Origin: a virus
Lineage: Duplodnaviria; Caudoviricetes
Reading direction: 5' to 3' (one strand)
Length of the DNA stretch: 64,000 nucleotides
IMG/VR virus record: IMGVR_UViG_3300020471_000006
Location: 32,001-96,000 of that record
The notes under the pieces: generated by a model
The model's input: only the letters and a program-made list of their open reading frames with translations
The model's database searches: none
Told to the model about the DNA's origin: nothing
Program-made: the position numbers and the translations under genes
Part shown: positions 1 through 64,000 of the stretch, in pieces
How the letters are laid out: each line of letters opens with the position of its first letter
How positions within the stretch are numbered: the first letter of the stretch is position 1

Positions 1-1
1 T

Positions 2-643
2 AACACAGTTGACCTCTGGGTCAACTATAAAAAAGTTCTTGATGATGTTTTCCCTGAGTTTAAATTTGATTCACGGTGGTGTGAGTGGACAGGTAAAGGT
101 GGTATGCAATTAACAGCAGACATCTTTACTGCTCCTCATTTTATAAAGTCAAGACGAGTAGATATCTACAATAAAAAATGTGATATCTATAACAATGTAA
201 TCTATCCTAAGACAGGGAGTTATCTTCCCTGTTTCGGGATGGATCTCATGGGTTTCCATGAAAAGAAAGTCATCATTGTATTTGACTTTCAACATCCAGT
301 TGAAAAGTTTTTATTTTCTTTACCTAATTTACCTAAAGCAGAAAGAGACTACAGGTTCTTTGAGATGGGCAACCATTTTTCAGAGAACATTTTTGTTAGG
401 TACTGTACCTTTGATGAAGTAGATAACTATCTACCAGAATTCAGACAGTATCTTGAGGTGTATCGTAGTATGATTGATGAAGCACTACCAACTGGTGAGG
501 ACACATCATTCTATAAAGACTTTGATATTTACATGAAGAAACTTGATCCTATCTTAGGATATATGACAGGCATCTTCGGTAAAGATAAAGCTGACAAAAT
601 GATGGATGAGTTCTTCTTCTCGTATGCTGATGAAAACAAATGA
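2..643 (+). CDS. pebS: Phycoerythrobilin synthase (ferredoxin-dependent bilin reductase), 5'-truncated by the window edge
   Basis: Frame of ORF 104..643 is open back to base 2 (NTVDLWVNYKKVLDDVFPEF...). Motifs YPKTGxxLPCFGMDLM, KVIIVFDFQHP, YRFFEMGNHFSxNIFVRYC and DFDxYMxxLDP match cyanophage PebS as I recall it. Confidence 0.92.
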   Translation, partial: NTVDLWVNYKKVLDDVFPEFKFDSRWCEWTGKGGMQLTADIFTAPHFIKSRRVDIYNKKCDIYNNVIYPKTGSYLPCFGMDLMGFHEKKVIIVFDFQHPVEKFLFSLPNLPKAERDYRFFEMGNHFSENIFVRYCTFDEVDNYLPEFRQYLEVYRSMIDEALPTGEDTSFYKDFDIYMKKLDPILGYMTGIFGKDKADKMMDEFFFSYADENK

Positions 644-809
644 AGTATTGGGTAACCCACTTTGGTTTACCCCAGTCATGATGTTAGCAGTACTATTACT
701 GATAGAAGGTCTTCACACCTCTGCACATCTTCATCAAGAGATAGATGTGCATGGTATCTGTAGGCAGAACAAAGAGTATATTCAGTCACTTGACGAGGCT
801 GAGTATTAA
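630..809 (+). CDS. Small membrane-anchored hypothetical protein
   Basis: In-frame ATG at 630 overlaps the pebS end; one hydrophobic segment (LWFTPVMMLAVLLLIEGL). Confidence 0.6.
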   Translation: MKTNEVLGNPLWFTPVMMLAVLLLIEGLHTSAHLHQEIDVHGICRQNKEYIQSLDEAEY

Positions 810-849
810 TGCTATAATATAGGTCTATTGGCCAAATAGATGATAAGAT

Positions 850-1410
850 ATGGAAAAGATGAAACTGATAGGGATAGGTCTGGGAGGAATTCTAGGCGTA
901 TCCCATCTTGCTATGATAGGTACGCTTGCTACTCGTAGTAACCTACCAACATTAAATGTACCAGTCAATGAGTACACATCCTACAGAGCAAGAGTTACTA
1001 AGGATGGATATGATATAGAATACCGAGCAAATGATCCTAAGACTGTTGTGATAACAGAGGAGGTCAAAGAGAAAGGTGGCTTTCTGGGACTCGCTAACGA
1101 AAATAAAACTGTCGTTAAAGAAGTACCTGTTGATGGGTCACTCTATCCTAGAACACAGAAATATCAAAGAGACGCTTGGGAATCAACAGAGAGAGAACAA
1201 AGATCTGAAGCCTGCGTCAAAGCAATCGGTGGAGGAGAAGGAACAGGTAGAATTGTCGGTGGTAGCGTTGGTGCTGCTGTTGCTACTACTGGTCTTGCCT
1301 CTATCCCTTATGTTGGTTGGGTGCTTGCTGGTGCTGCTACGATGATCGGAATGGATCAAGGTGCAGAGATCGGTGGTAACATGGCAGAAGACTTAAATAA
1401 AAATTGCTAG
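850..1410 (+). CDS. Hypothetical protein with N-terminal hydrophobic segment and C-terminal glycine zipper
   Basis: 186-aa ORF; GxxxG-rich tail (GRIVGGSVGAAVA...GAEIGG). Confidence 0.7.
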   Translation: MEKMKLIGIGLGGILGVSHLAMIGTLATRSNLPTLNVPVNEYTSYRARVTKDGYDIEYRANDPKTVVITEEVKEKGGFLGLANENKTVVKEVPVDGSLYPRTQKYQRDAWESTEREQRSEACVKAIGGGEGTGRIVGGSVGAAVATTGLASIPYVGWVLAGAATMIGMDQGAEIGGNMAEDLNKNC

Positions 1411-1466
1411 GACAGTATACAAACTGACACAAGGTAGTTACATTTCAATTCTTTTTTGTGTATAAT
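1409..1466 (+). promoter_or_regulatory. Palindromic operator-like site plus sigma70-type promoter
   Basis: AGGACAGTA-taca-AACTGACAC (1409-1430), TTACAT (1438-1443), 17-nt spacer, TATAAT (1461-1466). Confidence 0.65.
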
Positions 1467-1491
1467 ATGATTATAGAATCTAAATAAGGAA

Positions 1492-1719
1492 ATGCTAGTA
1501 GGACTATTACAGTTGGCAGAAGCAACTATGATAGCAACAACACTGTCTATTGGACTAGTTGCTACAGGTCATTCTGTTATCAGTGGTGCAGCACCACCAG
1601 ACCTAAGTACATTCATTACATCTGTTCAACCACCATATGAATCAGATGATAAGAGAATATATCCTGACTCTACTAAGAAGCAGAGAGGGGATGAACTACC
1701 TGAACTAATCTCTAAGTAA
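1492..1719 (+). CDS. Hypothetical protein
   Basis: 75-aa ORF behind AAGGA RBS and a CTAAATA late-type motif. Confidence 0.55.
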   Translation: MLVGLLQLAEATMIATTLSIGLVATGHSVISGAAPPDLSTFITSVQPPYESDDKRIYPDSTKKQRGDELPELISK

Positions 1720-1726
1720 AAAACTA

Positions 1727-2131
1727 ATGACAAATTCAAACTTTACACCTGAGTATAACAATGAACCAGTGCCAGGCACTGAGGTGACAGAGCAACCTGG
1801 ATTGTATCCAGAGAACATTGCACCTGATACTCCTGATGGTGTTGTTAACGTACCATATCCAACAGATGATTCTGCTAATGGTAGTGTTACTTTCGATGCA
1901 TCAACTGCTGATGAAACTTTTACAGTAGACTATCCACCAGCACCTCTTGATCCTCGTGTAGATCATGTTCTTGGTTTGCTAGAAGAACTTAATGCAAAGG
2001 TTGAACATCTGCTAGAGCATGCACATAAAGAAGCTGACTGTTGTCCACCACCAGAACCACCAGTAGTGTACGAAGGTTTGGTAACGTTACAACCTGTGCC
2101 ACAGACACCACCACCAGAATACCAAAATTGA
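1727..2131 (+). CDS. Acidic, proline-rich hypothetical protein
   Basis: 134-aa ORF with PPPEPP/PPPEY tracts and a short coiled segment. Confidence 0.6.
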   Translation: MTNSNFTPEYNNEPVPGTEVTEQPGLYPENIAPDTPDGVVNVPYPTDDSANGSVTFDASTADETFTVDYPPAPLDPRVDHVLGLLEELNAKVEHLLEHAHKEADCCPPPEPPVVYEGLVTLQPVPQTPPPEYQN

Positions 2132-2148
2132 TTTTTCAATTCCATAAA

Positions 2149-2177
2149 ACCCCGAAAAATTTTCGGGGTATTTTTTT
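2149..2177. terminator. Intrinsic terminator between convergent units, probably bidirectional
   Basis: ACCCCGAAA-aat-TTTCGGGGT stem, T7 run downstream and short A run upstream. Confidence 0.7.
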
Positions 2178-2190
2178 GCCTAAAAGTTTT

Positions 2191-2469
2191 TTATCCTACC
2201 CACTTAGGTATGTAAACAAAAAACAGAACACAACCCCAGAATGTTACAAGGGCAACGATGTCTGTAAGTCTTTGGTTACCTGCTAGTATGAGTCCTAGAA
2301 TAACTCCACCAAGCCATACCCAATCCATTGTTGAATGAAACTTCTTCCATCCATCACCAAATTCTTTGATGAGTTCGTCTCTTAATTGTGCAAAGAATTT
2401 AGACTGGTGTCGCATGATAACGAACCCTTCATTAAATACCATCACAAAAAATCCAATCCAAAATATCAT
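2191..2469 (-). CDS. Small membrane protein
   Basis: 92 aa with hydrophobic segments; overlaps the gp53 stop (ATGA). Confidence 0.6.
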   Translation of the reverse strand: MIFWIGFFVMVFNEGFVIMRHQSKFFAQLRDELIKEFGDGWKKFHSTMDWVWLGGVILGLILAGNQRLTDIVALVTFWGCVLFFVYIPKWVG

Positions 2470-3122
2470 ACTGTTGAAGTTTTCTTTAGTGTTGACGTTA
2501 TGAAGTCAGATGATTCTTTATACTTGTTAGTCTTCTTGAAATCTGATAAAAATACATCGATCAATGCTGGTTTGAGTAGATATATCTCTCTGTATTTTTC
2601 GTTCTTCTGTACTTCATAATCATAATTATATATTACCTTTGCCAATGCTGTGCCTGGTATACTAATAGGACCAGTTCCATTGTTGAGGTCATGGAAACTA
2701 TTATACCATGATTGATTTACTTTTAGACCAGCAGGTATTAAAACGTTACCTTTGATGTCTTTGTATTCAATAGTTTCGTAATGATGTACACCACTATATG
2801 CTTTGTCACCATACTTATTTTCACTATGAATTCTTATAGCATTATCATCCATTGGTAAATCATAACCAGGATTCACCATGTTATTTGTTATTGCTATCAC
2901 CCAGTCATATTTCACACTACCATAAACTTTATCTGAAATAGTATCTAATCTTTCACCTGTTTGTAAGACATACTTGTCAAAGTATATTGCAAAGTCATAT
3001 ATGTTTTCATCTATCTTATACTTCTTGAAGAAATTCTTCGCAATAGTATAGTCAGCTGCCGAAAACGGATAACTGATAGGAGATTTAGTATATTCTATAC
3101 TAGGTAGTAATGAAAAGAACAT
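2466..3122 (-). CDS. gp53: T4-like baseplate wedge protein gp53
   Basis: MFFSLLPSIEY start, LysM-like GERLDTISDKVYGSxxYDWVIAITNNMVNP, and NEKYREIYLLKP. Confidence 0.85.
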   Translation of the reverse strand: MFFSLLPSIEYTKSPISYPFSAADYTIAKNFFKKYKIDENIYDFAIYFDKYVLQTGERLDTISDKVYGSVKYDWVIAITNNMVNPGYDLPMDDNAIRIHSENKYGDKAYSGVHHYETIEYKDIKGNVLIPAGLKVNQSWYNSFHDLNNGTGPISIPGTALAKVIYNYDYEVQKNEKYREIYLLKPALIDVFLSDFKKTNKYKESSDFITSTLKKTSTV

Positions 3123-4492
3123 TATAGTGTTGGACCGTTGTTTGCAATGTCATCTCTGAAGACAAGTTTTGTCTCTAAGAAGTCTAGTGATAGTTCTGTT
3201 GCTACTGGTGAACCATCTTCGTAAGTAGCATATGCTCCATCAGGAGTATAGTTTACTTGTACTCTTGTGATAGCACATGTTTTATATTGTGTTAGGTATG
3301 GGTGTGCTGTGTTACCTTTCATAAATGAAACCCTACATTGATGTGGTATTGTTATGAAATTTCCACCACCTAAAGCAGGATCATCTTCATCATTACTTCT
3401 ACCAAGTGTAACTAGTTCTTCTGCTAAAGATTGTTGTTCCCAATCTCTTTTACCACGAGAACCAAAACCTGGTAGTGAAGCACGTTTGAATGTGTTGCAG
3501 ATTGTTCTGATGACTTGAGCTTCTTTTTTATCATGTGGAGTCATCTTAAATTTTAATCCAAACTCTCTTAGATCTGGTTGATCGAATAGAACTTCGACGT
3601 TTGGGTTTAATATCACACCTCTAGTTGCTCCAGTAACATCATTAAAGGTTAAGTTTCCAGCCAAACCAGGAACGGCGTTGACACCTTGTGTAAACAATGA
3701 TGTGACTAGATTTTTCATACCTTGACCAACATTATAATCACCTAAAGTTTCCCATTTTCCATTAGCACCAGAAATTGCACCTCTACCTAGGTTACTAAAT
3801 GATTTAGCATTCCATGAAGTTTTATATTCAGTTGATACATCTTGAGGCATGTACATGATGATTGGTCTGTATTTTGCATTATCTTCAAATGGTTTGAAAG
3901 ATGCTGCTGATTCATTGTAACTAGCATATCTAGATCCACCTGTAGCAATATTTACAGCACTATCATCCATACCAGGAGGAACACCACTGGTATTCTTTAA
4001 CTGTAAGTCATAAAATGGTGGTAGATATTCACCAAATTCAAATAAAACATAGTCACTTTCTTTGGTTATATTATCATCATTAGGGTAACGTAATGAACCT
4101 GTTGATCCAGTTGCTTCTCCTCTTTTTTTAATTTCAATTGGGTTACCTTTAACCTCTTGTAGATTCATGTACGCAGAACTTTCTTCAGAATCTGGTATTT
4201 GAAATCCAACTTCAGGATACGCACCATTTTCTGCTACCCATTCTTCACGTAACTCCTGAATTTTCTTTTTTGTTTCCCAATCTTTTAGTAGTGCATCTAT
4301 TTCTTTCTGAGAAGCATAGAAGTATTGATTGACAGGATCAGCAGTAGAATCAGCCTTATGTACATAGAATGTATTAGTTGTTGCATCAAAATAGTAGGTC
4401 TGTCCAGCAGCATATCCTACATTACTCTGGCCATCGTGTTTTAATTGGGTTGCTGTTGATGGTATCGCTTCGATTTTTAGACTTTGTGTCAT
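3122..4492 (-). CDS. gp48: T4-like baseplate tail-tube cap gp48
   Basis: LRYP, IIMYMPQDVSTEY, NPNVEVLFDQPDLREFGLKFKMTP, CAITRVQVNYTPDG and ELSLDFLET motifs; about 130 extra N-terminal residues. Confidence 0.85.
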   Translation of the reverse strand: MTQSLKIEAIPSTATQLKHDGQSNVGYAAGQTYYFDATTNTFYVHKADSTADPVNQYFYASQKEIDALLKDWETKKKIQELREEWVAENGAYPEVGFQIPDSEESSAYMNLQEVKGNPIEIKKRGEATGSTGSLRYPNDDNITKESDYVLFEFGEYLPPFYDLQLKNTSGVPPGMDDSAVNIATGGSRYASYNESAASFKPFEDNAKYRPIIMYMPQDVSTEYKTSWNAKSFSNLGRGAISGANGKWETLGDYNVGQGMKNLVTSLFTQGVNAVPGLAGNLTFNDVTGATRGVILNPNVEVLFDQPDLREFGLKFKMTPHDKKEAQVIRTICNTFKRASLPGFGSRGKRDWEQQSLAEELVTLGRSNDEDDPALGGGNFITIPHQCRVSFMKGNTAHPYLTQYKTCAITRVQVNYTPDGAYATYEDGSPVATELSLDFLETKLVFRDDIANNGPTL

Positions 4493-5175
4493 TGTGCCAT
4501 TGCTACTGATTCTTGTGTTCCATAACCTCTCACAACTCTACGTGCTTTGATTTTATCGTAGAAGTTTTCATTAGTTTCATTCCACACCTCTTCCTTTCTG
4601 AAATTAAATTCAGATGCTTTCCGAGTAATAACAAAATCTTCTATTGGAAGTAGGATTGCTGTATCCCATTCTTCTGCATGAAGATCTAATAATAGACCAT
4701 CTATATTAGACTTAAGATATTTATGGAAGCAAGCCTTAGGTAAGTTGATTCTACCTCTCTGCAAGTCTCTTATAGCAAGTATCCTTTTCTTAGGTGTCAT
4801 ATAGTGTAGGTTAGCCCCAAAGAATTCTTTTGGATCTGATTTAATCACATAAACAAGCGGAAATTTGTCCCAATATGGTAGATATTTGGACTGTGCTTTG
4901 TATTCGAAGAGGAACATGTGACCTTGCACTGCATACCTTCTCAATACATTTCCATCTTGTTGATCTTCAGAGTCAAGAGAATCATATCTCTCATCTCTAA
5001 CAAATTTTTTATGATCTTCTTTGAATCTATTTACTTCTTTACGCACAGCATTTTTATACCATGTGTACGTTTTCTTTTCACCACCAGTTAATGTTGTTAT
5101 TTTTTCAAATATAGTTTCATATCCACTATCGTTTTTTACAGCAGATCGCTGTATGTCTCCAAATCCTTGTGCCAT
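4489..5175 (-). CDS. gp2: T4-like DNA end protector gp2
   Basis: MFLFEYKA, YWDKFPLVYV, GANLHY and CFHKYL motifs; synteny with gp4/gp48. Confidence 0.85.
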   Translation of the reverse strand: MAQGFGDIQRSAVKNDSGYETIFEKITTLTGGEKKTYTWYKNAVRKEVNRFKEDHKKFVRDERYDSLDSEDQQDGNVLRRYAVQGHMFLFEYKAQSKYLPYWDKFPLVYVIKSDPKEFFGANLHYMTPKKRILAIRDLQRGRINLPKACFHKYLKSNIDGLLLDLHAEEWDTAILLPIEDFVITRKASEFNFRKEEVWNETNENFYDKIKARRVVRGYGTQESVAMAQ

Positions 5176-5187
5176 TGTTCATATCTC

Positions 5188-5622
5188 CTACACTCCTAGG
5201 TTATCTTCAGTTAATATTAGAAAACCCATCTGCCTATCTCCACACCAGTCTTCGGCAGCATCCCATTTAGCACGGTTCTTTGCAAATGTTAGAGCAGCTC
5301 TCTTGTAGGCAGATGTTCTTTTATCTTTACCATAAGGGGGTTTTGTTTGTTTCTTTGGTTTTATTTCTATGATGTACTTACCATACGTTCCATCTTTCTT
5401 CTTTACTTTAATATAAAAATCAGGATAGTACCTGTGTGGTTTACCATCTAGAGGTGAACGGTATGGTATGATGACCTCTTCGCTACCCCATTCTATTATA
5501 GAGGTAGTTCTATCACAAAACTTCATAAAATGAAGTTCCCACGATGATCGGTAAACGATTGTAGTGGGATTACCTTTGTACTTTTTAGGGTTCTTAGGTT
5601 TATACAATCCAGTTTTAGCCAT
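5188..5622 (-). CDS. gp4: T4-like head completion nuclease gp4 (TnsA-like)
   Basis: True start probably ATG 5622 (MAKTGLYKPKNPKKYKGNP); YRSSWE, WGSEE, RYYPDF and IEIKP motifs. Confidence 0.88.
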   Translation of the reverse strand: MAKTGLYKPKNPKKYKGNPTTIVYRSSWELHFMKFCDRTTSIIEWGSEEVIIPYRSPLDGKPHRYYPDFYIKVKKKDGTYGKYIIEIKPKKQTKPPYGKDKRTSAYKRAALTFAKNRAKWDAAEDWCGDRQMGFLILTEDNLGV

Positions 5623-5671
5623 ATATAATATAGATCTCACGTTTTTATTTAGTGTGAATATTTCAAAAGTA

Positions 5672-6295
5672 ATGGCGAAAGTAGGTGCTAAGGGAGGAAT
5701 GTCCCTTACTACTTCGTATCGAATTAAATTTGCTAGAGCAGGTGGCACTAATGATGCGATCACAATGATGTGTGATGAAGCACAGTTACCTAACGTACAA
5801 GCTGCTACTGCACAGATGGCAGGTAGGTATCTTGGTGAAGGTCCGTTTCAGTATCCACACACTAGATTGTTTACTGATGTGTCTCTAGGATTCCTATGTG
5901 ATGCAGAGTTAACGCAGTTAAAGTATTTTCAAGTTTGGTATGATGAAATATTTGGTGCTAATAATCAACATTTTATAAAGGATGAGGCAACAGTTGAACA
6001 GATGCATGGTCAAGGAACACCTAATAGATTCAGAACAAATAGATTAAATTATCCAGCAAATTATACTGCTACCACATATATCACAAAGGTTGAACAAAGA
6101 GCAACAGATGTACCATCGATTACATATATGCTCGAAGGTTCTTATCCTTATGCTATTGATGCTGTTCCCTTGTCATATGGGTCATCTCAAATCACTAGAG
6201 TGAATGTTAATTTCCATTATGTTAGACACTCAATGATTTATAGCAATGGAATGGGTGGACTCACAGGAGCAGAGACACAGGTCTTTAACGACTGA
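5672..6295 (+). CDS. Tail-tube-fold baseplate protein (gp54/gp19-like)
   Basis: ATG 5672 divergent from gp4; CDEAQLP, YPYAIDAVPLSYG and VNVNFHY tube-fold motifs. Confidence 0.75.
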   Translation: MAKVGAKGGMSLTTSYRIKFARAGGTNDAITMMCDEAQLPNVQAATAQMAGRYLGEGPFQYPHTRLFTDVSLGFLCDAELTQLKYFQVWYDEIFGANNQHFIKDEATVEQMHGQGTPNRFRTNRLNYPANYTATTYITKVEQRATDVPSITYMLEGSYPYAIDAVPLSYGSSQITRVNVNFHYVRHSMIYSNGMGGLTGAETQVFND

Positions 6296-6367
6296 TATAT
6301 ACCAGCAAATTCGGATTTTCAATTCCATGAAATCGGGAAAAAAATCTCCGCACATTTTTCTCTGAAA

Positions 6368-6393
6368 AAGTCGTATATATAAATATACGACTT
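6368..6393 (+). promoter_or_regulatory. T4-type late promoter TATAAATA (6378-6385) inside a perfect inverted repeat
   Basis: AAGTCGTATAT-ataa-ATATACGACTT; 20 nt upstream of the gp26 ATG. Confidence 0.75.
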
Positions 6394-6405
6394 GAATTAG
6401 TTTTT

Positions 6406-7119
6406 ATGGCATTACCGAAAGTTGGGTATCCCACCTACGAATTAGAATTACCTTCAAATGGCAAAACAGTCAAATATCGACCATTTTTGGTAAAAGAAGA
6501 AAAAGTACTTTTGCTGGCTTTAGAGTCAGAAGACGAAAAACAGGTTACATCTGCTGTTAAGGATTTAATCAAAAATTGCGTTCTTTCAAGAATTAAGGTA
6601 GAAACACTACCATTGTTTGATTTGGAATATCTGTTTTTGAGGATTCGTGGTGCTTCTATTGGAGAAACCATTACTTTGACTGTAACTTGTCTTGATGATA
6701 ATAAGACAAAAGCAGAAGCACATATCAATATTGATGATATTAAGGTTTTTAAGCCAGAAGGTCATTCTAACAAAATTGCGTTAACTGACGAAATGGGTAT
6801 TGTTATGAAATATCCAAGTATGCAGAGATTCATCGAATTAGACTTTTTACAGAAAGAATTGAATACTGAGGAAGTTTTTGAATTAATCGCAGAAAGTATA
6901 GATCAGATATATGATGGTGAAGACGTATTTGACTCAACTACCACTACAAAGAAGGAATTCCGCACATTTGTAGATACTTTGACTACTAAACAATTTGAGT
7001 CAATTCAACAATTTTATCAAACTTCGCCTAAATTGAGTCATACCTTCACAGTGGTAAACCCTAATACTGGAGTGGATTCGGAATATACAATTGAGGGTCT
7101 ACAGAGTTTTTTCGCATAG
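6406..7119 (+). CDS. gp26: T4-like baseplate hub assembly protein gp26
   Basis: MALPK..PTYELELPS, YRPFLVKEEKVLLLA, FDLEYLFLRIRGASIGE and C-terminal EGLQSFF. Confidence 0.88.
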   Translation: MALPKVGYPTYELELPSNGKTVKYRPFLVKEEKVLLLALESEDEKQVTSAVKDLIKNCVLSRIKVETLPLFDLEYLFLRIRGASIGETITLTVTCLDDNKTKAEAHINIDDIKVFKPEGHSNKIALTDEMGIVMKYPSMQRFIELDFLQKELNTEEVFELIAESIDQIYDGEDVFDSTTTTKKEFRTFVDTLTTKQFESIQQFYQTSPKLSHTFTVVNPNTGVDSEYTIEGLQSFFA

Positions 7120-7145
7120 CACTCTTCCACAATAGTTTGGAAGGG
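7107..7145 (+). other. Candidate -1 programmed ribosomal frameshift signal
   Basis: T TTT TTC heptamer (7107-7113) in the gp26 frame, 8-nt spacer, stem CTCTTCCA (7122-7129)/TGGAAGGG (7138-7145). Confidence 0.65.
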
Positions 7146-7154
7146 TACTATAGA

Positions 7155-7301
7155 ATGAATTTTGCTCTGATGCAGTACCATAAATACAGTTTGACGGAAG
7201 TAGAAAATTGGATGCCTTGGGAACGTGAAGTTTATGTAGCGTTTTTGATGCAATATTTAGAAGAAGTCAAACAAAAGCAACAACAAGCACAGAATGGCTA
7301 G
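7155..7301 (+). CDS. gp51: gp51-like C-terminal module, missed by the ORF track; the -1 frame is open from 7107
   Basis: MNFALMQYHKYSLTEVENWMPWEREVYVAFLMQYLEE resembles the C-terminus of T4 gp51; stop overlaps the next ATG (7294). Confidence 0.75.
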   Translation: MNFALMQYHKYSLTEVENWMPWEREVYVAFLMQYLEEVKQKQQQAQNG

Positions 7302-10300
7302 GTACTCTTCAACATATAGTGGTGATATGACCTCCTTTATCGGGGGTAAGATTGCTAGTGCTGCTGGTATGGCAAGAGATGAGGCAGACGCACAAGAGAA
7401 AGATAAACAAGCTGGTCTGAATGTTGCAAATAGTGGTAATTTATTCATTAAAGCATTAGGAAGTGAATTTGGTGGAGATTTATTTGCTAGGACAATAGGT
7501 GTTTTTAATCCAAAGCAATCTGCTGCACAAACTGATAGAGCTTCTAGTAAAGCAAAAAGATTTGCTGCAAATTTTCCCAGAACAGAAAAGAAGGAAGACC
7601 AAGACATAAAAAAGTCTAGTAGAGAAGTTGATCGTGCTAAGGATGAACTTTTAAGAGATGATGATCACATACCAGTAAAAGACGAAAAACTAAGGGATTA
7701 TGTCACTCGTGTCTTTGGTGTTGGTATAGATTCAAAATTAACACAAGTAGATGCTAGAGTATCTAAGGGTTTAGGTGTATTATCTGATATAAGACAATCA
7801 CATGAGACTAATATCAATCTCATGGTTGATCATAATGAGTTAATTGCAAGTAAACTTGATAAAATATTGGAATTGTATAGTGAACAATATCAATATCAGA
7901 AAGGGTTAAAAGATAAAGCAGAAGCAAGTAGGACGGAGAATGAGTTAGAAAGGAGAAAGGATTTATCGATAACTAGACGTTATGGTGCTCTTGATCCAAT
8001 GGGAGGAATGGGTGGAATGCTTTTTGGTGGGTTAACTGATAACCTTGTCAAAAGGTTAGTAAAACGTTTACTCGATAAGGCTAGAAAATCTAAACTTTTA
8101 ACTAAATCCCAAGCTAGTCTACTAGAGACAATTTTAACAAAATCATCTACTAGAGCAGCTACTGGTGCAACTGCAACTGCTGTTTTAAGAAAAGCAAGGA
8201 AAGATCTAGCATTAGAGTTTGCAACAGAACTAGCAGCAGAACGAGCTAGGACAAAGGCAATTGGTGAAAGTTTCTCAGCAGTAACTAGAAGTTCTGGAGC
8301 ACTAGACTCATTAGCATTAAAACCTAAAAAAGCAGTAAAAACTACTGCTCAAAATGCACTTAGGAAACTTAGTATAAAAGAATTAACACCGTTCCTTACG
8401 AAAGACTTTTTGGAAATGTTTCCAGGATCAACTCCATTAGATATGTTACAATCTATGGAAGGATTTTTGAAAATGGGTGGAGATTTTGGAGGTGGATCTG
8501 CTGGTGCTGATACAGTTATTAGACCTTTTAAGGAATCTGCTGTTGCAATGACTCAGAGTAGTAATCCAAAAATTGCAGATGCAGGTAGGGCTCTAATTAA
8601 TGAAATCCAACAGTTTGCTCCAGGTGCGATTTCTCTTGATGATTTAGTTATGGGTGCTGATGCTCTTAGAGTAAGTAAACCAGCTACTGAAGTATTAGGA
8701 GCTGGAACTCCTAAAATGGCGAAGGCATTATCAGGTTCTGTTGCTCAAACAGCAGGTAAGAAAATAGCAACTAAAACAGGTGCAAAAGCATTAGCAAAGA
8801 CTGGTAAGTTTGTACCTGGAGTTGGTACAATGATAGCTCTTGGAGAGGCAGGTTATAGATTGGGTGCAGGTGATACTACTGGTGCAATTTTAAGTTTATT
8901 GAGTGCTATACCTATTTTAGGATGGGGTGTTACTGCTCTTGATATTGGTAGAGATTTTGGATTCAATCCACTTGGGTTGCCACCTCCACCAGATCAAACC
9001 ATAAGTGCAGATCAGAGTAATCTTGGTGGTTATTATGAAGCTGGTACTTCTATGTTGACCGAACCAGGAGTTAAAGTACTACATGGTGATGAGAAAGTTC
9101 TTGGTGTGGATCCTGGAACTGGTATGACAACAGATCATATTCAAAATATTGGTGACAGCATAGTATCTGCTAGTGCTAAAATGGCACAGGATCTTGCTGT
9201 CAGTAGGGATGTCGCTAATTCAATTTCAAGTCTACCTTTTACTGTAAAGAGAGTAAATTATAGTAGTGGTATAAAGACTGGTCCAGTAAAATCTAGAAGT
9301 GATACACAAAGTATATTTGATGTACAAAGTGATATCAGTCAGTTTAAGAAAGAAGCTGAAACTGCTGTTGAAGATCCTAGAGAAGAGAAGGCTAATGAGG
9401 CGTTAGATCGAGAAGAAAAGCAAAATAGTCGTTGGTTCACTGACCCTAGAAGGCATCTTAATTTTGGTAATGGTGGTAATAGTTCTATATTATCAAATAG
9501 TCCTCTTTTAGCACAACAAGGAGATACAACTATACAATTTCATGGCAAACAAGGTAGAGATTTGTCTGGAGAACCAGGTGTTGATTTTAGTTATGGTGAT
9601 TATAGAAATAATTACAGTTTATTCGATGGTACAGTTATAGAAACAGGATTATTATATGGTAAAAATTATGGTAACGTAGTAGTAGTTAGAAGTACTGATC
9701 CTAGTTGCGGTAAGCAATTTGATGCTTTGTATGCACACTTCCCTGATGGTGGAATTTATGTTAAACCAGGAGATCGTGTGACAGGTGGTGCTATTCTTGG
9801 TAAGGTTGGGTTTGTGAGTGTAAGTAAGCCTGGAGTTCCAGAACTACAACCAAATAATGCTGGTAACATGTCAGGATGGCATACCAGTGTTGATTTCTTT
9901 GAACCTGATAGTGCTACACGTTATGCTAATGCAGATAAAATAATTAATTTAATTTTATCTTCTAATGGATTAAAACCTAATAATCTTCTACAAAAATTAG
10001 CAATTACACAAGTTGAGGCAATAGTTCCTAATTCAACAGATAGTATTGTTGAATATTATACTGGTGATCAGTCTCATCCAAATTGGGAACCATATTTACA
10101 TGATGGAGGAAACGAGCATGAACATTATGGATTTTCTTCTAAAGAAGAAAGGGATCGTGCAATGGCAATCCTAAGACAACATGGACTTATAGTTGATCCT
10201 GGTGGTGAACCTGGTGATCATACAGAAGGATCATTACATTATGAAGACAGAGCACTTGATGTTCAGTTTGGTCCTCATATGATAAGAGATGAACATCCAT

Positions 10301-10746
10301 GGAAATTATGGATTAAACAATTGATTGGTCAATCAGGAGATATTCAGTGGGAAGATTCTCCAGCAGGTGAAGAAGCGTTTGCTGAATATGTAAGACAAAT
10401 ATTGATTGACAATAACTTCACTGGTATAACTCAAGATGAAGTTGGTCCAGAATATTTTCAAGAACACGGTACTATTGACTCTGAGAGATTTAATGATTTA
10501 AGTGATCCTTTCTTAAATAAGAATCAAAAACTCTGGGAAATTCCTGATTATTTACATAAGAGAAATTTAGAATTACAGAATAATAGCATGCTTTTGGATG
10601 AAATGGAGACTGAAGCTGCGAATAAATTTCAAATTGTTCTGTTAAATAATACTGTAGTGAACCATAACGATACCGTTAAGAGGGAATTTCTCATTGGTCG
10701 TGGATTTAATATGGATTCGTTTAGGATGGCAAAACTAGCAGGATAA
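7294..10746 (+). CDS. Tape-measure/gp29-like protein 1 with M23-like and Hedgehog/M15-like peptidase domains
   Basis: Follows gp26/gp51; helical Ala/Gly-rich N-half; GVDF..YGNVVVV..ALYAH..VKPGDRVTGG.ILGKVG (M23 fold); SLHYEDRALD. Confidence 0.7.
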   Translation: MARYSSTYSGDMTSFIGGKIASAAGMARDEADAQEKDKQAGLNVANSGNLFIKALGSEFGGDLFARTIGVFNPKQSAAQTDRASSKAKRFAANFPRTEKKEDQDIKKSSREVDRAKDELLRDDDHIPVKDEKLRDYVTRVFGVGIDSKLTQVDARVSKGLGVLSDIRQSHETNINLMVDHNELIASKLDKILELYSEQYQYQKGLKDKAEASRTENELERRKDLSITRRYGALDPMGGMGGMLFGGLTDNLVKRLVKRLLDKARKSKLLTKSQASLLETILTKSSTRAATGATATAVLRKARKDLALEFATELAAERARTKAIGESFSAVTRSSGALDSLALKPKKAVKTTAQNALRKLSIKELTPFLTKDFLEMFPGSTPLDMLQSMEGFLKMGGDFGGGSAGADTVIRPFKESAVAMTQSSNPKIADAGRALINEIQQFAPGAISLDDLVMGADALRVSKPATEVLGAGTPKMAKALSGSVAQTAGKKIATKTGAKALAKTGKFVPGVGTMIALGEAGYRLGAGDTTGAILSLLSAIPILGWGVTALDIGRDFGFNPLGLPPPPDQTISADQSNLGGYYEAGTSMLTEPGVKVLHGDEKVLGVDPGTGMTTDHIQNIGDSIVSASAKMAQDLAVSRDVANSISSLPFTVKRVNYSSGIKTGPVKSRSDTQSIFDVQSDISQFKKEAETAVEDPREEKANEALDREEKQNSRWFTDPRRHLNFGNGGNSSILSNSPLLAQQGDTTIQFHGKQGRDLSGEPGVDFSYGDYRNNYSLFDGTVIETGLLYGKNYGNVVVVRSTDPSCGKQFDALYAHFPDGGIYVKPGDRVTGGAILGKVGFVSVSKPGVPELQPNNAGNMSGWHTSVDFFEPDSATRYANADKIINLILSSNGLKPNNLLQKLAITQVEAIVPNSTDSIVEYYTGDQSHPNWEPYLHDGGNEHEHYGFSSKEERDRAMAILRQHGLIVDPGGEPGDHTEGSLHYEDRALDVQFGPHMIRDEHPWKLWIKQLIGQSGDIQWEDSPAGEEAFAEYVRQILIDNNFTGITQDEVGPEYFQEHGTIDSERFNDLSDPFLNKNQKLWEIPDYLHKRNLELQNNSMLLDEMETEAANKFQIVLLNNTVVNHNDTVKREFLIGRGFNMDSFRMAKLAG

Positions 10747-10747
10747 T

Positions 10748-13108
10748 ATGGCGAGGTATAGTAGCACAGTTAGTGGAGATTTAACTTCATTTGTACTAGG
10801 GAATCTAATAGATGCTGCTAGTATGGGTAAGGTTGAGAAAGCTCGTGCTCTGAGAGGTGGAGAGATTTCTGGAATGAAACCAGAAGATCTGATGCTCCGT
10901 CCTGGTGAATTTACTGCTCAAGCATTGAAATATAAGATGACTCCTAGATGGGCAAGGAGTCGTAGTTTTGGTAATAGATATCCAGATTATTTTGCTAAAA
11001 ATTTAAAGGGACAGAGTACACCATTTGCTAGTCCTATAAATCCAGAACCAACATTTGCTTCCATAAAGGAAAAGATGGTAGGGAATCCATTTCCTTACAT
11101 TGCAGCTCCATACAGAGAGCATCAAGTACAACCACAGACACCATTACTATCATCTGGTACTAAGAGGTATGAAAGTACTGTTTCAGAGAAGGAGAAACCT
11201 GTAGAGGTCAAGGATGAAAAACTTGGTGTATTCTTTGCTGCTATTGCAGAATCTTTAAACAGGACAGTATCTTCTATTGGTCAGAAACAGAGTCAGATTG
11301 AAGGTGAGATCTCTAGTGCTCAACAATCCAATCTTGCTATTGCTTCTGCATTAGAATATAGTAATGATCATATAGGATCTAAGTTAGATGCTATTGCTGA
11401 ACTATTAAATCAGCAAATGCAACTTGCTAAACAACAAGTTGATCAGTCAGAAACTGATGCTTCTGTCAAAGAATTTAGAGAGGAGGATGATCTCTCTGGT
11501 ACTGAGAGGTATGTTGATGTTGGAGAAAAGACTGAACCAATCAGACGTGCTAATGAGTTAGAGAATAATCTTGATGTTGATAATGATGAAATAGAAGACT
11601 TTGAGAAGGGTGGTATAGCAAGTGGTCCTGATAGCGGATACTTAGCTAGATTACACGGTGATGAACTGATTGTTCCATTAGATAATAATTACACACAGGG
11701 TCAACCAAGTGCTGTTGATGGAAAAGTTCGTAGTGTACCACAATACGAGACAGGTACTGGTGGTTTAACTCCGAAGACTCTTCCAATACCACAAACTCCA
11801 CCAACATCATCTCCATCATTCAATTTCTTTGCAAAGAATCAGTCAGAGCATGCAGGGACACCTAATGTATTGAATCTTCCTAAGACTGACACTAACGTTG
11901 CTGGTGAAGATTTAATGAAGGCTATGAAGTTACCGTTTGAGGTTGCTTCTTTGGGTATAATGCAAGCTACTGGTAATGCTGTCAGATCAATGCCAGGATT
12001 TAGTGAAATGAAAGGAACTGTTAGTTCTGTTATCAGTCCTGTTGCTCAAGCATTTAGTATTAAAGATACCATTAGTGGTAAAGTTAATAATTTATTAGAA
12101 AGTAAGTCACAACAGACTGAACGTAGGAATACTGAGATATACAAGAGAGAACAGAGTGAGAACAGACGTGCATGGTGGGATATATTTGGACTGTTTAGAG
12201 GTGGCGGTGGTGGTGATCGTTATGGTATTGGAGGTCCAGGTCTAAGTGGTGCTTCTAATCTACAGAACTTATATCATGGAACCAGTAATGCTAGAGCAGC
12301 TAAGATATTCTCTGGTGGATTTAAACCTAGCAATGCTCTGAGTTGGGCTGGTAGAGGTAAGTCATTCCTAACACCAGATTTCTGGAATGCTGCTCAGTAT
12401 GCTAGACCTGGTGCTACTGGTTTGAATCCTTTCAGTGTTAAGGGTCTTCCTAACACTGGTTTTGGTAATATGATGGGTAATAGAGGTCAGGTATTAAATG
12501 TACTACAACCTAGAGGTGCTGGTCTTAGATTGCCTGGTTGGTTGAAGGGTTTAGGTTTATCACCAGAGGTTGCTGTTAAACCTAACCAAGCAACTAAAGG
12601 AATGAATCTAGCTCAGAGATTATTGAGTGGTAAATATCCTAATAGTCCAACTGCTAATATGGTTAGAGGAATGATGACATCACCAGCAGGAGGTAGGGGT
12701 CTTGGTATGATGAGTAAGTTGTCACCATTCCTTCAGGGTGGTATGAGACTTGGATCAAAAGCACTTGGTATTGCAAGTTTCCTTACTGATTTTATATTCC
12801 CAGATCCAACTGCTCAATATGATCAGATGCATGGTCCAAATGCATACTATAATGATCCTAGATTTACTGGTGAGAGACCAGAGTGGGCTCCTCCATTATC
12901 CAGTAACAAAGCAGATATTGTTGACTTAGGATCTAAAGAACATGCTATGAGTAAATTTGGTAAGAAAGATATTGATCCAGCAATGATTACCCTTAATAGT
13001 ATGAATAATGCCAATTATAATCAGCCAAATGAATCAATATCTCATATTGATAATATGGGTGACTCTCAGGTCGATCAATACCAATTCGTTTATTCAGCAT
13101 TTAAGTAA
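10748..13108 (+). CDS. Tape-measure/gp29-like protein 2 (paralogue) with ADP-ribosyltransferase-like domain
   Basis: N-terminus MARYSSTVSGDLTSF nearly equals MARYSSTYSGDMTSF of protein 1; LYHGTS...GFKPS...AAQYA...EVAV. Confidence 0.65.
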   Translation: MARYSSTVSGDLTSFVLGNLIDAASMGKVEKARALRGGEISGMKPEDLMLRPGEFTAQALKYKMTPRWARSRSFGNRYPDYFAKNLKGQSTPFASPINPEPTFASIKEKMVGNPFPYIAAPYREHQVQPQTPLLSSGTKRYESTVSEKEKPVEVKDEKLGVFFAAIAESLNRTVSSIGQKQSQIEGEISSAQQSNLAIASALEYSNDHIGSKLDAIAELLNQQMQLAKQQVDQSETDASVKEFREEDDLSGTERYVDVGEKTEPIRRANELENNLDVDNDEIEDFEKGGIASGPDSGYLARLHGDELIVPLDNNYTQGQPSAVDGKVRSVPQYETGTGGLTPKTLPIPQTPPTSSPSFNFFAKNQSEHAGTPNVLNLPKTDTNVAGEDLMKAMKLPFEVASLGIMQATGNAVRSMPGFSEMKGTVSSVISPVAQAFSIKDTISGKVNNLLESKSQQTERRNTEIYKREQSENRRAWWDIFGLFRGGGGGDRYGIGGPGLSGASNLQNLYHGTSNARAAKIFSGGFKPSNALSWAGRGKSFLTPDFWNAAQYARPGATGLNPFSVKGLPNTGFGNMMGNRGQVLNVLQPRGAGLRLPGWLKGLGLSPEVAVKPNQATKGMNLAQRLLSGKYPNSPTANMVRGMMTSPAGGRGLGMMSKLSPFLQGGMRLGSKALGIASFLTDFIFPDPTAQYDQMHGPNAYYNDPRFTGERPEWAPPLSSNKADIVDLGSKEHAMSKFGKKDIDPAMITLNSMNNANYNQPNESISHIDNMGDSQVDQYQFVYSAFK

Positions 13109-14538
13109 TGAAAGCAGAAGATTTTACAATAAAAACTATTGAAATTAGAAGAGTTGGTGAAGACCATGCAATAGAACCTTATGCTATCTTAACTGATGTT
13201 GTTCTTGGATTTCAATATTACGAGGATATAACTACACCATCAATATCTGCTACGTTATTCATATCTGATAAGGCAGCAAATCTCCCTGCTTCTATGCCTA
13301 TACAAGGATTTGAGTTGGTTACTATGGAACTCACTGATAGGAATGGTAAAGATCATCAGTATGAGTTTCGTGTATGGAAAGTTGGTAATAGAGTTTCTAC
13401 AGAAAAAGGTCAAGGATATATTTTAGGTTTGATAAGTACAGCAGGATTAATTAATGAGGGCGTTAAAGTAAATGCACTATTGAAAGGTACAGCAAATACA
13501 ATAGTCAAAAAAGTATTACAAGATTATCTTAATATACCTGAAGCTAAGGTTAGGAGTGATGAAGCAACTAACATAATGAAGATATTCCCTGCTGGTAAGT
13601 CTCCATTTGCGGTTATTAGAGATTTGCAAGCTAAAGCGATTTCTAAAGATTCATTTGCTGCTAGTGGTAATAGTGCTACATCATCTATAGACATTGATGC
13701 TAGTGATTCAGTTACTGCAAGTTCTGATACAGCAGAAGATACTAAACAACTTAAGGGTAGTGCTGGATATTTCTTTTGGGAAACCGTAGATGGATTTAAT
13801 TTTAAAAGTATAGATTCAATGGCATCAAAAGATCCAAAGAAATTTGGTGGTAGTGAGCCTGTTGCAACATATGAATTTGCTCCAGCAATGATAGAACAAA
13901 CAGAAGCAATGGATCCATACAAGATACAAGAAGTCACCTTTGTATCTGAATTGGATATATTGAAAAAATTAAGAGAGGGTGCATACTCTGCCGAATGTAC
14001 GTTTTTCGACATAAATACTGGTGTTCTTACGGAGTATACCTATAAATTAAGTGAAAACTGGGACAAAATGGGTCATCTAGGTACTGCAACAAAGTTACCT
14101 TGGGGTCAAGAACAATTATCCCAGTATCCAACTAGACGATTATCCTCTGTCATTAACCACGAATTGTGGCATAATGGCACTGAAATTGCGTCAAATGAGT
14201 CTGAGGCAGATAGTGATGAACCAAGTGAAGTTACCGATAACCAGAAGCAATTTCTGGTACAATCTATAGCACGTGCTGGTTCATTGTTCAACCAGCGATT
14301 GATGATTTCGATTCCAGGTAACTTAGATCTCAGAGCAGGTCAAAAGATCACAGTTATGATACCAAACCAAATACCTGAAAAGGACAGGGAAGATCAAGGG
14401 GATTTCGACCCCGAACATAGCGGTGTGTATTTGATCAAAAAACTCAATCATCAATTTGACAGAATGAAGATGAGCGTTTATACTGTATTGGAACTTATTC
14501 GTGACTGTTATGGTTACGAAGACACAGCCACTAAGTAA
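13108..14538 (+). CDS. Baseplate hub protein (gp27-like)
   Basis: FQYYEDITTPSISATLFISD, GYFFWET.DGFNFKSID, IPGNLDLRAGQ.I and SGVYLI motifs; lies between tape measure and gp5. Confidence 0.75.
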   Translation: MKAEDFTIKTIEIRRVGEDHAIEPYAILTDVVLGFQYYEDITTPSISATLFISDKAANLPASMPIQGFELVTMELTDRNGKDHQYEFRVWKVGNRVSTEKGQGYILGLISTAGLINEGVKVNALLKGTANTIVKKVLQDYLNIPEAKVRSDEATNIMKIFPAGKSPFAVIRDLQAKAISKDSFAASGNSATSSIDIDASDSVTASSDTAEDTKQLKGSAGYFFWETVDGFNFKSIDSMASKDPKKFGGSEPVATYEFAPAMIEQTEAMDPYKIQEVTFVSELDILKKLREGAYSAECTFFDINTGVLTEYTYKLSENWDKMGHLGTATKLPWGQEQLSQYPTRRLSSVINHELWHNGTEIASNESEADSDEPSEVTDNQKQFLVQSIARAGSLFNQRLMISIPGNLDLRAGQKITVMIPNQIPEKDREDQGDFDPEHSGVYLIKKLNHQFDRMKMSVYTVLELIRDCYGYEDTATK

Positions 14539-14551
14539 AAGGTAAATTCAT

Positions 14552-14779
14552 ATGAAAAGTATAGAAGACCATATTAAAAAAGATCAGGAGATCTTACAAG
14601 ATCCTCAGACAAATCCTCAAATGCGTAGGCATGTTGAAGGTGAATTGCATGATCTAGAAGATTATGTTTCTCACCATGCAGCAGAGATAGCAGCAGGAGA
14701 TCACCATGACCCTAATACCATAGAACTATGGTGTGACCAGCATCCAGACGAGCCAGAGTGCTTAATTTATGACGACTAA
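14552..14779 (+). CDS. cp12: CP12 Calvin-cycle inhibitor, cyanophage type
   Basis: MKSIEDHI start and C-terminal ELWCDQHPDEPECLIYDD (C-x8-C-xx-YDD). Confidence 0.9.
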   Translation: MKSIEDHIKKDQEILQDPQTNPQMRRHVEGELHDLEDYVSHHAAEIAAGDHHDPNTIELWCDQHPDEPECLIYDD

Positions 14780-14781
14780 AC

Positions 14782-17622
14782 ATGGAAGGACTTAATCAAT
14801 TATATCCAATTCACCAAATTGGATCCGACGGGTTCGCCTGGTGGATCGGACAGGTTGAGTCGCCTATGCATTCTCAGGACGGCGAAGAGAATAAAGATCA
14901 GAAACGTTCTGGAAGATATAAAGTCAGGATTATAGGACATCATCCTAGATCATGTAATGCAGTAAAGAGTTCGGATTTACCATGGGCAATCACTATGATG
15001 CCTGTGACTACTCCGTATTCATCTGGTGCTGTGCGTTCAGCAACGCCACAGTTGGAGCCAGGTGATTGGGTTATAGGGTTCTTTTTAGACAAAGAACAGC
15101 AGCAACCTGTTATCATGGGATCTATTGGACAGGTCGCTAATTCTGGAACACCACCAGGAGAAGATCCTAATCCTGGAGAAGGTTGTAAGAGTCTTACAAC
15201 ATTTGTTGATGAAAATAAGAGACAACTAGATCAAGAAGTAAATGAAGTTGTTGAGTTTAGTGTTACTGATGCAGGTGTACCTTTAGATGGTACTAAATCT
15301 GAGGGAATTACTGATGGTGTTAATAATCTAACCATAGCAAAGTTTGCTGATGCATCGGAATCTAATAGAGCAGGTATCAACTTTACAGTTGAAGTTGCTG
15401 ATAAGTGTCCTGAGTTGCAGGGAAAGTTTAAACGTCTCTTAAGTGAGATGCTTCGTGATACTCAACAGAGTAATGGTCAGTTAGGAACATATGTTGTTAA
15501 CCAGTGGACTGGTCAGATTACTGACTATGTTGATATTGGTAGAAAATATGTAAATAAAGCTGTACTTATTATCAAGAAATTCATTGCTAAAGTTAAGGGA
15601 TTTGTATTAGAGAAGATTAAGAGAGTAGTTGATGATATTGTTAAAGCAATTCTATCACCAAGTGAAACTGGTAATAGATTGACTCCAGTGACAAAGTGGT
15701 TCAATAATATGTTATCAGATCTTGGATGTTCTATGGCAGATCTGGGATTGCGTTTAGAGAAGTTCTTAGAGGATCTTATCTTTGGTTATTTGTTTGATAT
15801 CTACAAAGCTGCTGCATGTCAAGTAGACAAGATGGTTAGTGGTATCCTTAATAAGATTCAGTCTTTGATGGAAGATTTACTATCCAGTATTCTTGGTCCT
15901 CTACAAGCTTTACTTGGTGCTATAGCATCACCACTCAATATGATTGGTGAAGCAATCAATTATGTATTGAATCTACTTGGTATCAAGTGTACTGGACCTG
16001 ACAGCAGATGTAATAAGGTCACTTCTGTAACTACTAAGTGTGAAACAGATAAGCGAGAGAATTTCTTAGACAGATTACTAGAAAGTCTACAAGATCCGTG
16101 GGACGGTGCTGGTGAGGATTGGGCTACCTATACATGTGAAGAAGCATATGAAGGTGTTAAGTTAAAGAACACTGAGGTTACATTTGTTGGTGGTAGACAA
16201 AAGACAGATGGATTGGAAGATAGGATAACATATAATATTAGTGACATACGTGTTAAGGAAGGTGATATAGCAAAGTTTGAAGTTATTAGAACTGGCAAGA
16301 CTGATATTGCTTCTAGTGTTTTCTGGAGAACTATAGAAGGTACGGCAGAGTATGTGACTGATTTTGAAGAAGGAAGTGGGACAGTAGGATTCTCTATAGG
16401 AGAAACGAAAAAGTTTATTGAAGTGAGAACACTTTATTCTGATGAGATAGAAGGTTCGGAAGATTTCTTTGTGTCATTGAGACCAGGAACTCCTGGTGTA
16501 GTCACTAGGTCATTTATCAGTAGTCTTGCTAGATGTGTTATTAACAAATCTAATATAGGATCTAGTTCAGATCCAAATGTAGATCTAGATGACACACCAC
16601 CTACTCCATCAAGGAATGCAAATGATCCTAATAATTTTGAATTTGGAGAAGTATTTGAATCACTAGCGAATGATAATGATAGTGATACTGTAGAGTCAAC
16701 ACCAGATGGACCAACTTATGCAGTGGAACCTAATAAGAGTTCTGTTGAAGAAGGTGAGTTTGTAACATATACTATAAAAACTACCAATGTTGATAGTGGT
16801 ACTGTATTGCAGTATCAATTATTTGGAGAGGGCATCACTAATTCTGATATTGTTGGTGGTCAGTTGAAAGGTCAGTGTGTTATTGAAGATAATAAATCCT
16901 TAGTTGTGGTTGGTATTGAAGATGATGCTACTATAGAAGGTGATGAGAGACTTATATTTGCTATAAATGGTACAGATGCTAGTGCTACTGTTCTTATTCA
17001 ATCTCAGTTAACAGATTTTGGTAGAGAAGATTTATTGAAAGAGTTAGATCAGTCTGAAGATATTGATAAGACCAATGTTTATACAAAAGCTACTAAACCA
17101 ACAGCAGGAGCACCTATAACAGATCCAAGTGGAGGTATCATACAAGTTCCTATAGAGAATCCTGGTACTGCATACACAGAACCACCTGCTGTCCTTATAA
17201 CAGGTCAAGGGTATGGTGCTGTTGGAATTGCTTTACTTGATAAAAATAGTCAGGTTTCAGAGATTAGGGTGACAAATCCTGGATTTGGGTATAAACTTAA
17301 TGCACCACAGACAGAGCAGAAACGTTGTATTATTGATAGTTTTACAATGTTAACACCTGGCACAGGATATACCAGTGCTCCTAGAGTCTATATTGATGGA
17401 GACTCAGATGTAGCAGAAGCTGTAGTTGAGAGGGGTATGGTTGTTAGTGTCAGAATTAAAAATAGAGAGAAGACATTCACTGAATATCCACGAGTCCAGA
17501 TCATTGGTGGTGGTGGGTATGGTGCAAGGTGGTTACCATCATTCAATTGCTTAAGTACCGAAGCACTTGTTAAAGTTGGATCTGCTAAGATTGGTACTGG
17601 TTCCTATATTGATTGTCCGTAA
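14782..17622 (+). CDS. gp5: gp5-like baseplate hub/spike, N-terminal part (OB fold, helical region, Calx-beta-like domain); no lysozyme motif seen
   Basis: FAWWIGQVE, GRYKVRIIGHH, LPWA, WVIGFFLD..QQPVIMGSIG; YNISDIRVKEGDIAKFEV..TG..ASSV.WRT.EGTA...DF. Confidence 0.8.
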   Translation: MEGLNQLYPIHQIGSDGFAWWIGQVESPMHSQDGEENKDQKRSGRYKVRIIGHHPRSCNAVKSSDLPWAITMMPVTTPYSSGAVRSATPQLEPGDWVIGFFLDKEQQQPVIMGSIGQVANSGTPPGEDPNPGEGCKSLTTFVDENKRQLDQEVNEVVEFSVTDAGVPLDGTKSEGITDGVNNLTIAKFADASESNRAGINFTVEVADKCPELQGKFKRLLSEMLRDTQQSNGQLGTYVVNQWTGQITDYVDIGRKYVNKAVLIIKKFIAKVKGFVLEKIKRVVDDIVKAILSPSETGNRLTPVTKWFNNMLSDLGCSMADLGLRLEKFLEDLIFGYLFDIYKAAACQVDKMVSGILNKIQSLMEDLLSSILGPLQALLGAIASPLNMIGEAINYVLNLLGIKCTGPDSRCNKVTSVTTKCETDKRENFLDRLLESLQDPWDGAGEDWATYTCEEAYEGVKLKNTEVTFVGGRQKTDGLEDRITYNISDIRVKEGDIAKFEVIRTGKTDIASSVFWRTIEGTAEYVTDFEEGSGTVGFSIGETKKFIEVRTLYSDEIEGSEDFFVSLRPGTPGVVTRSFISSLARCVINKSNIGSSSDPNVDLDDTPPTPSRNANDPNNFEFGEVFESLANDNDSDTVESTPDGPTYAVEPNKSSVEEGEFVTYTIKTTNVDSGTVLQYQLFGEGITNSDIVGGQLKGQCVIEDNKSLVVVGIEDDATIEGDERLIFAINGTDASATVLIQSQLTDFGREDLLKELDQSEDIDKTNVYTKATKPTAGAPITDPSGGIIQVPIENPGTAYTEPPAVLITGQGYGAVGIALLDKNSQVSEIRVTNPGFGYKLNAPQTEQKRCIIDSFTMLTPGTGYTSAPRVYIDGDSDVAEAVVERGMVVSVRIKNREKTFTEYPRVQIIGGGGYGARWLPSFNCLSTEALVKVGSAKIGTGSYIDCP

Positions 17623-18773
17623 TGCCTTTATCAGAAGTAAACAATAGAAGCGAAGAACTTCAGCAGAAGATGATCAAGGCTGGTCAGGCTGAAGAACAAG
17701 ATGTTACTATTGCTAGAGAGGTCACTGTTATATTTCAGAACAAACATTATGTTCTGAGAACTGATGGTGGTGACTTAGATGCTAGGAATAAACTAACAGG
17801 TCACGGATTTACTATCACACAGTCTGGTGATTTTGTCTATGTCTCTGGTCCTGGAGGCAAGGATAATCCTTGTGGTGGTAGGTTTATGGTAAACACCACT
17901 GGTGGTAAGTTAGAGAAGCATGGTGGACCTATTATTGTTGAAGCGAATGCAAATAAATCTAATGCTGTTGAGACAGATAATGAAGGTAGCACTGATGGGG
18001 TAGGAAGGTCAACAGTAATAAATGGTGATGACAATGAAGACATCACAGCTAATAAGAGAATTGATGCTCTTAATGTCACTATTGAAGCATCAGATCTATT
18101 AACTCTTATTGGTCACAATGGTATCAAATTACAAGCAGGACCAGAAGGTGGTGGTCCTATTACAATGCAAGCAGGTACAATAACACAGGTTGCTTCTAAT
18201 AAAGAAGAGTATGTTATAGGTCAGAAGATGGTTGTAGCATCTGAAAATACAGAACTCAACTACGATCCTAGAGGAACTAAAGCATTAATATCACCAGGTC
18301 ATCAGAGTATTAAGTATATGGGTGATGTCAAGCATCAGATTATGGGTGCTTATAGATTAGATGTTGCTGGTATTTCAACAGGTCCATTTGTTGTTGACAA
18401 GAAGACTGGTATTGCTATCAACACTAAGGCAGGAGATTTTAAACTTGGAACTGCTGCTGGTAGTATGCATATAAGTGCTACTGCTGGTGGTAAGATGCCT
18501 AGTTTAGATGGTGTTAAACCAGGAATGCTAACAATTAATTCAGCATTGGGTACTACTATCAAGTCTAGTACACCTCTTACATCTAAAGTAGTGATAGACA
18601 CTGGTTTTGTTGATATTAAAGCTGGTGCTAACGTTGATATAGATGCAGGTGCGAAGGGTACATACACTACTAAGACAGGTTTGGATCTCAAATCAAGTGC
18701 TGGACCAGTTAATATTGAGTCAGGTCCAGCAGCAAACGTAGTAATTAAGGGTAAAGTCATCAAACTCAATTAA
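17622..18773 (+). CDS. gp5 C-terminal beta-helix spike part
   Basis: TAATG coupling to gp5; Gly-rich short beta repeats ending IKGKVIKLN. Confidence 0.65.
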   Translation: MPLSEVNNRSEELQQKMIKAGQAEEQDVTIAREVTVIFQNKHYVLRTDGGDLDARNKLTGHGFTITQSGDFVYVSGPGGKDNPCGGRFMVNTTGGKLEKHGGPIIVEANANKSNAVETDNEGSTDGVGRSTVINGDDNEDITANKRIDALNVTIEASDLLTLIGHNGIKLQAGPEGGGPITMQAGTITQVASNKEEYVIGQKMVVASENTELNYDPRGTKALISPGHQSIKYMGDVKHQIMGAYRLDVAGISTGPFVVDKKTGIAINTKAGDFKLGTAAGSMHISATAGGKMPSLDGVKPGMLTINSALGTTIKSSTPLTSKVVIDTGFVDIKAGANVDIDAGAKGTYTTKTGLDLKSSAGPVNIESGPAANVVIKGKVIKLN

Positions 18774-18819
18774 AACTGTCACAAGGGGTTGACATTTATA
18801 TAAGTTCATGTTATAAATA
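18774..18819 (+). promoter_or_regulatory. Operator half-site, sigma70 promoter and overlapping late promoter
   Basis: AACTGTCAC (18774-82), TTGACA (18789-94), 17 nt, TG-n-TATAAA; TATAAATA at 18812-19. Confidence 0.8.
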
Positions 18820-18832
18820 ACTATACAACAAA

Positions 18833-18931
18833 ATCAGGCCCGAAACTATCGTACCCTGTGCTGATGTACTAACGTTCCCCATGTCGGGGGAATTATCATC
18901 CGCAGGGTCTTTTAGTATCCTTGCGAGACAC
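18833..18931 (+). ncRNA. Structured 5' leader of the porin-like gene (recalls the cyanophage manA-type motif; identity unverified)
   Basis: Stems CAGG/CCTG, GATG/CATC enclosing TTCCCC-atgtcg-GGGGAA, and CGCAGGG/CCTTGCG. Confidence 0.55.
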
Positions 18932-18943
18932 TACAATACAAAC

Positions 18944-19339
18944 ATGTCTATTAAATCAACAATCGCTGCCGTTGCAGCATCTCCATTCCTTCTCGCTGGT
19001 GCAGCTTTTGCTGGTCCATACGTGAATGTCGAATCAAATCTTTCATATCCTGATGGAGACTACTCTTCTGCTGCTACCGATATCCATATTGGATATGAGG
19101 GAGTAACAGGTGCTACTGGTAACATTGCTTACTATGTACAAGGTGGTCCTTCACTTAACCATTCTGAAACTACTGACGATACAGAAACAGAACTTTCTGG
19201 TAAAGTTGGTGCTTCTGTTCCTGTTAGCGAAGATCTTGCTCTTTACGGAGAAGTTTCTGGTGCTTCTAATGGTGAAGATACAGATGGCGACACAATCATT
19301 GATTGGGGTGCTAAGCTTGGTGCTAAGTTCACATTCTAA
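18944..19339 (+). CDS. Outer-membrane beta-barrel (porin-like) protein
   Basis: Signal peptide MSIKSTIAAVAASPFLLAGAAFA, alternating beta strands, terminal GAKFTF (C-terminal Phe). Confidence 0.8.
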   Translation: MSIKSTIAAVAASPFLLAGAAFAGPYVNVESNLSYPDGDYSSAATDIHIGYEGVTGATGNIAYYVQGGPSLNHSETTDDTETELSGKVGASVPVSEDLALYGEVSGASNGEDTDGDTIIDWGAKLGAKFTF

Positions 19340-19392
19340 TTGACTAATCAATTAAATGTGGTATAATGGAGGGGGAAACCCCTCCTTTTTTT
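19340..19392 (+). terminator. Terminator overlapped by a sigma70 promoter
   Basis: TTGACT (19340-45), 16 nt, TATAAT (19362-67), then GGAGGGG-gaaa-CCCCTCC-T7. Confidence 0.75.
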
Positions 19393-19845
19393 ATGTTAGA
19401 AGATTTTTGCGATAAACTAGAAGGATTCTATGATAATTGGAATCAAGCATGTAGAAACCCTGCTGTGTGGTCTCATGTTAAATTGCGGTGGAAACGTATA
19501 GGTGATCATGAGTTTGAATCAAAACAATGGTATGAATATCTTGGTGAGGAGAAAGCATACAGACATAAGTGGCATAAGGTATCTGAACAACAAGGTACGA
19601 TCATAGTACAGAATTGGACAGTTGATTGGAAAGATCATAATCATTGTTGTGATATGTTATTCTTTGAAGTTGGTGACTACTATGCTGGCAAGGTTAAGAC
19701 AGATGCTTGTATTGTTAATGGTGGTAGAGTAGTATCATTAGTTAAATTTGATGGTTCATACTATAAGAGTAGAGATCAAGGATGGAAAGATGATAAAGTA
19801 GTTTGGGGTAGTGACGTGATCTATAGATTTGATAAAATCGAATAA
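19393..19845 (+). CDS. cpeT: CpeT/CpcT-type phycobiliprotein lyase
   Basis: FCDKLEGFYDNWNQACRNPAVWSHV, CDMLF and SRDQGW; phage CpeT-like. Confidence 0.82.
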   Translation: MLEDFCDKLEGFYDNWNQACRNPAVWSHVKLRWKRIGDHEFESKQWYEYLGEEKAYRHKWHKVSEQQGTIIVQNWTVDWKDHNHCCDMLFFEVGDYYAGKVKTDACIVNGGRVVSLVKFDGSYYKSRDQGWKDDKVVWGSDVIYRFDKIE

Positions 19846-19869
19846 ATAGTGACGTGACGCTATTATGTA

Positions 19870-20160
19870 ATGGCATTTAAGGGATATGATTTAGCATCAA
19901 AATATGTTTATTTGTATTTTGATGAGGCTAGATCTTCGGTTGTTAGAATGTGGTTTATAAATGGAATGCCATTTACATTCGATTCTTTGGAGAAAGAAGA
20001 CTTAGAGAATCCATGGAATCAGGGTGAAGCAGCACTTAACCCAGAATTTACACTAGAACAAGTTGAAAAGGTCTCTAGTTATTTGATGGAAGAGGAACTA
20101 CATCCTCTTTTGTTTGAAGTACCTTTAGTTGGAAAATTACCAGATGATACCCTTTCGTGA
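19870..20160 (+). CDS. Hypothetical protein
   Basis: 96-aa ORF after ATAAATA late motif (19842-48). Confidence 0.65.
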   Translation: MAFKGYDLASKYVYLYFDEARSSVVRMWFINGMPFTFDSLEKEDLENPWNQGEAALNPEFTLEQVEKVSSYLMEEELHPLLFEVPLVGKLPDDTLS

Positions 20161-20560
20161 ATGCCTTATAGGTAAATTTGATAATCATAAACAAGCATTA
20201 CAATACCCTAGTAGATTTGCTAGAATACTAATTCATCACGAGGATATGGGTGATGGATGGATCTCTGGGTTCCAAGCATATTTCCATAACCCTAAACCCT
20301 ACAGGAAATATCGAATGTGGGTTACACCAATTGGGGAAAAATTTCTCGTACAAAATTTTGACTCAGAAGGTTTGACATACAAGGAAGGGTATGATACAAT
20401 ATTTGAGTGGAAGAATGACCATTGGCATGGTAAATCCCACGATAATGCACAATATACAGTTGATGCTATACTTGACAAAGACAGGTATTATGTGCTAGAT
20501 AAAGGTGACACTTGGGGTTCTCAATGGGGTCACTTTAAATTTGATAGATCGCCATCATAG
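20144..20560 (+). CDS. cpeT: Second CpeT/CpcT-like lyase
   Basis: FRECLIGKFDNHKQALQYPSRFARILIHH, PYR, WGS.WGHFKF. Confidence 0.72.
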   Translation: MIPFRECLIGKFDNHKQALQYPSRFARILIHHEDMGDGWISGFQAYFHNPKPYRKYRMWVTPIGEKFLVQNFDSEGLTYKEGYDTIFEWKNDHWHGKSHDNAQYTVDAILDKDRYYVLDKGDTWGSQWGHFKFDRSPS

Positions 20561-20622
20561 CACAGTGGTAGTGCAGGGCTTTTGTAAAGCCAAGGTCGGG
20601 GGTTCAAATCCCTCTGATGGCA
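20551..20622 (+). tRNA. tRNA-Thr (anticodon TGT), CCA not encoded
   Basis: GCCATCA/TGATGGC acceptor stem, AGTGGTA D loop, TT-TGT-AA anticodon loop, GGTTCAAATCC T arm. Confidence 0.92.
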
Positions 20623-20904
20623 TCCTCTTCTGAGGATAGGTGACGACACCTACATTCTGGACAGGGGTTCGATTCCCCTCATCTCCATTCAGGGGGATGC
20701 CACGGCTTCGACAGGGTATAAGGATCGGGACTGAAACCTGCTTGGATAAGCAAACCATATCTGCAAAAACAGATACACCTGCTGCGAATAACATCGTAGC
20801 ATTCTCACGTCCATTCAGCAAGGTTGCCAAGCGTGACCTCGTGGCTGTTTAGACCATAAGGTGAGATGGGGGTGAGGTTAGCCTTCTAACCCAAATAACC
20901 TACT
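20623..20904 (+). ncRNA. ssrA: Circularly permuted two-piece tmRNA
   Basis: T arm GGGGTTCGATTCCCC and acceptor 3' strand CATCTCC-A (20680-87) precede the 5' strand GGGGATG (20693-99) with G3.U70 pair and TTCGAC; tag frame ANNIVAFSRPFSKVAKRDLVAV* (20784-20852). Outer ends approximate. Confidence 0.88.
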
Positions 20905-20924
20905 GGGGGTGAGATACCCCCTTT
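20905..20924 (+). terminator. Intrinsic terminator after tmRNA
   Basis: GGGGGT-gagat-ACCCCC-TTT. Confidence 0.65.
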
Positions 20925-20929
20925 ATATT

Positions 20930-21475
20930 ATGCAAATATTAGATAATCTATTACCTAAAGAAGAATTTAAGAAAATTGAACATTTTCTAGTAGGTGGAGG
21001 TGGTCTTCCTTGGACTTACTTAAACTATAAAGTTTATGGACCAAATGAAGAGGATCTCGACAACTATCAGTTTGTTCATCCATTTTATTTTCAAGAATCT
21101 TGTAATGGACAATTTCAAACTGAAATATCTCCATATTTTGATTATGTCATACCTATTTTGAATAAACTTGAGTTTATTGCATTACATAGGGTGAAAGGAA
21201 ATCTAGAACCTTTAAAATCTAAAAGGTTTTATAGTGATTTTCATACTGATTGGGGTTATATGGAAGATGGCAAAAAACATGTATCTAATAATATGACAAC
21301 TGCTATCTACTATGTTAACACATGTGATGGTTATACTGAATTTGAAGACGGCACAAAAGTAAAGTGTAAGGCTAATAGGTTAGTAAAATTTCCATCTTCT
21401 ACTGAACATAGAGGTGTTAGTCAAACTAATAAACGTGTTAAATCTGTTATAAATTTAAACTTTTTTGAATTATGA
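20930..21475 (+). CDS. 2OG-Fe(II) oxygenase superfamily protein
   Basis: FHTD (HxD), TAIYYVNTCDGYTEF, EHRG, VINLNF. Confidence 0.82.
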   Translation: MQILDNLLPKEEFKKIEHFLVGGGGLPWTYLNYKVYGPNEEDLDNYQFVHPFYFQESCNGQFQTEISPYFDYVIPILNKLEFIALHRVKGNLEPLKSKRFYSDFHTDWGYMEDGKKHVSNNMTTAIYYVNTCDGYTEFEDGTKVKCKANRLVKFPSSTEHRGVSQTNKRVKSVINLNFFEL

Positions 21476-21621
21476 AACTTAAAAAGAGCGAAACCGTAAA
21501 AAAATCTTTCACAAAAAAAGACTCAAAAGGTCGTGAGGAAACATGGGAGTGGGAAGAAACTCCTGAAGTACGTAAAGCATTGGAGGTTTTACATGCCCAT
21601 AAAGGACAAACAGAAAAATAG
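21472..21621 (+). CDS. 49-aa hypothetical protein (not in ORF track)
   Basis: MKLKKSETVKKSFTKKDSKGREETWEWEETPEVRKALEVLHAHKGQTEK; ATGA overlap with the oxygenase stop. Confidence 0.55.
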   Translation: MKLKKSETVKKSFTKKDSKGREETWEWEETPEVRKALEVLHAHKGQTEK

Positions 21622-21946
21622 AGAATATCAACGTGAGTGGGCTAGAAAAAATGGTAAGACTAAAAGAGTGAACCAAAGAGGTCCAAAGAATAGGCAAAAG
21701 TTAGTTGATGATGCTAAGTCGAACCCTTGTGTCATTTGCAACATTCAGTATCCTATTCCAGTTATGGATCTGCATCATGCAGATAATAGCGAAAAGACAG
21801 TAAGTATAACTGGTCTTATTAGGACAGGTCCATATACAGATTTACAAAAAGAAGTTGATAAGTGTGTACCACTCTGTGCTAATTGTCACAGAATGGTTCA
21901 TGCTGGTCTTAGAGAGTTACCTGATTTGGTACTACTACCTTCATAG
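21593..21946 (+). CDS. HNH endonuclease with zinc-binding CxxC pairs
   Basis: CVIC...MDLHH...EVDKCVPLCANCHRMVH. Confidence 0.8.
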   Translation: MPIKDKQKNREYQREWARKNGKTKRVNQRGPKNRQKLVDDAKSNPCVICNIQYPIPVMDLHHADNSEKTVSITGLIRTGPYTDLQKEVDKCVPLCANCHRMVHAGLRELPDLVLLPS

Positions 21947-22028
21947 GGTTCAAATCTCATAATATAGTGGGTTAAAATCACATAAATGTGAATTCCTTAG
22001 AACCTAAGCGTAATCAAGGTTTTGCTTG

Positions 22029-22036
22029 TATAAATA
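22029..22036 (+). promoter_or_regulatory. T4-type late promoter
   Basis: TATAAATA 34 nt before the giant gene ATG. Confidence 0.75.
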
Positions 22037-22070
22037 AAACGAGCACAGACTAGATTCAGCTTGAGCAATT

Positions 22071-25000
22071 ATGGCATTGACAAGACTTGACAATCTTATT
22101 AGTTCTAAAACTGGTAAGTATTTGTACGTCTCACCTGACGATTTTAACGCAACGGATGAGATTAATAATAGAGGTAACTCCCCTATTAGACCGTTTAAAT
22201 CGATTCAGAGGGCATTTTTAGAGATTTCACGATTCTCTTATCAACCTGGTCCTGATAACGACAGGTTTGATCAATTCACCGTCATGGTGATGCCTGGTAA
22301 ACATTATGTTGATAATAGACCTGGTCTTGCTACTACTGACGGAATTGATGCTTTTGCGTTTGATCAAGCACTTAATCAATGGATTGATAATTCCAATTTA
22401 GACATTGGAGATCCTAATAACTGTCTGTACAAGTTTAATAACACTGAGGGTGGAGCCATAATCCCTCGTGGTTCATCTATTATTGGTTATGATTTACGTA
22501 GAACATCAGTTCATCCACTGTTTGTTCCCGATCCTGCTGACAGGTTAGAAGCTCGCTCTGCTATATTCAATGTTACTGGTGGTTGTTATTTCTGGCAGTT
22601 CACTATTAGAGATGGTGACCTAGAGCCTGCGTCACCATTATATGACAATTCAGAAGGAATTGGTAAAGTTTATTATCAAAATGGTGATTGGACTGCAAAA
22701 GCTGTACCAAACTTCTCTCACCACAAACTGACTGTTTTTGAGTATGCAGACAAAGAAGAATTAGGTCTGTACTACCAGAAAGTTGCTAAAGCATTTTCAC
22801 AATATCAACCAACAATTGATGATCCTCGTGAATTCGGTGATAGAATCGAAGAGACTAGAATTGTTGGTCCTCTATCAGACATTCGTTCTGTTGAGAGTAT
22901 TAAACTTACAGATTCAGCACCTGCTGGAACAATAACAGTTGAAGTAACATCCAAAGTTAATCATGGATACTTCAGGAACCAATTTGTTGCTATTGAGAAC
23001 AATGGTCTAGATGATCAGCTCAATGGTGTGTTCTCTATTTCTGAGATTGATTTAGTTGATCAACGTAAGTTCTCATATAATATACCAGGAACTGTTGGTG
23101 CTCTTGGAACTAGTGCATCTTTGATAAGTGGCACAACTTATACTGCATCAAATGGTTTAGATTCTAATGCTGTAGTTAAGGCAGAGGTTGACTCTGTTGA
23201 ATCTGCATCTCCATACGTCTTTAACTGCTCCATCCGTTCAACATGGGGTATTTGTGGTATCTGGGCAAATGGTTTGAAAACCACTGGTTTCAAATCAATG
23301 GTTATCGCTCAGTATACTGGTGTATCTCTACAGAAAGACGATAGAGCATTCATCAGATATGATGAGTACAGTAACACATTTAATCAAGCATCACTATCAG
23401 ATGCATTTGCTACTGTTCCATATCATACTAAAGGTGATGCATACTGGAAGGATGACTGGAGAAACTTCCACGTTCGTGCATCAGAAGACGCATTCATTCA
23501 GTGTGTTAGTATCTTCGCTGTTGGTTTCGCTGATCACTTCCTAATGGAAAGTGGTGGTGATATGAGTATCACCAACTCTAACAGTAACTTTGGTAATACA
23601 TCACTACATGCTATTGGTCATAAAGGATTTGCCTTTACACAGGATAAAGGTGGATATATTACAGATATTGTTCCTCCACAGGTTGTAGATACAACTACTG
23701 GAAATATCAAGAAGAATGCTTACTATACTATTGATATTCCAGCTACCAAAAATCTTAACAGTGCATCAGACCAGACTAAGATCTATCTTGGAGACGATGA
23801 AGCATTTAATCCAGAGACACGTGTTGCTGCATCTATTGATGGATTCCGTATAGGTGCTAGGTCAGATGAAAAGTTATATGTAAAATTAATTCCTAGATCT
23901 GCTGGAAGTAGTAATATTTTCGAGGCAACATTATCTCCTAATGGATTTAAGAAGTTTAATGCTACTGCAACTATTCTTAATCCTACTGGTATTACAATTA
24001 ACAATAAGGATCTAGATGCTGCTGACCTTATTGAAGCAAACAAAGAGTTTATTGCTTACGAGGCATACGGATATATTACTAATAAGTATCCATACCTCTT
24101 AGATAGAGAAGGTATTGATATTGTCAAGTGTCGTCGTGACATTGGATATTTGCTTGATGCTACTATTCAGGATTTAAGACTTGGTGGTAACATTAATACT
24201 ATTCAAGCTGGTGAATCATACTATGTTGGTAATAACTTATCATACATTACATCAGAACTTACTGAAACTCTAGAAGGTTACGACTACGCTAGAGATCTTG
24301 CTATTGCATCTATACGTAATTTCACATATCTACGTACTGGATCAGAGACAACTGCTGGATCTGCTATTGTTGATGTCGGTGACACAAGTGGTATCGTTCA
24401 AGGTATGACTGTTGCTGACTATGATCCTACTCAGTTTACAGACAACAAACTTAATTCTGGTGCTTCACGTCCTGCATCTCCAGTTATTCCTGATAACACA
24501 TATGTTAAGAGTGTTATCTCATCAACAGAGATTGAACTTGGACAGAAAGCAACATTCTCTAGTAAGAAGGTAATCTCTGATCGTAATGGTGACGCTAGAA
24601 ACCTATTACTTTCAAACAAACTATTCATTGCTGCTGAAGCATTTGATAGGATGGTATTGGATTTCCCATCTTATACTTCACCAACAGGATACGGTCCACA
24701 GGATTGTAGGGATGACTTAGTTGACATCGTTGAAGCAATTGCTGAGAATACTGCTTATGGTGGTAACGATGAAGTATGGGATGCTGCATATCATTATGAT
24801 AGTGGTGCAGTTCAGTATATTTCACAGAAGAAAGAAGAGACCATTCGTGCGATTGAATATGCCAGAGATATGTCTGTGCAGATCATGCGTAATGAGAAGT
24901 CATTCATCTTTGGTAGTCATGGTCTAACTCAAACATATGATAATACTGTCACTTATGAACCACCTGAAGTGGTTAATGACAGAAATGGTGACGCACGTAA

Positions 25001-28000
25001 TCTAATACTTGCTAACAAGCATTTGATTGCTGCTGAATCTGTAGAGAGAATGTTGGTTCGTTCTTCTACTGCTGAGTATACACCAACTGATGCTGAGTAT
25101 GATCCAGCAACAGGTGATTTGACTCTTGATGTTCAGAGTCATGGATTAACTGCTGCTAGTGCTATTACAGCTTCAGATGCAAATTATAATCCTGAAACTG
25201 GTTGGTTGACTATTACATCTAATGGTCATGGTTTAGCTGCTGGTAGTAAGGTTAAGATTGAAGATGAATCATTGACATTGACATGTTCAATGGATGGTGA
25301 TGCTTCTACTCATGTATATCCTAGACCATCTGATCCTATTAGTAATAAGTGGGTTGAAGTTGCTGAGGCAGACACAAATACATTCAGTATTGATGTAGGT
25401 AAGTCTCTATTAATTGGACATAATGTAACTGCTGCTGAATATGTTCCTGCTACTGGATTGTTAACTGCAACTATTCCAGGTCACCAGTTAAGTGAAGGGC
25501 AGAATGTAAGAGTTGAAGACGGAGCATTTACATTTACATGTGCTCAAGATAACTATGGCACACAACATGTTTATCCACGTTCAACTGATCCAGCATATCA
25601 AAGTTCTGTTAAGATTGTAGCAGATGGTTCCAAGCACACAGTTACTGGTGCTGGATACAACCCTGATAAGGGTACTATGGAATTCACCCTTACAAATCAT
25701 GGATTTAGTAATGGTGATAAGATAAGAATTGATGATAATGCATTAGTCTTTACTTGTGCAATGGATGCTAATGCTACTGAGCATTCATATCCACGTAAGT
25801 CTGACCCTATTAGTGGTAAGTGGGTTACTATTACAAACAAAACTAACAATACTTTTGAAGCACATGTTGGAACTACTGGTGCGGTAACATATGATCTTAC
25901 TAACGCACTTTATGATCCTGCAAGTGGTGAGTTAACAGTTAGTGTTGATGGAAACCATGACATTGATGTTGGTGAGAATATTAGATTTGCTGATAATGCA
26001 TTAACATTTACATGTGGTATGGATGGAAATAGTTCTAACCACACATATCCTCGTACAACTGACCCTGCGTATAATACTGGGTTAGAAGTTATAGGTGTTG
26101 GTGGTAACTATGATATTTCTAATGCTAACTACAACCCATCTACAGGTGTACTTGAGTTCACTGTTGCTAATCATGGATTGACAAATGGAGAACTCATTAA
26201 GATTGCCAACAACTCTCTAACATTCACATGTGGCATGGATAATAATGCTTCCGAGCATAAGTATCCACGTGCAACTGATCCTTATTCTGGTGATTGGTTA
26301 TCTGTCTATGATGTAGCACAGAATTCATTTAAAGTTCAGATTGCAGATGCTGGATCTAACGTAGAGTTTACACCAACTGATGCTTCTTATGACCCTGCAA
26401 CTGGTGACTTAGAACTTACTGTTGGTGCTCATAATCTATCTGTTGGTGATGGAATCGTCATGGATGACGGTGCTGTATCCTTCACTTGCACAATGGACAA
26501 CAACCAAGTTGCTCAGTCATATCCACGTGCAAACTTAGATAAAGCTTCTGGAAGATCTCTTCCAATTACCTCAGTTGATACAGGTAAGTTTACAATTAAT
26601 GTAGGTGCTGCTGGTTCTAATAAGAACTTAACTCCTACTGGTGCAACATACAATCAGAACAATGGTGAGATGGTTCTTACTGTTGGTCAGCATGGATTGC
26701 GTGTTGGTACTGATATTACATTAAAAGATAACTCATTAACATTCACTTGTGATAAAGATGGTGGTGCTACTCAGCATTCATATCCTAGACCTGGTACTGA
26801 CCCTTATGCTGGTAAGTCAATTGCTATTACAGCAGTTGGTTCTTCACAACATACAGCAACTAATGTTGCATACACACCTTCTAGTGGTGTTATGGTTGTT
26901 ACTGTTCCTAGTCATGGATTCTCACCAGGAGATTACATTCAGGTAGCAGATAATTCTATTACATTAACATGTGATTTAGATGGTAACGTAAGTCAGAAGA
27001 CATATCCACGTACTAACTTTGATTCACTAAGCAACAGGTGGGTTCCTATCCTATCAGCAAGCACTGATACCTTTACTATTAATGTTGGTTCTTCTACTGA
27101 TAATTCAGTACACACATTTGTATCTGCTTCTGCTAATGGTATCTTAAAGCAAGACGGAACACTAACAATTAATGTTGGTTTCGATGCTGATCCTGCTAAC
27201 AGATATGCTCACACATTTGTATCTGCTCTTACCGATGCTGTAGAATATAAGCCTCAGTCAGCACATACATTCGTATCTGCATTAACAAATTCAGTTAAGC
27301 ATCTACCACAGTCTGCTCATACATTTAAGAGAGCAGCTAACTATGCTATCTCCAAGAGAGGTGGTGACATCACAGTTAATGTTGGTAAGTCTCCTATTGT
27401 AGAGTTCACACCAACTAATGCTACCTATGATCCTAACACAGGATTGATGGAATTAACTATAGGTAGTCACAGTTTAACTGCTGGCACAAGTGTTAAGGTT
27501 GATCCTAATTCTCTCAAGTTTACTTGTGAGATGGATGGAAACTATAGTGTCAAGTCTTATCCTCGTGCTACTGACCCTGTAAATGATACTTCTATTGAAA
27601 TTACAGCAGCGTCAGCTACAACTATTACTATTAATGTTGGTCAATCTCCAATAGTAAGTCACAATGTTGATGATGGTTCATACAACCCTGCAACAGGTGA
27701 GATGACCTTGAAGATTGGAAACCATAGTCTAACTGTTGGTGAGTCAATCAAGATTGCTGATGGTGGTGTAACATTCAGTTGTACTTATGGTAATGTTCCA
27801 CATACCTTTATAACTGGTGCTGCTGGTGGTATTACTGCTGATGGTAGCACAGCATTGACAGCAGCTTCTGGAACAACATACGATCCTATCACAGGTGAAT
27901 TGGTTCTTGAAGTTGGAGCACATGCTTTGAATGCTGCTTCTACACATACAGTAACAGACGCAACATATAATGCTGCAACTGGTGCTATGGTTGTTACCAT

Positions 28001-31000
28001 TGCTAATCATGGATTTAGTAATGGTGATAGAGTTAAATTTGCTGAGGGTTCCATATCACTTAACTGTGCTATGGATGGTAATGTTTCTACTAAGACATAC
28101 CCACGCAGATCTGATCCTACATTCGGTAAGTGGTTACAAATCTCTAATGTAACTCAAGATTCATTCTCAGTTGATGTTGGTTCATCTCCATTAATACAGC
28201 ATACACCTACAGGTGCAAATTATAATCCTACCACTGGTATAATGGAACTTACCATTGGTGCTCATAGTTTGACTGTTGGTACTGCTGTTAAGATTGCAGA
28301 TAACTCTCTAACATTCACTTGTGCTGAAGATAATCATCAAACAACACACACTTATCCTCGTGCAACTGATCCATTCTCTGATAAATCATTTGCTATTACT
28401 GATGTAACTGCTACAACAATTAGTGTTCAGGTATTAAGTACAATCCCATCTACTAATGTTACAGCACACTTATTTGTTTCTGCAACTGCTGACTGTGTTA
28501 CATCTGGTGGAAACTATGCACATACATTTGTTTCTGCAACTGCTAGTGGTCTTAAGAAAGCAAATAGTACAATCACATTTGATCAGGATGCATTAACATT
28601 CACTTGTAATGCTGATAACAACGCTACACAACACACATATCCTCGTGCTGGTGATCCATTCCGTAATGAAACACTAGGTTTAGATTCTGTCACTGGTACA
28701 ACAATGACAGTATTCGTTGGATTCTCTACTGGTAGTCAGAGTGCTAAATCTTATCCTAGATCTGCTACTGAAACACATACAGCTACTGCTGGTACAACAT
28801 ATGATCCAACTACAGGTATATTGAGTGTAACAACTGCTGCTCATAATATCAAGAATGGTGATTATGTTCAGTTTGCTACTGGTGCATTTACCTTCACATG
28901 TATGGAGGATAATAACAGCACCAACCACACATATCCTCGTGTAACTGATCCAGTAAGTAGTAAGTGGTTGAAGGTTTCTAATGTAACTTCAACTACATTT
29001 GAAGTACAAGTATTGGATGTTATTCCTTCTACTAACGTTACTGCTCATACATTCATAACTGGAAGCAACAACGGTATTACTTCTAAGGTTGACAGATCAT
29101 ATGATCAGGCAATAGAAATCACTGGTGTTACTGCTGATACTATTACAGTTAATGTTGGACCTTCAAGCAAGACTACAGACGTACATACTTTCGTATCTGC
29201 ACTAGCAGGTGCTGTTAAGTCTGGTGGTGGATATGTTCATACATTTAAGTCTGCTGATGCAGGTGCTCTTAAGACAGGTGGTAACTATCTACATCAATTT
29301 GTATCTGCTACTAGCGGTGCTTTAATTTCTGGTGGTAACTACGCACATACATTTGTAAGTGCTGTTGCTAATGGATTAACAAGATACGATGGAACAGTAA
29401 CTTTGGATGTTGGTACATCTTCTAACACTACTGCACATCAATTTGTATCTGCTATACCTAATGCAATTACTACTGGTGGAAACTATGCACATACATTCAT
29501 ATCTTCTAATCCAAATGGTATTAAGAAGGCTAATGATCGTATAAGAATTGATTATGGTGCATTGAACTTTACTTGTGACATGGATGGTCACAACAGTCAA
29601 CATGCATATCCACGTATTAGTGACCCTGCATATCAGGAAGATCTACCAGTTCTAGCAGCATCTACTAATCAGTTTACTGTTAATATTGGTACTACAGGTC
29701 AAGGTAATCTTGATGTAAGTGATGCAACTTACAATCCTTCTACTGGTGACATGACAGTCACAGTTGGATCACATGATTTGGAACCAGGTCAAGACGTTAA
29801 GATCATTGGTAACTCTATCAAGTTCTCATGTAATGCAGATAACAATGCTACAGACCATGCTTATCCTAGACCTACTGATCCTGCTGGAACATCATCTCTA
29901 CCTGTTAAGTCAGTTGGTTCTTCTTATCATAGTTCAACAGATGCTTCATACAATCCTTCCACTGGTGATCTAGTTCTTACTGTTGCTAATCATGGATTCA
30001 CTAATGGTGATAGAATTAAAATTGCTGATGGATCACTCACATTTACATGTGATATGGATAACCATGCAACTGAGCATGCATATCCAAGACTTAAGGATCC
30101 TAGCAATGGTAAGTGGTTAGTAATTTCTGATGCAACAACAAATACTTTCAAAGTTAATGTTGGTCAGGCTGGTGCTTCTCAAACATACACACCTACTGCT
30201 GCCACATACACAGCTGCAACTGGTCAGTTAGTATTAACTATTCCTAATCATAACATTCCTGTTGGTAAGAATATTACTATAGCACAGGATTCATTGAAGT
30301 TCCGTTGTGCAATGGGTGGTACTTCTGACATTAAGACTTACCCTCGTTCTAGTGATCCTATCTACTCAACAGGTACAGTAGTTACTGCTGCTGATGCTAC
30401 AACAGTTACAGTTAATGTTGGTGCTTCACCTTTAGTCAGTCACACTCCAACGGATGCATCTTTTGATCCTGCAAATGGTTTGATGACATTGACCATTGGT
30501 TCTCATAACCTAACTGTTGGTGAGTCTGTTAAGATTGCTGATGCTGGAGTTACATTCACATGTGGTCAGGATAATAATGCCACAAACCATGCATATCCTA
30601 GAACAACAATTGAAAGTCATACAGCAACCATGGCTGCCTATGATCCTGATACTGGTATCATTACAGTTACTGTTGCTGGTCACGGAATGCGTGATGGTGA
30701 TTGGGTTAAGTTAGCAGATGATTCTCTAACATTTACATGTGCTCAAGATGCTCATGCTACTAACCACACATACCCAAGAGCATCTGATCCTATCAGTAAC
30801 AAGTGGGTTAAGATTTCTAATACACAGACAAATACATTTGATATTCAAGTATTAGATTCTGCACCTTCAACCAACACTACAGATCATACATTTGTATCTG
30901 CTGTCGCTGGTGGTATTACTCAGAAGAAAGATAAGTCTTATGATTCACCTGTAGATATTACAGCTGTAACAGCAACAACAATTACTCTTGATGTTGGTAA

Positions 31001-34000
31001 GTCTTCTAACACTACTGTTCATGCATTTGTCTCTGCAACTGCTGACGCTATAACCAGTGGTGGTAACTATGGTCATACATTTGTTTCTGCTAATTATGGT
31101 GCTGTAACTGCTGACATAACTGAGAATCTATTTACACCAACAGGAGCAAATTATGATCCTGCAACTGGAGATCTTACTCTAACAATTGGTAGTCATTCTC
31201 TTGCAGTTGGTGATGGTATTACTATTGATGATAACTCACTGACATTCAAGTGTCAGATGGATGAAGAGCAGTCCAATAAACTTTATCCACGTCCAGCATC
31301 TAAAGGTCTTACTGCAACTACTGGTACAACATATAATCCTACAACAGGTATTGTTTCTATTACAACAACTGCTAATCATGGATTAAAAACTGGTGACTTT
31401 GTTAAGATCGCTGATGGTGCTCTAACATTCAGTTGTGGATTTAATGGAGCAACAGGTACTGCTGCTGAGAAATCATATCCACGTCCTAGTGATCCTGTAA
31501 GTGGTACATGGATTAAGGTAACAGAGACAGGTGTTGATTCATTTGAGTTCCAATGTCTTGAAGCTCTACCTTCTACTAACACAGACACACATGCATTTGT
31601 AAGTGGTGTTGCTGATGGAATCACACGTCAGACTGCTACTGATAGAGTATCTGGAAGATCTGTAGATATTATCGCTAGAACTGCAAATACAATTACAGTT
31701 AATGTTGGTGGAGCTGGAGATAACCAGACATGGACACCTTCTGCTGCTGATTATAACTCAACTACTGGTGATCTTATTCTTACAATTGGTCAGCATGGTC
31801 TTCGTGAAGGTGCAGGTATTGTTCTTAAGGATAATTCACTAACCTTTACATGTTCTAAGGATAATCATACTTCTAACCATAGTTACCCACGTCCTGGAAT
31901 AGATCCATATGCAGGTGATAAATCAATCACTGTTAATAGTGTTGGTGCATCTATGCATAGTGTTAGTGGTGCAGAATATACTCCTGAGACAGGTGTTCTT
32001 AAACTAACAGTTAACAATCATGGATTCTCTAATGGTGATTACATCAAGTTAGATGATGAATCTCTAACTCTGACATGTGACCTTGATGGAAACGTAAGTC
32101 AGAAAAAATATCCACGGGCAGGATTTGACCCTGTAAGTTCAAGGTGGTTGAAGATTGCTGATAAGACTACCAATACATTTGAAGTCAATGTAGGAATCTC
32201 TTCTGATAAGTCAGTACATTCATTTGTATCTGCTGTTGCCAATGGATTACACAGACAGAATGGAACCATCACAGTTAACATTGGTGCTTCACCATTAAGT
32301 AACTACACACCTACTGCTGCATCTTATAATGCAGTCACTGGTGATATGGTTCTTACTATTGGAGTACATGATCTACAAAATGGTGAGAAGATTAAGATAG
32401 CACCTGATTCATTAACATTCCAGTGTGCTAAAGATGCTAATGCAACTAACCACACATATCCTAGAGTTACTGATCCAGCATACAATAGTGATCTAGAAAT
32501 TAAGGATGCTACAACTACAACAATCACAGTTAATGTTGGTGCAGCTGCTGCTAATGATCAGTATGATCATACCTTTGTTAATGCAACTGCTAATGCTATC
32601 ATCTACAACCAGAGATATACACATACATTTGTAAATTCTGTTGCTAATGCTGTTCATTTCGAACCAGCATCACCACATACATTTGTAAGTGCTATTGCTA
32701 ATTCAATCAAACATTATCCTACTGCTAATCATACATTTGTAAGATCAGTTGCTGGTAATATTCAGAAAGAAACTGGAACATTTACAGTTAATGTAGGTGT
32801 TGCTACTCTATCTAATCAGTATCCACACCAATTTAAGAGTGCGTCTGCTGGTGCTATTCAAACTGGTGGTGCATACTTCCATAAGTTTGTTAGTGCAGTA
32901 AACAATTCCATACACAAAGTATTTACAGTTGCTGGTAATCAACAGTATCATAATCAAGATTGTATTGATGATGTTGTTGATCTACTTGAAGCAGTTGCTG
33001 ATAACATTGCTTATGGTGGTAATGATAAGACATGGGATGCAGCATACTCATACAAGACTGGTGCTCATGTAGCTGGTGAAGAAGATGAAACCAATTATGT
33101 ATTTGAGCAAGCACGTGAAATGGCTGCTCAAGCACTTAGAAACCAGAAGATTCTTGTTACTGGACATCATGGTCTTCCACAGGTATTTGATAAGAGTATT
33201 ACATTCAATGAGGCTGATCCTCCAACAGATAGATTTGGTGATGCTCGTAACTTAGTTGTTGCTAACAAACTACTCATTGCTGATGAAGCATACGAGAGAA
33301 TGTTGGTACAACATCCTGGATTTGTTCCTCCAACAGGTAACCAACAGGATTGTAAGGATGACATCGTAGACTTCGTTGAAGAAGTTTCATATAACCTAGC
33401 ATATGGTGGTAACGATAGAGTTTGGGAGATGACCGATCTCTATGTACAGGGTATGGTTCAAGAGGTTGCTGGAGAAGAAACACAAACTATCCAAGCACTT
33501 AATCATGCACGTGATTTGATGATTCAAATCGCTAGGAATGAGAACATTGTAACACTTGGTTCTCATGGACGTACACAGGTTAGGGACACTACTATTACTG
33601 GTAGCGTTGCTCCTCATGTAAGTAACAGACATGCTGATGCTAAGAATCTAATCTTGGCTAACGTTGAGTTTGCAGCAGAGGTAGCATTGGGTAGAATGAT
33701 TGCTCAGTTCCCTTCATATTCATGGCAAGCTGGTTACAGTTCTGCTGATTGTTTAGATGATCTTAAAGATGTAGTTAAAGTTGTTGCACATAACACAGGT
33801 TATGGTGGTAACCATAGAGTATGGGATGCTGCTAACCTTTATGTTGCAGGTGCTCATGCTGCTGGATCTGAGAGTGAAACTATCTTTGCATTCAATGCAG
33901 TACGTGACATCATCAAAGAGATTGCTACTAACGTAGAAGTTACTGTTGGTGGTCACACATCATTAACTCAGACAAGAGATCTTACCATTACTAATGGTGT

Positions 34001-37000
34001 TACTAATGGAGATTGTAATGTTGTATTGAGTGCTATTGATACTTTAGTTGCTATCTTAACTGGCACAATATCTGATCCAACATCACTACAAGGTATAACA
34101 CGTACAGATTCTGTTGGTCCTTGTGAGGACATGAGATCTGCTGTTGGTGTTCTTACTAAGATTGTAACTGATGCTATTTCAGATCCTAGTACACTATCTG
34201 GTAAGAAGCATACAGTAACTACATCAACTTATGATCCTGCAACTGGTTGGTTAACACTTGATATTGGTAATCATAGTTATACAAATGGAACCAGTGTACA
34301 CATCGTTGATAACTCACTAACATTTACATGTGAGAGAGATAACAACGCAACAAATCATACTTATCCACGTTCAACCGACCCAGCTTCAAACAATGATCCT
34401 ACCATTACTGGCACTACTGCTACCACAATCACGGTTAATGTTGGTGTATCATCTGATACGTCAGTTCATACCTTCGTCAGTGCATCAGAGAAAATCGTAG
34501 TTGGTGGAGTTACAAGAACTCCTTCAGTTGGATCATGTGAAGATGTAAGATCAACACTTAATTCACTATTCAAGATTGTTATTGATACAGTTGAAACACC
34601 AACATCTCTTGATGGTGTAACAAGAACCATTTCTAATGGTGCTTGTCAACAGGTTGCATCTACAATCACAACTCTCTACCAGATAATCACTGGAACTATC
34701 AACTCTGCTTCTTATCTTGACAGTGTTGAAAGGAACCCTGTTCCTCTTGGTCTAGAGTTTGGTCCTTCTATTAATGCTAACGCAACTAGCACTAACTCTT
34801 ACTTACACTTTGAGTTTGCTGATGCAGTATACACAGCTCTTACTAGAACAGTTGACAATACTATCACACAGAATACAACGTATCCTCAGTGTGTTGATCA
34901 AGCAAATGCTATTCGTCAATACTTCGCTAATATTAGCACAATTATCCAAACTGGATTGGGTAGTGTGCCACGTCAACAACCATCACAGTTAACTACATCA
35001 TTATCATCTAGAGCAACAGTCTTTACATTGACACAAGGAGCTGGTGCTAACCCACATGATCTTGAGACAGGTACACCAATTAGATTGGTTCCACGTCCAC
35101 GTTATGATACACAAACCAATTCTTATGTTGATGTTGATAAGCGTTTCGTTAGACTTCCTAATGGATTTGCTACGAACGAAACATATTATGTAATTGCTCC
35201 TGCAAGGAATACACAACCAGAAAATTATTCTGCTAATGCTGTATTCAATGGAAGTGATCAAACTAAATTAATGCTTGCAAGCAGCAAAGAGAATGCTGCT
35301 GCTGGTATCTACCTACACTCTGCTGAAGTAGAAGATATACATCCAGACATAGAGATTGATCTATATCAATTTGTTCTTGATGATAACTATGATCTACATC
35401 AATATGGTTGTGTACTTGATGGTGTAAGTAATACAAACATCCGTACAGATGTTCCACACATCTTTGATGTTCCATTCTCTAACATTACTGGACATACAGT
35501 ATTCTTTAGAGAAAGAGAAGGTGGTGCTTTACCTCTAGTTGGTGCAGCATATGCTAGTGATACTACTGTTGCAGATAGTCAAGGTAGACTACTAGGTAAC
35601 AGGTACTTCTTTGCTAGGTATCAAACAGAGAAAGTCTTTACTATCCATAAGACTAAGAGTGATGCAGAGCAAGGTGTTAACCCAATAACATATCAACCAG
35701 GTACTTACGACTTTAACGTATTTGCTAACAAGCGTCAGTCTCCAATGAGATTTGATCCAGCGTTTGTTAATCCTAATACTAACCCAGTAATATATGGTAA
35801 GTGGTACTTACAGGTTGAGAATAGCAACAATACAGATCAAATCATCAAGAGACTTAGAGAGTATGCTGATGGTATTGATAAGACAAATGATTCTTGGTTC
35901 GAGAGAATTAAGGATGAGAGACCTGCTAACGATAGACTATATCGTTTACGTTATGTTATACCTCAGTACTTACAATCTGTTCGTGATCCACTTAACGGAT
36001 TTACTATTAAGACAAGGACTGATGAAACTAGAAGAATAGTACCTCAGAAGATAAGTCTTAAGCCTGTCTCTGGTGGTACAACTAAGGCACGTTTCTCTAA
36101 CCCAGTACAATCTAATGAGTACATTGGATATACTAAGCAAGAGTTCATTTCTAATAGTCTTAATGAAGAGATTGCATACGATCCATACAAGAAGGATGTC
36201 GTAGGTAATACACAGTTTAAGAAAGTTATTACAACACAGAACTATATCTCTATGACTATTCAGTCTGGTAGATATGTTCAGACTGGTGGATTAACTGACT
36301 ACTTAGAACTAACTGTGTTTGAACATGGTGTTACTAATCCTGCATTACTTAACACTAAGTTTAATACTATTAAGATTACTGCACCTCAAGGTGGATCATT
36401 CACTGCTAACAAGACACAATCTGTAGAAGGTAACAAGGTCGAGTGGGCTGGTAATTCTAGTGGTTATGGTTATCTACATGCCATCATGAATGTACCTGGT
36501 ACTACTACATGGCACATGATCCTTAAGGATGTTGTTGGTAAGATTGACTATGATGCTATTGACAACACAAGGTTCAGTCAGGGTACAGCATTCGCTGATC
36601 TACTTGCTGATGCTGACATGGGTAAGTCATTGGTACTTAAGGATCTTATTAAGAAAGAATATCCTGAATTCTATTACAGACAGAATGGTGCTGGTGTTTA
36701 TACTATCACACCAGGTGATATTATTGAAGACGACGCAAGTATCCAATACTATGTTGAGTCAGTAGAAGATGTTGGTCAGATTGATGACACATTCTATGTC
36801 TTCAATACACAAGAGATTCAGAAACGTATCTATGGTCAGCAAGATGGTATCTATTATCTAACTGCTGTTCGTGGTAACATTTCACCACTACCTCAAGGTG
36901 CTGGTAACTTAGGTAACTTCAGGAACTTTAAGTTCTCCCAGCCTATCTCCTCACTATATCCATTAAACTATAAGAACGATCCTCTCTGGTATCAGCAGTT

Positions 37001-40000
37001 GGATGCAACATTAGTTGATCCACCTCAGACATACTCTGCTGCTGATAACTATGTTCATGGTCTTGTAAGAGTTAATGACTTCAAGGGTTCACTAACTCAA
37101 GAGAGTGTCATTGATCTAATTAAGAACAATGCATTCGGAGACAATACTTATACACAAGTATCTTCTGTAGTTGATAATAGAATCAGAGCACAGAAGGGTA
37201 ACGCTGCTTCTGGATCTGAAGATAGATTAATTCCTATCGCTGGTGATAGTACAGTCGTAGCAGATCAACGATACTATGTTGAACTTCGAAGACCATCTAT
37301 CGCAAGAGCTGGTAACCACACGTTTGAATATCTTGGTTTTGGTCCAGGTAACTACTCAACTGGTCTACCTCAACGTCAAGAGGTTGTACTCACAGAGATA
37401 CAAGACTTCTATGCTCAGTCTAAGAAGCAAGATGGTGGTTTAGTATTCTACACTGGTCTTAACTCAAATGGTGACCTATACATTGGTAACCGTAAGATTG
37501 ATGCTATTACTGGTGAGGAAGTATTCCTTGAGTCTGCAACATTACAAGATTCTGGTGATGATGACGAGACACTAGGTAATCTAGTTACAACGTTTGATAC
37601 TCCTGTTACATTTAATGAGTACATCACTGTTAATGGTGGTGAGGCTCAGGATAAGAGAAGTACATTTAACTCACCAGTTCTAATTAATGTTCTTGGAACT
37701 GTTAGAAACAATCCTGCGTTGGTAATTTCTTCCTTCGTTGATCCTGCTATTGATGATGGTTCTCTTGATAGATCAGCATTCGTCAGAAATGTCGAAACTG
37801 GTGGTGATGTTGTCATTGCTAGGAATAAAATTTCCGCAGCAATTTTCCAGTTCAATAGTCGCAGAGATGGTCAGGGATACAAGATTCTGACACATATTAC
37901 AGGTGCTACACCTTCTAACATTACTCCTGATCAAACTGGTGCATTTAATGCAAGTCAGATTGTTTCTTATGGTAATGCAGGTGCTCCTGATTCTGGTGAC
38001 ATGCTCCTTAAGGGTGGAAGTATTGGTAAGTCTGGATCACTTGGTTGGATCTATTCAAACTACTACACTACAATTGGTAATGCTGTTCCTGAATCCCTTG
38101 CATTTAATAACACTAACGTTATTACACTTACATGGGCTACATTAACAAACCAGCAACTTGGTATTACATCAGCTTCTGAACTTAGATTCAGTGGATTCTC
38201 CGATCCTGACTTTAATGGTACATGGCAAGTTATATCCAATGGATTTAATCCTGCTGCTAATACATTACAGTTTGCTATCGGTGCAACTAAAAACACTGTT
38301 AATAATCAGAACCCAAGAATGTGGTCTGATGAAGTTGCAGCTAATGCTAATATCACAATTGAATACTCCAATTCCAACTGGAAAGAGTGGGGTGTTATTG
38401 GTGCTGAAGCAATTAGAACAGAGACTGATGCTATTGGTGATTACAAACTTGGTATTAACACAGTTGGTAGATCAGATAAAGCATCTTACAGTGAAAACTT
38501 TGTTGATGCTAAGACAAACCCACGTGCAAACCTTGATGTTGTTGGTACTGCATTCATTAGTGGTAAGAAAATCACTGACTATGCATCACATGCAACTGAT
38601 GCTACTAGAACATATCAAGATCGTACTGATGCATTCATGGTTGGTGGAGATTCTTCCTCACCAACAGATGAGTCAACCTTCAGAGTTTCTACCGCTAACG
38701 GTGGACGTGTTGGTGTTAATGTAACTGATGCTGAATTAGATAGATCATTAGTTGTTGATGGTGAGTCTAGGTTCACTGGTGATGCTAGGTTCGAAGAAGA
38801 TATTGAAATCAATGGTGGTGGTGGAGCTAATACTGCACAGATTAGAACATCTATTACTACAGGTAAGGTACAATTCTTCCCTAATGCTGGTGGAACTCCG
38901 TTCACTGGTGAAGTAGAGATTGCACCACTTGGTACTAGTATTAAGATTGCAGATGCAACTCCATCTGATCAGTTTATCAAGATAGGTAACTTCTCATTCC
39001 ATAGTAATATTGACATTGGTTTCACACCTACAATGTCTACCAATATCTCTAAGGTGCAGATAGGTGGTGCTTATGAGAATAACGAATCATTATCATATAC
39101 ACTTATAGGTACTAAGTCATTCAAGACTAAGGGAGACTTCCAGTTAGGTACAGTTAGAGGACTACTTGACACTGTTAAGTTGACATCTACTGCTGGAACT
39201 GTTGAGTTCTTTGCTGGTAACTCTGCTACATCTAAACTTGACTTTGCTACCAATGCTTCTGAGATCACAATCGCTGGTAAAGGTGGTAAGACTACAGTTA
39301 GAAACAACCTAGTAGTTGATTCTACTGCTAGATTTAACTCTGACATCACACTTTGTGGTGGATTTGCATCTTACTCATTCACAGCATACAGAGCACAGCA
39401 AGGATCTACTGCATTCGCTCATGCTAGTGGAGATCTAGGTAACAATATCTTCAACAGTAATGTTGATTTGATTGAAGTTAAGAGACTCGTTAATACTGAT
39501 GAGAACTACAACGCAATTGATACAGCTGGTACTGGTGATTGGGGTGGATCTGTATTCCAGAATCCAATTACACAGATTGCTGGAACTGTTGAACCTCTAA
39601 CTCTAACAGGTTTGAGTGGTGATCAATATTACTTACCACTTAAGAATCGTCCATACGATTCTAATGGTACTCAGTATATTAATGAGCAAGATATATTACT
39701 CATTGATACTGATGATTCAGGTGGTACTAAGCATCCAGAATTTGTTAAAGTTATTTCTCTTCCAAGAATTAACGTTGCACCTTACTGGATCGTAGTTGAA
39801 AGACTACCATTTGGTACATTCACTGCTACTAGATCTGATCATCCAGATACTACTGCTATCTACAAGTGTACAGTACAGTATAATGCTACTTGGACTACTA
39901 CAACTATAGATGATGCAGGTACTGAGGACAATGTATACCTAGCACAGTTCGGTGGTAATATTGAACTTGGTGATTATATAATCATTGATCGTAAAGATAC

Positions 40001-41927
40001 AACTAACCCTGCTAATGGTATCTTTGATCAAGGTGAGGTATTCAAGGTCAAGGTTCTTCTATCTCAGGTTGCTAAGAAACTATCCATTAAGAATGGTTGT
40101 GATACAGCACAAGAAGAAACAGTCTTTGAAGTTGATTCAACAACTGGTGACATAGTTGCTGGTTCAGGTGGTACTACTATAATCAAGGGTACATTTAACC
40201 TTCAAGGTAGTTGTTCAACACCATATACTAACTCAACTACCAATAAGAAGTTAAGTATAACAAATGGTTCTGCCATTAAGACCTTCGAGGTTGACACTTG
40301 TACAGGTGACACAACAATTGGTAACCATCATGGTACAGTCTTCATGCTTGCTGAACAGTATGGTACATCACCTGCTGCATACACTAAGGGTGTTGATGAA
40401 GTACACGTTTACAGACATAATCCAATGTCTGAAATCTCTGGTGGTCCTCTATCAACACTTGCTGCTGCTGTTGTTACTGCAACATCTAACATTGAAATTC
40501 AAGGTAACCTAACATCATTCACTAAGGGTGATCTGGTTGCACTTTATACCACAGCATCTATTGAAATCATTCAAATTACTGATGATCCTTACACAGGTAC
40601 AGGTGGTGAGTTAATTCTACCAACGGCATCTAATGCTGAATATAGTAACGGTGGTAGAGGAATGGAAGGCACTAGTGCTCAAGCATTCTCTATTGGTGCT
40701 AACCTTGTTAAGTTAGACAAGTATGATAGGACTACCACACTCTTACATGATGTTCCTGCATTGCAGGCTGATAGAGCAACAGAACTCAAGGCTAGAACAC
40801 CTAACACGAGTGATATTAGACTTGAAATCTCACTTGCTGATGCTGATCTAATTGCTCCTAAACTTGATTATGTAACTCTTGTAAGAATAGGATCTGAATT
40901 CTTCTTACCTGATTCTGTTGATGGAACACTTGATGCATTCTATGCGATCAAGATGCCTAAGCAGATCAGAGAACCTAATAATGTAGGTACTACACCTGTC
41001 AAACTATTTGGTGGTGGATCCACAACGATCAATCAAGATCTTGAGGTTATCAGTGGTGCTGTTAGAATGTATGGTTCTGATGGTAAGACTCTGGTCATGT
41101 CCATCGCTAACGATGATGGTCACTCAGGTGATGGATCACTAGAAGATCCTAAGACAGATACTGCTGGTCTTACACTTAAGGGTGCTGCTGCATTCTACGG
41201 TGATCTTAAGATTTACTATGATAACTGTCAGATGCATGGAGTCTGTTCAACTGAGACTTCATTCAGAGTTACCAACAGAGAAGGTAACGTCTTGATGGGT
41301 GAAACCTTCTATCAGGCTGGTAAAGTATTATCTGTTGAATCAGCAATTGATCCTATATTCCATATAGATAACTTAGGTGCTGCTGGTGCTGGTGGAACTG
41401 AAGGTCCAAAAGACTTTAAGATCTATCAGAACAATGCTATTGATTCATTCGGTATTGAGAAATACTGGACTGCTGGTGGTGGTAGAAGACACACTTATGT
41501 TGCCTTTGATCCTGGAACTGGTATTGGTCAACAGCAAGACAATTCACTTCAGGTTAACCAAAACTATATGATTAATGCAGCTTCTGGTGCTAACATGGTT
41601 CTATACCTACCAGATAATGCACAGACAGGTGATATGATTAGATTCATTGAACTTAGTGGTAACCTAACATATAATACAAGTTTGATATTACGAGCCAAGA
41701 AAGCAAATAATGTATCGGTAGCGATTCAAGGTGATTCAACTGGTTCGAGGATTGCTGCTGGTTCTGGACAAACATTATCAACAGCATGGGATTCAGGTGA
41801 ATTAATTATACAGACACGCAACGCATCGTTCGGTCTAGTTTACGCTGGTACTGTTGACGTTGAGGGTTCTGCATCTGCACAGACCATTCCTCCAGCACTA
41901 AGAGGATGGTGGTTAATAGAACTATAA
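22071..41927 (+). CDS. Giant (6618 aa) virion structural/tail-fibre-associated protein
   Basis: Uninterrupted ORF under a late promoter; about 26 copies of a (F/L)TC..D.....YPR..DP domain; helical DARNL..GGND repeats; C-terminal LYLP..AQTGD.IRFIELSG module like T4 fibre baseplate-binding repeats. Confidence 0.85.
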   Translation: MALTRLDNLISSKTGKYLYVSPDDFNATDEINNRGNSPIRPFKSIQRAFLEISRFSYQPGPDNDRFDQFTVMVMPGKHYVDNRPGLATTDGIDAFAFDQALNQWIDNSNLDIGDPNNCLYKFNNTEGGAIIPRGSSIIGYDLRRTSVHPLFVPDPADRLEARSAIFNVTGGCYFWQFTIRDGDLEPASPLYDNSEGIGKVYYQNGDWTAKAVPNFSHHKLTVFEYADKEELGLYYQKVAKAFSQYQPTIDDPREFGDRIEETRIVGPLSDIRSVESIKLTDSAPAGTITVEVTSKVNHGYFRNQFVAIENNGLDDQLNGVFSISEIDLVDQRKFSYNIPGTVGALGTSASLISGTTYTASNGLDSNAVVKAEVDSVESASPYVFNCSIRSTWGICGIWANGLKTTGFKSMVIAQYTGVSLQKDDRAFIRYDEYSNTFNQASLSDAFATVPYHTKGDAYWKDDWRNFHVRASEDAFIQCVSIFAVGFADHFLMESGGDMSITNSNSNFGNTSLHAIGHKGFAFTQDKGGYITDIVPPQVVDTTTGNIKKNAYYTIDIPATKNLNSASDQTKIYLGDDEAFNPETRVAASIDGFRIGARSDEKLYVKLIPRSAGSSNIFEATLSPNGFKKFNATATILNPTGITINNKDLDAADLIEANKEFIAYEAYGYITNKYPYLLDREGIDIVKCRRDIGYLLDATIQDLRLGGNINTIQAGESYYVGNNLSYITSELTETLEGYDYARDLAIASIRNFTYLRTGSETTAGSAIVDVGDTSGIVQGMTVADYDPTQFTDNKLNSGASRPASPVIPDNTYVKSVISSTEIELGQKATFSSKKVISDRNGDARNLLLSNKLFIAAEAFDRMVLDFPSYTSPTGYGPQDCRDDLVDIVEAIAENTAYGGNDEVWDAAYHYDSGAVQYISQKKEETIRAIEYARDMSVQIMRNEKSFIFGSHGLTQTYDNTVTYEPPEVVNDRNGDARNLILANKHLIAAESVERMLVRSSTAEYTPTDAEYDPATGDLTLDVQSHGLTAASAITASDANYNPETGWLTITSNGHGLAAGSKVKIEDESLTLTCSMDGDASTHVYPRPSDPISNKWVEVAEADTNTFSIDVGKSLLIGHNVTAAEYVPATGLLTATIPGHQLSEGQNVRVEDGAFTFTCAQDNYGTQHVYPRSTDPAYQSSVKIVADGSKHTVTGAGYNPDKGTMEFTLTNHGFSNGDKIRIDDNALVFTCAMDANATEHSYPRKSDPISGKWVTITNKTNNTFEAHVGTTGAVTYDLTNALYDPASGELTVSVDGNHDIDVGENIRFADNALTFTCGMDGNSSNHTYPRTTDPAYNTGLEVIGVGGNYDISNANYNPSTGVLEFTVANHGLTNGELIKIANNSLTFTCGMDNNASEHKYPRATDPYSGDWLSVYDVAQNSFKVQIADAGSNVEFTPTDASYDPATGDLELTVGAHNLSVGDGIVMDDGAVSFTCTMDNNQVAQSYPRANLDKASGRSLPITSVDTGKFTINVGAAGSNKNLTPTGATYNQNNGEMVLTVGQHGLRVGTDITLKDNSLTFTCDKDGGATQHSYPRPGTDPYAGKSIAITAVGSSQHTATNVAYTPSSGVMVVTVPSHGFSPGDYIQVADNSITLTCDLDGNVSQKTYPRTNFDSLSNRWVPILSASTDTFTINVGSSTDNSVHTFVSASANGILKQDGTLTINVGFDADPANRYAHTFVSALTDAVEYKPQSAHTFVSALTNSVKHLPQSAHTFKRAANYAISKRGGDITVNVGKSPIVEFTPTNATYDPNTGLMELTIGSHSLTAGTSVKVDPNSLKFTCEMDGNYSVKSYPRATDPVNDTSIEITAASATTITINVGQSPIVSHNVDDGSYNPATGEMTLKIGNHSLTVGESIKIADGGVTFSCTYGNVPHTFITGAAGGITADGSTALTAASGTTYDPITGELVLEVGAHALNAASTHTVTDATYNAATGAMVVTIANHGFSNGDRVKFAEGSISLNCAMDGNVSTKTYPRRSDPTFGKWLQISNVTQDSFSVDVGSSPLIQHTPTGANYNPTTGIMELTIGAHSLTVGTAVKIADNSLTFTCAEDNHQTTHTYPRATDPFSDKSFAITDVTATTISVQVLSTIPSTNVTAHLFVSATADCVTSGGNYAHTFVSATASGLKKANSTITFDQDALTFTCNADNNATQHTYPRAGDPFRNETLGLDSVTGTTMTVFVGFSTGSQSAKSYPRSATETHTATAGTTYDPTTGILSVTTAAHNIKNGDYVQFATGAFTFTCMEDNNSTNHTYPRVTDPVSSKWLKVSNVTSTTFEVQVLDVIPSTNVTAHTFITGSNNGITSKVDRSYDQAIEITGVTADTITVNVGPSSKTTDVHTFVSALAGAVKSGGGYVHTFKSADAGALKTGGNYLHQFVSATSGALISGGNYAHTFVSAVANGLTRYDGTVTLDVGTSSNTTAHQFVSAIPNAITTGGNYAHTFISSNPNGIKKANDRIRIDYGALNFTCDMDGHNSQHAYPRISDPAYQEDLPVLAASTNQFTVNIGTTGQGNLDVSDATYNPSTGDMTVTVGSHDLEPGQDVKIIGNSIKFSCNADNNATDHAYPRPTDPAGTSSLPVKSVGSSYHSSTDASYNPSTGDLVLTVANHGFTNGDRIKIADGSLTFTCDMDNHATEHAYPRLKDPSNGKWLVISDATTNTFKVNVGQAGASQTYTPTAATYTAATGQLVLTIPNHNIPVGKNITIAQDSLKFRCAMGGTSDIKTYPRSSDPIYSTGTVVTAADATTVTVNVGASPLVSHTPTDASFDPANGLMTLTIGSHNLTVGESVKIADAGVTFTCGQDNNATNHAYPRTTIESHTATMAAYDPDTGIITVTVAGHGMRDGDWVKLADDSLTFTCAQDAHATNHTYPRASDPISNKWVKISNTQTNTFDIQVLDSAPSTNTTDHTFVSAVAGGITQKKDKSYDSPVDITAVTATTITLDVGKSSNTTVHAFVSATADAITSGGNYGHTFVSANYGAVTADITENLFTPTGANYDPATGDLTLTIGSHSLAVGDGITIDDNSLTFKCQMDEEQSNKLYPRPASKGLTATTGTTYNPTTGIVSITTTANHGLKTGDFVKIADGALTFSCGFNGATGTAAEKSYPRPSDPVSGTWIKVTETGVDSFEFQCLEALPSTNTDTHAFVSGVADGITRQTATDRVSGRSVDIIARTANTITVNVGGAGDNQTWTPSAADYNSTTGDLILTIGQHGLREGAGIVLKDNSLTFTCSKDNHTSNHSYPRPGIDPYAGDKSITVNSVGASMHSVSGAEYTPETGVLKLTVNNHGFSNGDYIKLDDESLTLTCDLDGNVSQKKYPRAGFDPVSSRWLKIADKTTNTFEVNVGISSDKSVHSFVSAVANGLHRQNGTITVNIGASPLSNYTPTAASYNAVTGDMVLTIGVHDLQNGEKIKIAPDSLTFQCAKDANATNHTYPRVTDPAYNSDLEIKDATTTTITVNVGAAAANDQYDHTFVNATANAIIYNQRYTHTFVNSVANAVHFEPASPHTFVSAIANSIKHYPTANHTFVRSVAGNIQKETGTFTVNVGVATLSNQYPHQFKSASAGAIQTGGAYFHKFVSAVNNSIHKVFTVAGNQQYHNQDCIDDVVDLLEAVADNIAYGGNDKTWDAAYSYKTGAHVAGEEDETNYVFEQAREMAAQALRNQKILVTGHHGLPQVFDKSITFNEADPPTDRFGDARNLVVANKLLIADEAYERMLVQHPGFVPPTGNQQDCKDDIVDFVEEVSYNLAYGGNDRVWEMTDLYVQGMVQEVAGEETQTIQALNHARDLMIQIARNENIVTLGSHGRTQVRDTTITGSVAPHVSNRHADAKNLILANVEFAAEVALGRMIAQFPSYSWQAGYSSADCLDDLKDVVKVVAHNTGYGGNHRVWDAANLYVAGAHAAGSESETIFAFNAVRDIIKEIATNVEVTVGGHTSLTQTRDLTITNGVTNGDCNVVLSAIDTLVAILTGTISDPTSLQGITRTDSVGPCEDMRSAVGVLTKIVTDAISDPSTLSGKKHTVTTSTYDPATGWLTLDIGNHSYTNGTSVHIVDNSLTFTCERDNNATNHTYPRSTDPASNNDPTITGTTATTITVNVGVSSDTSVHTFVSASEKIVVGGVTRTPSVGSCEDVRSTLNSLFKIVIDTVETPTSLDGVTRTISNGACQQVASTITTLYQIITGTINSASYLDSVERNPVPLGLEFGPSINANATSTNSYLHFEFADAVYTALTRTVDNTITQNTTYPQCVDQANAIRQYFANISTIIQTGLGSVPRQQPSQLTTSLSSRATVFTLTQGAGANPHDLETGTPIRLVPRPRYDTQTNSYVDVDKRFVRLPNGFATNETYYVIAPARNTQPENYSANAVFNGSDQTKLMLASSKENAAAGIYLHSAEVEDIHPDIEIDLYQFVLDDNYDLHQYGCVLDGVSNTNIRTDVPHIFDVPFSNITGHTVFFREREGGALPLVGAAYASDTTVADSQGRLLGNRYFFARYQTEKVFTIHKTKSDAEQGVNPITYQPGTYDFNVFANKRQSPMRFDPAFVNPNTNPVIYGKWYLQVENSNNTDQIIKRLREYADGIDKTNDSWFERIKDERPANDRLYRLRYVIPQYLQSVRDPLNGFTIKTRTDETRRIVPQKISLKPVSGGTTKARFSNPVQSNEYIGYTKQEFISNSLNEEIAYDPYKKDVVGNTQFKKVITTQNYISMTIQSGRYVQTGGLTDYLELTVFEHGVTNPALLNTKFNTIKITAPQGGSFTANKTQSVEGNKVEWAGNSSGYGYLHAIMNVPGTTTWHMILKDVVGKIDYDAIDNTRFSQGTAFADLLADADMGKSLVLKDLIKKEYPEFYYRQNGAGVYTITPGDIIEDDASIQYYVESVEDVGQIDDTFYVFNTQEIQKRIYGQQDGIYYLTAVRGNISPLPQGAGNLGNFRNFKFSQPISSLYPLNYKNDPLWYQQLDATLVDPPQTYSAADNYVHGLVRVNDFKGSLTQESVIDLIKNNAFGDNTYTQVSSVVDNRIRAQKGNAASGSEDRLIPIAGDSTVVADQRYYVELRRPSIARAGNHTFEYLGFGPGNYSTGLPQRQEVVLTEIQDFYAQSKKQDGGLVFYTGLNSNGDLYIGNRKIDAITGEEVFLESATLQDSGDDDETLGNLVTTFDTPVTFNEYITVNGGEAQDKRSTFNSPVLINVLGTVRNNPALVISSFVDPAIDDGSLDRSAFVRNVETGGDVVIARNKISAAIFQFNSRRDGQGYKILTHITGATPSNITPDQTGAFNASQIVSYGNAGAPDSGDMLLKGGSIGKSGSLGWIYSNYYTTIGNAVPESLAFNNTNVITLTWATLTNQQLGITSASELRFSGFSDPDFNGTWQVISNGFNPAANTLQFAIGATKNTVNNQNPRMWSDEVAANANITIEYSNSNWKEWGVIGAEAIRTETDAIGDYKLGINTVGRSDKASYSENFVDAKTNPRANLDVVGTAFISGKKITDYASHATDATRTYQDRTDAFMVGGDSSSPTDESTFRVSTANGGRVGVNVTDAELDRSLVVDGESRFTGDARFEEDIEINGGGGANTAQIRTSITTGKVQFFPNAGGTPFTGEVEIAPLGTSIKIADATPSDQFIKIGNFSFHSNIDIGFTPTMSTNISKVQIGGAYENNESLSYTLIGTKSFKTKGDFQLGTVRGLLDTVKLTSTAGTVEFFAGNSATSKLDFATNASEITIAGKGGKTTVRNNLVVDSTARFNSDITLCGGFASYSFTAYRAQQGSTAFAHASGDLGNNIFNSNVDLIEVKRLVNTDENYNAIDTAGTGDWGGSVFQNPITQIAGTVEPLTLTGLSGDQYYLPLKNRPYDSNGTQYINEQDILLIDTDDSGGTKHPEFVKVISLPRINVAPYWIVVERLPFGTFTATRSDHPDTTAIYKCTVQYNATWTTTTIDDAGTEDNVYLAQFGGNIELGDYIIIDRKDTTNPANGIFDQGEVFKVKVLLSQVAKKLSIKNGCDTAQEETVFEVDSTTGDIVAGSGGTTIIKGTFNLQGSCSTPYTNSTTNKKLSITNGSAIKTFEVDTCTGDTTIGNHHGTVFMLAEQYGTSPAAYTKGVDEVHVYRHNPMSEISGGPLSTLAAAVVTATSNIEIQGNLTSFTKGDLVALYTTASIEIIQITDDPYTGTGGELILPTASNAEYSNGGRGMEGTSAQAFSIGANLVKLDKYDRTTTLLHDVPALQADRATELKARTPNTSDIRLEISLADADLIAPKLDYVTLVRIGSEFFLPDSVDGTLDAFYAIKMPKQIREPNNVGTTPVKLFGGGSTTINQDLEVISGAVRMYGSDGKTLVMSIANDDGHSGDGSLEDPKTDTAGLTLKGAAAFYGDLKIYYDNCQMHGVCSTETSFRVTNREGNVLMGETFYQAGKVLSVESAIDPIFHIDNLGAAGAGGTEGPKDFKIYQNNAIDSFGIEKYWTAGGGRRHTYVAFDPGTGIGQQQDNSLQVNQNYMINAASGANMVLYLPDNAQTGDMIRFIELSGNLTYNTSLILRAKKANNVSVAIQGDSTGSRIAAGSGQTLSTAWDSGELIIQTRNASFGLVYAGTVDVEGSASAQTIPPALRGWWLIEL
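25071..32935 (+). repeat. Array of about 25 degenerate beta-rich protein repeats, roughly 90-110 aa each
   Basis: Recurring Y(D/N)PxTG.L.LT...H, LTFTC..D.N.T.H.YPR..DP, TITVNVG and HTFVSA motifs counted in the translation. Confidence 0.85.
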
Positions 41928-41931
41928 AGAC

Positions 41932-43593
41932 ATGACTGCACTCTACGATTCTATCAAAAGTATGAGAACTGCAAAGGTAGGAACTATCCTACCTTGGGGT
42001 GGTGATGGAGGAAATGGTTTCCTTGCTTCTAATATACCTAAAGGGTGGATAGTTTGTTCAGGACAAACAATAAAAGCTTCTGAATATCCATTGTTAGCAG
42101 CAAATTTAGGTGACACCTATGGTGGTAGTATGACTGATGCTCAAGGAGATGATTATCCATTTCCTTATTATGGTTATGATAATGCTACGTTTAGATTACC
42201 TCAACTTTCTAGTACTGCTTTAGTTGATTTGGAGAACACTGATCTTAATCAAACAAAGTATCAAATGAATCAGAATGATGCTCAATCTGTAGTAGGTTCT
42301 TTAGTTTCTGATTATGGTGAGACAACGCCAATTAGTTCAACTTATGAAGCAACTTCTGATATTGATTTCACACTTAATATAGCTGGTAACTTATACTTTA
42401 AGTTCACTGATATAACTTTATTTCAACCTGATTTTGTTGAGACAATATACACATTAAATCGTAAGTTGGGTATTAATCATACTCCTGCACATAGTCATTC
42501 TGATAGAATCACTTCTGTTAACGCAAACCCTACAGGTGTGTTTGTATTCAGAACAGATTCAGGTGTTGAAATGACTGGTTCAACACAGACTACTTGTATG
42601 AATGAGGGACCAAAAGAATGTGTATTGATAGATGATAATCCAACAACATGGCAAGAAGGTGCTACAAGTCTAACATTCTATGGTGATGCAACTCATGAAC
42701 ATACTCTACCACGTTGTGATGGTTTTCAAGAGTTTATACAGGACAGTTCTAATAAAGACTACTGGGGTTTTGTACCTGCTGGTGCTAATAGCTGGCGTAC
42801 AAATGCTAGTGATAGAGGATCTGGACATGCTAGTACAACATACACACAAAATATTTTCAGTAGAGGATTTACTGATGCGTTAAATGCTACTATACCAGTA
42901 GATACACATAAAACTCCATGTCATACTGGATATTATCCTAGACCAATGGAATATAGATCTAGACCAAACTTCTATGGGTATGAAACAGGATCACCAGTAA
43001 GATCTGATGGTTTGGTAGACGATCCTGAGACTGCACCAGTGTTTAGTGTTACTGGTTGTATATTAGATGGTACTAGTAAAATTATATTACCTGCTGGTAC
43101 TGATCTTAGGAGAACTTATGGTACTGCACCAGATACATGGCAACAATGGGATAAAATAGTTCCTTTAATGTATGTTACACCAGTTAATGTTGATGATAAG
43201 TATGATGTATTAAAAGAAGGTACATTTATTCAAACAATGGAACCTGCTGCTGATCTTGGTACTAATCCTACACCACAGTGGGAAGTTACTCTTAATGTAA
43301 GTACACTAGTAACTGGTACATTTGATCTTAAGTTCAGGCATGGTGCATGGCCATGTTCATTGAATCAAGGTGCTACAAATAAAAATCCTCTTGAAACTGC
43401 TTTCAGAGCACATAATCATGGTAGTTTTGAAATTGCTCAGGGTATAGGATCAATGGCTGGTCCTCCATCACATACTGCTGCCAATGCAGATGGTTCTGCA
43501 TTACAAGCACAAAGTTTAGAAAATGCTCTAAATATTTCATGTGATACTACACAACCTTCATTAACTATGACATTTATCATAAAGGCATACTAA
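41932..43593 (+). CDS. Tail collar-domain fibre protein
   Basis: VGTILPW, IPKGWIVCSGQ...YPLL, FRLPQL; terminal TFIIKAY. Confidence 0.8.
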   Translation: MTALYDSIKSMRTAKVGTILPWGGDGGNGFLASNIPKGWIVCSGQTIKASEYPLLAANLGDTYGGSMTDAQGDDYPFPYYGYDNATFRLPQLSSTALVDLENTDLNQTKYQMNQNDAQSVVGSLVSDYGETTPISSTYEATSDIDFTLNIAGNLYFKFTDITLFQPDFVETIYTLNRKLGINHTPAHSHSDRITSVNANPTGVFVFRTDSGVEMTGSTQTTCMNEGPKECVLIDDNPTTWQEGATSLTFYGDATHEHTLPRCDGFQEFIQDSSNKDYWGFVPAGANSWRTNASDRGSGHASTTYTQNIFSRGFTDALNATIPVDTHKTPCHTGYYPRPMEYRSRPNFYGYETGSPVRSDGLVDDPETAPVFSVTGCILDGTSKIILPAGTDLRRTYGTAPDTWQQWDKIVPLMYVTPVNVDDKYDVLKEGTFIQTMEPAADLGTNPTPQWEVTLNVSTLVTGTFDLKFRHGAWPCSLNQGATNKNPLETAFRAHNHGSFEIAQGIGSMAGPPSHTAANADGSALQAQSLENALNISCDTTQPSLTMTFIIKAY

Positions 43594-44984
43594 TGACAAC
43601 ATTTTACTCTAAAGAGAGAGCAAAATATGGTAATTTGACAGGCCAGGTAATTATGTGGCCAGTAGAATATAATGGAGATCCTGATGCTATTCTCAACAAA
43701 AGAAATTTACCTGCTGGTTATTTAAAATGTGATGGCACAAAATACTATGCAGATGAATATCCACAACTTGCTGCTATTTGTGGAGTAGGTAATGCATGTA
43801 AATTTATTAGAAGAAATATTGATGGGTCACCATTTGATACATTACAAGATAATCAATTTATGGTTCCTGATCTTGGTTCAAAGTATCCAGAACCAACTTC
43901 GGGTGCTAACGCAGGAGTATATAATAATATAAGATTAGATAATGCTTTAGGTAATGAGGTAAGTCGTTCTGGTATAGGTATTGATGCAGTGTCTGCTATT
44001 GGTACTAATGTTAGAATAGATTATAGTGGAACTATTTCAGTACCAAGTCAAGAGATTGATGTTAGAGGTAAACCTTCTTGGTCATATGCTGGTGCAACAC
44101 ATCGTACAGATAATGAAGGTGTAGAGGAAAATACTATTCATCCACATACACATTTCCATTCTGCTGTAAGAGCAAGAAACATGACCACTAATGAAACTAG
44201 TAGTCAAGCTCCATCTGTAATGGGTCAGACAGGTAGGAGAAATGCTAGTACTATAGCTATCCAAGATTGGTTAGATGCTACTACTAACATAAGTAATATA
44301 CCAGGATCTGGTCAGATGCCTTGTCTTGGTAAATCTCAGTGGAGAAGTGGTCTTGGAGCAACTAACCAAATTGGACTTAACGAGACTGTATACTATGGTG
44401 GTTGTCTTGTAACAGATACCAATACAATGTCATGGAGTTGTATAATGAATGTTGATTGGAATGATGCCACTAGAGGTCCAAATGGAGAGTCGTTGAACAG
44501 ACAAACTTTAGCAGGTTCTGCTGATAACTCTAATTTAGCAAAGTTTAGGAATAGTTATCAGTTTTTTGGTATTGGATGTTTTTCACCAGGATCTGGATCA
44601 GTTATCCAATCACCTAACTATATTAATACTCCTAAAACTTATTATCAAGGAGCACCTGGTGTGCCAAATGATTTTGCTGGTAATAGTTTATATGATGTAC
44701 TCCCATTACAATCAGAAGATTCTATTAATGAGAATCGTGCTATACCAGACATTGATCAAGTTACAACAGAAACAGAAGAATTTACTAGAGAGAGTGATCC
44801 AACAATACATAATCATCGAATAGATATAGAAAAAGGTGATCATAACTATCAAGTTAAGACTGCTGCTATTGCTATACCACCTGATAATTTATCAACTACT
44901 ATGACAATAGGGGAAGATTCATCAGTATCAATTGATTCTGCATGTCAACCCTTTATCATTATGGAATTTCTAATCAAGATATGA
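43593..44984 (+). CDS. Tail collar-domain fibre protein
   Basis: GQVIMWP, LPAGYLKCDG...YPQL, FMVPDL; terminal EFLIKI. Confidence 0.8.
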   Translation: MTTFYSKERAKYGNLTGQVIMWPVEYNGDPDAILNKRNLPAGYLKCDGTKYYADEYPQLAAICGVGNACKFIRRNIDGSPFDTLQDNQFMVPDLGSKYPEPTSGANAGVYNNIRLDNALGNEVSRSGIGIDAVSAIGTNVRIDYSGTISVPSQEIDVRGKPSWSYAGATHRTDNEGVEENTIHPHTHFHSAVRARNMTTNETSSQAPSVMGQTGRRNASTIAIQDWLDATTNISNIPGSGQMPCLGKSQWRSGLGATNQIGLNETVYYGGCLVTDTNTMSWSCIMNVDWNDATRGPNGESLNRQTLAGSADNSNLAKFRNSYQFFGIGCFSPGSGSVIQSPNYINTPKTYYQGAPGVPNDFAGNSLYDVLPLQSEDSINENRAIPDIDQVTTETEEFTRESDPTIHNHRIDIEKGDHNYQVKTAAIAIPPDNLSTTMTIGEDSSVSIDSACQPFIIMEFLIKI

Positions 44985-47900
44985 CATCAACTCAATCATA
45001 CAGAAATCCTAGACAAGGTTTCTATACAGATCTTACCGTAGATACTACACCAGTGGGTGCTATTGTACCCAATTTAAAGACTGGCACAAATTCATTTGAC
45101 CATAATTTTGTTAAGTATGGTGCTACAGCATTTCCAGTATTAACTGAGTCTGCTGGTAATGCATATCTATTAGGTGATGACCCTGCATATACACATGATG
45201 GTTATCTTTATTGTAATGGTGATGAGTATAATATAGGTGATTTTCCAAGTTTATATCAAATAATTGGCAATAAGTATGGTGGTAGATCTAGTAGTGGTAT
45301 TGATGTAATCACTGGTGGAGAAGGTTATACATCTGCTCCTTCAATAACAATTTCTGATCCTCCTACTGGTGGAATAACAGCAACATGTGAGGCTGTTGTT
45401 GAGTCAGGTAAAATAAAACATATCAATCTTCTTCTTCCTGGTAAGGGATACACAGAACCACCTTCACTAACATTAACTGGAGGTTTTACAGGAAACGGTA
45501 CAGGTAGTAGTATTCAAGGTTATACTAATGTTTTAGCTTACATAGGTGGTATTTTCTATACTGTTGGTAATAATTACACAACTACTCCTTACTCTGGATC
45601 TGGACTTGGATCTGGTGCAACTGTCAATATACTTACAATTGGTACGTATCAGGCTGGTGGTATTGGCACAATTGCTATTGCTAGTGGAGGAACTGGGTAT
45701 GTTGTAGGTGATAAACTTAAAATAAATCATAAGTATCCAGGAGCAATAATGTCTTCCACTTATGTGAGTGGTGAAGGTGCTAATGCAAATAGAACTGGTG
45801 GAGTAACATATGCTGTAGAAGTTTTAAATTCATGGACATCAGCTGATGGTGAGGGTGGAGAATTTAATGTTGTTGTTGCTGCTGATGGTTCTGCTACTCT
45901 TGATTGGGGATCAGATTATATTCCTGGACCTAATGGTAACAGAGGATGGAATTATGTACAGAATGAGACCATAACTATTCCTAGTTCTTCTATTGGTGGT
46001 GGCGATGATCTAGTCATAAAAGTACTGAGTGTTACTGGTGATGGTGAAAGAGGATCTATTGAAGTTACTTCTGTGGGTGCTGGTGGTGCATCATTTGAAG
46101 TAAGATTAGGTAGTGATGGTGAAATTGAAGGCATTAATACTAATAATGTAATGGAGTGGTGGGGTGACCCATACTTAGGAACATTCTGTGTACCTGATTT
46201 AAAAACTAAAAAGGTTGTAGGTAATGGTCCTGTATTTGGTCAGAACTCACCTAACGTAGGTAATTCACAACTTGGTGTTGGTACAACAGGTGGAGCATGG
46301 TATCTTGCCAAAGAACAACAAGATGAATACTTCTCGCTTGGTAGAATAGTTACTAGTGGTTATGATCAAGTTGTTGAGTCAACTGAATGTAGTATTATTG
46401 GTCAACAACAAGTTGAGATAACAATGAGAGAATCTAAACTCTCTGGTGCTCCTCAACATAATCATACAGTATATCATTCAGAACCAGGATTTAATAGTTT
46501 TCAAGCAGAAGCATCTGGTGATAGATATCTTCAAGACTATCGTGAAGGTAAAGGTAGACTTAGTAGATGGTATCCTACTGGTGGTATTGTATTCACACAC
46601 AAACATGGATTACTAAGAAGTCCCATTACAGATAATACTGTTGCTACTTATGATGTATTTGATGCAGTTGGTGGTGCTGGTGGTTGTGGATCAATTAAAG
46701 ATCCATCAGCAACTGATAAGTTTTATATGGCATCAGGTGCTTCTGACGCTGGTACATGGGAATTTCAAACTTATATACCAGAGCCAGTAATGAAAAAATT
46801 TACTGGATCATCTAATATAGGTGGTAGAACAGTTAATAGTGGTGGTACTCCTGTTTATGATTTTTCAGATGAATGGGAATTTACATCACCAGGATCATAT
46901 AGTATAAACTTAGGAAATGTATCAGGTACACCAGACAGATTAATCTATCAAGTTATTGGTGGTGGAGGATCAGGTGCTGCTGGTACTTCTCAAGGTAATG
47001 ATGGTGGTGACAGTGTTATAGTTGTTGGTAGTGAGTTGACATTAACTGCTGAAGGTGGAGCGAAAGGTGGAGCGTCGTCAGGGATGCAAGGTGGAACAGG
47101 TGGTGCAGGTGGTCAAGCAACCAGCAGTGGTAGTGTAAGTGCTGGTGGAGCCCTTAATGGATTTGATGGTGCAAATGGAGCAACTGGACAAACATCACTT
47201 GGATGGCCATTAGCAGATTATCCAAATGATCCTTCGGGTGGAGGTCAAGGTGGTGTTGGTGGTGATTATGGTAAGGGTAGTAATGGTATAAACTTATTGG
47301 TAGGTGGACAGAGTGGTACATTTACTGAAACACTTACTGGTATAACTGGCACTTTCAACTTTGTTAATGCTAGTGGTGGTATAATCACAAATCCATCATC
47401 AGTAAATTTCGTTGTTGCTGGAGGTAAGGGTGGAACTGCTGGTCGTGGTGGATACACAGGATATAATGGTGCTGTTGTATCTGTTGATTTAGTTTCAAGT
47501 GAGTTAGATGAATTCAATCAAGGTACATGGTCATTTGTACGTGGTACTGCTGCTGGTGGTAGAATGAATGGTAGTGGTGATCATGGTGGTAATGGTGGAT
47601 ATGGTGGTGAAGGACACCAAGAAGCAGATGGTGGCGGTGGTGGAGCATGTTCCATAATAAAGAGAGGAACACAAACATTGGTTGGTGCTGGAGGAGGTGG
47701 TGGTGCTGGTGCATCTGGATACGACGGAGGTGCTGGAGTTAATGGTTCAGGACCACCATCAGGGTATTCATCTCCAGACGCTACAACACAGGCATTAGGT
47801 ACAGGTGGCGGTGGTACAGGTGGCCACTACGGATGTATCGGTGGTGGAGGAGGCGGCGGTGGCTCAGGAGTCGCTAGAAACGGTATTACATTTGGTGGTA

Positions 47901-49390
47901 TAGGAAACGGTGGTGCATCAGGTGGTCCTGGAGGTGCTCCTGGTGGAGACGGAGGACACCAAGGTGGTGGTGCAGGACAATCAGGAGTTAGTTCTTATCG
48001 TTCTGACTGGTTTACTCTTAACTCATTTAGTCATTCAAATGACTATGGTGGTGTTAATAATGGTAATGGTTATGCAACCGCAACTGTTGTATATAATAAT
48101 GACTACTGGACCTCTGGAGGAGGTGGTGGTGGTGCTGGTGGACTTTGGGCAGGTGATATTGGTTGGACTGGATTAAATAATCCTGGATCCATATCAGTAA
48201 CAGTTGGAGCTGGTGGTGCAGGTATTAATCCAGGTGGACAAACTACTGGATCTACTGCAAGTGGTGATGGTGGATACGTCAAGATTGGATTGGGTAAGAT
48301 TGTTGGATACAGTGGTGGACAAACAGGTACATCAGTAGGTGATATTGTTGCAGCTGGATCACAAGACAATACAGTATGGGATGTAAATGTTGTTGGTAAT
48401 GGTCAGGGTACTGGTACTGCTGGTAACTTTAAACTGCCAACCACACAAGTACCAGACGTTTATATTGTTGGTGGTGGTGCTACTACTGCTGCTCAAGCAA
48501 CAGTAACTGTAGCAAATAATAAAGTAACAGCAATCACTTTAGATTCTGCTGGTGCTGGATATACTGAGACACCATATGTTTATGTTATGAATGGTGCTGG
48601 TGGTGGCACTAAGATTACATCAACAATTGATGTACAAGCAGAAAATATTGATCAATTACTATTAACTGCTAATAGTTCAACACAATATACCAACTACGTC
48701 AAGTTCGGTGGTCTCAGTGGTACAACTGGCACACGATTCATTGAATTAGTTCCAGTTGATACAACCAACACACATTATTTTTCGATCAAAGCTTGTCGAG
48801 GTAATGGTGTTAATGGTGGTGATGTAGCAGAAGAAGTGCTACGTGTATACTATCAACCTGCTGATACAACTGGTTGGACATTGATTGATACTATTATTAC
48901 ACCAAACTCTCCTAGAACTGATCCTATTATTGGTAATGTTCCTATTGTTAGTGAAGCATGGGATGGTGCAAGTGGTGCTACTCAATGGTATACTTATTCA
49001 GTAGGATTACCACAAAATGCTAGAGGAGTTGGTACTAAGATTAAGATTGAACAACCACGTGCAACACCTAGTGCCTCTAATGATAATGACTTAGACAGTG
49101 ACCATTATGGTATTGCTGAATTCATTTACTGGAATGAGAAGGTAACAGGTCTTGTATTTGTTCCTACTGCTGGTAAGATCAGTAAATCTGCTGTTGATAA
49201 ACTATCATATACTGTTCAAGGTGAGACAGGTCCAGGTATTACATATAGTTCTGGTTTACAATCATCTGAAGCAACGTTGACATTAAAATCAACTACTAAG
49301 ATAGAACCACAGGCTACTATTGATCCTGATATAGATGTTCCATTGATCACAACATATAGATTATGTAAGTACTTGATCAAAGCTTTCTAA
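44981..49390 (+). CDS. Large collar-domain, glycine-rich tail fibre
   Basis: PVGAIV, GYLYCNG...FPSL, FCVPDL; long GGxGG tracts; terminal KYLIKAF. Start reassigned to ATG 44981. Confidence 0.8.
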   Translation: MTSTQSYRNPRQGFYTDLTVDTTPVGAIVPNLKTGTNSFDHNFVKYGATAFPVLTESAGNAYLLGDDPAYTHDGYLYCNGDEYNIGDFPSLYQIIGNKYGGRSSSGIDVITGGEGYTSAPSITISDPPTGGITATCEAVVESGKIKHINLLLPGKGYTEPPSLTLTGGFTGNGTGSSIQGYTNVLAYIGGIFYTVGNNYTTTPYSGSGLGSGATVNILTIGTYQAGGIGTIAIASGGTGYVVGDKLKINHKYPGAIMSSTYVSGEGANANRTGGVTYAVEVLNSWTSADGEGGEFNVVVAADGSATLDWGSDYIPGPNGNRGWNYVQNETITIPSSSIGGGDDLVIKVLSVTGDGERGSIEVTSVGAGGASFEVRLGSDGEIEGINTNNVMEWWGDPYLGTFCVPDLKTKKVVGNGPVFGQNSPNVGNSQLGVGTTGGAWYLAKEQQDEYFSLGRIVTSGYDQVVESTECSIIGQQQVEITMRESKLSGAPQHNHTVYHSEPGFNSFQAEASGDRYLQDYREGKGRLSRWYPTGGIVFTHKHGLLRSPITDNTVATYDVFDAVGGAGGCGSIKDPSATDKFYMASGASDAGTWEFQTYIPEPVMKKFTGSSNIGGRTVNSGGTPVYDFSDEWEFTSPGSYSINLGNVSGTPDRLIYQVIGGGGSGAAGTSQGNDGGDSVIVVGSELTLTAEGGAKGGASSGMQGGTGGAGGQATSSGSVSAGGALNGFDGANGATGQTSLGWPLADYPNDPSGGGQGGVGGDYGKGSNGINLLVGGQSGTFTETLTGITGTFNFVNASGGIITNPSSVNFVVAGGKGGTAGRGGYTGYNGAVVSVDLVSSELDEFNQGTWSFVRGTAAGGRMNGSGDHGGNGGYGGEGHQEADGGGGGACSIIKRGTQTLVGAGGGGGAGASGYDGGAGVNGSGPPSGYSSPDATTQALGTGGGGTGGHYGCIGGGGGGGGSGVARNGITFGGIGNGGASGGPGGAPGGDGGHQGGGAGQSGVSSYRSDWFTLNSFSHSNDYGGVNNGNGYATATVVYNNDYWTSGGGGGGAGGLWAGDIGWTGLNNPGSISVTVGAGGAGINPGGQTTGSTASGDGGYVKIGLGKIVGYSGGQTGTSVGDIVAAGSQDNTVWDVNVVGNGQGTGTAGNFKLPTTQVPDVYIVGGGATTAAQATVTVANNKVTAITLDSAGAGYTETPYVYVMNGAGGGTKITSTIDVQAENIDQLLLTANSSTQYTNYVKFGGLSGTTGTRFIELVPVDTTNTHYFSIKACRGNGVNGGDVAEEVLRVYYQPADTTGWTLIDTIITPNSPRTDPIIGNVPIVSEAWDGASGATQWYTYSVGLPQNARGVGTKIKIEQPRATPSASNDNDLDSDHYGIAEFIYWNEKVTGLVFVPTAGKISKSAVDKLSYTVQGETGPGITYSSGLQSSEATLTLKSTTKIEPQATIDPDIDVPLITTYRLCKYLIKAF

Positions 49391-49415
49391 ATACTACGGA
49401 GATACTAATAATACA

Positions 49416-50291
49416 ATGGCAGATGCACCAGTACTGCAAGTACAGTTAGATGTAATCAATCAAGAGATTGAGTATGTAGGTACACCAAAAACTATTCCCG
49501 AATCATATTGGAAGGATACGCTCACTCCATTGTTATATCCTTTATGGGACAGTGACAAGGATAAACTTATCATATTCCAGTGGTTTACCAATGACACATA
49601 CATTGCAAAGCGTAGGAAGTACGTAAAAGACTTTAAGACTGGCACATACTCATGGGTTGACTATGAGATGGAACAAGTTGGTGTTGCTGAAGCAACTGCA
49701 CTTAAGGATAAATTAATTGATGGATTCTATTTAATTGATTCACTTGAGAATGATGAGTTCACTAATGAACTCGCTAGAATGTATTCTAAACAAAAAGAAG
49801 TCTCACCTTTGAGTATAAGACTAGCAAGAAATTTCCTTTTAGATGAAACAGATTGGACACAGTTACCTGATGCACCAATTGATGCTGATCTTAAAGCACA
49901 GTATACATTGTATAGAACTAAACTAAGAGAATTAACTGAGTCTACTGAGTTTAGTACAGAAACTGCTGAAACTAAGTTTCCCATTGCTCCTGAATTTTAT
50001 AATAAAATATACAAGGTAGACTTTCCAACTGAAGCATACTTGCAGACTGATGGACAGTTCATTAAGATGGGACAACACCGTCTTAAGAAGTTTAGAGATA
50101 AGATAGCATACTTCTTGACACTCAAGACAGAGACAGATGCCACTTATTTTAGTGACCTACTGGTTCAGTATGAGTCATTCAAGGTTAACATGACACAGGC
50201 TGTGCATAATGAGTTGACACTTGAAGAGAACAAAGATATCTTAGAAAAAATTATACAACAAGCTAATGATTCTCTAGGTGAGTTAGAATAA
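49416..50291 (+). CDS. Tail fibre assembly chaperone-like protein
   Basis: IRLARNFLLDETDWTQLPDAP...YRTKLREL motif; CTAAATA late motif upstream. Confidence 0.7.
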   Translation: MADAPVLQVQLDVINQEIEYVGTPKTIPESYWKDTLTPLLYPLWDSDKDKLIIFQWFTNDTYIAKRRKYVKDFKTGTYSWVDYEMEQVGVAEATALKDKLIDGFYLIDSLENDEFTNELARMYSKQKEVSPLSIRLARNFLLDETDWTQLPDAPIDADLKAQYTLYRTKLRELTESTEFSTETAETKFPIAPEFYNKIYKVDFPTEAYLQTDGQFIKMGQHRLKKFRDKIAYFLTLKTETDATYFSDLLVQYESFKVNMTQAVHNELTLEENKDILEKIIQQANDSLGELE

Positions 50292-50647
50292 TGATTATAC
50301 AAGGCAACGAATTATCTGTATTTGATTTGATGGAGTACTATGCCAATAGGAATCAATGTCATCTATTGTACATGGATCTTAGCAAGTATAATACTCTTGA
50401 CGCAAGCAAGAAAGCAACTGTCAATACATGGTATCAGGATTTCATCGATGAGTATGCACTTGACATAATCAAACAGGGCGTGTATACTACTATCAGGTTT
50501 GACTCAGAAGAGGTTGCTACACTGAATGCTGCTTCTTGGTTCCCTAGACTGGCAGACTGTCCTGACTCAGATCATTTCATAAATGCGTATGTCGTAGATA
50601 CATACGGTGATATAGTATGGCAAAACGTACCAGAAAACCCAAGTTAG
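50291..50647 (+). CDS. Hypothetical protein
   Basis: 118 aa, TAATG-coupled. Confidence 0.65.
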   Translation: MIIQGNELSVFDLMEYYANRNQCHLLYMDLSKYNTLDASKKATVNTWYQDFIDEYALDIIKQGVYTTIRFDSEEVATLNAASWFPRLADCPDSDHFINAYVVDTYGDIVWQNVPENPS

Positions 50648-50841
50648 AGAAATTAGACAATCCGTATCTATTAGACGATAAGTTTATGATGCCAGGATTT
50701 GTTACTAAAGATCCTTATGGTGAATGGGCTGCTGTTCCTTGTGCTGGTAAGCATAACAGGTACATGGTCATACACAATGGTGAAATACTCAAGGCATGCA
50801 GTTATGATGTTGCCTTCAATTTAATGATGAAACACTATTAA
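50617..50841 (+). CDS. Hypothetical protein
   Basis: 74 aa, coupled to the MTase start. Confidence 0.6.
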   Translation: MAKRTRKPKLEKLDNPYLLDDKFMMPGFVTKDPYGEWAAVPCAGKHNRYMVIHNGEILKACSYDVAFNLMMKHY

Positions 50842-51773
50842 TGAAAGATTACATATTATTTGGTGACTGTCTTGACTCACTCAAGATAATTGCAAATGAA
50901 GAACAGAAGGCACGTATGTGTGTCACATCTCCACCTTACTATGGTTTGAGAAACTATGGTGATGAAGAGAAACAGTTAGGTCAGGAACAATCACCTGAAG
51001 AGTATATTGATAATATGGTTAATGTCTTTCGTTTAGTAAGAGATTGTCTTACTGATGATGGTACACTATGGTTAAACATAGGTGATTCATATTATAATTA
51101 CAGAAAGGATGGATGTATACCTAAACAAACATTCTCTCAAAACAGACAAGACTTACCTAAAACTACACCACGTAGATCTAATAAACTTGTAGGATACAAA
51201 GATAAAGATCTTATTGGTATACCTTGGATGCTTGCATTTGCACTACGTGCTGATGGTTGGTATCTAAGGCAGGATATTATATGGCATAAACCAAATCCAA
51301 TGCCAGAGTCAGTTAGAGATCGTTGTACTAAAGCACATGAGTACATATTTCTATTAAGTAAGAGTAAATACTATCACTATGACAACGAAGCAATCAAAGA
51401 ACCTGCAAAGGACTGGGGTACAAGAGACAGAACAAATGGAAAGTACCACAATCCAGGATCAGGACTGCAACCGCATACAGGTCTTACAAAATCATATACA
51501 AAACGCAATAAACGCTCTGTCTGGTCAGTAAATAAGAAACCATACAAGGGTGCTCACTTTGCTACATATCCCGAAGAACTCATTGAACCATGCATCCTCG
51601 CAGGTTCGGAGAAGGGTGATATAGTATTAGATCCGTTCATGGGTAGTGGCACTACCGCATATGTTGCTAAGAAACATAGTAGAGCATACAGAGGGTGTGA
51701 ATTGCATAAGGAGTATGACAGTTTAATAAGTGACCGTATTCGCACCATTCCAAACAAATTACCGTTATACTAA
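50841..51773 (+). CDS. DNA methyltransferase (N4-C/N6-A, beta class)
   Basis: TSPPY catalytic motif before DPFMGSGTT SAM-binding motif; WLNIGDSY, IIWHKPNPMPESV, HFATYP. Confidence 0.92.
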   Translation: MKDYILFGDCLDSLKIIANEEQKARMCVTSPPYYGLRNYGDEEKQLGQEQSPEEYIDNMVNVFRLVRDCLTDDGTLWLNIGDSYYNYRKDGCIPKQTFSQNRQDLPKTTPRRSNKLVGYKDKDLIGIPWMLAFALRADGWYLRQDIIWHKPNPMPESVRDRCTKAHEYIFLLSKSKYYHYDNEAIKEPAKDWGTRDRTNGKYHNPGSGLQPHTGLTKSYTKRNKRSVWSVNKKPYKGAHFATYPEELIEPCILAGSEKGDIVLDPFMGSGTTAYVAKKHSRAYRGCELHKEYDSLISDRIRTIPNKLPLY

Positions 51774-51776
51774 GAA

Positions 51777-52021
51777 TGTTGAGAGGAACTGATGTGGTTC
51801 CTATGCCCCAAACCTACTGACTAGTCTGACTTAGAAGCAGACACATGACCGTTGGTAGAAACCTATTACTGCACATGACAGATGGTTGAGACTCTTAATT
51901 ATACTTCGTAAAGGAGTTAGCATAGAGTCAAGTGGTGGGGGTTCAGGTGTAAGCGATTCCCATAGGGTAAATTTGGGCAACTGGGTGAAACCTAGATCAT
52001 TGCCCCACGTTCCTCTCAACA
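51777..52021 (+). ncRNA. Unassigned ~245-nt structured RNA
   Basis: Perfect 13-bp closing helix TGTTGAGAGGAAC/GTTCCTCTCAACA, several nested internal helices, about 46% GC by hand count, TATACT 5 nt upstream. Confidence 0.7.
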
Positions 52022-52040
52022 CCCCATTATATTTTGAACG

Positions 52041-52460
52041 ATGCCTTCTACAGTATCACAACAACAAAAAGCAAGATTCTTTGCTGAAGGACACACACTC
52101 CCTACATGTGTGAATGATGGTTGTAATAATAATGTACAGGTAAGAGAGTGGAAGTATTGGTCATTCAAATCAGAATGTTCTAGTTGTGCCACTGCACGTA
52201 AGAAAGGAGTTGATAGACCTAATGTTACAAGACATAAAAAGAACTATTGCGAAAACAACGATGGTCATCTAGGATGGACATGTCCTGTATCCACATTCGT
52301 AGGATTTGAGACTAGTCTTGACTTAGACCATTTAGATGGTGATCATCATAACAATGTTCCTAGTAATGTCAAGACATACTGTAAACTATGTCATGGACGT
52401 AAATCAATATTAAATGGAGACTGTAACAGTAACAAATCATCATCGAGGAGTATTGGATGA
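52041..52460 (+). CDS. HNH endonuclease-like protein, Cys-rich
   Basis: LDLDHLDGDHHNNVPSNVKTYCKLCH plus additional Cys pairs. Confidence 0.8.
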   Translation: MPSTVSQQQKARFFAEGHTLPTCVNDGCNNNVQVREWKYWSFKSECSSCATARKKGVDRPNVTRHKKNYCENNDGHLGWTCPVSTFVGFETSLDLDHLDGDHHNNVPSNVKTYCKLCHGRKSILNGDCNSNKSSSRSIG

Positions 52461-53236
52461 TCATACATGATGATGCATTAAATCATTTAACTAAGATGGA
52501 TGGAGATAGTATACACCTTACGTGTACATCTCCTCCATATTTTAATGCAAAGGCATACGCACAGTGGCCAACATATGATAAGTATCTACAATTCCTTGAG
52601 GATATATTCCGTGAAGTTCACAGAGTCACAGTACAAGGAAGGATGTGTGCTGTTAATTTATCACCAGTAATACAAGCACGTGAGTCAAGAGCACATGAAA
52701 GTAAGAGACTTGCGATACCATTCCACTTCTTTAGTATTATGGAGAGATTGGGATGGCAATACATTGATGATATTATATGGTTGAAACCAGAAGGATCTGC
52801 TGTTAATCGTAACGGTGGATTCTATCAGCATCGTAAACCAGTAGCATACAAACCAAATCTTGTTACAGAGACTATATTAATATTCAAGAAGCCTGCACCA
52901 TTCCTTATAGATAAGACAGTGCGTTCCTATGCTCCTGATATATTAGAACAATCATTAGTACCTGATGGTTATGAAAGATCAAATGTATGGCAGTTTAATC
53001 CTGAGACTACATCAAAGCATTTAGCACCATACCCTAAAGAACTATCAGATAAGATTGTACAATACTATTCATTTGTGAATGATGTTGTTCTTGATCCGTT
53101 CATGGGGTCAGGCACTACTGCGATATCATGTCTAGATCATGACAGAAAGTATATTGGTATTGAAATTCATGAAGAGTATGTTAAGATGGCAAATGATCGT
53201 ATTAAGCGTCACACACCACTTAAGAGGTTTCTATGA
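52457..53236 (+). CDS. Second DNA methyltransferase (N4-C/N6-A, beta class)
   Basis: TSPPY, DDIIWLKP, HLAPYP, DPFMGSGTT, YIGIE. Confidence 0.92.
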   Translation: MIIHDDALNHLTKMDGDSIHLTCTSPPYFNAKAYAQWPTYDKYLQFLEDIFREVHRVTVQGRMCAVNLSPVIQARESRAHESKRLAIPFHFFSIMERLGWQYIDDIIWLKPEGSAVNRNGGFYQHRKPVAYKPNLVTETILIFKKPAPFLIDKTVRSYAPDILEQSLVPDGYERSNVWQFNPETTSKHLAPYPKELSDKIVQYYSFVNDVVLDPFMGSGTTAISCLDHDRKYIGIEIHEEYVKMANDRIKRHTPLKRFL

Positions 53237-53433
53237 AGGATCAACAGAGCATTGATGAACAGGAGACACATGATCAGAAATGGAATCGTGGACTGGATTT
53301 ATACATAGAATCAGTACACAAACCTGATAATCAGTTACGTGGTTGTGCTCATAACCAGAAGTGTTTCAATGAACTGATGGAAGTAAGAGCACATGTATTA
53401 GAATACTTAACGACCTTACGGAGACCAGTATGA
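53233..53433 (+). CDS. Hypothetical protein
   Basis: 66 aa, ATGA-coupled on both sides. Confidence 0.65.
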   Translation: MKDQQSIDEQETHDQKWNRGLDLYIESVHKPDNQLRGCAHNQKCFNELMEVRAHVLEYLTTLRRPV

Positions 53434-53783
53434 AAAGTAGAAGAACGATGTTAGCAGAAGCAATACAAATGTATCTTGATGATGCATCTGTTGATGAGTT
53501 TCATGCTGATCTAGAGTCAGAATTAGAGAGACTACAATCATATCATCAACAACATGCTGATGATGCTGCTAAAATGAGTGGCAAAGCACCCAAGACAGTC
53601 CTATTAAATGAAGAGGATTGGAATGAGTGGGGTCAAAACCCTGATTGGACACCACCACCTGAAGAAGGTTATGAGTATACTCCAACCACTATACCTGGTA
53701 AAGCAGAGCAAAAATCATATAATTATGCTGCTCACATTACTATGTCAGATATAGCAAAATTTCACAGGGGTAGCACCTTGTAG
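53430..53783 (+). CDS. Hypothetical protein
   Basis: 117-aa acidic ORF. Confidence 0.6.
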   Translation: MKSRRTMLAEAIQMYLDDASVDEFHADLESELERLQSYHQQHADDAAKMSGKAPKTVLLNEEDWNEWGQNPDWTPPPEEGYEYTPTTIPGKAEQKSYNYAAHITMSDIAKFHRGSTL

Positions 53784-53863
53784 TGTGACAGTTAACAAAC
53801 TGTTTCAAATTGGGTGACAATGGTCTGATCTGTACTATACTAGGTACATCAACAAGTTACCCA

Positions 53864-54022
53864 ATGAAAGTCACTTCAAAAACAAGAAGCACATCAAATG
53901 GGAAGATTATTATCTGCCCTTGTTGTGACCAACCATCAAGAGTATACCACTTTGCGTGGTCAGCACTCTCATGTGCTCACTGTGATGAATCTGTACCCAA
54001 ATTAGCATGGAACTTATTATGA
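53864..54022 (+). CDS. Small zinc-ribbon protein
   Basis: CPCC...CAHC pairs; directly behind a promoter cassette. Confidence 0.6.
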   Translation: MKVTSKTRSTSNGKIIICPCCDQPSRVYHFAWSALSCAHCDESVPKLAWNLL

Positions 54023-54270
54023 ACGAATTGATCCAAGACTTCACTGATAACATTTCATATTGTAAACATGTTATTGGTTGTAATGAAGAGCAGACTGATG
54101 AACTCATTGCTGCTGCTGATGACTTAGGTTGTTCAGTTGAATATTTTTGTGAAGAGTTTATCGTTGCTCCCGATGGTGAACCATGTATGAAATATCAAGA
54201 CGGAGAATTCCTTGATATTGATACATTTAACACATATCATGGCATCTATTTTGAATATGAGGTAGATTAA
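54019..54270 (+). CDS. Acidic hypothetical protein
   Basis: ATGA-coupled ORF (MNELIQDF...). Confidence 0.55.
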   Translation: MNELIQDFTDNISYCKHVIGCNEEQTDELIAAADDLGCSVEYFCEEFIVAPDGEPCMKYQDGEFLDIDTFNTYHGIYFEYEVD

Positions 54271-54488
54271 TGAGTTTGAAAGCAGATACTATTAGTAGGA
54301 TCATTGGGTCTATACTAATAGTAGTCTCTTATTTTGTTATACTGCATGTCAATGTGATTACTGGTACAGTATTACATGCATTTGCTGATGTGATCAGCAT
54401 ACCATATTTCATTCGTACTAAAGGATGGGATGTGGTTATTATGTTATCATTCATGACGTGCATTTCTGTAAGCAAGTTTGCTTTATAA
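54270..54488 (+). CDS. Small membrane protein
   Basis: 72 aa with hydrophobic segments. Confidence 0.6.
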   Translation: MSLKADTISRIIGSILIVVSYFVILHVNVITGTVLHAFADVISIPYFIRTKGWDVVIMLSFMTCISVSKFAL

Positions 54489-54490
54489 CA

Positions 54491-54685
54491 ATGCCAAAGA
54501 AGTTTCCTTTTTCGATAGGTGATCGTGTACGATTCAATGATGATGAAGGGTTCATCACATTTATAGACACAGCGTACTTTACGTTGTGTGTTAGAGAGTG
54601 GGAGGATAAGACTAAGCGTAATGGTGTAGGTCAGGTCAATGTTTTAATATACAGGTCATACTGGGATAAAGTAGAAAGACTGTGA
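54491..54685 (+). CDS. Hypothetical protein (SH3/KOW-like pattern)
   Basis: FSIGDRVRF...GFITFI; start reassigned to ATG 54491. Confidence 0.55.
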   Translation: MPKKFPFSIGDRVRFNDDEGFITFIDTAYFTLCVREWEDKTKRNGVGQVNVLIYRSYWDKVERL

Positions 54686-54763
54686 CACTCAAGAGAGTGT
54701 CCACATTCTATTGCATCCGCTTTTGTATGCACTATAATAAGTACATAACAAACAAAGGAACAC

Positions 54764-54991
54764 ATGACTAGACCAGAATTCGTTGAGTATGTTGAATCAT
54801 TCTACTTACCAACACATGAAGATGTATTATATCCTATTGAAGGATTAACTAGTCAGAAGATTGAAGATGCACTTGATGTGTACATTGAGAGAATTGAGAA
54901 AGGTGACCTAGAGTATGTACATTACTCATGGGGTGGTGGTGATAGTTTAGACAGAGAAAGAGTAAGAGATATCATACTAGAGACAGTTTAA
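54764..54991 (+). CDS. Early hypothetical protein
   Basis: AAAGGA RBS behind a promoter cassette. Confidence 0.65.
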   Translation: MTRPEFVEYVESFYLPTHEDVLYPIEGLTSQKIEDALDVYIERIEKGDLEYVHYSWGGGDSLDRERVRDIILETV

Positions 54992-55064
54992 TTACTGTCA
55001 CACACTCTGTTGCATTCATGCAACCATCCATTATAATAAGTACATCAACCAAAGGAACACTACC

Positions 55065-55463
55065 ATGACCGTAGCAGAAAGAACTCAAGACCTAGTAAAT
55101 GCTCTTGAGAATAACTACAAAGAATACACAAGACAGGGATACATCAGAAATCCATGTGATTATAGTTTAAGGAAACTTGAAGAGATTGACAACGGCACTG
55201 CTAAACTAGTTAAGTTTAGAATACAAAGTGGTCGCAAGTATTACAAACTAATTCAACAGGACTATGATACATTCCAAGATAGAAATGAGTATCGTGATGG
55301 TGGTGTACATGCATTTGTAGATAAAAAGACAGGTGATGTGTTCAAACCAGCAGGTTGGCAAGGACCAGCAAAGTATGCTAGATATAATTTGTTAGATGAA
55401 ACATCTTATCAAAAAGCATTAGCAAGAGCAGATTGGGCAGGTGGTTATCTCTATTTGAGATAA
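55065..55463 (+). CDS. Early hypothetical protein
   Basis: GRKYYKL...VHAFVDKKTGDVFKPAGW; AAAGGA RBS. Confidence 0.7.
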   Translation: MTVAERTQDLVNALENNYKEYTRQGYIRNPCDYSLRKLEEIDNGTAKLVKFRIQSGRKYYKLIQQDYDTFQDRNEYRDGGVHAFVDKKTGDVFKPAGWQGPAKYARYNLLDETSYQKALARADWAGGYLYLR

Positions 55464-55576
55464 TAATAGAGGCAAGGATCTATGGTTGTCTGTGTTCAGC
55501 ATGGAAATTACGTCCTGTAAGTCCTCTTGACTTTCTACTCATTCTCTGTTACACTACAATTAGCACTTTTATCATC

Positions 55577-55870
55577 ATGTCAAAAAAGTTCTACAATCAA
55601 CAATTAAAAGCACAACGCTTGTCACCACTGGTAGTATCTCATGTTAAAGAATTACTCTCTCCTATTGATACGAACAACCAACGCTCTGCATTTACCGTTC
55701 GTATTAATACTAACGCTGATCCTGAGTCTAGAGATTACAGAGCATTTTGGAATTACCAATCTCGTTTCACTCTTGAGTTTGTTAAAGCAGTAGAGTCCTT
55801 GATACCACAGGGTTTACGCCTTGTTGAGTATGATCATTTGAATAATAAACTATCATTGGAGCGTGTGTAA
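55577..55870 (+). CDS. Hypothetical protein
   Basis: Start reassigned to ATG 55577 (MSKKFYNQ). Confidence 0.55.
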   Translation: MSKKFYNQQLKAQRLSPLVVSHVKELLSPIDTNNQRSAFTVRINTNADPESRDYRAFWNYQSRFTLEFVKAVESLIPQGLRLVEYDHLNNKLSLERV

Positions 55871-56104
55871 ATGGACATTATTCTAGAAAGATTTCCGTAT
55901 CGATACGTACAGGATGGTACACTTGAAATCAATGGTAAACCAGACTATCGTATTCAGAAATTCAATGAGTATACTAGACGATACAATGACATGTATTATC
56001 TAGATAATGCAATGCAATTAGATGCATGCTTAGAAGACGTAGAGTACACCAAATGGTTAGATCCAGCAGGTGTTCCAGCATATAGGCATGAAGAAGATGA
56101 ATAA
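55871..56104 (+). CDS. Hypothetical protein
   Basis: 77 aa; ERFPYRYV...YRIQK...MY.LDN..QL. Confidence 0.65.
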   Translation: MDIILERFPYRYVQDGTLEINGKPDYRIQKFNEYTRRYNDMYYLDNAMQLDACLEDVEYTKWLDPAGVPAYRHEEDE

Positions 56105-56324
56105 CATTGATGCACTACGCATCTCTCAACAGAGGGATGCGATTTGTGATTGGGTTGAAGATCGATTCTTCCAATTAATTAAGGAAGAACGACATGATGA
56201 TGCCATAGATTTTGCTGATGAGTATATTGAGTGGATGAATCCCGACTTATACATAAACGAGTCCACTCATTTTTATAACGCAAATGAGCTCACTGAACTC
56301 TATGAATCAATCACAAATGGATGA
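56097..56324 (+). CDS. Hypothetical protein
   Basis: Overlap-coupled; ICDWVEDRF motif. Confidence 0.55.
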   Translation: MNNIDALRISQQRDAICDWVEDRFFQLIKEERHDDAIDFADEYIEWMNPDLYINESTHFYNANELTELYESITNG

Positions 56325-56591
56325 CTCCATGAGAGAACTGGTTCTACAATATTGTGAGGCACAAGCCAATCATGATGATGAACTAGCACAACGTATTCTA
56401 GCAGAGATTGAAATGATTAACAAACTTTGCAATAAAAAGACACATGACTGATGTTAATGGTTGGGAGAGAGAATACCTCTCGGATGCATTTAATGTGATT
56501 AGCAAGCGAGAGAGGCAGATCCTTGAAGGATCACCTCTCAAATCACATGAAGGCATGATTTATGGTAAAATGTATGCTGCATGGAAGAAAC

Positions 56592-57182
56592 AACATGATA
56601 TACCTTGAGAATGCAAATGTTAGTGAAGTATTCAGTGATTTCATAATTGATGTTGAATTTGATAATGATTTAAAACAACTTACTGATGATGTCTATAAGT
56701 TGAAGGATCAGTATACTTCTCAAGGATACAGCAACGTCGGAGGTTGGCAGTCGCCAGGATTTTCACCTCAATCACAAGTCCCAGAAAGTCTCTCTAAACT
56801 ACAGTGGGATGTGTATGAATTTGTTCATACTGTTATTGGTAGAAGATTTAACAAATCTATTAGTAAAGAACAAATAGGTTGGTGGACTAGTATTAATGAG
56901 AAGCATTGCTATAATAGTATACATCATCATGGTCGAACAGATGTGATTGCGATAGCGTACATAAAAGCACAACCTAACAGTGGTGATCTTGTAGTATCTC
57001 GCAATGACGGTTCAACTTACACACGATTAGATGATGATAACACTTATTCAATACCTGCTAATGCTGGTAGGTTAATTGTATTACCAGGTCATGTATGGCA
57101 TTACGTCAATGAGAATAATAATAATGATGATCGCATAAGTGTATCATATAACTTTTATGTACAATTAAAGTGGAATGGTTAA
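56592..57182 (+). CDS. 2OG-Fe(II) oxygenase (TIGR02466-like)
   Basis: SNVGGWQS, HHHGRTD, HVWHYV, RISVSYN. Confidence 0.8.
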   Translation, partial: NMIYLENANVSEVFSDFIIDVEFDNDLKQLTDDVYKLKDQYTSQGYSNVGGWQSPGFSPQSQVPESLSKLQWDVYEFVHTVIGRRFNKSISKEQIGWWTSINEKHCYNSIHHHGRTDVIAIAYIKAQPNSGDLVVSRNDGSTYTRLDDDNTYSIPANAGRLIVLPGHVWHYVNENNNNDDRISVSYNFYVQLKWNG

Positions 57183-57336
57183 CGATGGTAGTCATTAATG
57201 CTGAGAACATAAGATTATTCATTATCATGGTGTTGGGTGGTGTCTGGTTATATCTGCTGATCGAAACACTAGCAGAAGAATCAGTAAAGAACGATAAACG
57301 AAACAGATAGATATATTATACCACGAGAGTATTACA

Positions 57337-57498
57337 ATGTCACATTACGTTGTTGGTTATCACGACTACGAAATGCATACACACGAGGTGTGTGAATATG
57401 CAAAAGACTCATACGAAGCAAGATCCGAAGCAATTGAGGATGTACCATATATTCATGAACACCCAAACTGTATCGATTATATCTTAGAGGAGAAATAG
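57337..57498 (+). CDS. 53-aa hypothetical protein (not in ORF track)
   Basis: MSHYVVGYHD...EVCEYAKDSYEAR..AIEDVPYIHEHPNCIDYI. Confidence 0.55.
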   Translation: MSHYVVGYHDYEMHTHEVCEYAKDSYEARSEAIEDVPYIHEHPNCIDYILEEK

Positions 57499-57623
57499 GC
57501 ATAAATTCTTGTTACATACAGAGAGAATTGTCACACATCCCACATAAATAGTGGTAGAATTAGGAAAACAAGATGCACCCAAAGTCACTTTGTTATGTTT
57601 TTAATTCACTTACGAGGTAGTAT

Positions 57624-57788
57624 ATGCATAATCTCATCTCTCAGAATCAATTAGCAGATTGGAATCACATCGAATCAGATGTTACACAAGATAGACTGGT
57701 CGATCTCAATGATTACTACGACTGTATTATAGATGAAGAGATGAATCACGGCGATAAACGAATATGTAGAAGTTTACTGCCACGCTAA
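57624..57788 (+). CDS. 54-aa protein with two Cys (not in ORF track)
   Basis: MHNLISQNQLADW...DYYDCII...KRICRSLL; GAGG RBS; ATAAATA late motif at 57544. Confidence 0.65.
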   Translation: MHNLISQNQLADWNHIESDVTQDRLVDLNDYYDCIIDEEMNHGDKRICRSLLPR

Positions 57789-57807
57789 TAAAATTAAATA
57801 TCACAAC

Positions 57808-57842
57808 AAACCCTTGACTTATTCAGTCAGGGGTTTTATAAT
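57808..57842 (+). promoter_or_regulatory. sigma70 promoter coinciding with a terminator-like hairpin
   Basis: AAACCC-TTGACT-tattc-AGTCA-GGGGTTT then TATAAT; -35 at 57814, -10 at 57837, 17-nt spacer. Confidence 0.7.
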
Positions 57843-57845
57843 GGA

Positions 57846-58082
57846 ATGAAATACTATAATATTATGTTAGACAAGACAAAGATACGTGCTCAAATGAAAA
57901 GTAGATGGTACTATTTCTTTTGGAGTTCAGCAACTGTATCAGTTCTGCTAGGTCAATTATATGTTGGTAATGGTTACAGAATGTATTCAAAAGCATTGAT
58001 GACAATATTTGAATCAATTGCAATTGAATACGATAGATCACCAACAGGACCATATGAGTATATCTCAAATGATCGTCACTGA
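57846..58082 (+). CDS. Small membrane protein
   Basis: 78 aa; hydrophobic central segment. Confidence 0.55.
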   Translation: MKYYNIMLDKTKIRAQMKSRWYYFFWSSATVSVLLGQLYVGNGYRMYSKALMTIFESIAIEYDRSPTGPYEYISNDRH

Positions 58083-58599
58083 ACAACATGAAATAATAAT
58101 ATCAACAGTACCACATCATAAGACATTAAATAAAAGACTTATGCGTGATGCTGATGAATGTGAGTATGATTTATCATATCAAACAAATGTTATGGCTAAG
58201 CACACTGCTTGGCAAACATACTCACCAAATATTACTATCATTCAGAACTATGTGCATGATGCCATCTTATCAATTCCTGGTATTGATGAACAATATTGGA
58301 TAGACATGAGATGGAGTCATATTGATACGTGGTTTTCTAAGTATGATCATGATGAGTATGCTAGAAAGCACTGTCATCATCCAAATGCATGGGGTTGGGT
58401 ATATTTTGTGAATACACCCGAAGGATCATCACCACTAGTATTATCTACAAGTAACACAGAGATTGAAGCAGTAGCAGGTAAAATAGTAATATTTCCTGCA
58501 TGTATTATGCATCACGTCCCTATGAATAAATGTTTGAATAGAATAGTATTAGCAGGTAATGTTGGATTTGATCGTAAACTACACAATTTAAAATTATGA
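58009..58599 (+). CDS. 2OG-Fe(II) oxygenase (TIGR02466-like); start uncertain
   Basis: HCHHP..WGWVYFV, FPACIMHHVP, RIVLAGN. Confidence 0.78.
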   Translation: MNQLQLNTIDHQQDHMSISQMIVTEQHEIIISTVPHHKTLNKRLMRDADECEYDLSYQTNVMAKHTAWQTYSPNITIIQNYVHDAILSIPGIDEQYWIDMRWSHIDTWFSKYDHDEYARKHCHHPNAWGWVYFVNTPEGSSPLVLSTSNTEIEAVAGKIVIFPACIMHHVPMNKCLNRIVLAGNVGFDRKLHNLKL

Positions 58600-59165
58600 C
58601 AACTGGTCAGTGGTTTCCCCTCCCATTATATGAATATCAATGTGAGAGTATAAAAGAAAGGAAAGACTTGAACAATGATCTTCCATTGAGTGAGTTTACC
58701 CATCGTGAAGGTTGGAGTGCTGATACACATCAACTCACACCTCATCCATTTGAGTCAAATGTAATAGAAAACTCACACGTGTTTCAATCATTTCTTAAAA
58801 CACATGTACATAAGTATCTGTCTGAAATTGGTATCAAACACATAGATGAGTATTATATTAACAACTCATGGTACACGTCAACTACAAATGGACAGTATGC
58901 TCACCTACACAGTCATGGTGGCAGTGATATTTCTGGGGTGTATTATATAAGTACTAACCAGAGGGATGGTAATATATATTTTCATTCACCCCATTACGTG
59001 AGTGAGAATAATTATATCATTGCACATTTGGATATGGCACGACAAGTCACACCATCTAAAGGTAAATTGTTGTTATGGCCCTCATTCTTAATGCATGGTA
59101 CACGTATGAATGAAACAAATCACAATCGTGTATCATTATCATTTAATATAACATTCAGACGATGA
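58596..59165 (+). CDS. 2OG-Fe(II) oxygenase (TIGR02466-like)
   Basis: HLHSHGGSDISGVYYI, LWPSFLMHG, RVSLSFNI. Confidence 0.85.
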   Translation: MTTGQWFPLPLYEYQCESIKERKDLNNDLPLSEFTHREGWSADTHQLTPHPFESNVIENSHVFQSFLKTHVHKYLSEIGIKHIDEYYINNSWYTSTTNGQYAHLHSHGGSDISGVYYISTNQRDGNIYFHSPHYVSENNYIIAHLDMARQVTPSKGKLLLWPSFLMHGTRMNETNHNRVSLSFNITFRR

Positions 59166-59419
59166 AATCAATTCAATTAACAGACAAACAACTCAACATA
59201 CTCATTCAATTAGTTAATTGTGAACAGTATACTGTCACTGATGATAATTTGAATGAAGAGTTAAATGATTTAAGACGTGCATTACAATCACGTCCTAATC
59301 CCAGACAACAAATAAATGCTGAATATCAATCAAGACATCAATATATGCCTGAGTTTGAATCAACAGCACAAAATATAGTTGAAAGACACACACCTATGCC
59401 ACCTAACTATCCACAATGA
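59162..59419 (+). CDS. Hypothetical protein
   Basis: 85 aa, ATGA-coupled. Confidence 0.55.
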   Translation: MKSIQLTDKQLNILIQLVNCEQYTVTDDNLNEELNDLRRALQSRPNPRQQINAEYQSRHQYMPEFESTAQNIVERHTPMPPNYPQ

Positions 59420-59818
59420 GAACACAAAACAAAGAGAATTACTATTACATTTTCTGGGTAATAGCAATGTTAGCATTCATAGCACCCCAAGTATTCACTG
59501 CATACACAGTACAATCAGTATTGGATAGATTAAATGAACCAATACAAATACAATTAGTAAGAGGTAAACTACGTTGAAGATGAACAATCAAACTAAATTG
59601 TTATTTGCATTAGAACATATAGCACACTTAGAGGATTTATTTGAAGATAATGCAGATGGAGCATTACTATCAGCATCACTCAGAGATATCAAATTTATAC
59701 TGGATAGACAGTATAACACACTACATAAACGTAGGCAACCAGGACATCAATATCGTTTGGATGAATTACAGGAATAGTACAGTTGTTCTATGTACATCCG
59801 CACATTGGTATCACTGAG

Positions 59819-60057
59819 TTTTCCACAGTTTTTTGAGGTGTTGTGGAAAACATTTAAAATATATTAAAAAATATAAGTAACGTGCTCTCATGATGTTGTC
59901 TTAGGCCGCCCTCGACCGAATGTCAAGTCACCTTGTGCCAGTTCTTTTAGTGTCACACAAACCCTCGAAAAGACACGAAAGCACACTATAATAAAAGAGT
60001 AGTTCGGAGGATTAGCACTTTTATGACTTTTTGAGTTTTTCACAACCCTGTGGAAAA
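59819..60057. other. Cluster of four DnaA-box-like 9-mers with an AT-rich stretch; candidate origin
   Basis: TTTTCCACA 59819, TGTGGAAAA 59842, TTTTTCACA 60036, TGTGGAAAA 60049; A/T run 59852-59880. Confidence 0.45.
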
Positions 60058-60172
60058 CAAAAAGACGAAAAAATGGGTTTTTAAGCTTTTTAAGAAGTTT
60101 AAGAAGGCTATTTTTTCATATTTTGCGATTTTTCGAGTTTTTTCGAGTTTAACTTAACACAAACGCCCTAAA

Positions 60173-60421
60173 ATGTCAACTATTTACGATAAATTCACAT
60201 CAAGTGCGATTAAATCAGTCGAAACACTTGACAACACTGTGAAAATAGTTTATAATAGCAATATAGACAAAGAATATGTATTTAATTGCCAAAATATCAC
60301 TCAATTCACTAATAAACTATGTGAAGTATTAACAGCACATGAGTTACTATTAGAGGGAGGATCTGTGGGACGATTTGTTAACAATCAAATCAAAACAGGT
60401 GTCCTTATTGAGAATAAATAA
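60173..60421 (+). CDS. KTSC-like small protein
   Basis: SSAIKSV...VKIVYNS...EYVF...GSVGRFVNNQIK pattern. Confidence 0.5.
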   Translation: MSTIYDKFTSSAIKSVETLDNTVKIVYNSNIDKEYVFNCQNITQFTNKLCEVLTAHELLLEGGSVGRFVNNQIKTGVLIENK

Positions 60422-60441
60422 TGTTCCCCTAGTTAATAACA

Positions 60442-60621
60442 ATGGCAAGACACGGTAAGCATAACAAATCATCCAAACTTAAGGATAATTTTGTTAACGA
60501 CTTCGATGATTACGGTTTAGATGTAAAGAATGTAAGGAGGATTAAGAAAAAGAAAGTTACAAAGTTCAAGAATTATGATGATAGTTATTATCATTCAGAT
60601 AATTACAGTCATGGTTATTAG
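60442..60621 (+). CDS. 59-aa basic hypothetical protein (not in ORF track)
   Basis: MARHGKHNKSSKLK...KKKKVTKFKNYD. Confidence 0.5.
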   Translation: MARHGKHNKSSKLKDNFVNDFDDYGLDVKNVRRIKKKKVTKFKNYDDSYYHSDNYSHGY

Positions 60622-60731
60622 TTAAGGTATGACAGTTCACAAACTGTCCTCAAATTGTTTCAATTCATTACAAAGCACCTTTCGAGGTGCTTTTTTCATT
60701 TTATAATGAACGAGTCACACGCATTTAATTA

Positions 60732-60968
60732 ATGACAGTCGCAACAGCAACCAAACCAACAGCACCTCGTAAGAGACGCACACGTAAGGTCGCAGTAAAG
60801 ACAGTTAAGGTCACCTCACCACGTAGACCAAGTGCAGCAAAGTTGATTAGTCCTAATCGCTACTGGTCAGACATCAAAGCACGTTGGTCAATTCATCAGT
60901 ACGAAGTTACTATGTTAGCACGTGACCTAACCAAACTTAACAAGTGGGTGAGACAGTTCACAAACTGA
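60732..60968 (+). CDS. Basic early protein
   Basis: APRKRRTRK N-terminus; behind a promoter cassette. Confidence 0.65.
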   Translation: MTVATATKPTAPRKRRTRKVAVKTVKVTSPRRPSAAKLISPNRYWSDIKARWSIHQYEVTMLARDLTKLNKWVRQFTN

Positions 60969-61053
60969 CCACTAAATTGTTACGAATCTGTTACAAAACC
61001 CCATAAGGGGTTTTTTATTGACTATAATTAAGGAGTACACACAAAAAAGGTTT

Positions 61054-61200
61054 ATGTCAACACTTCATCACGAGTCATTACTAGAGTCATGCTATGAGGA
61101 CGTAATGGCAGAGATCACCGACACAGGTGATATTGCTATGATGAACAACGAGGACATCGAAAGAGCAGTCCAAATGAGATTCGAAAGCATGTGCCAGTAA
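61054..61200 (+). CDS. Small acidic early protein
   Basis: MSTLHHESLLESCYE; AAAGG RBS. Confidence 0.6.
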   Translation: MSTLHHESLLESCYEDVMAEITDTGDIAMMNNEDIERAVQMRFESMCQ

Positions 61201-61275
61201 ACAAACTGTCACCCGACCCCTTCACAGGGGTCTTTTTTTATGTGTATAATAGAAGAGTACAACACAAAGGACTCT

Positions 61276-61596
61276 ATGCGTAAGATTGAACAGCAAATGA
61301 ATTCAGCAATCAACAATCGTGTATCATGGCACAACAGCAATACACGTGTTGACAGAATGGGCAACCGTTCAGAGGTTTATTTGCACAACAATCAAATTGC
61401 AACAGTTTATGACAATGGCGATCTTCAACTATCCTCAGCAGGATGGGAGACTGTCACCACTAAGTCAAGACTGAATGCAATTTTAGATAATTTCTTTGGG
61501 TACGGTCTCAGAATATTTCAGAGAGACTGGACCTGGTACATCGGTGACAGTCGTCAAACTGACCTATTCTTTGACGGATACGTCATCCAAAGATGA
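61276..61596 (+). CDS. Early hypothetical protein
   Basis: MRKIEQQM...VYLHNNQIA...GWETVTTKSRLNA; AAAGGA RBS. Confidence 0.7.
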   Translation: MRKIEQQMNSAINNRVSWHNSNTRVDRMGNRSEVYLHNNQIATVYDNGDLQLSSAGWETVTTKSRLNAILDNFFGYGLRIFQRDWTWYIGDSRQTDLFFDGYVIQR

Positions 61597-62543
61597 TATC
61601 ATTATAAGGGGTGGCAACACCCCGATTTTTTTTAACCTTACCCCTCTAATACTATGGCACGTTACATTGCGTCTTATTGCAATGAAGAGTACATGACGTT
61701 GTTTTTGTTTCTTTTTGCAAAGAAAGCGTGGGATCATGTTGATTCATGTTATAATATAGAACACCCTACGGAGACTGATCATGGACTGGGAAGAGTATTT
61801 AAAAAATGAACTTGCTTACTATGATGAGCACCCCGAAGAGGATGCCCCTATTATAGAGGCACATACAAATGATTGTGCAATGATTGAGATTTCTTACATG
61901 GATTGAACCAGTTCACAAAGTGGCACAACTCATGTAGATAAGACAAACCCATTTGCTATAATTAACTTGTTGAGGCAAACGCTAGGCAAGGGTGAGCAAC
62001 AATTCAGAAGGATCTTAAATGACCGTGTATTGAACATGGTGATCGTACTGTTTTCCTTTGCTCTTTATGTTTGGAGACCTCTAGTACTCACAGTTTGAAA
62101 CTGTCAACTCAAATTTGAGTTGCTTGAGTTTTGAAGTTGTAAGTCCTCAACACTCAAACCATTTCATTTATTACATGTCTGAAACCGTTCGAACTCTCAC
62201 AATCACCGAAGCAGAAGAGACTGCATTGGTTGAGATCATTCGCTACTTCAACGATATGGGTTTACCTGATAACGTTGATAGCACAGATTACGACACACTA
62301 ACTGAGAAGGTGTGCGAACCAGCATTTTGGGAGTACAACTAATGGTACAATCTGAATTCTTTGGCAGAACTTTTTGGTTGGGTAAAGATAACCAACTTAA
62401 GAGTGCTGCCACTTTTATTGAAGGTGGAGCAGACTATGACAATTTTGATTATGTCTGCGATTGGACTGACTGGGAGGGTGTCAACTACTATGAGTTATTT
62501 GATGTCATCTCTGAACTAATCACACAAAAGGAGGCACGACTAG

Positions 62544-62714
62544 ATGCGAACCTACCACATTGAGTGCATGGAAACAAATTGTTTCATTGTTGAGGTTGAA
62601 GCAGAGAGCGAAGACCACGCAAGGGAACTAGCACACAATGACATCAACTCACATGAGGTCATCCAAGAATGGGTGACCGACTGGGAAATTAATTTAATCA
62701 CGGAGGCATCATGA
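62544..62714 (+). CDS. Small protein with VEVEAE motif (paralogue A)
   Basis: MRTYHIECMETNCFIVEVEAESEDHARELAHNDINS; AAGGAGG RBS. Confidence 0.55.
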   Translation: MRTYHIECMETNCFIVEVEAESEDHARELAHNDINSHEVIQEWVTDWEINLITEAS

Positions 62715-62886
62715 GTTTTTTTAATCACGTTCAATTGCATAAGTACGACATCACCGACAAGGGGATCTCTCAAGCATGTTATGATGAACTTGTCGCAAGT
62801 GGCAACAATTCAACAGAAGATCAGTTGAGAGTCCTTGCTGATGATATGCGTGAACAGTTCAAAGATTACATGAGACCTTTATTCTC

Positions 62887-63054
62887 ATGAATCAATTTAG
62901 AGTCGAGTGTTCAGAGGTAAACTACTTCACGGTTTTAGTTGAAGCAGAGACCAAAGAACAGGCAAGCACACTTGCTAAAGCAAATATCAATTCATTTGAT
63001 ATTGAGGATGACTACACCTCAGAAATTGCAATTGAGAACATAGAGGAATTATGA
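62887..63054 (+). CDS. Small protein with VEAE motif (paralogue B)
   Basis: MNQFRVECSEVNYFTVLVEAETKEQASTLAKANINS; ATGA-coupled. Confidence 0.55.
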   Translation: MNQFRVECSEVNYFTVLVEAETKEQASTLAKANINSFDIEDDYTSEIAIENIEEL

Positions 63055-63199
63055 AAGTTGATGTGTATTCAATGCTAGATGGTCACACGGTTGACCGCAT
63101 AGCAGAAGACATTGCCGAAGCATTGGCAAAAAATGGTTATGATGTCTCAGCGATTAGTTGGGACATTGATTGCAACGTACTCTCACCTAACGAGGATCT

Positions 63200-63445
63200 A
63201 TGAAATTAACAACCGATCAACTAGACGGCATCATTGACCAATTTTCTGAAATCATTGTTGATGGCATGGACACAAAGACCCTTTGCCAATATGTGTATGA
63301 TGACCTAGTGGATTACTACAGCAAACTTTCACAAGATGAACTCCAGGAATTCATTATACAGCATGATGAGGATCTCTGGGATGAGTTAGTGGACAATGAA
63401 ACAAGTGTCCCACCAGTGGTTGAAAAATCATTTGGTCTGCTATAA
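63200..63445 (+). CDS. Acidic hypothetical protein
   Basis: 81 aa, ATGA-coupled. Confidence 0.55.
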   Translation: MKLTTDQLDGIIDQFSEIIVDGMDTKTLCQYVYDDLVDYYSKLSQDELQEFIIQHDEDLWDELVDNETSVPPVVEKSFGLL

Positions 63446-63473
63446 TAAGAATGTACACACAAAGGGAGACCAT

Positions 63474-63779
63474 TTGAAAAGACTTGAACTAATCATGGGT
63501 CGTGACATTCCTAACAATGGCACAGTTACTGATTACATGATGGATGAGTTTATTCGCCGTGAGATCATGCCACATTTTGAGTATGGCACTTTCATAGATG
63601 GCGAAGGTCTCTGGAAAGGTGAACTAGAGCAAACCAAGATTTTTTATCTTGAGTGTGCTGATTCTGAAGTGGATGAGCATATGCTATCTTTGAACTGTAT
63701 CGCAGCAGCGTACAAAAAACAGTTCAGACAAGACAGCGTTCTTATCTCACAAGTGCAAACCAACGCAATTTTTAACTAA
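63474..63779 (+). CDS. DUF3574-like protein
   Basis: TTG start after AAGGGAG; GRDIP...F....I.P.F...T...G.G.WKG..E.TK...IA..YK..F.QDSVL pattern. Confidence 0.6.
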   Translation: MKRLELIMGRDIPNNGTVTDYMMDEFIRREIMPHFEYGTFIDGEGLWKGELEQTKIFYLECADSEVDEHMLSLNCIAAAYKKQFRQDSVLISQVQTNAIFN

Positions 63780-64000
63780 TGAGCATCCGCTACTGGACAC
63801 CCAACGACCAACGCAACGCAAGAACAATTTCATTTTCTAGCAAAGAGAAAGCGTTGGACATGTTAGCATTTTATCAAGGTGCTGGCATACGTTGTGAATT
63901 GTGTTACTAAGTGTAACAGGGTGATGGGCAACCGTCACCCCATCCTCTATAATAAGAGCATGAACAAAAACATTTTCCTCACAAACGAATCTGCTCGCCG

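What the first reader, a model, noticed from the sequence alone, without database searches (positions are those of the whole stretch)
7081..7301. gp26 to gp51-like fusion by a -1 frameshift, a lambda G/GT-type chaperone switch in a T4-like phage
Seen: gp26 ends cag-agT-TTT-TTC-gca-TAG, a canonical X XXY YYZ heptamer (7107-7113) one codon before the stop. An 8-bp hairpin starts 8 nt later. The -1 frame is open (FFRIALFHNSLEGYYRMNFALMQYHKYSLTEVENWMPWERE...) up to the tape-measure start, and ATG 7155 has no clear RBS. Established: lambda G/GT and P2 E/E' (T-run slippery site) make short and long tail chaperones just upstream of the tape measure; T4 uses separate genes 26 and 51. Inference: one gene yields both the gp26-like (237 aa) and the gp51-like (about 298 aa) product, so the 'gp51' mini-ORF is the T segment.
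Basis: partly seen in the sequence, partly recalled or inferred. Interest (0 to 1): 0.8.

Follow-up and report, generated by a model that had tools for sequence, protein, structure and literature searches.

The report
Frameshift tail chaperone in a cyanophage
This marine T4-like cyanophage most likely makes a short and a long tail-assembly chaperone from one gene, by ribosomes slipping back one base on a run of T's just before the stop codon; this trick was published for T4-like phages in 2022 but is still missing from genome annotations.

Summary
The gp26 gene (6406-7119, PF12322) ends AGT-TTT-TTC-GCA-TAG. The in-phase heptamer T_TTT_TTC lies at 7107-7113, and the -1 frame is open from 7095 to 7298.

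- **Conservation.** 95 of 96 related loci keep T_TTT_TTY, and 92 have exactly one codon before the stop. They span cyanophages and Vibrio, Aeromonas, Sinorhizobium, Stenotrophomonas, Ralstonia, Pelagibacter and Desulfovibrio phages.
- **Coding in the -1 frame.** Protein conservation starts at the slip site, upstream of any conserved start codon. One phage has no start codon in that frame at all.
- **Link to T4.** T4 gp51 is a gp26-like domain plus a C-terminal tail that matches the cyanophage 'gp51' mini-ORF. The conceptual fusion (298 aa) aligns collinearly with T4 gp51 across the junction. This complete 202-kb genome has only one gp26-like gene.
- **Flanking signals.** A GAGG motif lies 10 nt upstream, kept by synonymous codon choice. 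A hairpin (-16.7 kcal/mol, z -4.5) lies downstream. The layout resembles the E. coli dnaX signal.
- **Fold.** The N-terminal 90 residues of gp26 match known tail assembly chaperones (Z 6.8-6.9).

The principle is published (Vladimirov, Gautam and Davidson 2022), so this is a new member of a known kind.

The parts
5564..6295 (+). Upstream tail-tube-family gene (context: tube gene, then chaperone, then tape-measure-like gene). The true start codon is uncertain.
   Evidence: PF23849 Phage_TTP_2 E 1.6e-49 and phrog_45 tail tube. In relatives the gene before gp26 is annotated as tail tube or baseplate tail tube initiator.
6406..7119 (+). gp26-like gene, the short (zero-frame) tail assembly chaperone, 237 aa, stop TAG 7117-7119
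   Evidence: PF12322 E 1.4e-71 and phrog_150 E 5.7e-79. AlphaFold2 model has mean pLDDT 91. Residues 1-90 match the chaperones 3klu (Z 6.9), 2ob9 (Z 6.8) and 3fgx (Z 6.2); the fourth row is 5ir0 at Z 4.7 and the unrelated rows start at 3.6.
7093..7097 (+). Shine-Dalgarno-like GAGGG. The GAGG core ends 10 nt before the heptamer. Proposed upstream stimulator of the dnaX type.
   Evidence: GGAG, GAGG or AAGG lies at -15 to -13 in 83 of 95 loci. At the conserved Glu-Gly, 77 of 78 loci use GAG-GGN or GAA-GGG, against 18% GAG at other Glu-Gly pairs in the same genes. Pairing energy to the anti-SD is lowest at -16 to -14, and 92% of loci fall in the lowest 5% of background. That it stimulates slipping is inferred.
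7107..7113 (+). Slippery heptamer T_TTT_TTC (X_XXY_YYZ phase)
   Evidence: The heptamer is TTTTTTC in 92 related loci and TTTTTTT in 3, out of 96. The codon before it varies (AGT, TCT, AAT, GAT, GCT, GGT, ACT) but always ends in T. Of 78 other Phe-Phe pairs in these genes, none is T_TTT_TTC and 48 are TTC-TTT. T4 gene 26, which has a separate gene 51, uses TTC-TTT.
7116..7151 (+). Downstream hairpin: 9-bp stem 7121-7129 with 7138-7146, 8-nt loop, 4 further pairs outside
   Evidence: Energy -16.7 kcal/mol, z -4.5. In 22 near relatives 89% of pair cells are paired, against 41-56% when partners are slid, and one pair switches C-G to G-C in 5 sequences. Over 95 loci the 40 nt downstream fold at a mean of -9.6 against -4.3 kcal/mol for background, with a median percentile of 5%. 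No single consensus structure holds across all lineages.
7113..7301 (+). -1 frame extension (the 'gp51' mini-ORF, or T segment), 62 codons plus TAG 7299-7301. It holds TTG 7137 and ATG 7155.
   Evidence: The score against phrog_634 rises from 72.6 bits (from ATG 7155) to 81.6 (from TTG 7137) to 93.2 (from 7113). tblastn matches in 534 of 545 phage records cover at least 80% of the query, and nearly all listed rows start at query residue 1 or 2. The segment aligns with T4 gp51 residues about 200-244.
7294..10746 (+). Downstream 1150-aa gene in the tape-measure position. It overlaps the end of the -1 ORF by 8 nt.
   Evidence: Assigned by position only. Hits are phrog_5453 (unknown function) and an M23 peptidase domain. 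Its tandem paralogue 10748-13108 has a weak tape-measure hit (phrog_3547, E 0.001).

Best explanation
One gene gives two tail assembly chaperones. Most ribosomes translate gp26 to the TAG at 7117 and release a 237-aa protein, the counterpart of T4 gp26. A minority slip back one base on U_UUU_UUC (7107-7113), with tRNA-Phe re-pairing on UUU codons. They then read CGC-AUA-GCA... in the -1 frame to the TAG at 7299. The result is a 298-aa protein: the whole gp26 body plus a 62-residue tail, the counterpart of full-length T4 gp51.

Slipping is probably helped by two flanking elements. One is a Shine-Dalgarno-like GAGG 10 nt upstream, which could pair with 16S rRNA. The other is a hairpin 7 nt downstream. 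E. coli dnaX has the same three-part layout. By analogy with lambda G/GT, the two forms would act together on the tape-measure-like protein encoded next and on the tail tube, and would be absent from the virion.

Shown here: the sequence features, their conservation, the homologies and the fold. Inferred: that slipping occurs, its rate, the roles of GAGG and the hairpin, and the chaperone function.
For: 1. The heptamer and the stop one codon later are kept in 95 and 92 of 96 loci. These loci share only 22-78% gp26 identity and come from at least eight phage lineages.
2. Synonymous choice points to selection on the RNA. The preceding codon always ends in T across seven codon types. Phe-Phe is always TTT-TTY here but never T_TTT_TTC at 78 other Phe-Phe pairs.
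3. The residue after the slip is Arg in the -1 frame in 91 of 95 loci, while the zero-frame residue varies mainly among Ala, Gly and Val.
4. The first ATG in the -1 ORF lies anywhere from codon 2 to 19, and Desulfovibrio phage 7757 has no ATG, GTG or TTG there at all.
5. The phrog_634 score rises by 20 bits when the 14 codons upstream of ATG 7155 are included.
6. T4 gp51 is PF12322 over residues 1-201 plus this tail. A profile of 92 conceptual fusions aligns with T4 gp51 residues 6-244 without a break at the junction (probability 96.7%, E 3e-10), and with T4 gp26 up to the junction.
7. T4, which has a separate gene 51, encodes the same Phe-Phe as non-slippery TTC-TTT.
8. The complete 202.5-kb genome has a single PF12322 gene.
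9. The GAGG element and the hairpin are supported statistically.
10. The fold matches known tail assembly chaperones.
11. The literature agrees.
Against: - There is no protein, ribosome-profiling or reporter data for any of these phages.
- ATG 7155 has a weak SD-like sequence, and about half of the relatives have an ATG or GTG within 6 codons of the stop. Several distant phages have TAATG or TGATG overlaps, so a free-standing tail peptide may also be made.
- Vibrio phage D531 lacks the heptamer and has only the overlapping ATG.
- The hairpin has no single consensus across all lineages, and its stem also encodes conserved residues, so covariation is modest.
- GAGG also encodes a conserved Glu-Gly.
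- I could not read the 2022 paper itself.
Confidence: 0.82

Rival explanations
1. The same fusion protein is made by transcriptional slippage. RNA polymerase adds one extra U in the T6 run, and ordinary translation of that minority mRNA gives the long form.
For: The site is a homopolymer run, and three lineages have T7 or T8. The product would be identical, so none of the protein homology evidence separates the two routes. [quoted passage not shown]
Against: - Six T's is short for efficient polymerase slippage (established knowledge: runs of about 9 or more are typical).
- 92 of 95 loci keep C rather than a longer T run at position 7.
- A conserved SD-like element 10 nt upstream and a structure 7 nt downstream act on ribosomes, not on polymerase.
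- Contigs from four RNA libraries cross the T run without an inserted or deleted base. This is weak evidence, because contigs drop rare variants.
Confidence: 0.1
2. There is no fusion. The mini-ORF is a separate small gene started at ATG 7155 or TTG 7137 (or by re-initiation after the gp26 stop), as GenBank records annotate it.
For: Records annotate a separate 'baseplate hub assembly catalyst' of 43-57 aa. GGAAGGG lies 9 nt before ATG 7155. TAATG or TGATG overlaps occur in Vibrio, Stenotrophomonas, Ralstonia and Sinorhizobium phages. Vibrio phage D531 has no heptamer.
Against: - Start positions are not conserved.
- The 14-19 residues upstream of many first ATGs are conserved as protein.
- Annotated starts disagree between close relatives, and some records annotate nothing there.
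- One phage has no start codon in that frame.
- This reading does not explain the invariant heptamer, the T at the wobble position before it, or the collinearity with T4 gp51.
Confidence: 0.06
3. The T run comes from chance, assembly error or a decaying gene, either through codon usage at a conserved Phe-Phe or through a sequencing indel in a single gp26-51 ORF.
For: The genome is AT-rich (38% GC), TTT is the commoner Phe codon (72%), and homopolymers are prone to indel errors.
Against: The same arrangement, with the zero-frame stop one codon later, occurs in 92 independent isolates and assemblies. Codon statistics contradict neutral usage. Contigs from other samples agree with the window across the run.
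Confidence: 0.02

Closest known systems
Phage T4 gp26 and gp51 (hub or tail assembly chaperones, PF12322; Vladimirov, Gautam and Davidson 2022)
   Same: The window's gp26 belongs to the same family (E 1.4e-71). The zero-frame product aligns with T4 gp26 to its end. The -1 fusion aligns with T4 gp51 residues 6-244, tail included. Leiman et al. 2010 list both T4 proteins as hub assembly chaperones (PMC3004832).
   Different: T4 encodes the two forms as two diverged genes on opposite strands. Its gene 26 has non-slippery TTC-TTT, and 1375 phage records carry an in-frame full-length gp51. Here a single gene plus recoding is needed.
Phage lambda G/GT (Levin, Hendrix and Casjens 1993; Xu, Hendrix and Duda 2004)
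   Same: A short and a long chaperone share an N-terminus through a -1 shift near the 3' end. The gene sits after the tube gene and before the tape-measure position. The N-terminal domain of gp26 has the chaperone fold of HK97 2ob9 (Z 6.8).
   Different: There is no detectable sequence similarity: no chaperone family appears in Pfam even at E 10. gp26 is about 100 residues longer and has an extra C-terminal domain. The heptamer is U_UUU_UUC rather than G_GGA_AAG (from my own knowledge). T4-type tails are contractile and have a complex hub.
Phage P2 E/E+E' (Christie et al. 2002)
   Same: A myovirus tail chaperone pair made by a -1 shift on a T run (TTTTTTG, from my own knowledge) just upstream of the tape-measure gene.
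   Different: The protein family is different, and no upstream SD-like element is known to me there.
E. coli dnaX tau/gamma frameshift signal
   Same: Both have a three-part layout: an internal Shine-Dalgarno-like sequence about 10 nt upstream, an X_XXY_YYZ heptamer and a downstream hairpin (from my own knowledge of dnaX; the features here come).
   Different: In dnaX the -1 frame ends almost at once, giving a shorter product. Here the shift extends the protein by 62 residues. The heptamer there is A_AAA_AAG. Function of the SD-like element is untested here.

Membership tests
T4 gp26/gp51 family (PF12322, phrog_150 / phrog_634) | gp26-type domain recognised by the family profile | tested here: met
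   PF12322 E 1.4e-71 over residues 9-237, and phrog_150 E 5.7e-79.
T4 gp26/gp51 family (PF12322, phrog_150 / phrog_634) | The long form carries the gp51-type C-terminal tail directly after the conserved G-L-x-x-F-F end of the domain | tested here: met
   The -1 ORF matches phrog_634 at E 2.5e-26 from the slip site. The fusion profile aligns collinearly with T4 gp51 residues 6-244 (probability 96.7%).
-1 programmed ribosomal frameshift site | In-phase X_XXY_YYZ heptamer allowing both tRNAs to re-pair | tested here: met
   T_TTT_TTC lies at 7107-7113 in phase and is kept in 95 of 96 loci.
-1 programmed ribosomal frameshift site | -1 frame open and under protein-coding selection from the slip site, with no conserved start of its own | tested here: met
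   The -1 frame is closed 13 nt upstream of the heptamer and open for 62 codons after it. Peptides are conserved from residue 1. The first ATG lies at codon 2-19 or is absent.
-1 programmed ribosomal frameshift site | Stimulatory RNA structure 5-9 nt downstream | tested here: inconclusive
   Met in the window and its near clade (z -4.5; 89% of cells paired). Enriched overall. No shared consensus structure across all lineages, and the stem overlaps coding constraints.
-1 programmed ribosomal frameshift site | Two protein products demonstrated, with slip-site mutants abolishing the long one | not testable with these tools
   This needs proteomics or reporter assays. RNA contigs only show that the junction is present in RNA libraries without an indel.
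Tail assembly chaperones of long-tailed phages (lambda G/GT type) | Tail assembly chaperone fold | tested here: met
   The best three of 48,161 chains are 3klu YqbN (Z 6.9), 2ob9 HK97 tail assembly chaperone (Z 6.8) and 3fgx (Z 6.2), all on residues 1-90. The fourth row is 5ir0 at Z 4.7 and the unrelated rows start at 3.6. The Z values are moderate, and Foldseek gave only E 0.84 with probability 0.66 for 2ob9. That 3klu and 3fgx are chaperones is from my own knowledge.
Tail assembly chaperones of long-tailed phages (lambda G/GT type) | Gene lies between the tail tube gene and the tape measure gene | tested here: inconclusive
   The upstream gene belongs to the tail tube family. The downstream 1150-aa and 786-aa genes are tape-measure candidates by position and by one weak hit (E 0.001) only.
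Tail assembly chaperones of long-tailed phages (lambda G/GT type) | Binds the tape measure and tube proteins, is needed for tail assembly, and is absent from virions | not testable with these tools
   Known for T4 gp51, which is required for assembly but absent from the particle (PMC3004832). Nothing is known for this phage.

The most novel reading that the evidence does not exclude
The chaperone recoding site of the T4 superfamily may be a three-part signal of the dnaX type. It would combine an internal Shine-Dalgarno-like GAGG held 10 nt upstream by synonymous codon choice, U_UUU_UUC, and a lineage-specific hairpin. It is conserved from cyanophages to vibriophages, although marine picocyanobacteria make little use of Shine-Dalgarno pairing for initiation. 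The two-gene arrangement of T4 would then be the derived state, in which the slippery codons were lost. I could not check whether the 2022 paper already describes the SD-like element.
Probability: 0.45. Interest if true: 0.5.

Novelty: new member of a known kind. Interest (0 to 1): 0.35.

Why it matters
- **Annotation.** Hundreds of T4-like cyanophage, vibriophage and other genomes in GenBank list 'baseplate hub subunit' and a tiny 'baseplate hub assembly catalyst' as two genes, with inconsistent starts or none. None of the 13 annotated records I opened marks a recoding event. Treating them as one recoded gene gives these phages a full-length gp51 counterpart.
- **T4 biology.** It links the long-puzzling T4 gp26 and gp51 to the near-universal short/long chaperone rule of long-tailed phages. 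It also supplies cultured systems for testing the signal, such as S-CAM1, S-CAM3, Syn1, S-SM2 and KVP40-like phages.
- **Recoding.** If the SD-like element is functional, it would be a second natural family of dnaX-type signals.

Tried and rejected
- **Shared hairpin.** RNAalifold on 84 cyanophage sequences gave no consensus structure. The claim of one shared hairpin was dropped in favour of lineage-specific structure.
- **Structure and family searches.** Foldseek against PDB and Swiss-Prot models gave no significant match. A profile search of PDB sequences found nothing relevant. Pfam at E 10 showed no tail assembly chaperone family.
- **Transcriptional slippage.** RNA-library contigs cannot measure it.
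- **Literature.** Four searches found no paper in the held library that describes a gp26-gp51 frameshift in cyanophages. The key paper (PMID 34826709) is not held, so its content is known only through citing papers and its title.
- **Fusion protein.** It was built only inside a script for hhalign.
- **Alternative role for GAGG.** I considered that the upstream GAGG serves as a ribosome-binding site for the mini-ORF. I rejected this because it lies 25 nt or more from the nearest downstream ATG.

Full report
**What is there.** The window holds a tail gene block from a T4-like cyanophage. The genome is a complete 202.5-kb virus record. The nearest cultured relatives of its gp26 are Synechococcus phages S-CAM3 and S-CAM1, at 70% and 68% protein identity.

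ORF 6406-7119 encodes a 237-aa protein of the T4 gp26 family (PF12322 E 1.4e-71; phrog_150). It ends CAG-AGT-TTT-TTC-GCA-TAG, so T_TTT_TTC lies at 7107-7113 in X_XXY_YYZ phase and the stop follows one codon later.

The -1 frame is closed by TGA at 7092-7094 and then open to TAG 7299-7301. Any shift must therefore happen between 7095 and 7116, and the heptamer is the only slippery sequence there. The -1 ORF overlaps by 8 nt the ATG (7294) of a 1150-aa gene in the tape-measure position. Upstream lies a tail-tube-family gene.

**Conservation of the signal.** I collected 80 IMG/VR loci (51-78% gp26 identity) and 15 phage records.
- Of 96 loci including the window, 95 have T_TTT_TTY: 92 TTTTTTC and 3 TTTTTTT. 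In 92 of them exactly one codon separates it from the stop.
- The set includes KVP40-like vibriophages, Aeromonas phiAS5, Sinorhizobium phiN3, Stenotrophomonas Moby, Ralstonia RSP15, Pelagibacter HTVC008M and Desulfovibrio phage 7757.
- The codon before the Phe-Phe changes between seven codons for six amino acids, but always ends in T.
- Elsewhere in the same genes, none of 78 Phe-Phe pairs is T_TTT_TTC and 48 are TTC-TTT, the opposite order.
- In the window itself only three in-phase T6 runs occur in about 18,400 ORF codons.

**The -1 frame is coding from the slip site.**
- The peptide after the slip (R-I/V/L-A/G/S-L/M-...-L-E-x-Y-Y/F-...-N-F-x-L-M-Q-x-H-K-Y-S-L-T-E...) is conserved from its first residue.
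- The overlapping zero-frame codon varies, mostly among Ala, Gly and Val codons, yet the -1 codon is Arg in 91 of 95 loci.
- The first ATG in this frame lies at codon 2, 3, 6, 14, 18 or 19 depending on the phage, and Desulfovibrio phage 7757 has no ATG, GTG or TTG at all.
- The equivalent of ATG 7155 is ACT, ACA or CTT in S-CAM3, S-CAM1, Syn1 and S-SM2.
- The phrog_634 score rises from 72.6 to 93.2 bits when the 14 codons before ATG 7155 are added.
- GenBank annotators chose different starts or annotated nothing there.

**The link to T4.** In T4, gene 26 is on the minus strand and is followed by gene 25, while gene 51 is divergent. T4 gp51 (249 aa) matches the gp26 family profile over residues 1-201 (E 3.9e-52) and phrog_150 over its whole length. 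Its last 50 or so residues correspond to the cyanophage mini-ORF.

A profile of 92 conceptual -1 fusions aligns with T4 gp51 residues 6-244 with no break at the junction (probability 96.7%, E 3e-10). The same profile aligns with T4 gp26 only up to the junction.

T4 gene 26 encodes the conserved Phe-Phe as TTC-TTT, which is not slippery. A full-length in-frame gp51 occurs in 1375 phage records, mostly T-even phages of enterobacteria. The split arrangement occurs in at least 545 records. This genome has only one PF12322 gene, so a protein of the gp51 type can arise only by recoding.

**Flanking elements.**
- *Downstream.* The window folds into a hairpin (7116-7151) at -16.7 kcal/mol, z -4.5. In 22 near relatives 89% of pair cells are kept, against 41-56% for slid controls, with one C-G to G-C switch in five sequences. 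Across 95 loci the 40 nt that start 3 nt after the heptamer fold at a mean of -9.6 kcal/mol against -4.3 for other windows of the same loci, and 67% fall in their locus's lowest tenth. No single structure is shared by all lineages.
- *Upstream.* GAGG, GGAG or AAGG lies 13-15 nt before the heptamer in 83 of 95 loci. It overlaps a conserved Glu-Gly. There, 77 of 78 loci use GAG-GGN or GAA-GGG, while other Glu-Gly pairs in these genes are 82% GAA. Predicted pairing to the anti-Shine-Dalgarno sequence has a sharp minimum at -16 to -14.

Spacing and order match the E. coli dnaX signal (my own knowledge). That these elements stimulate slipping is inference.

**Is gp26 a tail assembly chaperone?** The AlphaFold2 model is confident (mean pLDDT 91). 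Foldseek found nothing significant, although the HK97 tail assembly chaperone 2ob9 had the highest probability of any listed hit. An exhaustive structural alignment put 3klu (YqbN), 2ob9 and 3fgx on top at Z 6.9, 6.8 and 6.2, all on residues 1-90. The fourth row is 5ir0 at Z 4.7 and the unrelated rows start at 3.6. These Z values are moderate but form a clear step.

Leiman et al. 2010 list gp26 and gp51 as hub assembly chaperones and note that gp51 is absent from the particle.

[quoted passage not shown] I could not read the paper. The PRFect paper summarises it as follows: some T4-like phages carry a short gene and a longer fused gene instead of frameshifting. [quoted passage not shown] No paper in the held library describes this for cyanophages. 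One Acinetobacter phage record already names its gp51 a 'tape measure protein assembly chaperone'.

The principle is therefore published, and the window is a new, well-supported instance. The SD-like element may or may not be new.

**Rivals.**
- *Transcriptional slippage.* It would give the same protein and cannot be excluded. However, six T's is short, C is preferred at position 7, and the flanking elements act on ribosomes. RNA-library contigs cross the run without an indel, which is weak evidence.
- *Independent initiation only.* This fails to explain the invariant heptamer, the conserved residues upstream of the ATGs and the collinearity with T4 gp51. A free tail peptide may still be made as well, especially where TAATG or TGATG overlaps exist.
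- *Exception.* Vibrio phage D531 has no heptamer.

**Verdict.** This is a new member of a known kind, of moderate interest. Its main value is for annotation and as a possible dnaX-type signal.

Noticed in passing
window 7294-10746 and 10748-13108: Two large tandem genes (1150 and 786 aa) follow the chaperone and begin with nearly the same N-terminus (MARYSST.SGD.TSF). The first carries an M23 peptidase domain. The second has a weak tape-measure hit (phrog_3547, E 0.001). Which one is the tape measure is not settled.
   Followed up: partly
window 6406-7119 compared with L086, L088, L091, L092, L095, L096: Distant gp26 proteins, and T4 gp26 and gp51, carry CxxC...CPxCG zinc-ribbon-like motifs just before the G-L-x-x-F-F end. 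The marine cyanophage proteins, including the window's, have lost these cysteines: VTCLDDNKT and VVNPNTG stand in their place.
   Followed up: no
L094 (Vibrio phage D531) about 1265-1290: This is the only one of 96 loci without the heptamer (CTT-TTC-AAG-TAA). The tail ORF starts with an ATG overlapping the stop (TAATG). How this phage makes a long form, if it does, is unknown.
   Followed up: no
L095 (Desulfovibrio phage 7757) about 1408-1590: The 57-codon -1 ORF after T_TTT_TTC has no ATG, GTG or TTG at all. This makes it the cleanest natural case that needs recoding.
   Followed up: partly
L096 (phage T4) 3803-3830, minus strand: T4 gene 26 keeps the Phe-Phe but as TTC-TTT, followed by three more codons. 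Gene 25 starts on the last base of its stop codon.
   Followed up: yes
L001, L002, L085 (S-CAM3, S-CAM1, ACG-2014e): GenBank handles the mini-ORF inconsistently. In S-CAM3 it is 44 aa starting from an internal Met that cuts off 19 conserved residues. In S-CAM1 and ACG-2014e nothing is annotated there.
   Followed up: yes
gp26 genes of all 95 loci: Away from the slip site, Phe-Phe pairs favour TTC-TTT (48 of 78). This breaks T runs and looks like avoidance of accidental slippery sites.
   Followed up: partly
window 5564-6295: The tail-tube-family ORF is listed from a GTG at 5564, but the family match begins at residue 62. The real start is probably further downstream.
   Followed up: no

Follow-up and report, generated by a model that had tools for sequence, protein, structure and literature searches.

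A minimal and divergent ADP-ribosyltransferase-like domain in a probable tail-hub protein of a T4-like cyanophage

The window, which denotes here the whole stretch of 64,000 nucleotides analysed (positions 32,001 to 96,000 of the IMG/VR virus record IMGVR_UViG_3300020471_000006), contains on its plus strand at positions 10748-13108 an open reading frame for a hub or tape-measure-like protein of 786 amino acids (P0002), which carries a domain resembling ADP-ribosyltransferases (ARTs) and is the sole open reading frame of at least 60 amino acids at the locus on either strand. Upstream, a T4 gp26-type baseplate hub gene (6406-7119, plus strand; PF12322, E 1e-71; phrog_150) is followed by the gene for a paralogue of 1150 amino acids (P0003; 7294-10746, plus strand) with a Peptidase_M23 domain in place of the ART-like module. 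Downstream, a phrog_350 'tail protein' gene at the position of a gp27-like hub gene (13108-14538, plus strand) precedes the gene for a gp5-type baseplate hub with tail lysozyme (14782-17622, plus strand; Gp5_OB domain; phrog_1922, E 3e-233). The order gp26, two large paralogues, phrog_350 and gp5 is found likewise in S-CAM3, S-PM2, L043 and L064 and, compared with the gene order of T4, the P0002 gene lies in the hub block, flanked by gp26/gp51 on one side and by the gp27-like and gp5 genes on the other.

P0002 and P0003 have in common an N-terminal scaffold (amino acids 1-255; 10748-11512, plus strand; 29% identity, E 5e-15 by BLASTP) with a coiled-coil-like stretch within, and residues 161-505 of P0002 match phrog_10925 (E 3e-40). 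The whole protein found no match in Pfam and NCBIfam scans, in a single-sequence phmmer search of the PDB or among tape-measure PHROG and Pfam models; its C-terminal part found none among isolated phages by megablast and tblastn besides the FPDP motif of S-PM2. An earlier note on this DNA had called P0002 a tape-measure paralogue, a designation favoured by the gp26 to gp5 synteny and the N-terminal coil but not by the comparison with T4 gp29, which reached a probability of 8% in hhalign with a G-S-K-L-D..L-L motif as the only common part. Equally, the phrog_350 protein showed no significant BLASTP similarity to T4 gp27. As both comparisons were negative, 'tape measure' and 'gp27' are used here in a positional sense only, and it is synteny and the N-terminal coil that suggest a tape-measure role for P0002. 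As to the question of the same note whether relatives swap the segment for other enzymes, other modules do occur in relatives, as in the S-CAM3 orthologue, in which an 'endolysin' PHROG module (phrog_34252) occupies the same place. Paralogues and orthologues carry M23, VanY plus DPBB, GH19 or an 'endolysin' PHROG, in other cyanophages the position of the ART domain is either occupied by a muralytic module or lacks an ART, and the hubs of S-CAM3 and S-PM2 lack the ART domain. An assignment of the S-CAM3 C-terminus as a lysozyme was abandoned, with phrog_34252 'endolysin' as the only match and no support from Pfam or the PDB.

In aquatic phages, the module comprises four subtypes with a total of 81 sequences, which differ at the positions of the catalytic triad. 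Subtype A, to which this phage belongs, has H-F-E, while subtype B, located in a large protein encoded between the terminase and portal genes, has H-F/Y-E with the full H-Y-E in a few members. Subtype C has H-Y-A, and subtype D, the most widespread with 46 IMG/VR loci, has T-Y-Q. The substituted triad residues are 100% fixed within subtypes C and D, and since these subtypes retain the module despite the lost residues, the module can persist without the triad.

A Gly-rich linker (12197-12253, plus strand), which according to the alignment ends in a nearly invariant G-L-S in all four subtypes, leads into the ART-fold core (amino acids 503-625; 12254-12622, plus strand) as delimited by the AlphaFold model, structure searches, hhalign and PDB profile matches. 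The core is predicted to consist of a strand (YHGT), a helix, a loop, a strand (SFLT), a helix (..AAQY), an insertion, a strand (QVLNVLQP), a strand beginning at Glu607 and a final helix. Translation of 12260-12600 on the plus strand yields the peptide quoted in the earlier note, with the His codon at 12275 and the Glu codon at 12566, so that the motif described there is real. The putative NAD-site set, as read from sequence and model, comprises His510-Gly511, Tyr551, Glu607 and, where the first Tyr would be expected, Phe540; none of the five varies in 19/19 full-length homologues from marine metagenomes (61-96% identity).

His510 (12275-12277) and Gly511 (12278-12280; together 12275-12280, plus strand) are by HMMER and hhalign the equivalents of the catalytic His and the nicotinamide-binding Gly of PARPs and diphtheria toxin. 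With Thr512 they form the H-G-[ST] pattern of the first strand, which aligns to the His of PARPs and exotoxin A (ExoA) and does not vary within subtype A. Gly511 is invariant in 81/81 family members; the His510 column holds His in 100% of subtypes A and C and 95% of B, and Thr in D. Phe540 (12365-12367, plus strand; hhalign, MAFFT) occupies the position of the canonical tyrosine of the H-Y-[EDQ] clade, an aromatic and thus conservative change, and the replacement of this Tyr by Phe in the earlier note was recovered by profile-profile alignment, in which Phe540 is paired with the Tyr of a G-V-Y motif, and by the sister subtypes, with Tyr in 100% of C and D by MAFFT and in a few members of B. 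Tyr551 (12398-12400, plus strand; hhalign, PDB profile), the equivalent of the second nicotinamide-stacking Tyr (Tyr65 of diphtheria toxin, Tyr907 of PARP1), is invariant in 81/81 sequences. Glu607 (12566-12568, plus strand), the presumed catalytic Glu at a strand start, is Glu in 100% of subtype A and 95% of B, Ala in C and Gln in D (with Glu605). In the structural alignments, the range offsets, which are not a residue-level superposition, place His510 on His21 of diphtheria toxin, His440 of ExoA, His862 of PARP1 and His887 of PARP10, and Glu607 on Glu148 of diphtheria toxin and beside Glu988 of PARP1; as hhalign stops short of the Glu strand, the equivalence of Glu607 rests on these offsets.

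Between Tyr551 and Glu607, a Gly/Pro-rich insertion of 28 residues (12404-12487, plus strand; alignment) is specific for subtype A. It is missing in subtype B and mostly gaps in C and D, with the first 16/28 positions being gaps in B, C and D; within subtype A, 20/28 positions are invariant, and its pLDDT in the AlphaFold model is <50. After the core, two helices (Q-A-T-K-G ... Y-P-N-S-P-T-A-N; 12581-12682, plus strand) are kept in all four subtypes, followed by a conserved F-P-D-P..Y-D-Q..G-P-N-A-Y-Y-N motif (12782-12853, plus strand), which is present in p210 of S-PM2 without an ART domain. In a profile search of 1.8 billion proteins, most matches cover only these post-core helices and the part downstream.

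On the sequence level, curated families do not recognise the domain at threshold. Pfam PARP (PF00644) was the sole match of the domain alone (E 0.21, sub-threshold, His on His), with 11.5 bits below the gathering threshold of 26.7 bits, and is the only family that recurs among the members (15/81, all sub-threshold, best E 0.0068). Likewise, a profile of close homologues (A2) found in the PDB PARP14 as its sole match (E 0.9, sub-threshold), again His on His. Against 1.84 billion proteins, profile A2 reached P0028 (E 4.9e-11) and P0068 (E 1.8e-4), which themselves exceed the Pfam PARP threshold (4.7e-36 and 1.8e-6, respectively), the E value for P0028 being the sum over four near-identical repeats of ~15 bits each. 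P0068 resembles a polyvalent protein. The separate family profile, built from the 81 sequences and spanning the four subtypes, aligned in hhalign with the P0028 repeats, a true PARP-family domain, with 97.3% probability over 47 columns in a register which sets His510 against a His and both Phe540 and Tyr551 against a Tyr. Searched against the PDB, the family profile gave 24 matches at E<=10, of which all of the best 23 belong to PARP10/12/14/16 or to exotoxin-A-type ARTs, led by PARP10 (E 0.005) and PE-like toxins (E 0.014), with the PE-like toxin alignment extending through the 'VYVP' strand. Furthermore, subtypes A and B, although only ~30-35% identical, both retain His, Gly, Phe/Tyr, Tyr and Glu. 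A feature search of the ESM Atlas returned unnamed clusters only, with scores <0.8.

On the structure level, an AlphaFold model based on the 81-sequence alignment (m2a570213fecd) reached a pLDDT of 73-91 in the core, compared with a pLDDT of 37 for a model on close homologues only. An exhaustive VIA search of 48,161 chains returned almost exclusively ART folds among its best 50 matches (Z scores of 6.5 for KptA, 6.3 for TreX, 6.0 for diphtheria toxin, 5.5 for TNKS2 and 5.3 for ExoA), and re-alignment with VIA gave ART folds with Z up to 6.7. ART folds equally fill the match lists of Foldseek against the PDB, BFVD and the AFDB clusters, in line with the fold anticipated in the earlier note, and by profile-profile alignment and the PDB profile search the PARP and diphtheria toxin-exotoxin A group lies nearest, in accordance with its assignment to the H-Y-E clade. 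The scores of the structure comparisons are modest (Z <=6.7, Foldseek E >=0.009, TM ~0.3) and under the safe range of the tool, and the predicted fold is reduced, with about four main strands compared with more in canonical ARTs. Taken together, amino acids ~503-625 are very probably homologous to H-Y-E ARTs and adopt an ART fold. As no Pfam model reached threshold, the domain is taken as a new divergent family nearest the H-Y-E clade of PARP, diphtheria toxin and exotoxin A; with the first Tyr replaced by Phe540, it is filed near this clade and not as a member of the PARP or diphtheria toxin family.

The conservation of the domain in subtype A has to be seen in the light of its synonymous divergence. 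Relatives that otherwise diverge are more alike in a mosaic block (amino acids ~500-720; 12245-12907, plus strand), both in overall nucleotide identity and at third positions. In the nine divergent relatives, nucleotide identity is ~0.8-0.96 over most of the block versus 0.53-0.78 in the N-terminal 400 amino acids. dS is 0.22-0.31 in the block versus 0.60-0.79 in other regions. This low synonymous divergence suggests a recent exchange, which in part, rather than selection at the protein level, accounts for the strong conservation within subtype A. In the conserved subtype-A domain region, dN/dS is 0.47. Selection on an enzyme as the sole reading of the strong conservation was dropped, dS being about three times lower in the domain.

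Among known systems, the PARP-type mono-ARTs (PARP10/14/16 and fish Gig2-like PARP domains; PF00644) provide the best sequence-level matches in the PDB, Pfam and the AFDB clusters. They possess the same strand-helix-loop-strand-helix NAD-binding unit, and their H-G-T, G-x-G-x-[YF] and second Tyr match the phage domain column for column. PARPs have, however, ~200 residues compared with ~120 in the phage domain. In the latter, Phe replaces the first Tyr, the stretch from the Tyr helix to the Glu strand has reduced strands and reduced donor and acceptor loops, the 28-residue insertion has been added and WWE, macro or regulatory domains are missing, the domain being embedded in a hub protein instead. 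Neither a Macro domain nor another copy of the ART-like domain is encoded in the genome. Diphtheria toxin, ExoA and cholix, the top Foldseek matches in the PDB with VIA Z scores of 5.3-6.1, are like the phage domain in the Y-H-G-T, the aromatic strand, the ..A..Y-A, the V-x-V-P-type strand and the Glu at a strand start. In contrast to these toxins, the phage domain lacks translocation and receptor domains and has a much shorter His-Glu spacing when the insertion is excluded, and members of the phage family found no significant Pfam exotoxin or diphtheria match. No evidence for an eEF2-type target of the phage domain was found; to our knowledge, cyanobacteria do not possess a diphthamide target. 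By Z, no structure comes closer than the NAD+ lobe of Tpt1/KptA (6.5-6.7, rmsd 3.0, 83 residues), which is of similarly small size, but the H-H-h, the R-H-R-R tetrad and the RNA lobe of these enzymes are absent from the phage domain, and a sequence-level match is missing. Equally absent are the Arg, S-T-S and [QE]-x-E of the R-S-E clade of T4 Alt and VIP2, whose toxins rank lower in the structure lists.

Virion-packaged ARTs of phages are synthesised late, travel with the particle and are delivered as infection begins (PMC9503650, PMC7302621), a logic which the phage domain is proposed to share with T4 Alt, MuF-ART fusions and polyvalent-protein ARTs. The neighbourhood of terminase and portal genes is a known context of such ARTs (PMC9503650), and it is these genes that subtype B adjoins. 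On the other hand, Alt and the MuF fusions belong mostly to the R-S-E (Alt/VIP2) or an N4-like family and are all head-packaged, whereas the phage domain lies in a hub or tail-lumen block; Pfam ART-PolyVal matched 1/81 members, and weakly. The enzyme modules of tail proteins (M23, lysozyme-like, VanY) show the same architecture of an N-terminal coil or scaffold with an exchangeable C-terminal module, but act cofactor-free on periplasmic peptidoglycan, while an ART needs cytoplasmic NAD+ and would represent another type of payload. Literature searches yielded no comparable ART in a tape measure or a cyanophage and no published phage ART borne by the tail.

That the domain is a structural pseudo-enzyme, an old ART acquisition which now serves as a plug or assembly domain of a hub-lumen protein and keeps NAD-site residues for packing or partner binding, is a serious rival explanation, even if we judge it rather unlikely. 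Conceivable roles of such a domain would be a seat in the gp27-like cup or a contact with the tube initiator. Subtype C without Glu and subtype D without His and Glu, the latter the commonest in IMG/VR, have kept the module with replacements that are completely fixed; the module always precedes conserved helices and the FPDP..YDQ..NAYYN motif, whose occurrence alone in S-PM2 p210 hints at a structural unit; the almost invariant Gly/Pro loop of 28 residues would suit a protein-protein interface; the model shows an ART fold in reduced form; and the structure searches also matched inactive PARP-like domains such as TASOR and PARP13. PARPs with H-Y-x that lack the Glu are, however, still active mono-ARTs, and subtype C need therefore not be dead. 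Equally difficult to reconcile with a plug are the joint retention of His, Gly, aromatic residue, Tyr and Glu by the distantly related subtypes A and B, with H-Y-E in some of the latter, the location of subtype B next to terminase and portal genes outside the tail-hub context, where a hub plug makes no sense, and the hubs of S-CAM3 and S-PM2, which are built without the domain.

An enzyme active on a target other than protein, modifying nucleic-acid ends or phosphates like KptA/Tpt1 or DarT (in host RNA or DNA or at the incoming genome end) or degrading NAD+, appears improbable. The best Z neighbours are indeed the NAD lobes of Tpt1/KptA, including DNA complexes, which are equally small, and DarT and other toxin ARTs appear in the match lists; the Z gaps between the ART families are <1, though, and thus ties, while the sequence matches are to PARP and exotoxin A and not Tpt1, with 0/81 members matching Pfam PTS_2-RNA, a pattern of H-[FY]-E instead of the H-H-h of the KptA clade and no N-terminal RNA-binding lobe. 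Very improbable is that a chance motif in a Gly-rich structural segment has produced the model and the matches as artefacts and a real relationship with ARTs does not exist. In favour of such an artefact one can name the sub-threshold scores of all single-sequence and curated-family comparisons, Z scores <8, the inflation of the P0028 E value by its repeats and the mixture of four subtypes in the alignment behind the good model. Independent methods converge, however, on one superfamily in one register (HMMER against the PDB and hhalign), the VIA structure search agrees independently of Foldseek, as do AFDB and BFVD, and His, Gly, aromatic residue, Tyr and Glu sit at the expected secondary-structure elements.

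Given its location in the hub block of a T4-like cyanomyovirus beside an M23 paralogue, P0002 most likely resides in the tail lumen or hub and would be the first to leave the virion at infection. Upon contraction of the sheath, the C-terminal part of P0002 would be expelled before the DNA and, if the cytoplasm is reached, the ART domain would bind NAD+ and ADP-ribosylate a host macromolecule or hydrolyse NAD+. The outcome might be help in takeover or counter-defence, as for head-packaged T4 Alt, but by a different route and with an ART of a different clade. That P0002 is part of the virion, is translocated and acts catalytically on a target are steps that we infer; NAD+ is cytoplasmic, whereas the periplasm is the usual site of action for domains at tape-measure ends, which is a point against delivery of an ART. 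The statement as a whole, a minimal divergent ART in a hub protein that is active and tail-delivered, is in our view evenly poised. Somewhat more tentative is the wider proposal of a new family of minimal PARP/diphtheria toxin-like ARTs in the tail-hub proteins of aquatic T4-like phages, delivered by the tail before the DNA, with active sites rewired (H-F-E, H-Y-A, T-Y-Q), implying that chemistry or target differs, and a cassette recombined among co-occurring cyanophages.

So far, the virion-borne ARTs of phages, T4 Alt, MuF fusions and polyvalent proteins, are head-packaged only. If true, a tail-hub ART resembling diphtheria toxin and PARPs would represent a new delivery route and a new, Pfam-invisible ART family in viruses that count among the most abundant of the ocean, and would make the first seconds of takeover or anti-defence by cyanophages accessible to tests. 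Equally, the series of H-F-E, H-Y-A and T-Y-Q variants is useful for understanding how ART folds become pseudo-enzymes.

The 202.5-kb record around the window represents a T4-like cyanomyovirus, with the Synechococcus phages S-CAM3 and S-CAM1 as the closest isolated relatives. The sole open reading frame of at least 60 aa over 12260-12600 is 10748-13108 (+), encoding the 786-aa hub or tape-measure-like protein P0002, in which an ADP-ribosyltransferase (ART)-like domain is a real feature, with function and delivery being predicted. The ART-like peptide quoted in the earlier note is present in the translation and its codon positions are right, with His510 at 12275 and Glu607 at 12566, while the codons for Phe540 and Tyr551 are located at 12365 and 12398 (+). 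These four residues are kept in 19 of 19 full-length P0002 homologues (61-96% identity), every one from marine metagenomes.

On the plus strand, the gene order runs from a gp26-type baseplate hub gene (6406-7119) via the gene for the 1150-aa paralogue P0003 with a Peptidase_M23 domain (7294-10746), directly before P0002, to a phrog_350 'tail protein' gene (13108-14538) and a gp5-type hub and lysozyme gene (14782-17622). The same block occurs in S-CAM3, S-PM2 and two IMG/VR T4-like contigs and is the positional counterpart of T4 genes 26-51-27-28-29. Similarity between P0002 and P0003 is confined to the first ~255 residues (29% identity, E 5e-15); the M23 domain of P0003 (aa 761-839) scores just over the Pfam threshold. 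The earlier designation as a 'tape-measure paralogue' agrees with T4 in the position within the hub block, but homology of P0002 to T4 gp29 is not demonstrable (hhalign 8%), and the designation therefore follows from position. The sole shared element, a G-S-K-L-D..(I/L)..L-L..Q motif in the N-terminal coil (11228-11440), resembling aa 68-123 of T4 gp29 (L096:6879-8648), is a hint of kinship and not evidence. Further downstream, a 6618-aa open reading frame with repeat organisation (22071-41927, +) probably encodes a giant virion protein.

Comparison of 81 sequences resolves four subtypes of one module. In subtype A, comprising this phage and its marine relatives, the columns of His510, Phe540, Tyr551 and Glu607 are His, Phe, Tyr and Glu, each at 100%. 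Subtype B, a short form ~30-35% identical to A, holds His (95%), Phe (86%), Tyr (100%) and Glu (95%), with Tyr at the Phe540 column in several members and the full H-Y-E set in some of these. Subtype C, from T4-like contigs, shows His, Tyr, Tyr and Ala, and the commonest subtype D (46 IMG/VR loci) Thr, Tyr, Tyr and Gln, each at 100% within the subtype. Subtype D possesses an invariant Glu two residues ahead of Gln, giving E-P-Q at the site of the expected Glu; a pseudo-enzyme and an enzyme whose catalytic Glu has shifted are both conceivable. Neither Gly511 nor Tyr551 varies in any of the 81 sequences. Restricted to subtype A is a 28-residue Gly/Pro-rich insertion (12404-12487; 20 of 28 positions invariant, low AlphaFold confidence), possibly a loop for binding a partner or target.

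The module occurs in diverse surroundings. On a 64.9-kb IMG/VR contig with subtype B, it resides in a 1061-aa protein (L033:4747-7929) encoded between the genes for the large terminase and an SU10-like portal; this protein also displays repeated G-G-R-x-G..G-E linker motifs and, at aa 793-813, an internal twin-arginine-like signal (Pfam TAT_signal E 7e-4, sub-threshold). On a contig with subtype C, it is found in the first large hub protein downstream of gp26, and subtype D follows an M23 peptidase within the same protein (for example, L064:5970-8690), while one subtype-D protein has an additional GH19 domain. Every tail-hub version has, after the ART-like part, two conserved helices and an F-P-D-P-T-x-Q-Y-D-Q..G-P-N-A-Y-Y-N motif (12782-12853 in the window). 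This motif, also present in subtypes C and D and in S-PM2 p210, is common to hub-block proteins from many aquatic T4-like phages, whether or not these proteins have the ART-like domain. S-PM2 p210 (L049:5999-8245) combines the motif with an M23 peptidase without an ART domain, and in the S-CAM3 orthologue, which has phrog_10925 in common with P0002, an 'endolysin' PHROG module replaces the ART-like domain, also absent from the S-CAM3 paralogue. Because these relatives carry other modules, the expected swapping of the segment is borne out.

No curated family was recovered above threshold for P0002 or its ART-like domain, but all of the weak sequence signals agree in direction, towards an ART. 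The domain queried alone matched only Pfam PARP (E 0.21), and a close-homologue profile against the PDB only PARP14, with His over His. The latter profile retrieved 51 proteins at E<=1e-3 from 1.84 billion representative proteins, the majority aligning only downstream of the ART core; the His-to-Tyr half was matched by a few, including P0028 with four PARP repeats (Pfam PARP 4.7e-36) and the polyvalent-like P0068 (Pfam PARP 1.8e-6). As the profile E of 4.9e-11 for P0028 sums over four near-identical repeats, it was not relied on alone. The 81-sequence alignment against these repeats gave 97.3% probability over 47 columns (hhalign), pairing His510 with His, Phe540 with the canonical Tyr and Tyr551 with the second Tyr. 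Against the PDB, its profile produced 24 matches, the top 23 being PARP10/12/14/16 or exotoxin-A-type ARTs (best PARP10, E 0.005; PE-like toxins, E 0.014, with the alignment extending through the 'VYVP' strand). Scanned one by one, 15 of the 81 members gave sub-threshold PARP matches, and no other family recurred.

An AlphaFold model built on close homologues alone (pLDDT 37) was replaced by one on the 81-sequence alignment, with a core (model residues 8-60 and 83-150) at pLDDT 73-91 and pTM 0.62. As the earlier note had predicted, the modelled fold is ART-like, and is well supported: Foldseek against the PDB placed diphtheria toxin (DT), cholix toxin, exotoxin A (ExoA), tankyrase, PARP14/4/16, KptA and TreTu on top (E 0.06-0.4). 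VIA-align, run exhaustively over 48,161 representative chains and independent of Foldseek, returned ART folds almost throughout the top 50, with Z values (KptA 6.5, TreX 6.3, DT 6.0, chelona toxin 5.6, TNKS2 5.5, scabin 5.5, ExoA 5.3; upon re-alignment of Foldseek candidates Tpt1 highest, up to 6.7) all under the level that the tool deems safe alone. Judged from the ends of the aligned ranges, model residue 15 (His510) would lie over DT His21, ExoA His440, PARP1 His862 and PARP10 His887, and residue 112 (Glu607) over DT Glu148. Matches in AFDB clusters were PARP, Gig2 and Tox-ART-HYD1 entries, and BFVD yielded PARP-like and ART proteins of phages. Among viral structures, the model is best matched by the uncharacterised 208-aa BFVD entry A0A346FKN8 of Synechococcus virus S-PRM1 (E 0.03, TM 0.33), which may be a stand-alone ART-like protein of another cyanophage.

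The domain is homologous to H-Y-E ARTs and predicted to work like them. It scores under the threshold of Pfam PARP, and Phe replaces the first Tyr; it is therefore filed as a new divergent family near the H-Y-E clade, neither PARP nor diphtheria-toxin-family member. Known phage ARTs are packaged in the head or encoded close to packaging genes (PMC9503650, PMC7302621); the survey PMC9503650 makes no mention of tape measure, baseplate or cyanophages, and a literature search beyond it found no phage ART of these kinds.

No other part of P0002 is as conserved as the ART region (mean pairwise identity 0.83-0.87 versus 0.58-0.71 elsewhere), which has dN/dS 0.47 and a dS of 0.22, ~3x lower than the 0.60-0.79 outside the conserved block. 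Compared with loci L003-L022, the block 12245-12907 (aa ~500-720) has dS 0.22-0.31 versus 0.60-0.79 in other regions; in nine divergent relatives, nucleotide identity is ~0.8-0.96 over most of aa 500-720 versus 0.53-0.78 in the N-terminal 400 aa, and third-position identity is also much raised among relatives divergent elsewhere. The pattern resembles that of a cassette exchanged in recent times or of a region under nucleotide-level constraint. Invariance within a subtype is therefore weak evidence for catalysis; the site kept between subtypes A and B is better evidence.

The weight of the fold case lies in libraries agreeing mutually and with the sequence register. A chance resemblance is very unlikely. 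Structural nearness to the NAD lobes of Tpt1/KptA suggests a nucleic-acid-directed or NADase activity, but the Z differences among ART families are ties, and we consider such an activity improbable. The main rival, possible but held with considerable doubt, is a structural pseudo-enzyme, in favour of which speak subtypes C and D, the fixed coupling of the module to the downstream motif and the invariant subtype-A loop; the site kept between A and B points to catalysis. An active ART, which we give about an even chance, is the most likely reading: as part of a hub or tail-lumen protein, it would be ejected before the DNA and, on reaching the cytoplasm, would act upon either a host macromolecule or NAD+ itself.

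Follow-up and report, generated by a model that had tools for sequence, protein, structure and literature searches.

Synechococcus, Prochlorococcus, and Cyanobium encode a two-piece tmRNA (Rfam family RF01851) whose acceptor piece precedes the coding piece in the gene (Gaudin et al., 2002, to the extent recounted in PMC1242208), and the two-piece form of this host RNA has been confirmed by Northern blot (PMC1242208). Hudson et al. (2014) reported phage-encoded tmRNAs only from mycobacteriophages and Bacillus phage G (PMC4131195). In a survey of 18,146 phage genomes, Buchholz et al. (2022) recorded 53 two-piece forms, mostly marine, and permuted tmRNAs of S-SSM7, S-CAM1, S-CAM3, and S-CRM01 are included in their Table S1 (PMC9004378). 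The 2025 update of the tmRNA database took in RefSeq viruses (PMC11915505).

The tmRNA gene described here lies in a stretch of 64,000 nucleotides (the window) corresponding to bases 32001-96000 of a complete virus record of 202,519 bases, and is a further example of the phage gene type already catalogued in the 2022 survey. It shares with the host two-piece tmRNA the order of the pieces, the T arm, the G3.U70 pair, the long helix P2, the hairpin in place of pseudoknot 1, the single 3' pseudoknot followed by a terminal hairpin, the lack of an encoded CCA, and a tag core of the form ANNIV-FSR. It differs from the host gene by an in-frame insertion of 21 nt after the resume codon, which forms an extra hairpin, by a longer and different middle part of the tag, by a tag that ends in VAV rather than Ala-Ala, by the absence of an accompanying smpB, and by its position on the phage side of the phylogenetic tree.

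Other phage systems resemble it in part. In the cultured cyanomyoviruses S-SSM7, S-CAM1, S-CAM3, and Sf-FS3, which were compared directly (S-CRM01 was taken from the survey table only), the tmRNA belongs to the same lineage, has the same architecture, carries a seven-codon extension (AKSSDTA, ANTSDSA, AKTSDVA), and lies beside tRNA genes and upstream of fibre genes. However, the middle and end of the tag differ from those in the window (VTA in S-SSM7, ATA in Sf-FS3, VAA in S-CAM1), and in the S-CAM1 type a different element is found instead of the GCUUGGAUAAGC hairpin. Melnitz and pelagimyophages, which are myophages of heterotrophs, likewise combine a permuted tmRNA with absence of smpB in a marine T4-like phage, and the same roles have been proposed for it, namely to sustain the hijacked translation machinery or to tag proteins (PMC9004378). 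Their tmRNA genes derive from the alphaproteobacterial permutation, in some cases with a glutamine riboswitch, whereas no riboswitch was found in the window. The tmRNAs of the Bxz1 group of mycobacteriophages and of Bacillus phage G also occur without smpB, but are one-piece and unpermuted, and these phages infect unrelated host groups (PMC4131195).

Genomic context and anatomy of the tmRNA gene

The source genome has a G+C content of approximately 38% and the gene content of a T4-like cyanomyovirus. Its baseplate hub gene is approximately 70% identical to those of S-CAM4 and ACG-2014j, the closest isolates, and this low identity indicated an uncultured lineage. A search for a near-identical isolate yielded no close cultured relative, the fibre region giving a match of 5% only. 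According to ARAGORN, a tRNA-Thr and the tmRNA are the only two RNA genes in the whole 202.5-kb genome. The main features around them are as follows.

14782-17622: gp5-type baseplate hub, the first of the listed genes
19366-19845 and 20129-20560, plus strand: tandem CpeT-like genes (phycobiliprotein lyase family), directly upstream of tRNA-Thr and tmRNA
19368-19385, plus strand: strong hairpin GGAGGGG-GAAA-CCCCTCC with a T run after it, resembling a terminator
20372-20400, plus strand: promoter-like site, TTGACA, 17 nt, TACAAT, TG-extended, 11 of 12 consensus matches
20551-20622, plus strand: tRNA-Thr, anticodon UGU (ARAGORN), abutting the tmRNA
22071-41927, plus strand: single open reading frame of 6618 codons, just downstream of the tmRNA region

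From the hub onward, the order is hub/lysozyme, cyanophage OMP, the two CpeT-like genes, tRNA-Thr, and tmRNA; 3' of the tmRNA follow a 2OG-Fe(II)-oxygenase-like gene (20930-21475), an HNH endonuclease, and the 6618-codon reading frame. The strong sigma-70-like site at 20372-20400 lies inside a CpeT-like reading frame, approximately 150 nt 5' of the tRNA-Thr; as a consensus match only, it is a candidate promoter of the tRNA-Thr/tmRNA unit. The stop codon of the second CpeT-like gene overlaps the start of tRNA-Thr by approximately 10 nt. Further upstream, the hairpin at 19368-19385 overlaps the start of the first CpeT-like reading frame and is directly preceded by a near-consensus promoter-like site (19340-19367). 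The 6618-codon reading frame, which occupies the place of fibre or peptidase-S74 genes in S-SSM7 and Sf-FS3, presumably encodes a giant fibre or virion protein.

A circularly permuted tmRNA was called at 20623-20921 by ARAGORN and by two Rfam models. The cyano_tmRNA model (RF01851) scored 128.1 bits (E 2e-34) over 20606-20921 and was matched from position 1 to 288 of its 288 positions, while the tmRNA_permuted model scored 76.1 bits; the curated Rfam gathering thresholds are 70 and 47 bits, respectively, and both matches are far beyond chance. The order is permuted: a removable segment is preceded by the T arm and the 3' acceptor strand and followed by the 5' acceptor strand and the coding part. 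All parts of the gene are on the plus strand.

20623-20636, plus strand: hairpin UCCUC-UUCU-GAGGA at the 5' end of the acceptor piece, equivalent to the first hairpin in the host model
20639-20659, plus strand: 5' strands of helix P2 in the acceptor piece, pairing with 20712-20732 of the coding piece
20663-20679, plus strand: T arm, 5-bp stem and loop UUCGAUU, 100% of cells paired
20680-20687, plus strand: 3' strand of the acceptor stem, CAUCUCC (20680-20686), and discriminator A (20687)
20688-20692, plus strand: intervening segment (linker) UUCAG, read from the sequence
20693-20699, plus strand: 5' strand of the acceptor stem and start of the coding piece, GGGGAUG
20700-20732, plus strand: D-loop-like segment (GGCUUCGAC) and 3' strands of P2, from Rfam and pair counts
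20739-20752, plus strand: hairpin UGCUU-GGAU-AAGCA (the GCUUGGAUAAGC hairpin), replacing pseudoknot 1 as in host two-piece tmRNAs
20758-20775, plus strand: hairpin a, UAUCUG-CAAAAA-CAGAUA, with the probable resume codon GCA (20763-20765) at the boundary of stem and loop
20763-20852, plus strand: tag reading frame, 29 codons (AKTDTPAANNIVAFSRPFSKVAKRDLVAV) and TAG at 20850-20852 (ARAGORN)
20781-20800, plus strand: hairpin b, GCUGCGA-AUAACA-UCGUAGC, covering the second Ala-Ala-Asn...Val stretch
20868-20900, plus strand: pseudoknot region, in which a G-rich stem closes the loop and GGUUA (20876-20880) pairs with UAACC (20896-20900)
20905-20921, plus strand: terminal hairpin and T-rich run, corresponding to the final helix in the Rfam model and also picked up by a terminator scan

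A first-pass annotation of this sequence had already proposed a permuted tmRNA, and the acceptor stem, T arm, G3.U70 pair, discriminator A, and 5-nt linker that it had described were all found at the letters given; the proposal was borne out by ARAGORN and both Rfam models. The gene end at 20904 had been set too short, as the gene extends through the terminal hairpin to 20921, a site that resembles an intrinsic terminator. The linker had further been described as standing in place of CCA. The UUCAG segment is indeed present, but this wording is misleading, as host genes and the tRNA-Thr also lack an encoded CCA. Since CCA is encoded by neither the tmRNA nor the tRNA-Thr, it must be added after trimming. 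The length of the linker varies among relatives.

The 7-bp acceptor stem contains the alanine identity pair G3.U70 (G20695.U20684). Helix P2 comprises 15 pairs, with 100% of cells paired and compensatory changes at 5 pairs, and in the structural model it holds the acceptor and coding pieces together. The register of the lower stem of the pseudoknot is uncertain. A glutamine riboswitch inside the tmRNA has been reported for Melnitz and for the single-cell virus AG-345-P14 (PMC9004378). Rfam searches detected none in the window, even at E values up to 1, nor did seven relatives, AG-345-P14 among them, yield one at the gathering threshold.

Structural conservation and phage relatives

Relatives of the gene were collected by two pattern scans of IMG/VR and one scan of species genomes. 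The initial pattern for the tRNA-like domain was broad and also matched many unrelated bacterial one-piece tmRNAs and prophage ends, which were filtered out by the tag and form assigned by ARAGORN. This yielded 96 unique phage sequences of the tmRNA family and 30 host sequences from Synechococcus, Prochlorococcus, Cyanobium, and Vulcanococcus. Partial DNA matches were found in Sf-FS3, S-SSM7, S-SSM6a, S-CAM1, S-CAM3, and AG-345-P14, the best of those to the tmRNA region being only 73-86% identical. In the deposited records of these phages, the tmRNA gene is unannotated or named as a small hypothetical protein.

RNAalifold, applied unaided to 20 phage sequences, arrived at P2, the T arm, and the acceptor stem, at the hairpin in place of pseudoknot 1, and at two more hairpins in the tag region. 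Pairs were counted across 20 relatives in a curated set of 59 pairs, one pseudoknot helix among them; the Rfam register of helix 5, around the tag stop, and of the lower pseudoknot stem fitted the window poorly, with several non-canonical pairs, and these helices were left out of the counts except for a 3-bp core. In the curated structure, 96.1% of cells were paired, as compared to 44-50% when the 3' partners were slid by 1-3 columns, and 18 pairs had changed on both sides (compensatory), as compared to 2-4 in the slid controls. The observed covariation score was reached by none of 500 shuffles. G3.U70 was invariant in all 20 relatives, whereas the neighbouring pair occurred as four pair types, and the pseudoknot helix GGUUA/UAACC showed compensatory changes at five of its five pairs. 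In hairpin a (20758-20763 with 20770-20775), two pairs showed compensatory changes (U-A to G-C and C-G to A-U), the stem reading UAUCUG/CAGAUA in the window and AGAUG/CAUCU or GACG/CGUC elsewhere. In hairpin b (20781-20787 with 20794-20800), GCU or GCA at codon 7 (67 and 25 sequences, respectively) tracked GUA or GUU at codon 12 (66 and 25), and the covarying changes were synonymous at both codons. This covariation indicated a selected, structured RNA and not a relic; the phage tmRNA is almost certainly functional.

In a maximum-likelihood tree, hosts and phages were separated by a split with 91% SH-aLRT support, with all 30 host sequences on one side; three sequences from phage contigs, which have host-like tags, adjoined the hosts. 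The window fell in a clade of five phage sequences (99%) within a clade of 15 (97%), a position that places its tmRNA in an old, phage-only lineage and not among recent copies of a host gene. As the tree is unrooted, we infer a host-to-phage direction from the universal, vertically inherited nature of the host gene. The earlier description of the gene as a host-derived ssrA is thus upheld as to ultimate origin, in a gene of the marine Synechococcus/Prochlorococcus type, but its position on the phage side of the tree speaks against a recent host copy.

The relatives are frequently associated with tRNA genes. A tRNA-Thr abuts the tmRNA in 46 of the 96 unique relatives, and 18 of the 96 have a whole tRNA gene, for Asn-GUU or Tyr-GUA, within the permuted tmRNA gene. 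One of these is L070 (2147-2577, minus strand), in which a tRNA-Asn at 2411-2483 aligns to the linker between acceptor and coding pieces; the other relatives with an internal tRNA are L063, L071, L247, L248, L264, L268, L274, L275, L279, L290, L302, L304, L324, L326, L327, L332, and L336. From such genes one precursor would give three RNAs, whereas in the window the linker consists of 5 nt only.

In the type represented by S-CAM1, S-CAM3, and AG-345-P14, the P2-proximal part and the GCUUGGAUAAGC hairpin are absent, and another conserved element (...GGUUGUAAUUGUUGACGGAAC...) stands in their place (L242:2944-3258, L243, L241, L071, L082, and others). No riboswitch was detected in this element at the Rfam gathering threshold; for AG-345-P14, a glutamine riboswitch has been reported (PMC9004378). 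Rfam also identified a wcaG RNA motif in S-CAM1 (L242:5566-5662) and, in a cyanophage contig of IMG/VR (L082:11738-11823), a PhotoRC-II motif, in both cases near the tmRNA gene.

Metagenome runs with DNA near-identical to the locus numbered 14 and came from 11 studies. In two studies, contigs from metatranscriptome libraries covered the gene at 95-99% identity (e.g., 20612-20854 and 20600-20808) and included a compensatory variant of the acceptor stem (20682 T>G with 20697 A>C). These contigs hint at expression of the phage tmRNA; they derive from four RNA runs in the form of assembled Logan contigs, which carry no transcript starts, ends, strand, or level and may include DNA carry-over, and parts of the gene that they leave uncovered carry no meaning.

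Start and end of the encoded tag

The tag predicted by ARAGORN, AKTDTPAANNIVAFSRPFSKVAKRDLVAV, starts from GCA 20763 and consists of AKTDTPA followed by ANNIV...VAV, 29 codons in all, while host tags read ANNIVRFSRQAAPVAA in Synechococcus and ANKIVSFSRQTAPVAA in Prochlorococcus. The in-frame ANNIV...VAV sequence ending at TAG 20850-20852 had been recognized in the first-pass annotation, which placed its start at GCG 20784. This start probably lies seven residues too late: with fairly good confidence, we place the beginning of the tag at GCA 20763, 7 codons or 21 nt further 5'. In E. coli, an A at position -4 relative to the resume codon (A86) is important for resumption. Such an A precedes GCA in 92 of 92 extended phage relatives and in the hosts, but precedes GCG in only 1 of the 92. 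GCA 20763 lies 11 nt past the GCUUGGAUAAGC hairpin, close to the 12 nt that separate the host resume codon from the host hairpin, and the tmRNA_permuted model aligns the resume codon to the same GCA. L089, a phage relative without the insertion, resumes in the same upstream context with ANNIV directly after it. The seven-residue front insertion is common to 92 of the 96 phage relatives; in all 92 it measures exactly 21 nt and is free of in-frame stops, and the tag reading frame stays open. Across codons 7-13, variation in these 92 is almost solely at third positions. The sequence ANNIDTA-ANNIV found in some copies resembles an in-frame duplication of the start of the tag.

The other possible arrangement, in which translation resumes at GCG 20784 to give the tag ANNIVAFSRPFSKVAKRDLVAV and the upstream 21 nt are an inserted structural hairpin only, draws on the Rfam cyano_tmRNA alignment, which puts the host resume codon on this GCG, and on hairpin b, which surrounds it and corresponds to the hairpin that in hosts starts with the resume codon. 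A position at the edge of a covarying hairpin is, moreover, unusual for a resume codon, and conservation around GCA could reflect the hairpin instead of decoding; as the 21 nt also form a covarying hairpin, their conservation is partly structural and could be explained without decoding. However, GCG 20784 lacks the A at -4 in all but one of the 92 relatives and lies 32 nt past the hairpin, as compared to 12 nt in the hosts. In addition, the insertion keeps its exact length and open frame, the ANNIDTA-ANNIV copies point to an in-frame duplication, and the upstream GCA was chosen by both ARAGORN and the tmRNA_permuted model. Resumption at GCG 20784 is therefore considered unlikely, and GCA 20763 is retained as the probable resume codon, a choice that depends on rules learned from E. 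coli (A at -4) and on position. The two starts predict different junctions in tagged proteins: resumption at GCA would give ...A-AKTDTPAANNIV (in Sf-FS3, ...A-AKTSDVAANNIV), and resumption at GCG would give ...A-ANNIV.

Host genes have a single hairpin at the tag start (GCGAAC/GUUCGU or GCUAAC/GUUAGU), in contrast to the two adjacent covarying hairpins in the window. Within the host hairpin, position 3 of the resume codon and position 1 of codon 6 (Arg CGU or Ser AGU) covary, a possible reason why the tags of Synechococcus and Prochlorococcus differ by Arg versus Ser.

Comparison with host tags confirmed that the Val end is distinct: all 30 host tags end in Ala-Ala, an end that is typical of the RF01851 family without defining it, while only 29 of the 96 phage tags do so, the remainder ending in TA (44), TV (11), AV (6), LA (3), VA (2), or PA (1). 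The window's exact tag, ending in VAV, recurred in three other contigs with genes that are otherwise different. Of the 15 tags in its clade, 14 end in Val, encoded by GTT, GTC, or GTA, and Leu at -3 is likewise encoded by synonymous codons. This synonymous codon use within the clade indicated that the Val end is kept by selection on the peptide and is no stray mutation.

In Synechocystis and E. coli, versions of the E. coli ssrA tag with a Val end (AAV, ASV) reduce reporter levels to a smaller extent than LVA (PMC2860132). By analogy, the phage tag would probably be a weaker or differently routed degron, and the earlier suggestion that its Val end might alter recognition by ClpXP is a reasonable one. 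A more far-reaching reading is that this lineage has remodelled the tag on purpose, with a seven-residue extension on a covarying hairpin and ends other than Ala-Ala (ATV, VAV, ATA, VTA), such that rescued polypeptides are not fed to ClpXP as usual. We regard this reading as possible but doubtful. If it were true, rescued polypeptides would be spared, degraded more slowly, or sent to another protease or adaptor, and the phage would keep ribosome recycling while changing its proteolytic cost or the recycling of amino acids. A literature search, with subscription journals mostly outside its coverage, found nothing on the tag extension or tag ends of cyanophage tmRNAs.

Proposed function and significance

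Taken together, the locus is best read as a working permuted ssrA gene of a T4-like cyanomyovirus, of the marine picocyanobacterial type, whose RNA is processed by the host and rescues ribosomes; we hold this overall account with considerable confidence. The tmRNA would be cotranscribed with the upstream tRNA-Thr, and host tRNA-processing enzymes would release the pieces: 3' processing of the tRNA after A20622 would free the acceptor piece at its 5' end, the cut before G20693 would fall to RNase P, and UUCAG would be trimmed before addition of CCA. The expected products are an acceptor piece of approximately 65 nt and a coding piece of approximately 230 nt, joined by the acceptor stem and P2. 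The tRNA genes that abut the tmRNA gene or lie inside it in so many relatives fit release by tRNA-processing enzymes. Host AlaRS would charge the tmRNA via G3.U70. The absence of smpB, which the first-pass annotation had remarked on for the window, holds for the entire genome of 202,519 bases, in which no SmpB, ClpP, or RF-1/ArfB-type domain was found. As the phage has no smpB of its own, it presumably uses that of its host, and host SmpB and EF-Tu would deliver the phage tmRNA to stalled ribosomes. Translation would most likely resume at GCA 20763, adding Ala and then AKTDTPAANNIVAFSRPFSKVAKRDLVAV. A likely benefit, which we put forward as conjecture, is that ribosome rescue continues in infection as host RNA synthesis falls and broken mRNAs accumulate.

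Two other explanations for the presence of the gene were weighed. The RNA might act as a decoy, occupying host SmpB or ribosomes and blocking trans-translation in the host instead of performing it, as proposed for the molecule of mycobacteriophage DS6A. Such a role would suit a phage genome without smpB, and a phage molecule that consists of a tRNA-like domain only and inhibits tmRNA has been described (PMC4131195, PMC11915505). However, the full coding piece, open tag frame, resume context, stop codon, and pseudoknot are all conserved, and the third-position variation in the tag across at least 92 relatives would be needless for a decoy, which makes this role very improbable. Even less credence is given to a decaying relic, either a captured host gene or the remnant of an integration site, with no present function: tmRNA genes often serve as integration sites, and prophages can contain pieces of them (PMC9004378), but the present gene is complete, well above the Rfam cut-offs, and covarying, forms a lineage apart from host sequences on the tree, and is kept in a lytic-type T4-like genome, syntenic beside tRNA-Thr, and in many divergent phages. 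A functional tmRNA engaged in ribosome rescue thus remains the preferred reading.

In deposited genomes, tmRNA genes of cyanophages are missing or misannotated as small hypothetical proteins. Phage tmRNAs of this kind mean that some large marine phages bring part of the ribosome rescue system with them and rely on the SmpB of their hosts. They also present a natural experiment, in which the hosts have an invariant Ala-Ala end while the phages keep the parts needed for rescue, vary the degron end, and add an extension at the front of the tag. If the tag end does alter the fate of rescued proteins, ribosome release and proteolysis would be separated in a natural system for which cultured relatives exist.

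What the first reader, a model, noticed from the sequence alone, without database searches (positions are those of the whole stretch)
25040..34520. Russian-doll architecture of the 6618-aa protein: domains inserted inside domains
Seen: the helical repeat normally runs ERM-(short loop)-DC..D.VD (FPSYTSPTGYGPQDC, HPGFVPPTGNQQDC, FPSYSWQAGYSSADC). In one copy that loop holds the whole ~7.9-kb array (ERMLVRSS at ~25070 to NQQYHNQDC at ~32940). Within the array many units lack their closing HTFVSA strand, which then appears in runs of 4-6 (~27110-27350, ~29180-29520, ~32560-32920), like matched parentheses. Complete units are also inserted right after YPR (YPRTTIE[unit]KDKSY, YPRPASK[unit]TATDRVSG, YPRSATE[unit]VDRSY), and one sits in a small helical repeat at ~34200-34500. 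Inference: an out-and-back or branched, tree-like fibre built by recursive insertion.
Basis: partly seen in the sequence, partly recalled or inferred. Interest (0 to 1): 0.7.

Follow-up and report, generated by a model that had tools for sequence, protein, structure and literature searches.

The report
Self-nested barrel tree in phage fibre
A 6,618-residue tail-fibre-type protein of a marine T4-like cyanophage carries 25 copies of one small beta-barrel domain inserted inside one another up to ten deep, deeper than any domain-in-domain nesting I found described, and probably forms a branched side arm for contacting the host cell.

Summary
Residues 1001-3617 of the giant ORF (nt 25071-32921) consist of 25 units of about 105 aa. 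Five motif types (A, b, y, c, H) each occur exactly 25 times. Together they parse without error as one properly nested tree: maximum depth 10, 7 tips, 6 forks, five insertion loops and one circularly permuted unit. No shuffle out of 200,000 parsed. After de-nesting, every unit is 102-109 aa long. Removing the array restores the 133-aa period of the helical host repeat.

AlphaFold2 models of a 2-unit module (pLDDT 92.8) and a 6-unit subtree (pLDDT 81.9) were compared with solved beta-barrels. The matches place single barrels on the discontinuous ranges that the parse predicts. The runs of the HTFVSA motif therefore close earlier barrels and do not form a separate solenoid.

Orthologues carry 0, 2, 8, about 10 or 25 units. 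The array is under purifying selection.

The principle is already known from the Si3 insertion of cyanobacterial RNA polymerase, which nests six levels deep. This scan has also noted the same build on other cyanophage DNA, with 5-15 units up to 7 deep; this copy is the largest. No experimental structure exists, and the function (reach or adhesion) is inferred.

The parts
22071..41927 (+). Giant ORF of 6618 aa. It belongs to the T4-like cyanophage family annotated 'short tail fiber protein' (phrog_4527).
   Evidence: ORF and translation; phrog_4527 with E = 0 over the N-terminal, middle and C-terminal parts; syntenic orthologues of 4057-4759 aa.
24573..25070 (+). Helical repeat copy 1 (aa 835-967) and the N-terminal part of copy 2 (aa 968-1000, ending ...ERMLVRSS). 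This is the host of the array.
   Evidence: repeat motifs at aa 840 and 973, spacing 133.
25071..32921 (+). Array of 25 self-nested beta-barrel units (aa 1001-3617): depth 10, 7 tips, 6 forks.
   Evidence: parse and shuffles; units tile 2617 of 2621 aa; own length 102-109 aa; the 26 de-nested units align end to end.
32922..34025 (+). C-terminal part of helical repeat copy 2 (from ...NQQYHNQDC) followed by copies 3 and 4.
   Evidence: spacings 133, 2750 and 132; 2750 - 2617 = 133.
25071..25157 (+). Root unit 1, first hairpin only (element A). Its B-C1-C2 part lies at nt 29532-29702 and its closing strand at nt 32868-32921.
   Evidence: aa 1000-1031 match unit-HMM positions 3-34 only, and aa 2487-2542 match positions 31-86 only..
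29532..29702 (+). Root unit 1, middle part (B, C1, C2). It comes 1458 aa after its own first hairpin.
27111..27359 (+). First run of closing strands: H9, C2 of unit 8, H8, H7, H6.
29184..29531 (+). Second run of closing strands: H11, H10, H5, H4, C2 of unit 3, H3, H2.
32568..32921 (+). Third run of closing strands: H25, H23, H21, H17, C2 of unit 16, H16, H1.
27798..27938 (+). Circularly permuted unit 12, first piece (closing-type strand followed by the A hairpin). It is inserted in the B loop of unit 11, between ...TFSC and ...YPR.
   Evidence: L017 has the same kind of insert in the orthologue of unit 9; barrel templates align to model range 133..444 against the predicted 136-182 + 391-445.
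28563..28727 (+). Circularly permuted unit 12, second piece (B, C1, C2).
   Evidence: (unit-HMM positions 33-89 only).
26619..27263 (+). Two-unit module 8(9), aa 1517-1731, folded with AlphaFold2.
   Evidence: pLDDT 92.8, pTM 0.84; barrel templates align to 75..178 (inner unit) or to 1..212/215 with 68-88 residues (outer, split unit); the parent's beta6 and beta7 continue into and out of the child as 11-residue strands.
27393..29291 (+). Subtree of unit 10 (units 10-15), aa 1775-2407, folded with AlphaFold2.
   Evidence: pLDDT 81.9, pTM 0.50; five of six predicted units recovered at the predicted ranges.
26103..27359 (+). Nested block 6(7(8(9))), paralogous to 17(21(23(24))) at nt 29922-32771.
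   Evidence: best pairs u6-u17 0.53, u7-u21 0.55, u8-u23 0.57 and u9-u24 0.58, against a mean identity of 0.40.
34203..34508 (+). Isolated complete unit (aa 4045-4146) inserted in a small helical repeat.
   Evidence: (unit-HMM positions 4-105, 138.6 bits).

Best explanation
Architecture
- The array is a tree of 25 homologous beta-barrel domains of about 105 aa each.
- Each domain has nine predicted strands: beta1-2 = A (Y.P.TG...H.L), beta3-4 = b (...LTFTC), beta5 = y (H/K.YPR), beta6 = C1 (DP...W..I), beta7 = C2 (TF.V.VG), beta8 = H (HTFVSA), plus a short beta9.
- Apart from the root, each domain is inserted into a loop of another copy.
- Five loops serve as insertion sites: A^B (2 cases), inside B (1 case, a circular permutant), B^C1 (3), C1^C2 (5) and C2^H (13).
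- The root barrel is itself inserted into the ERM...QDC loop of a 133-aa helical repeat in the body of the fibre protein.

Path of the chain
- The chain runs outwards, leaving each barrel unfinished.
- It completes a tip barrel, then returns and adds the missing strand(s) to each open barrel in last-opened, first-closed order.
- This produces the runs of HTFVSA strands with an 18-aa period.

Inferred consequences
- Folding must proceed from the tips back to the root. The first hairpin of the root waits about 1,460 aa for its next piece and about 2,600 aa for its last strand.
- The product is a branched projection with 7 tips, its longest path 10 barrels, anchored at one point on the helical rod.
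- My best guess (about 50%) is that it extends reach and multiplies weak cell-surface or glycan contacts during adsorption.
- The array grew by duplicating contiguous subtrees and inserting them into loops.

Status of the steps
- Shown by sequence: the grammar, the constant unit length, the restored host period, whole-unit presence or absence between orthologues, and purifying selection.
- Shown only by prediction: the barrel fold and the closure of barrels by distal strands.
- Inferred: folding order, overall shape and function.

The confidence given is for the nested architecture, not for the function.
For: Sequence grammar
- 125 tokens (25 of each of five types) parse as 25 nested units with depth 10. 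0 of 200,000 full shuffles parse, and 0 of 200,000 shuffles of the delayed tokens parse.
- local matches to a unit HMM built only from contiguous units are partial in exactly the predicted way. Examples: aa 1000-1031 = positions 3-34; 2487-2542 = 31-86; 2953-2996 = 61-106.
- each unit's own length is 102-109 aa (sd 2.05) although spans run from 103 to 2617 aa. The units tile 2617 of 2621 aa.
- the 26 de-nested units align end to end. Y, G, H, G, C, YPR, D and H.F are invariant or nearly so.
- the host repeat period of 133 aa is restored once the 2617 aa are removed.

Structure prediction
- the module 8(9) model has pLDDT 92.8 and pTM 0.84. The best barrel templates align to model residues 75..178, the inner unit: 4p22_B (Z 8.5, rmsd 2.4, 76 aligned) and 4hiz_A (Z 8.2, rmsd 2.2, 81 aligned).
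- Other single-barrel templates align 68-88 residues over the range 1..212/215, which is the split outer unit. Examples: 1ep3_B (Z 6.7, rmsd 3.7, 85 aligned) and 1hze_A (Z 5.8, rmsd 2.8, 72 aligned).
- the 633-aa subtree model has pLDDT 81.9. Barrel templates (67-86 aligned residues) fall on 1..633, 181..390, 265..372, 455..570 and 133..444. The parse predicts 3-87+612-629, 183-267+373-390, 268-372, 461-565 and 136-182+391-445.
- at a C1^C2 insertion the parent's beta6 and beta7 continue as 11-residue strands into and out of the child.
- ESMFold2 complex of the outbound halves of units 6-7 with their two return strands gave a verdict of weak support. Score 0.47, best control 0.01.
  - That mark was reached by 58 of 80 solved complexes and 2 of 110 mismatched pairs. 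At 0.60 or under it was reached by only 7 of those 80 solved complexes and by both mismatches that passed.
  - The runs agree in at least 88% of contacts, and the partner's pLDDT is at least 72.

Relatives
- orthologues differ by whole units inside a host unit. L014, L015, L018 and L036 have an extra unit at A^B of the unit-9 orthologue. L017 has a permuted unit inside its B loop.
- L002-L006 keep the same 25-unit topology. L007 has 8 units in the same host loop and L036 about 10.
- dN/dS is 0.15-0.25 against five independent metagenomic contigs, with no indels over 1700 aa.
Against: - There is no experimental structure, and the tools gave no model coordinates. Closure of split barrels is therefore inferred from the first and last aligned residue plus the aligned length, not from a contact map.
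- Z scores of 5-8.5 are in the range the tool calls 'middling'.
- Unit 11, which is split three ways, was not among the 50 rows listed for the large model. Parts of that model have pLDDT of 60-70, and its pTM is 0.50.
- The regular expressions for the tokens were written after reading the sequence. The shuffle test is therefore conditional on them, although an HMM tokeniser reproduced 124 of the 125 tokens.
- The grammar alone cannot tell which H strand in a run closes which barrel. The nested order rests on the short linkers of about 12 aa and on the models.
- The complex test gave only weak support.
- Nothing tested here bears on function, oligomeric state or position in the virion.
Confidence: 0.85

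Rival explanations
1. Beads plus solenoid. Each unit folds from contiguous sequence as an incomplete but stable domain, and the runs of HTFVSA strands form their own beta-solenoid or beta-spiral segments.
For: The closing strands come in regular runs with an 18-aa period, which looks like a solenoid repeat. Phage fibres often contain beta-helices (general knowledge).
Against: - The counts of openers and closers are exactly equal (25 each). Orphan C2 strands and B-only pieces interrupt the runs exactly where the stack predicts them.
- De-nested units have a constant length.
- In both models, single-barrel templates span ranges that include the distal strands.
- In the complex test the pLDDT of the outbound halves rose from 55-60 with unrelated partners to 79-81 with the return strands (weak support: 0.47 against a best control of 0.01).
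Confidence: 0.04
2. Inter-chain completion. The protein is a trimer, like most phage fibres, and the returning strands close barrels of a neighbouring chain rather than of their own. The grammar would be the same, but the object would be an intertwined rod rather than a tree of monomeric barrels.
For: The N-terminal 645 aa match tail-fibre families (phrog_529), and many tail fibres are trimers (general knowledge). No oligomer model was run.
Against: - Monomer models are confident without partner chains (pLDDT 92.8).
- The barrel templates that match are monomeric domains.
- At a C1^C2 insertion the parent hairpin simply extends into the child, which is an intrachain arrangement.
- The array hangs from a single loop of a helical repeat, so three copies would not be forced to lie side by side.
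Confidence: 0.08
3. Assembly artefact or decaying repeat. The nested order would be a product of mis-assembled repeats or of scrambled, non-functional duplications.
For: Repeat-rich regions are prone to mis-assembly (general knowledge).
Against: - The frame is open over 19.9 kb.
- Five contigs from different metagenomes share the same token order and are collinear without indels over 1700 aa, with dN/dS of 0.15-0.25.
- Paralogous units are only about 40-58% identical. That is too diverged to mislead an assembler.
Confidence: 0.01

Closest known systems
Si3 insertion of the cyanobacterial RNA polymerase beta' subunit (RpoC2), made of recursively nested sandwich-barrel hybrid motifs (SBHM)
   Same: One small beta domain is used as both host and insert, repeatedly, so that several copies are discontinuous and are closed by distal segments. 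The whole set hangs from one loop of another domain (the trigger loop) and forms an elongated arm. Crystal and cryo-EM structures show 8 SBHMs, 4 of them discontinuous (PMC10895346). A 2026 survey of 2.7 million domains highlights it as a six-level nested architecture (PMC13114784).
   Different: The array here has 25 units and depth 10 within itself, against 8-10 domains and six levels. Its span is 2617 aa against about 645 aa. The fold is different: the matches are to E1-FCCH / endosialidase-type barrels, and no SBHM or RNA polymerase row appeared. It also includes a circular permutant, sits in a virion fibre protein rather than an enzyme, and has no experimental structure.
Split domains of RTX adhesins (for example AhLap and MpIBP) that project ligand-binding domains
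   Same: This is a giant fibrillar surface protein in which a domain of the rod is split so that another domain emerges sideways from it. The emerging domains are the ligand binders (PMC12077191).
   Different: In the adhesins the nesting is one level deep and host and insert are different folds. There is no self-recursion and no tree.
E1 FCCH domain (PF16190) and the endosialidase beta-barrel (PF12195)
   Same: These are the best structural matches of a single unit: 4p22_B (Z 8.5, rmsd 2.4, 76 aligned) and 4hiz_A (Z 8.2, rmsd 2.2, 81 aligned). Atlas neighbours are viral proteins carrying these Pfam families. From memory, both are themselves domains inserted into a larger host domain, and the endosialidase barrel binds sialic acid.
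   Different: Sequence membership is not met: the Pfam E1_FCCH scores of 17.6-26.4 bits fall below the 29.5-bit cut-off. No catalytic or ubiquitin context is present. The glycan-binding analogy is untested.
Receptor-binding tip of the phage T4 long tail fibre (gp37). Recalled from memory (Bartual et al. 2010) and not checked here.
   Same: The chain runs out to a tip and back, so N- and C-terminal segments lie side by side. Histidines line the returning strands.
   Different: gp37 is an intertwined trimeric needle with iron-coordinating HxH motifs. It is not a set of monomeric barrels, and it shows no recursion or branching.

Membership tests
phrog_4527 ('short tail fiber protein' of T4-like cyanophages) | Significant full-length match to the family profile | tested here: met
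   E = 0 for aa 1-1000 and aa 4400-5500; E of 1e-104 to 1e-117 for the other parts.
phrog_4527 ('short tail fiber protein' of T4-like cyanophages) | Conserved position after the baseplate hub genes and before the tail-collar and structural genes | tested here: met
   same gene order in ACG-2014i, S-WAM2, S-RSM4 and S-CAM4.
T4 gp12-type short tail fibre | Sequence or fold homology to gp12, and a trimeric receptor-binding tip | not tested
   No Pfam gp12 family was hit. The name comes from database annotation only, and neither the oligomeric state nor the tip was examined.
Recursively nested domain-insertion architecture (Si3 type) | The same domain family acts as both host and insert over several levels | tested here: met
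   25 homologous units, 24 insertion events, depth 10.
Recursively nested domain-insertion architecture (Si3 type) | Discontinuous domains are physically completed by distal segments | tested here: met
   Met in predicted models only; single-barrel templates span the predicted split ranges; weak support, 0.47 against a best control of 0.01. There is no experimental structure.
Recursively nested domain-insertion architecture (Si3 type) | Units are SBHM / hybrid-motif domains homologous to those of RNA polymerase | tested here: inconclusive
   No RNA polymerase or SBHM chain appears among the 50 listed rows. A family that is not listed is not thereby excluded.
E1_FCCH (PF16190) / End_beta_barrel (PF12195) beta-barrel | Pfam profile match above the gathering score | tested here: not met
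   PF16190 scores 17.6 and 26.4 bits against a cut-off of 29.5. PF12195 was not reported.
E1_FCCH (PF16190) / End_beta_barrel (PF12195) beta-barrel | Same barrel fold | tested here: met
   4p22_B (Z 8.5, rmsd 2.4, 76 aligned) and 4hiz_A (Z 8.2, rmsd 2.2, 81 aligned). One search gives the same templates at Z 8.5 and 8.2. These are the top rows, but the Z values lie at the edge of the tool's 'middling' range.
Beta-solenoid formed by the HTFVSA repeats | Consecutive 18-aa repeats stack on each other as an independent fold | tested here: not met
   the distal strands fall inside ranges matched by single barrels; the runs are interrupted by C2 and B pieces at the positions the stack predicts.

The most novel reading that the evidence does not exclude
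This would be the deepest and largest natural self-nested domain tree so far described: 25 barrels and ten levels, or eleven counting the helical host. It would fold hierarchically from its seven tips back to a single root as the returning strands emerge from the ribosome. On the virion it would form a dendritic, multivalent receptor-binding 'bush'. The invariant triad of His (A hairpin), Cys (LTFTC) and His (HTFVSA) would act as a metal or hydrogen-bond clasp that locks each returning strand into its barrel. Unit number (0, 2, 8, about 10 or 25 among orthologues) would be an evolvable dial for reach and avidity.
Probability: 0.35. Interest if true: 0.88.

Novelty: new variant of a known kind. 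Interest (0 to 1): 0.8.

Why it matters
- Beyond the record: recursive domain insertion is regarded as rare and shallow. A 2026 survey of 2.7 million classified domains presents six levels, in cyanobacterial RNA polymerase Si3, as its showcase of complexity (PMC13114784). A 25-domain, ten-deep, forked tree in a phage virion protein goes well beyond that.
- A folding problem: barrels left open for up to about 2,600 residues of translation must neither aggregate nor mispair with 24 homologous neighbours.
- A design rule: a small barrel with adjacent termini and five permissive loops can be composed into rigid branched scaffolds.
- Phage biology: the build explains why these cyanophage 'short tail fiber' genes vary by kilobases between close relatives. 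It also identifies a likely host-contact organ in viruses that control marine Synechococcus.
- Annotation: linear domain parsers and repeat finders will mis-describe proteins of this kind.

Tried and rejected
- Pfam on six slices of the protein gave only sub-threshold hits (E1_FCCH, Phycobilisome, Cthe_2159).
- Foldseek against the PDB found no match at E <= 0.001.
- A profile search of the unit against PDB sequences found nothing credible. The best hit was an iota-carbonic anhydrase at E = 0.006 with repeats of 3-9 bits.
- A first tokeniser built from contiguous (leaf) units only missed many short C1, C2 and H tokens, so I replaced it.
- A first regular expression labelled the C2 strand FEFQC as a B strand and the parse failed. 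The sub-HMM scores settled that ambiguity.
- My first manual parse left an unexplained 38-aa piece with a second YPR in unit 12. Comparison with L017 showed that unit 12 is a circular permutant inserted in the B loop of unit 11, which removed the anomaly.
- Automatic parsing of distant relatives mostly failed because their tokens have diverged from my HMMs. Only L007, L016, L025, L036, L041 and L049 parsed within 2 edits or fewer, with 0 of 100 shuffles doing so. I therefore make no family-wide claim about depth.
- I considered a Mantel-type test of outbound halves against closing strands to prove which H strand closes which barrel. I dropped it because block duplication preserves strand order under both nested and crossed assignments.
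- The idea of a metal site formed by His, Cys and His could not be tested without coordinates. The position two residues before YPR is H in 16 units, K in 8 and Q in 1, so it is not a conserved ligand.
- Literature searches for nested or recursive insertion in phage fibres or cyanophage fibres found no description.
- No oligomer model was run.

Full report
**Context.** The window comes from a T4-like cyanomyovirus (Kyanoviridae). The best DNA matches are Synechococcus phages ACG-2014i, S-CAM4, S-WAM2 and S-RSM4. The neighbouring genes are baseplate hub, tail tube cap, tail lysozyme, short tail fibre, tail collar and a fibre-assembly chaperone.

The ORF at 22071..41927 (+) encodes 6618 aa. It matches phrog_4527 'short tail fiber protein' along its whole non-array length. 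Syntenic orthologues are much shorter: 4057 aa (S-CAM4), 4102 aa (ACG-2014i), 4482 aa (S-RSM4) and 4759 aa (S-WAM2).

**The observation.**
- A helical repeat occurs four times, at aa 840, 973, 3723 and 3855.
- The spacings are 133, 2750 and 132 aa. Subtracting the 2617-aa array gives 133 again.
- The array is therefore a clean insertion into the ERM...QDC loop of copy 2.
- HTFVSA-type strands occur in runs of 4, 6 and 6.
- Three complete units sit directly after a YPR motif.
- One further complete unit (aa 4045-4146) interrupts a small helical repeat.

**A typed grammar.** I read a complete unit as five elements:
- A: Y.P.TG...H.L
- b: ...LTFTC
- y: H/K.YPR
- c: TF.V.VG
- H: HTFVSA

Each element occurs exactly 25 times in aa 990-3625. 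I wrote a stack parser that requires each unit to receive its elements in the order A, b, y, c, H. The parser allows a new unit to open between any two elements. It also allows one permuted form (H, A, b, y, c) between b and y.

The parser consumes all 125 tokens and returns 25 units with a maximum depth of 10. None of 200,000 full shuffles parsed. None of 200,000 shuffles restricted to the 23 delayed tokens parsed either.

The tree is 1(2(3(4(5(6(7(8(9))),10(11(12cp(13(14)),15)))))),16(17(18(19(20)),21(22,23(24,25))))). It has 7 tips and 6 forks. The 24 insertions use five sites: A^B (2), inside B (1), B^C1 (3), C1^C2 (5) and C2^H (13).

The tokens were defined after reading the sequence. Two independent checks nevertheless agree with them:
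- A unit HMM built only from contiguous units gives partial local matches of exactly the predicted kinds. For example, aa 1000-1031 match positions 3-34 only, aa 2487-2542 match 31-86 only, and aa 2953-2996 match 61-106 only.
- An HMM tokeniser reproduces 124 of 125 tokens. It finds no token elsewhere in the 6618 aa except in the isolated unit.

**Quantitative consequences.** I assigned each residue to the deepest unit that spans it.
- Every unit then owns 102-109 aa (mean 104.7, sd 2.05), although spans run from 103 to 2617 aa.
- The 25 units tile 2617 of 2621 residues, so no linker is left over.
- The 26 de-nested units, with the permuted one rotated, align end to end at a mean identity of 40%.
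- Y, G, H, G, C, YPR, D and H.F are invariant or nearly so.

**The odd piece.** A 38-aa segment with a second YPR (aa 2193-2230) at first did not fit. A relative, L017, has inserted H-A-b-y-c material between ...TLSC and ...YPR in the orthologue of unit 9. Read the same way, unit 12 here is a circular permutant sitting in the B loop of unit 11, and the parse closes. A permutant that works is what one expects of a domain whose two ends are adjacent, and adjacent ends are also the precondition for serving as an insert.

**Fold.** I made two AlphaFold2 models.

*Model 1.* AlphaFold2 on module 8(9) (aa 1517-1731), with 20 natural sequences of the same topology, gave pLDDT 92.8 and pTM 0.84.
- Foldseek found no PDB match at E <= 0.001.
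- The exhaustive aligner found beta-barrel domains:
  - E1 FCCH, 4p22_B: Z 8.5, rmsd 2.4, 76 aligned.
  - Phage phi92 endosialidase barrel, 4hiz_A: Z 8.2, rmsd 2.2, 81 aligned.
  - A phage FCWL1 head-to-tail protein, 9jlf_E: Z 7.3, rmsd 2.5, 80 aligned.
  - Riboflavin-synthase / FNR-type barrels.
- The rows fall into two classes. One class aligns to model residues 75..178, the contiguous inner unit.
- The other class aligns only 68-88 residues over the range 1..212/215. That can only be a barrel built from the two ends of the module, which is the split outer unit.
- DSSP shows that the parent's beta6 (aa 1584-1594) and beta7 (aa 1691-1701) run on as 11-residue strands into and out of the child. 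They form a two-stranded stalk.

*Model 2.* A second model of the subtree of unit 10 (aa 1775-2407) used 29 sequences and gave pLDDT 81.9 and pTM 0.50. It was compared with solved chains in the same way. Single-barrel templates (67-86 aligned residues) fall on these ranges:

| Observed model range | Unit | Range predicted by the parse |
|---|---|---|
| 1..633 | 10 | 3-87 + 612-629 |
| 181..390 | 13 | 183-267 + 373-390 |
| 265..372 | 14 | 268-372 |
| 455..570 | 15 | 461-565 |
| 133..444 | 12 (permuted) | 136-182 + 391-445 |

Five of the six predicted units, including the permutant, are recovered at their predicted boundaries. Unit 11, which is split three ways, is not among the 50 listed rows.

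I had no coordinates. These statements therefore rest on the first and last aligned residue plus the aligned length.

*Complex test.* I tested the outbound halves of units 6-7 against their two return strands (36 aa). The verdict was weak support:
- The score was 0.47, against a best control of 0.01.
- That mark was reached by 58 of 80 solved complexes and by 2 of 110 mismatched pairs.
- At 0.60 or under it was reached by only 7 of those 80, and by both mismatches that passed.
- The runs agree in at least 88% of contacts, and the partner's pLDDT is at least 72.

**Which strand closes which barrel.** The grammar cannot distinguish nested from crossed pairing within a run of H strands. Successive H strands are separated by only about 12 residues. 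After a tip barrel the chain can therefore reach only the adjacent barrel, and that argument together with the models favours the nested order.

**Relatives and evolution.**
- Five metagenomic contigs (L002-L006) carry the same topology. They are collinear without indels over aa 1001-2700, with dN/dS of 0.15-0.25. The array is therefore neither an assembly artefact nor decaying sequence.
- L007 has 8 units in the same host loop and parses once one weak H strand (HQFST) is counted. L036 has about 10.
- S-CAM4 and ACG-2014i have just two nested units, in a different loop of the helical repeat. No unit was detected in S-RSM4.
- Orthologues of unit 9 differ by a whole extra unit at A^B (L014, L015, L018, L036) or by a permuted unit inside B (L017).
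- Within this protein the best pairs are u6-u17, u7-u21, u8-u23 and u9-u24 (53-58% identity). The contiguous subtree 6(7(8(9))) was therefore duplicated as a block and later decorated.
- A profile of the unit finds 723 representatives (E <= 0.001) among 1.84 billion proteins, many of them with 5-30 matched stretches. In a tblastn search the phage hits were all cyanophages.
- Nested modules are common in these proteins. One protein of 4764 aa has six tandem copies of a four-unit nest.
- This scan has already reported the same build on other cyanophage DNA, with 5-15 units up to 7 deep. The present copy is the largest noted.

**Comparison with what is known.** The closest described system is the Si3 insertion of cyanobacterial RNA polymerase.
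- Si3 has eight sandwich-barrel hybrid motifs, four of them discontinuous, solved by crystallography and cryo-EM (PMC10895346).
- A 2026 survey of 2.7 million domains describes it as a six-level nested architecture and presents it as that survey's example of extreme complexity (PMC13114784).
- RTX adhesins use one-level 'split domains' to project ligand-binding domains (PMC12077191).

The principle is therefore known. What is new here is the scale (25 units, ten levels, 2617 aa), the fold, the permutant, the use of five loops and the setting in a virion fibre. I found no paper describing this in phage fibres.

**Function.** Nothing here tests function directly.
- The protein family is annotated as tail fibre and lies among baseplate and fibre genes.
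- In S-PM2d, 'short tail fiber' ORFs and a very large neighbouring ORF acquire mutations during co-evolution with the host (PMC9910659). I did not verify orthology.
- The nearest folds include the endosialidase barrel, which as I recall binds sialic acid.

On that basis I put about 50% on a role in reach and multivalent cell-surface binding. The alternative is a purely structural spacer.

Noticed in passing
window 24000-24155 and 33250-33545 (aa 644-695 and aa 3727-3825 of the giant protein): The 133-aa helical repeat that hosts the array gives weak, sub-threshold Pfam hits to Phycobilisome protein (PF00502; E 0.0073 and 0.0017; 16.7 and 18.8 bits against a cut-off of 22.2). Here the four copies are tandem, not nested.
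   Followed up: partly
L084 (S-CAM4) CDS 18328-30501, aa ~1261-1464; L001 (ACG-2014i) CDS 18862-31170, aa ~1261-1461: These orthologues carry only two nested units (token string AbycAbycHH). The units lie in a different loop of the helical repeat, after the GGN.K.YD... helix rather than in the ERM...QDC loop. The barrels therefore entered the helical scaffold at least twice independently.
   Followed up: partly
P0002 (4764 aa, from the search of protein representatives): This protein carries six tandem copies of a four-unit nested module (token pattern AbcAycAyAbycHcHH, six times). Nested modules can therefore also be arrayed in tandem. No context or taxonomy is available for it.
   Followed up: no
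window 49416-50291 (+): This 291-aa ORF matches tail (fibre) assembly chaperone families (phrog_4697, E 4e-33, and phrog_4912). It is a candidate helper for folding the giant nested protein, but that is untested.
   Followed up: no
giant protein, position two residues before each YPR (25 units): This position alternates between H (16 units), K (8) and Q (1). By contrast, the His of the A hairpin, the Cys of LTFTC and the His of HTFVSA are invariant in all 26 units. The invariant triad may form a clasp or a metal site. This could not be checked without coordinates.
   Followed up: partly
L011:2746-3264 and L013:2746-3264: In these relatives the orthologue of unit 6 has SNPQ in place of the otherwise invariant YPR, and its closing strand reads H.FRR. 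This may be a compensated variant of the barrel core.
   Followed up: no
window 14782-17622 (+) and 44942-49390 (+): The C-terminus of the gp5-like hub/lysozyme protein and the N-terminus of the 1482-aa structural protein share a short module with giant virion proteins (phrog_701, phrog_460 and phrog_708 hits). It is unrelated to the barrel unit, which occurs only in the giant ORF in this window.
   Followed up: no
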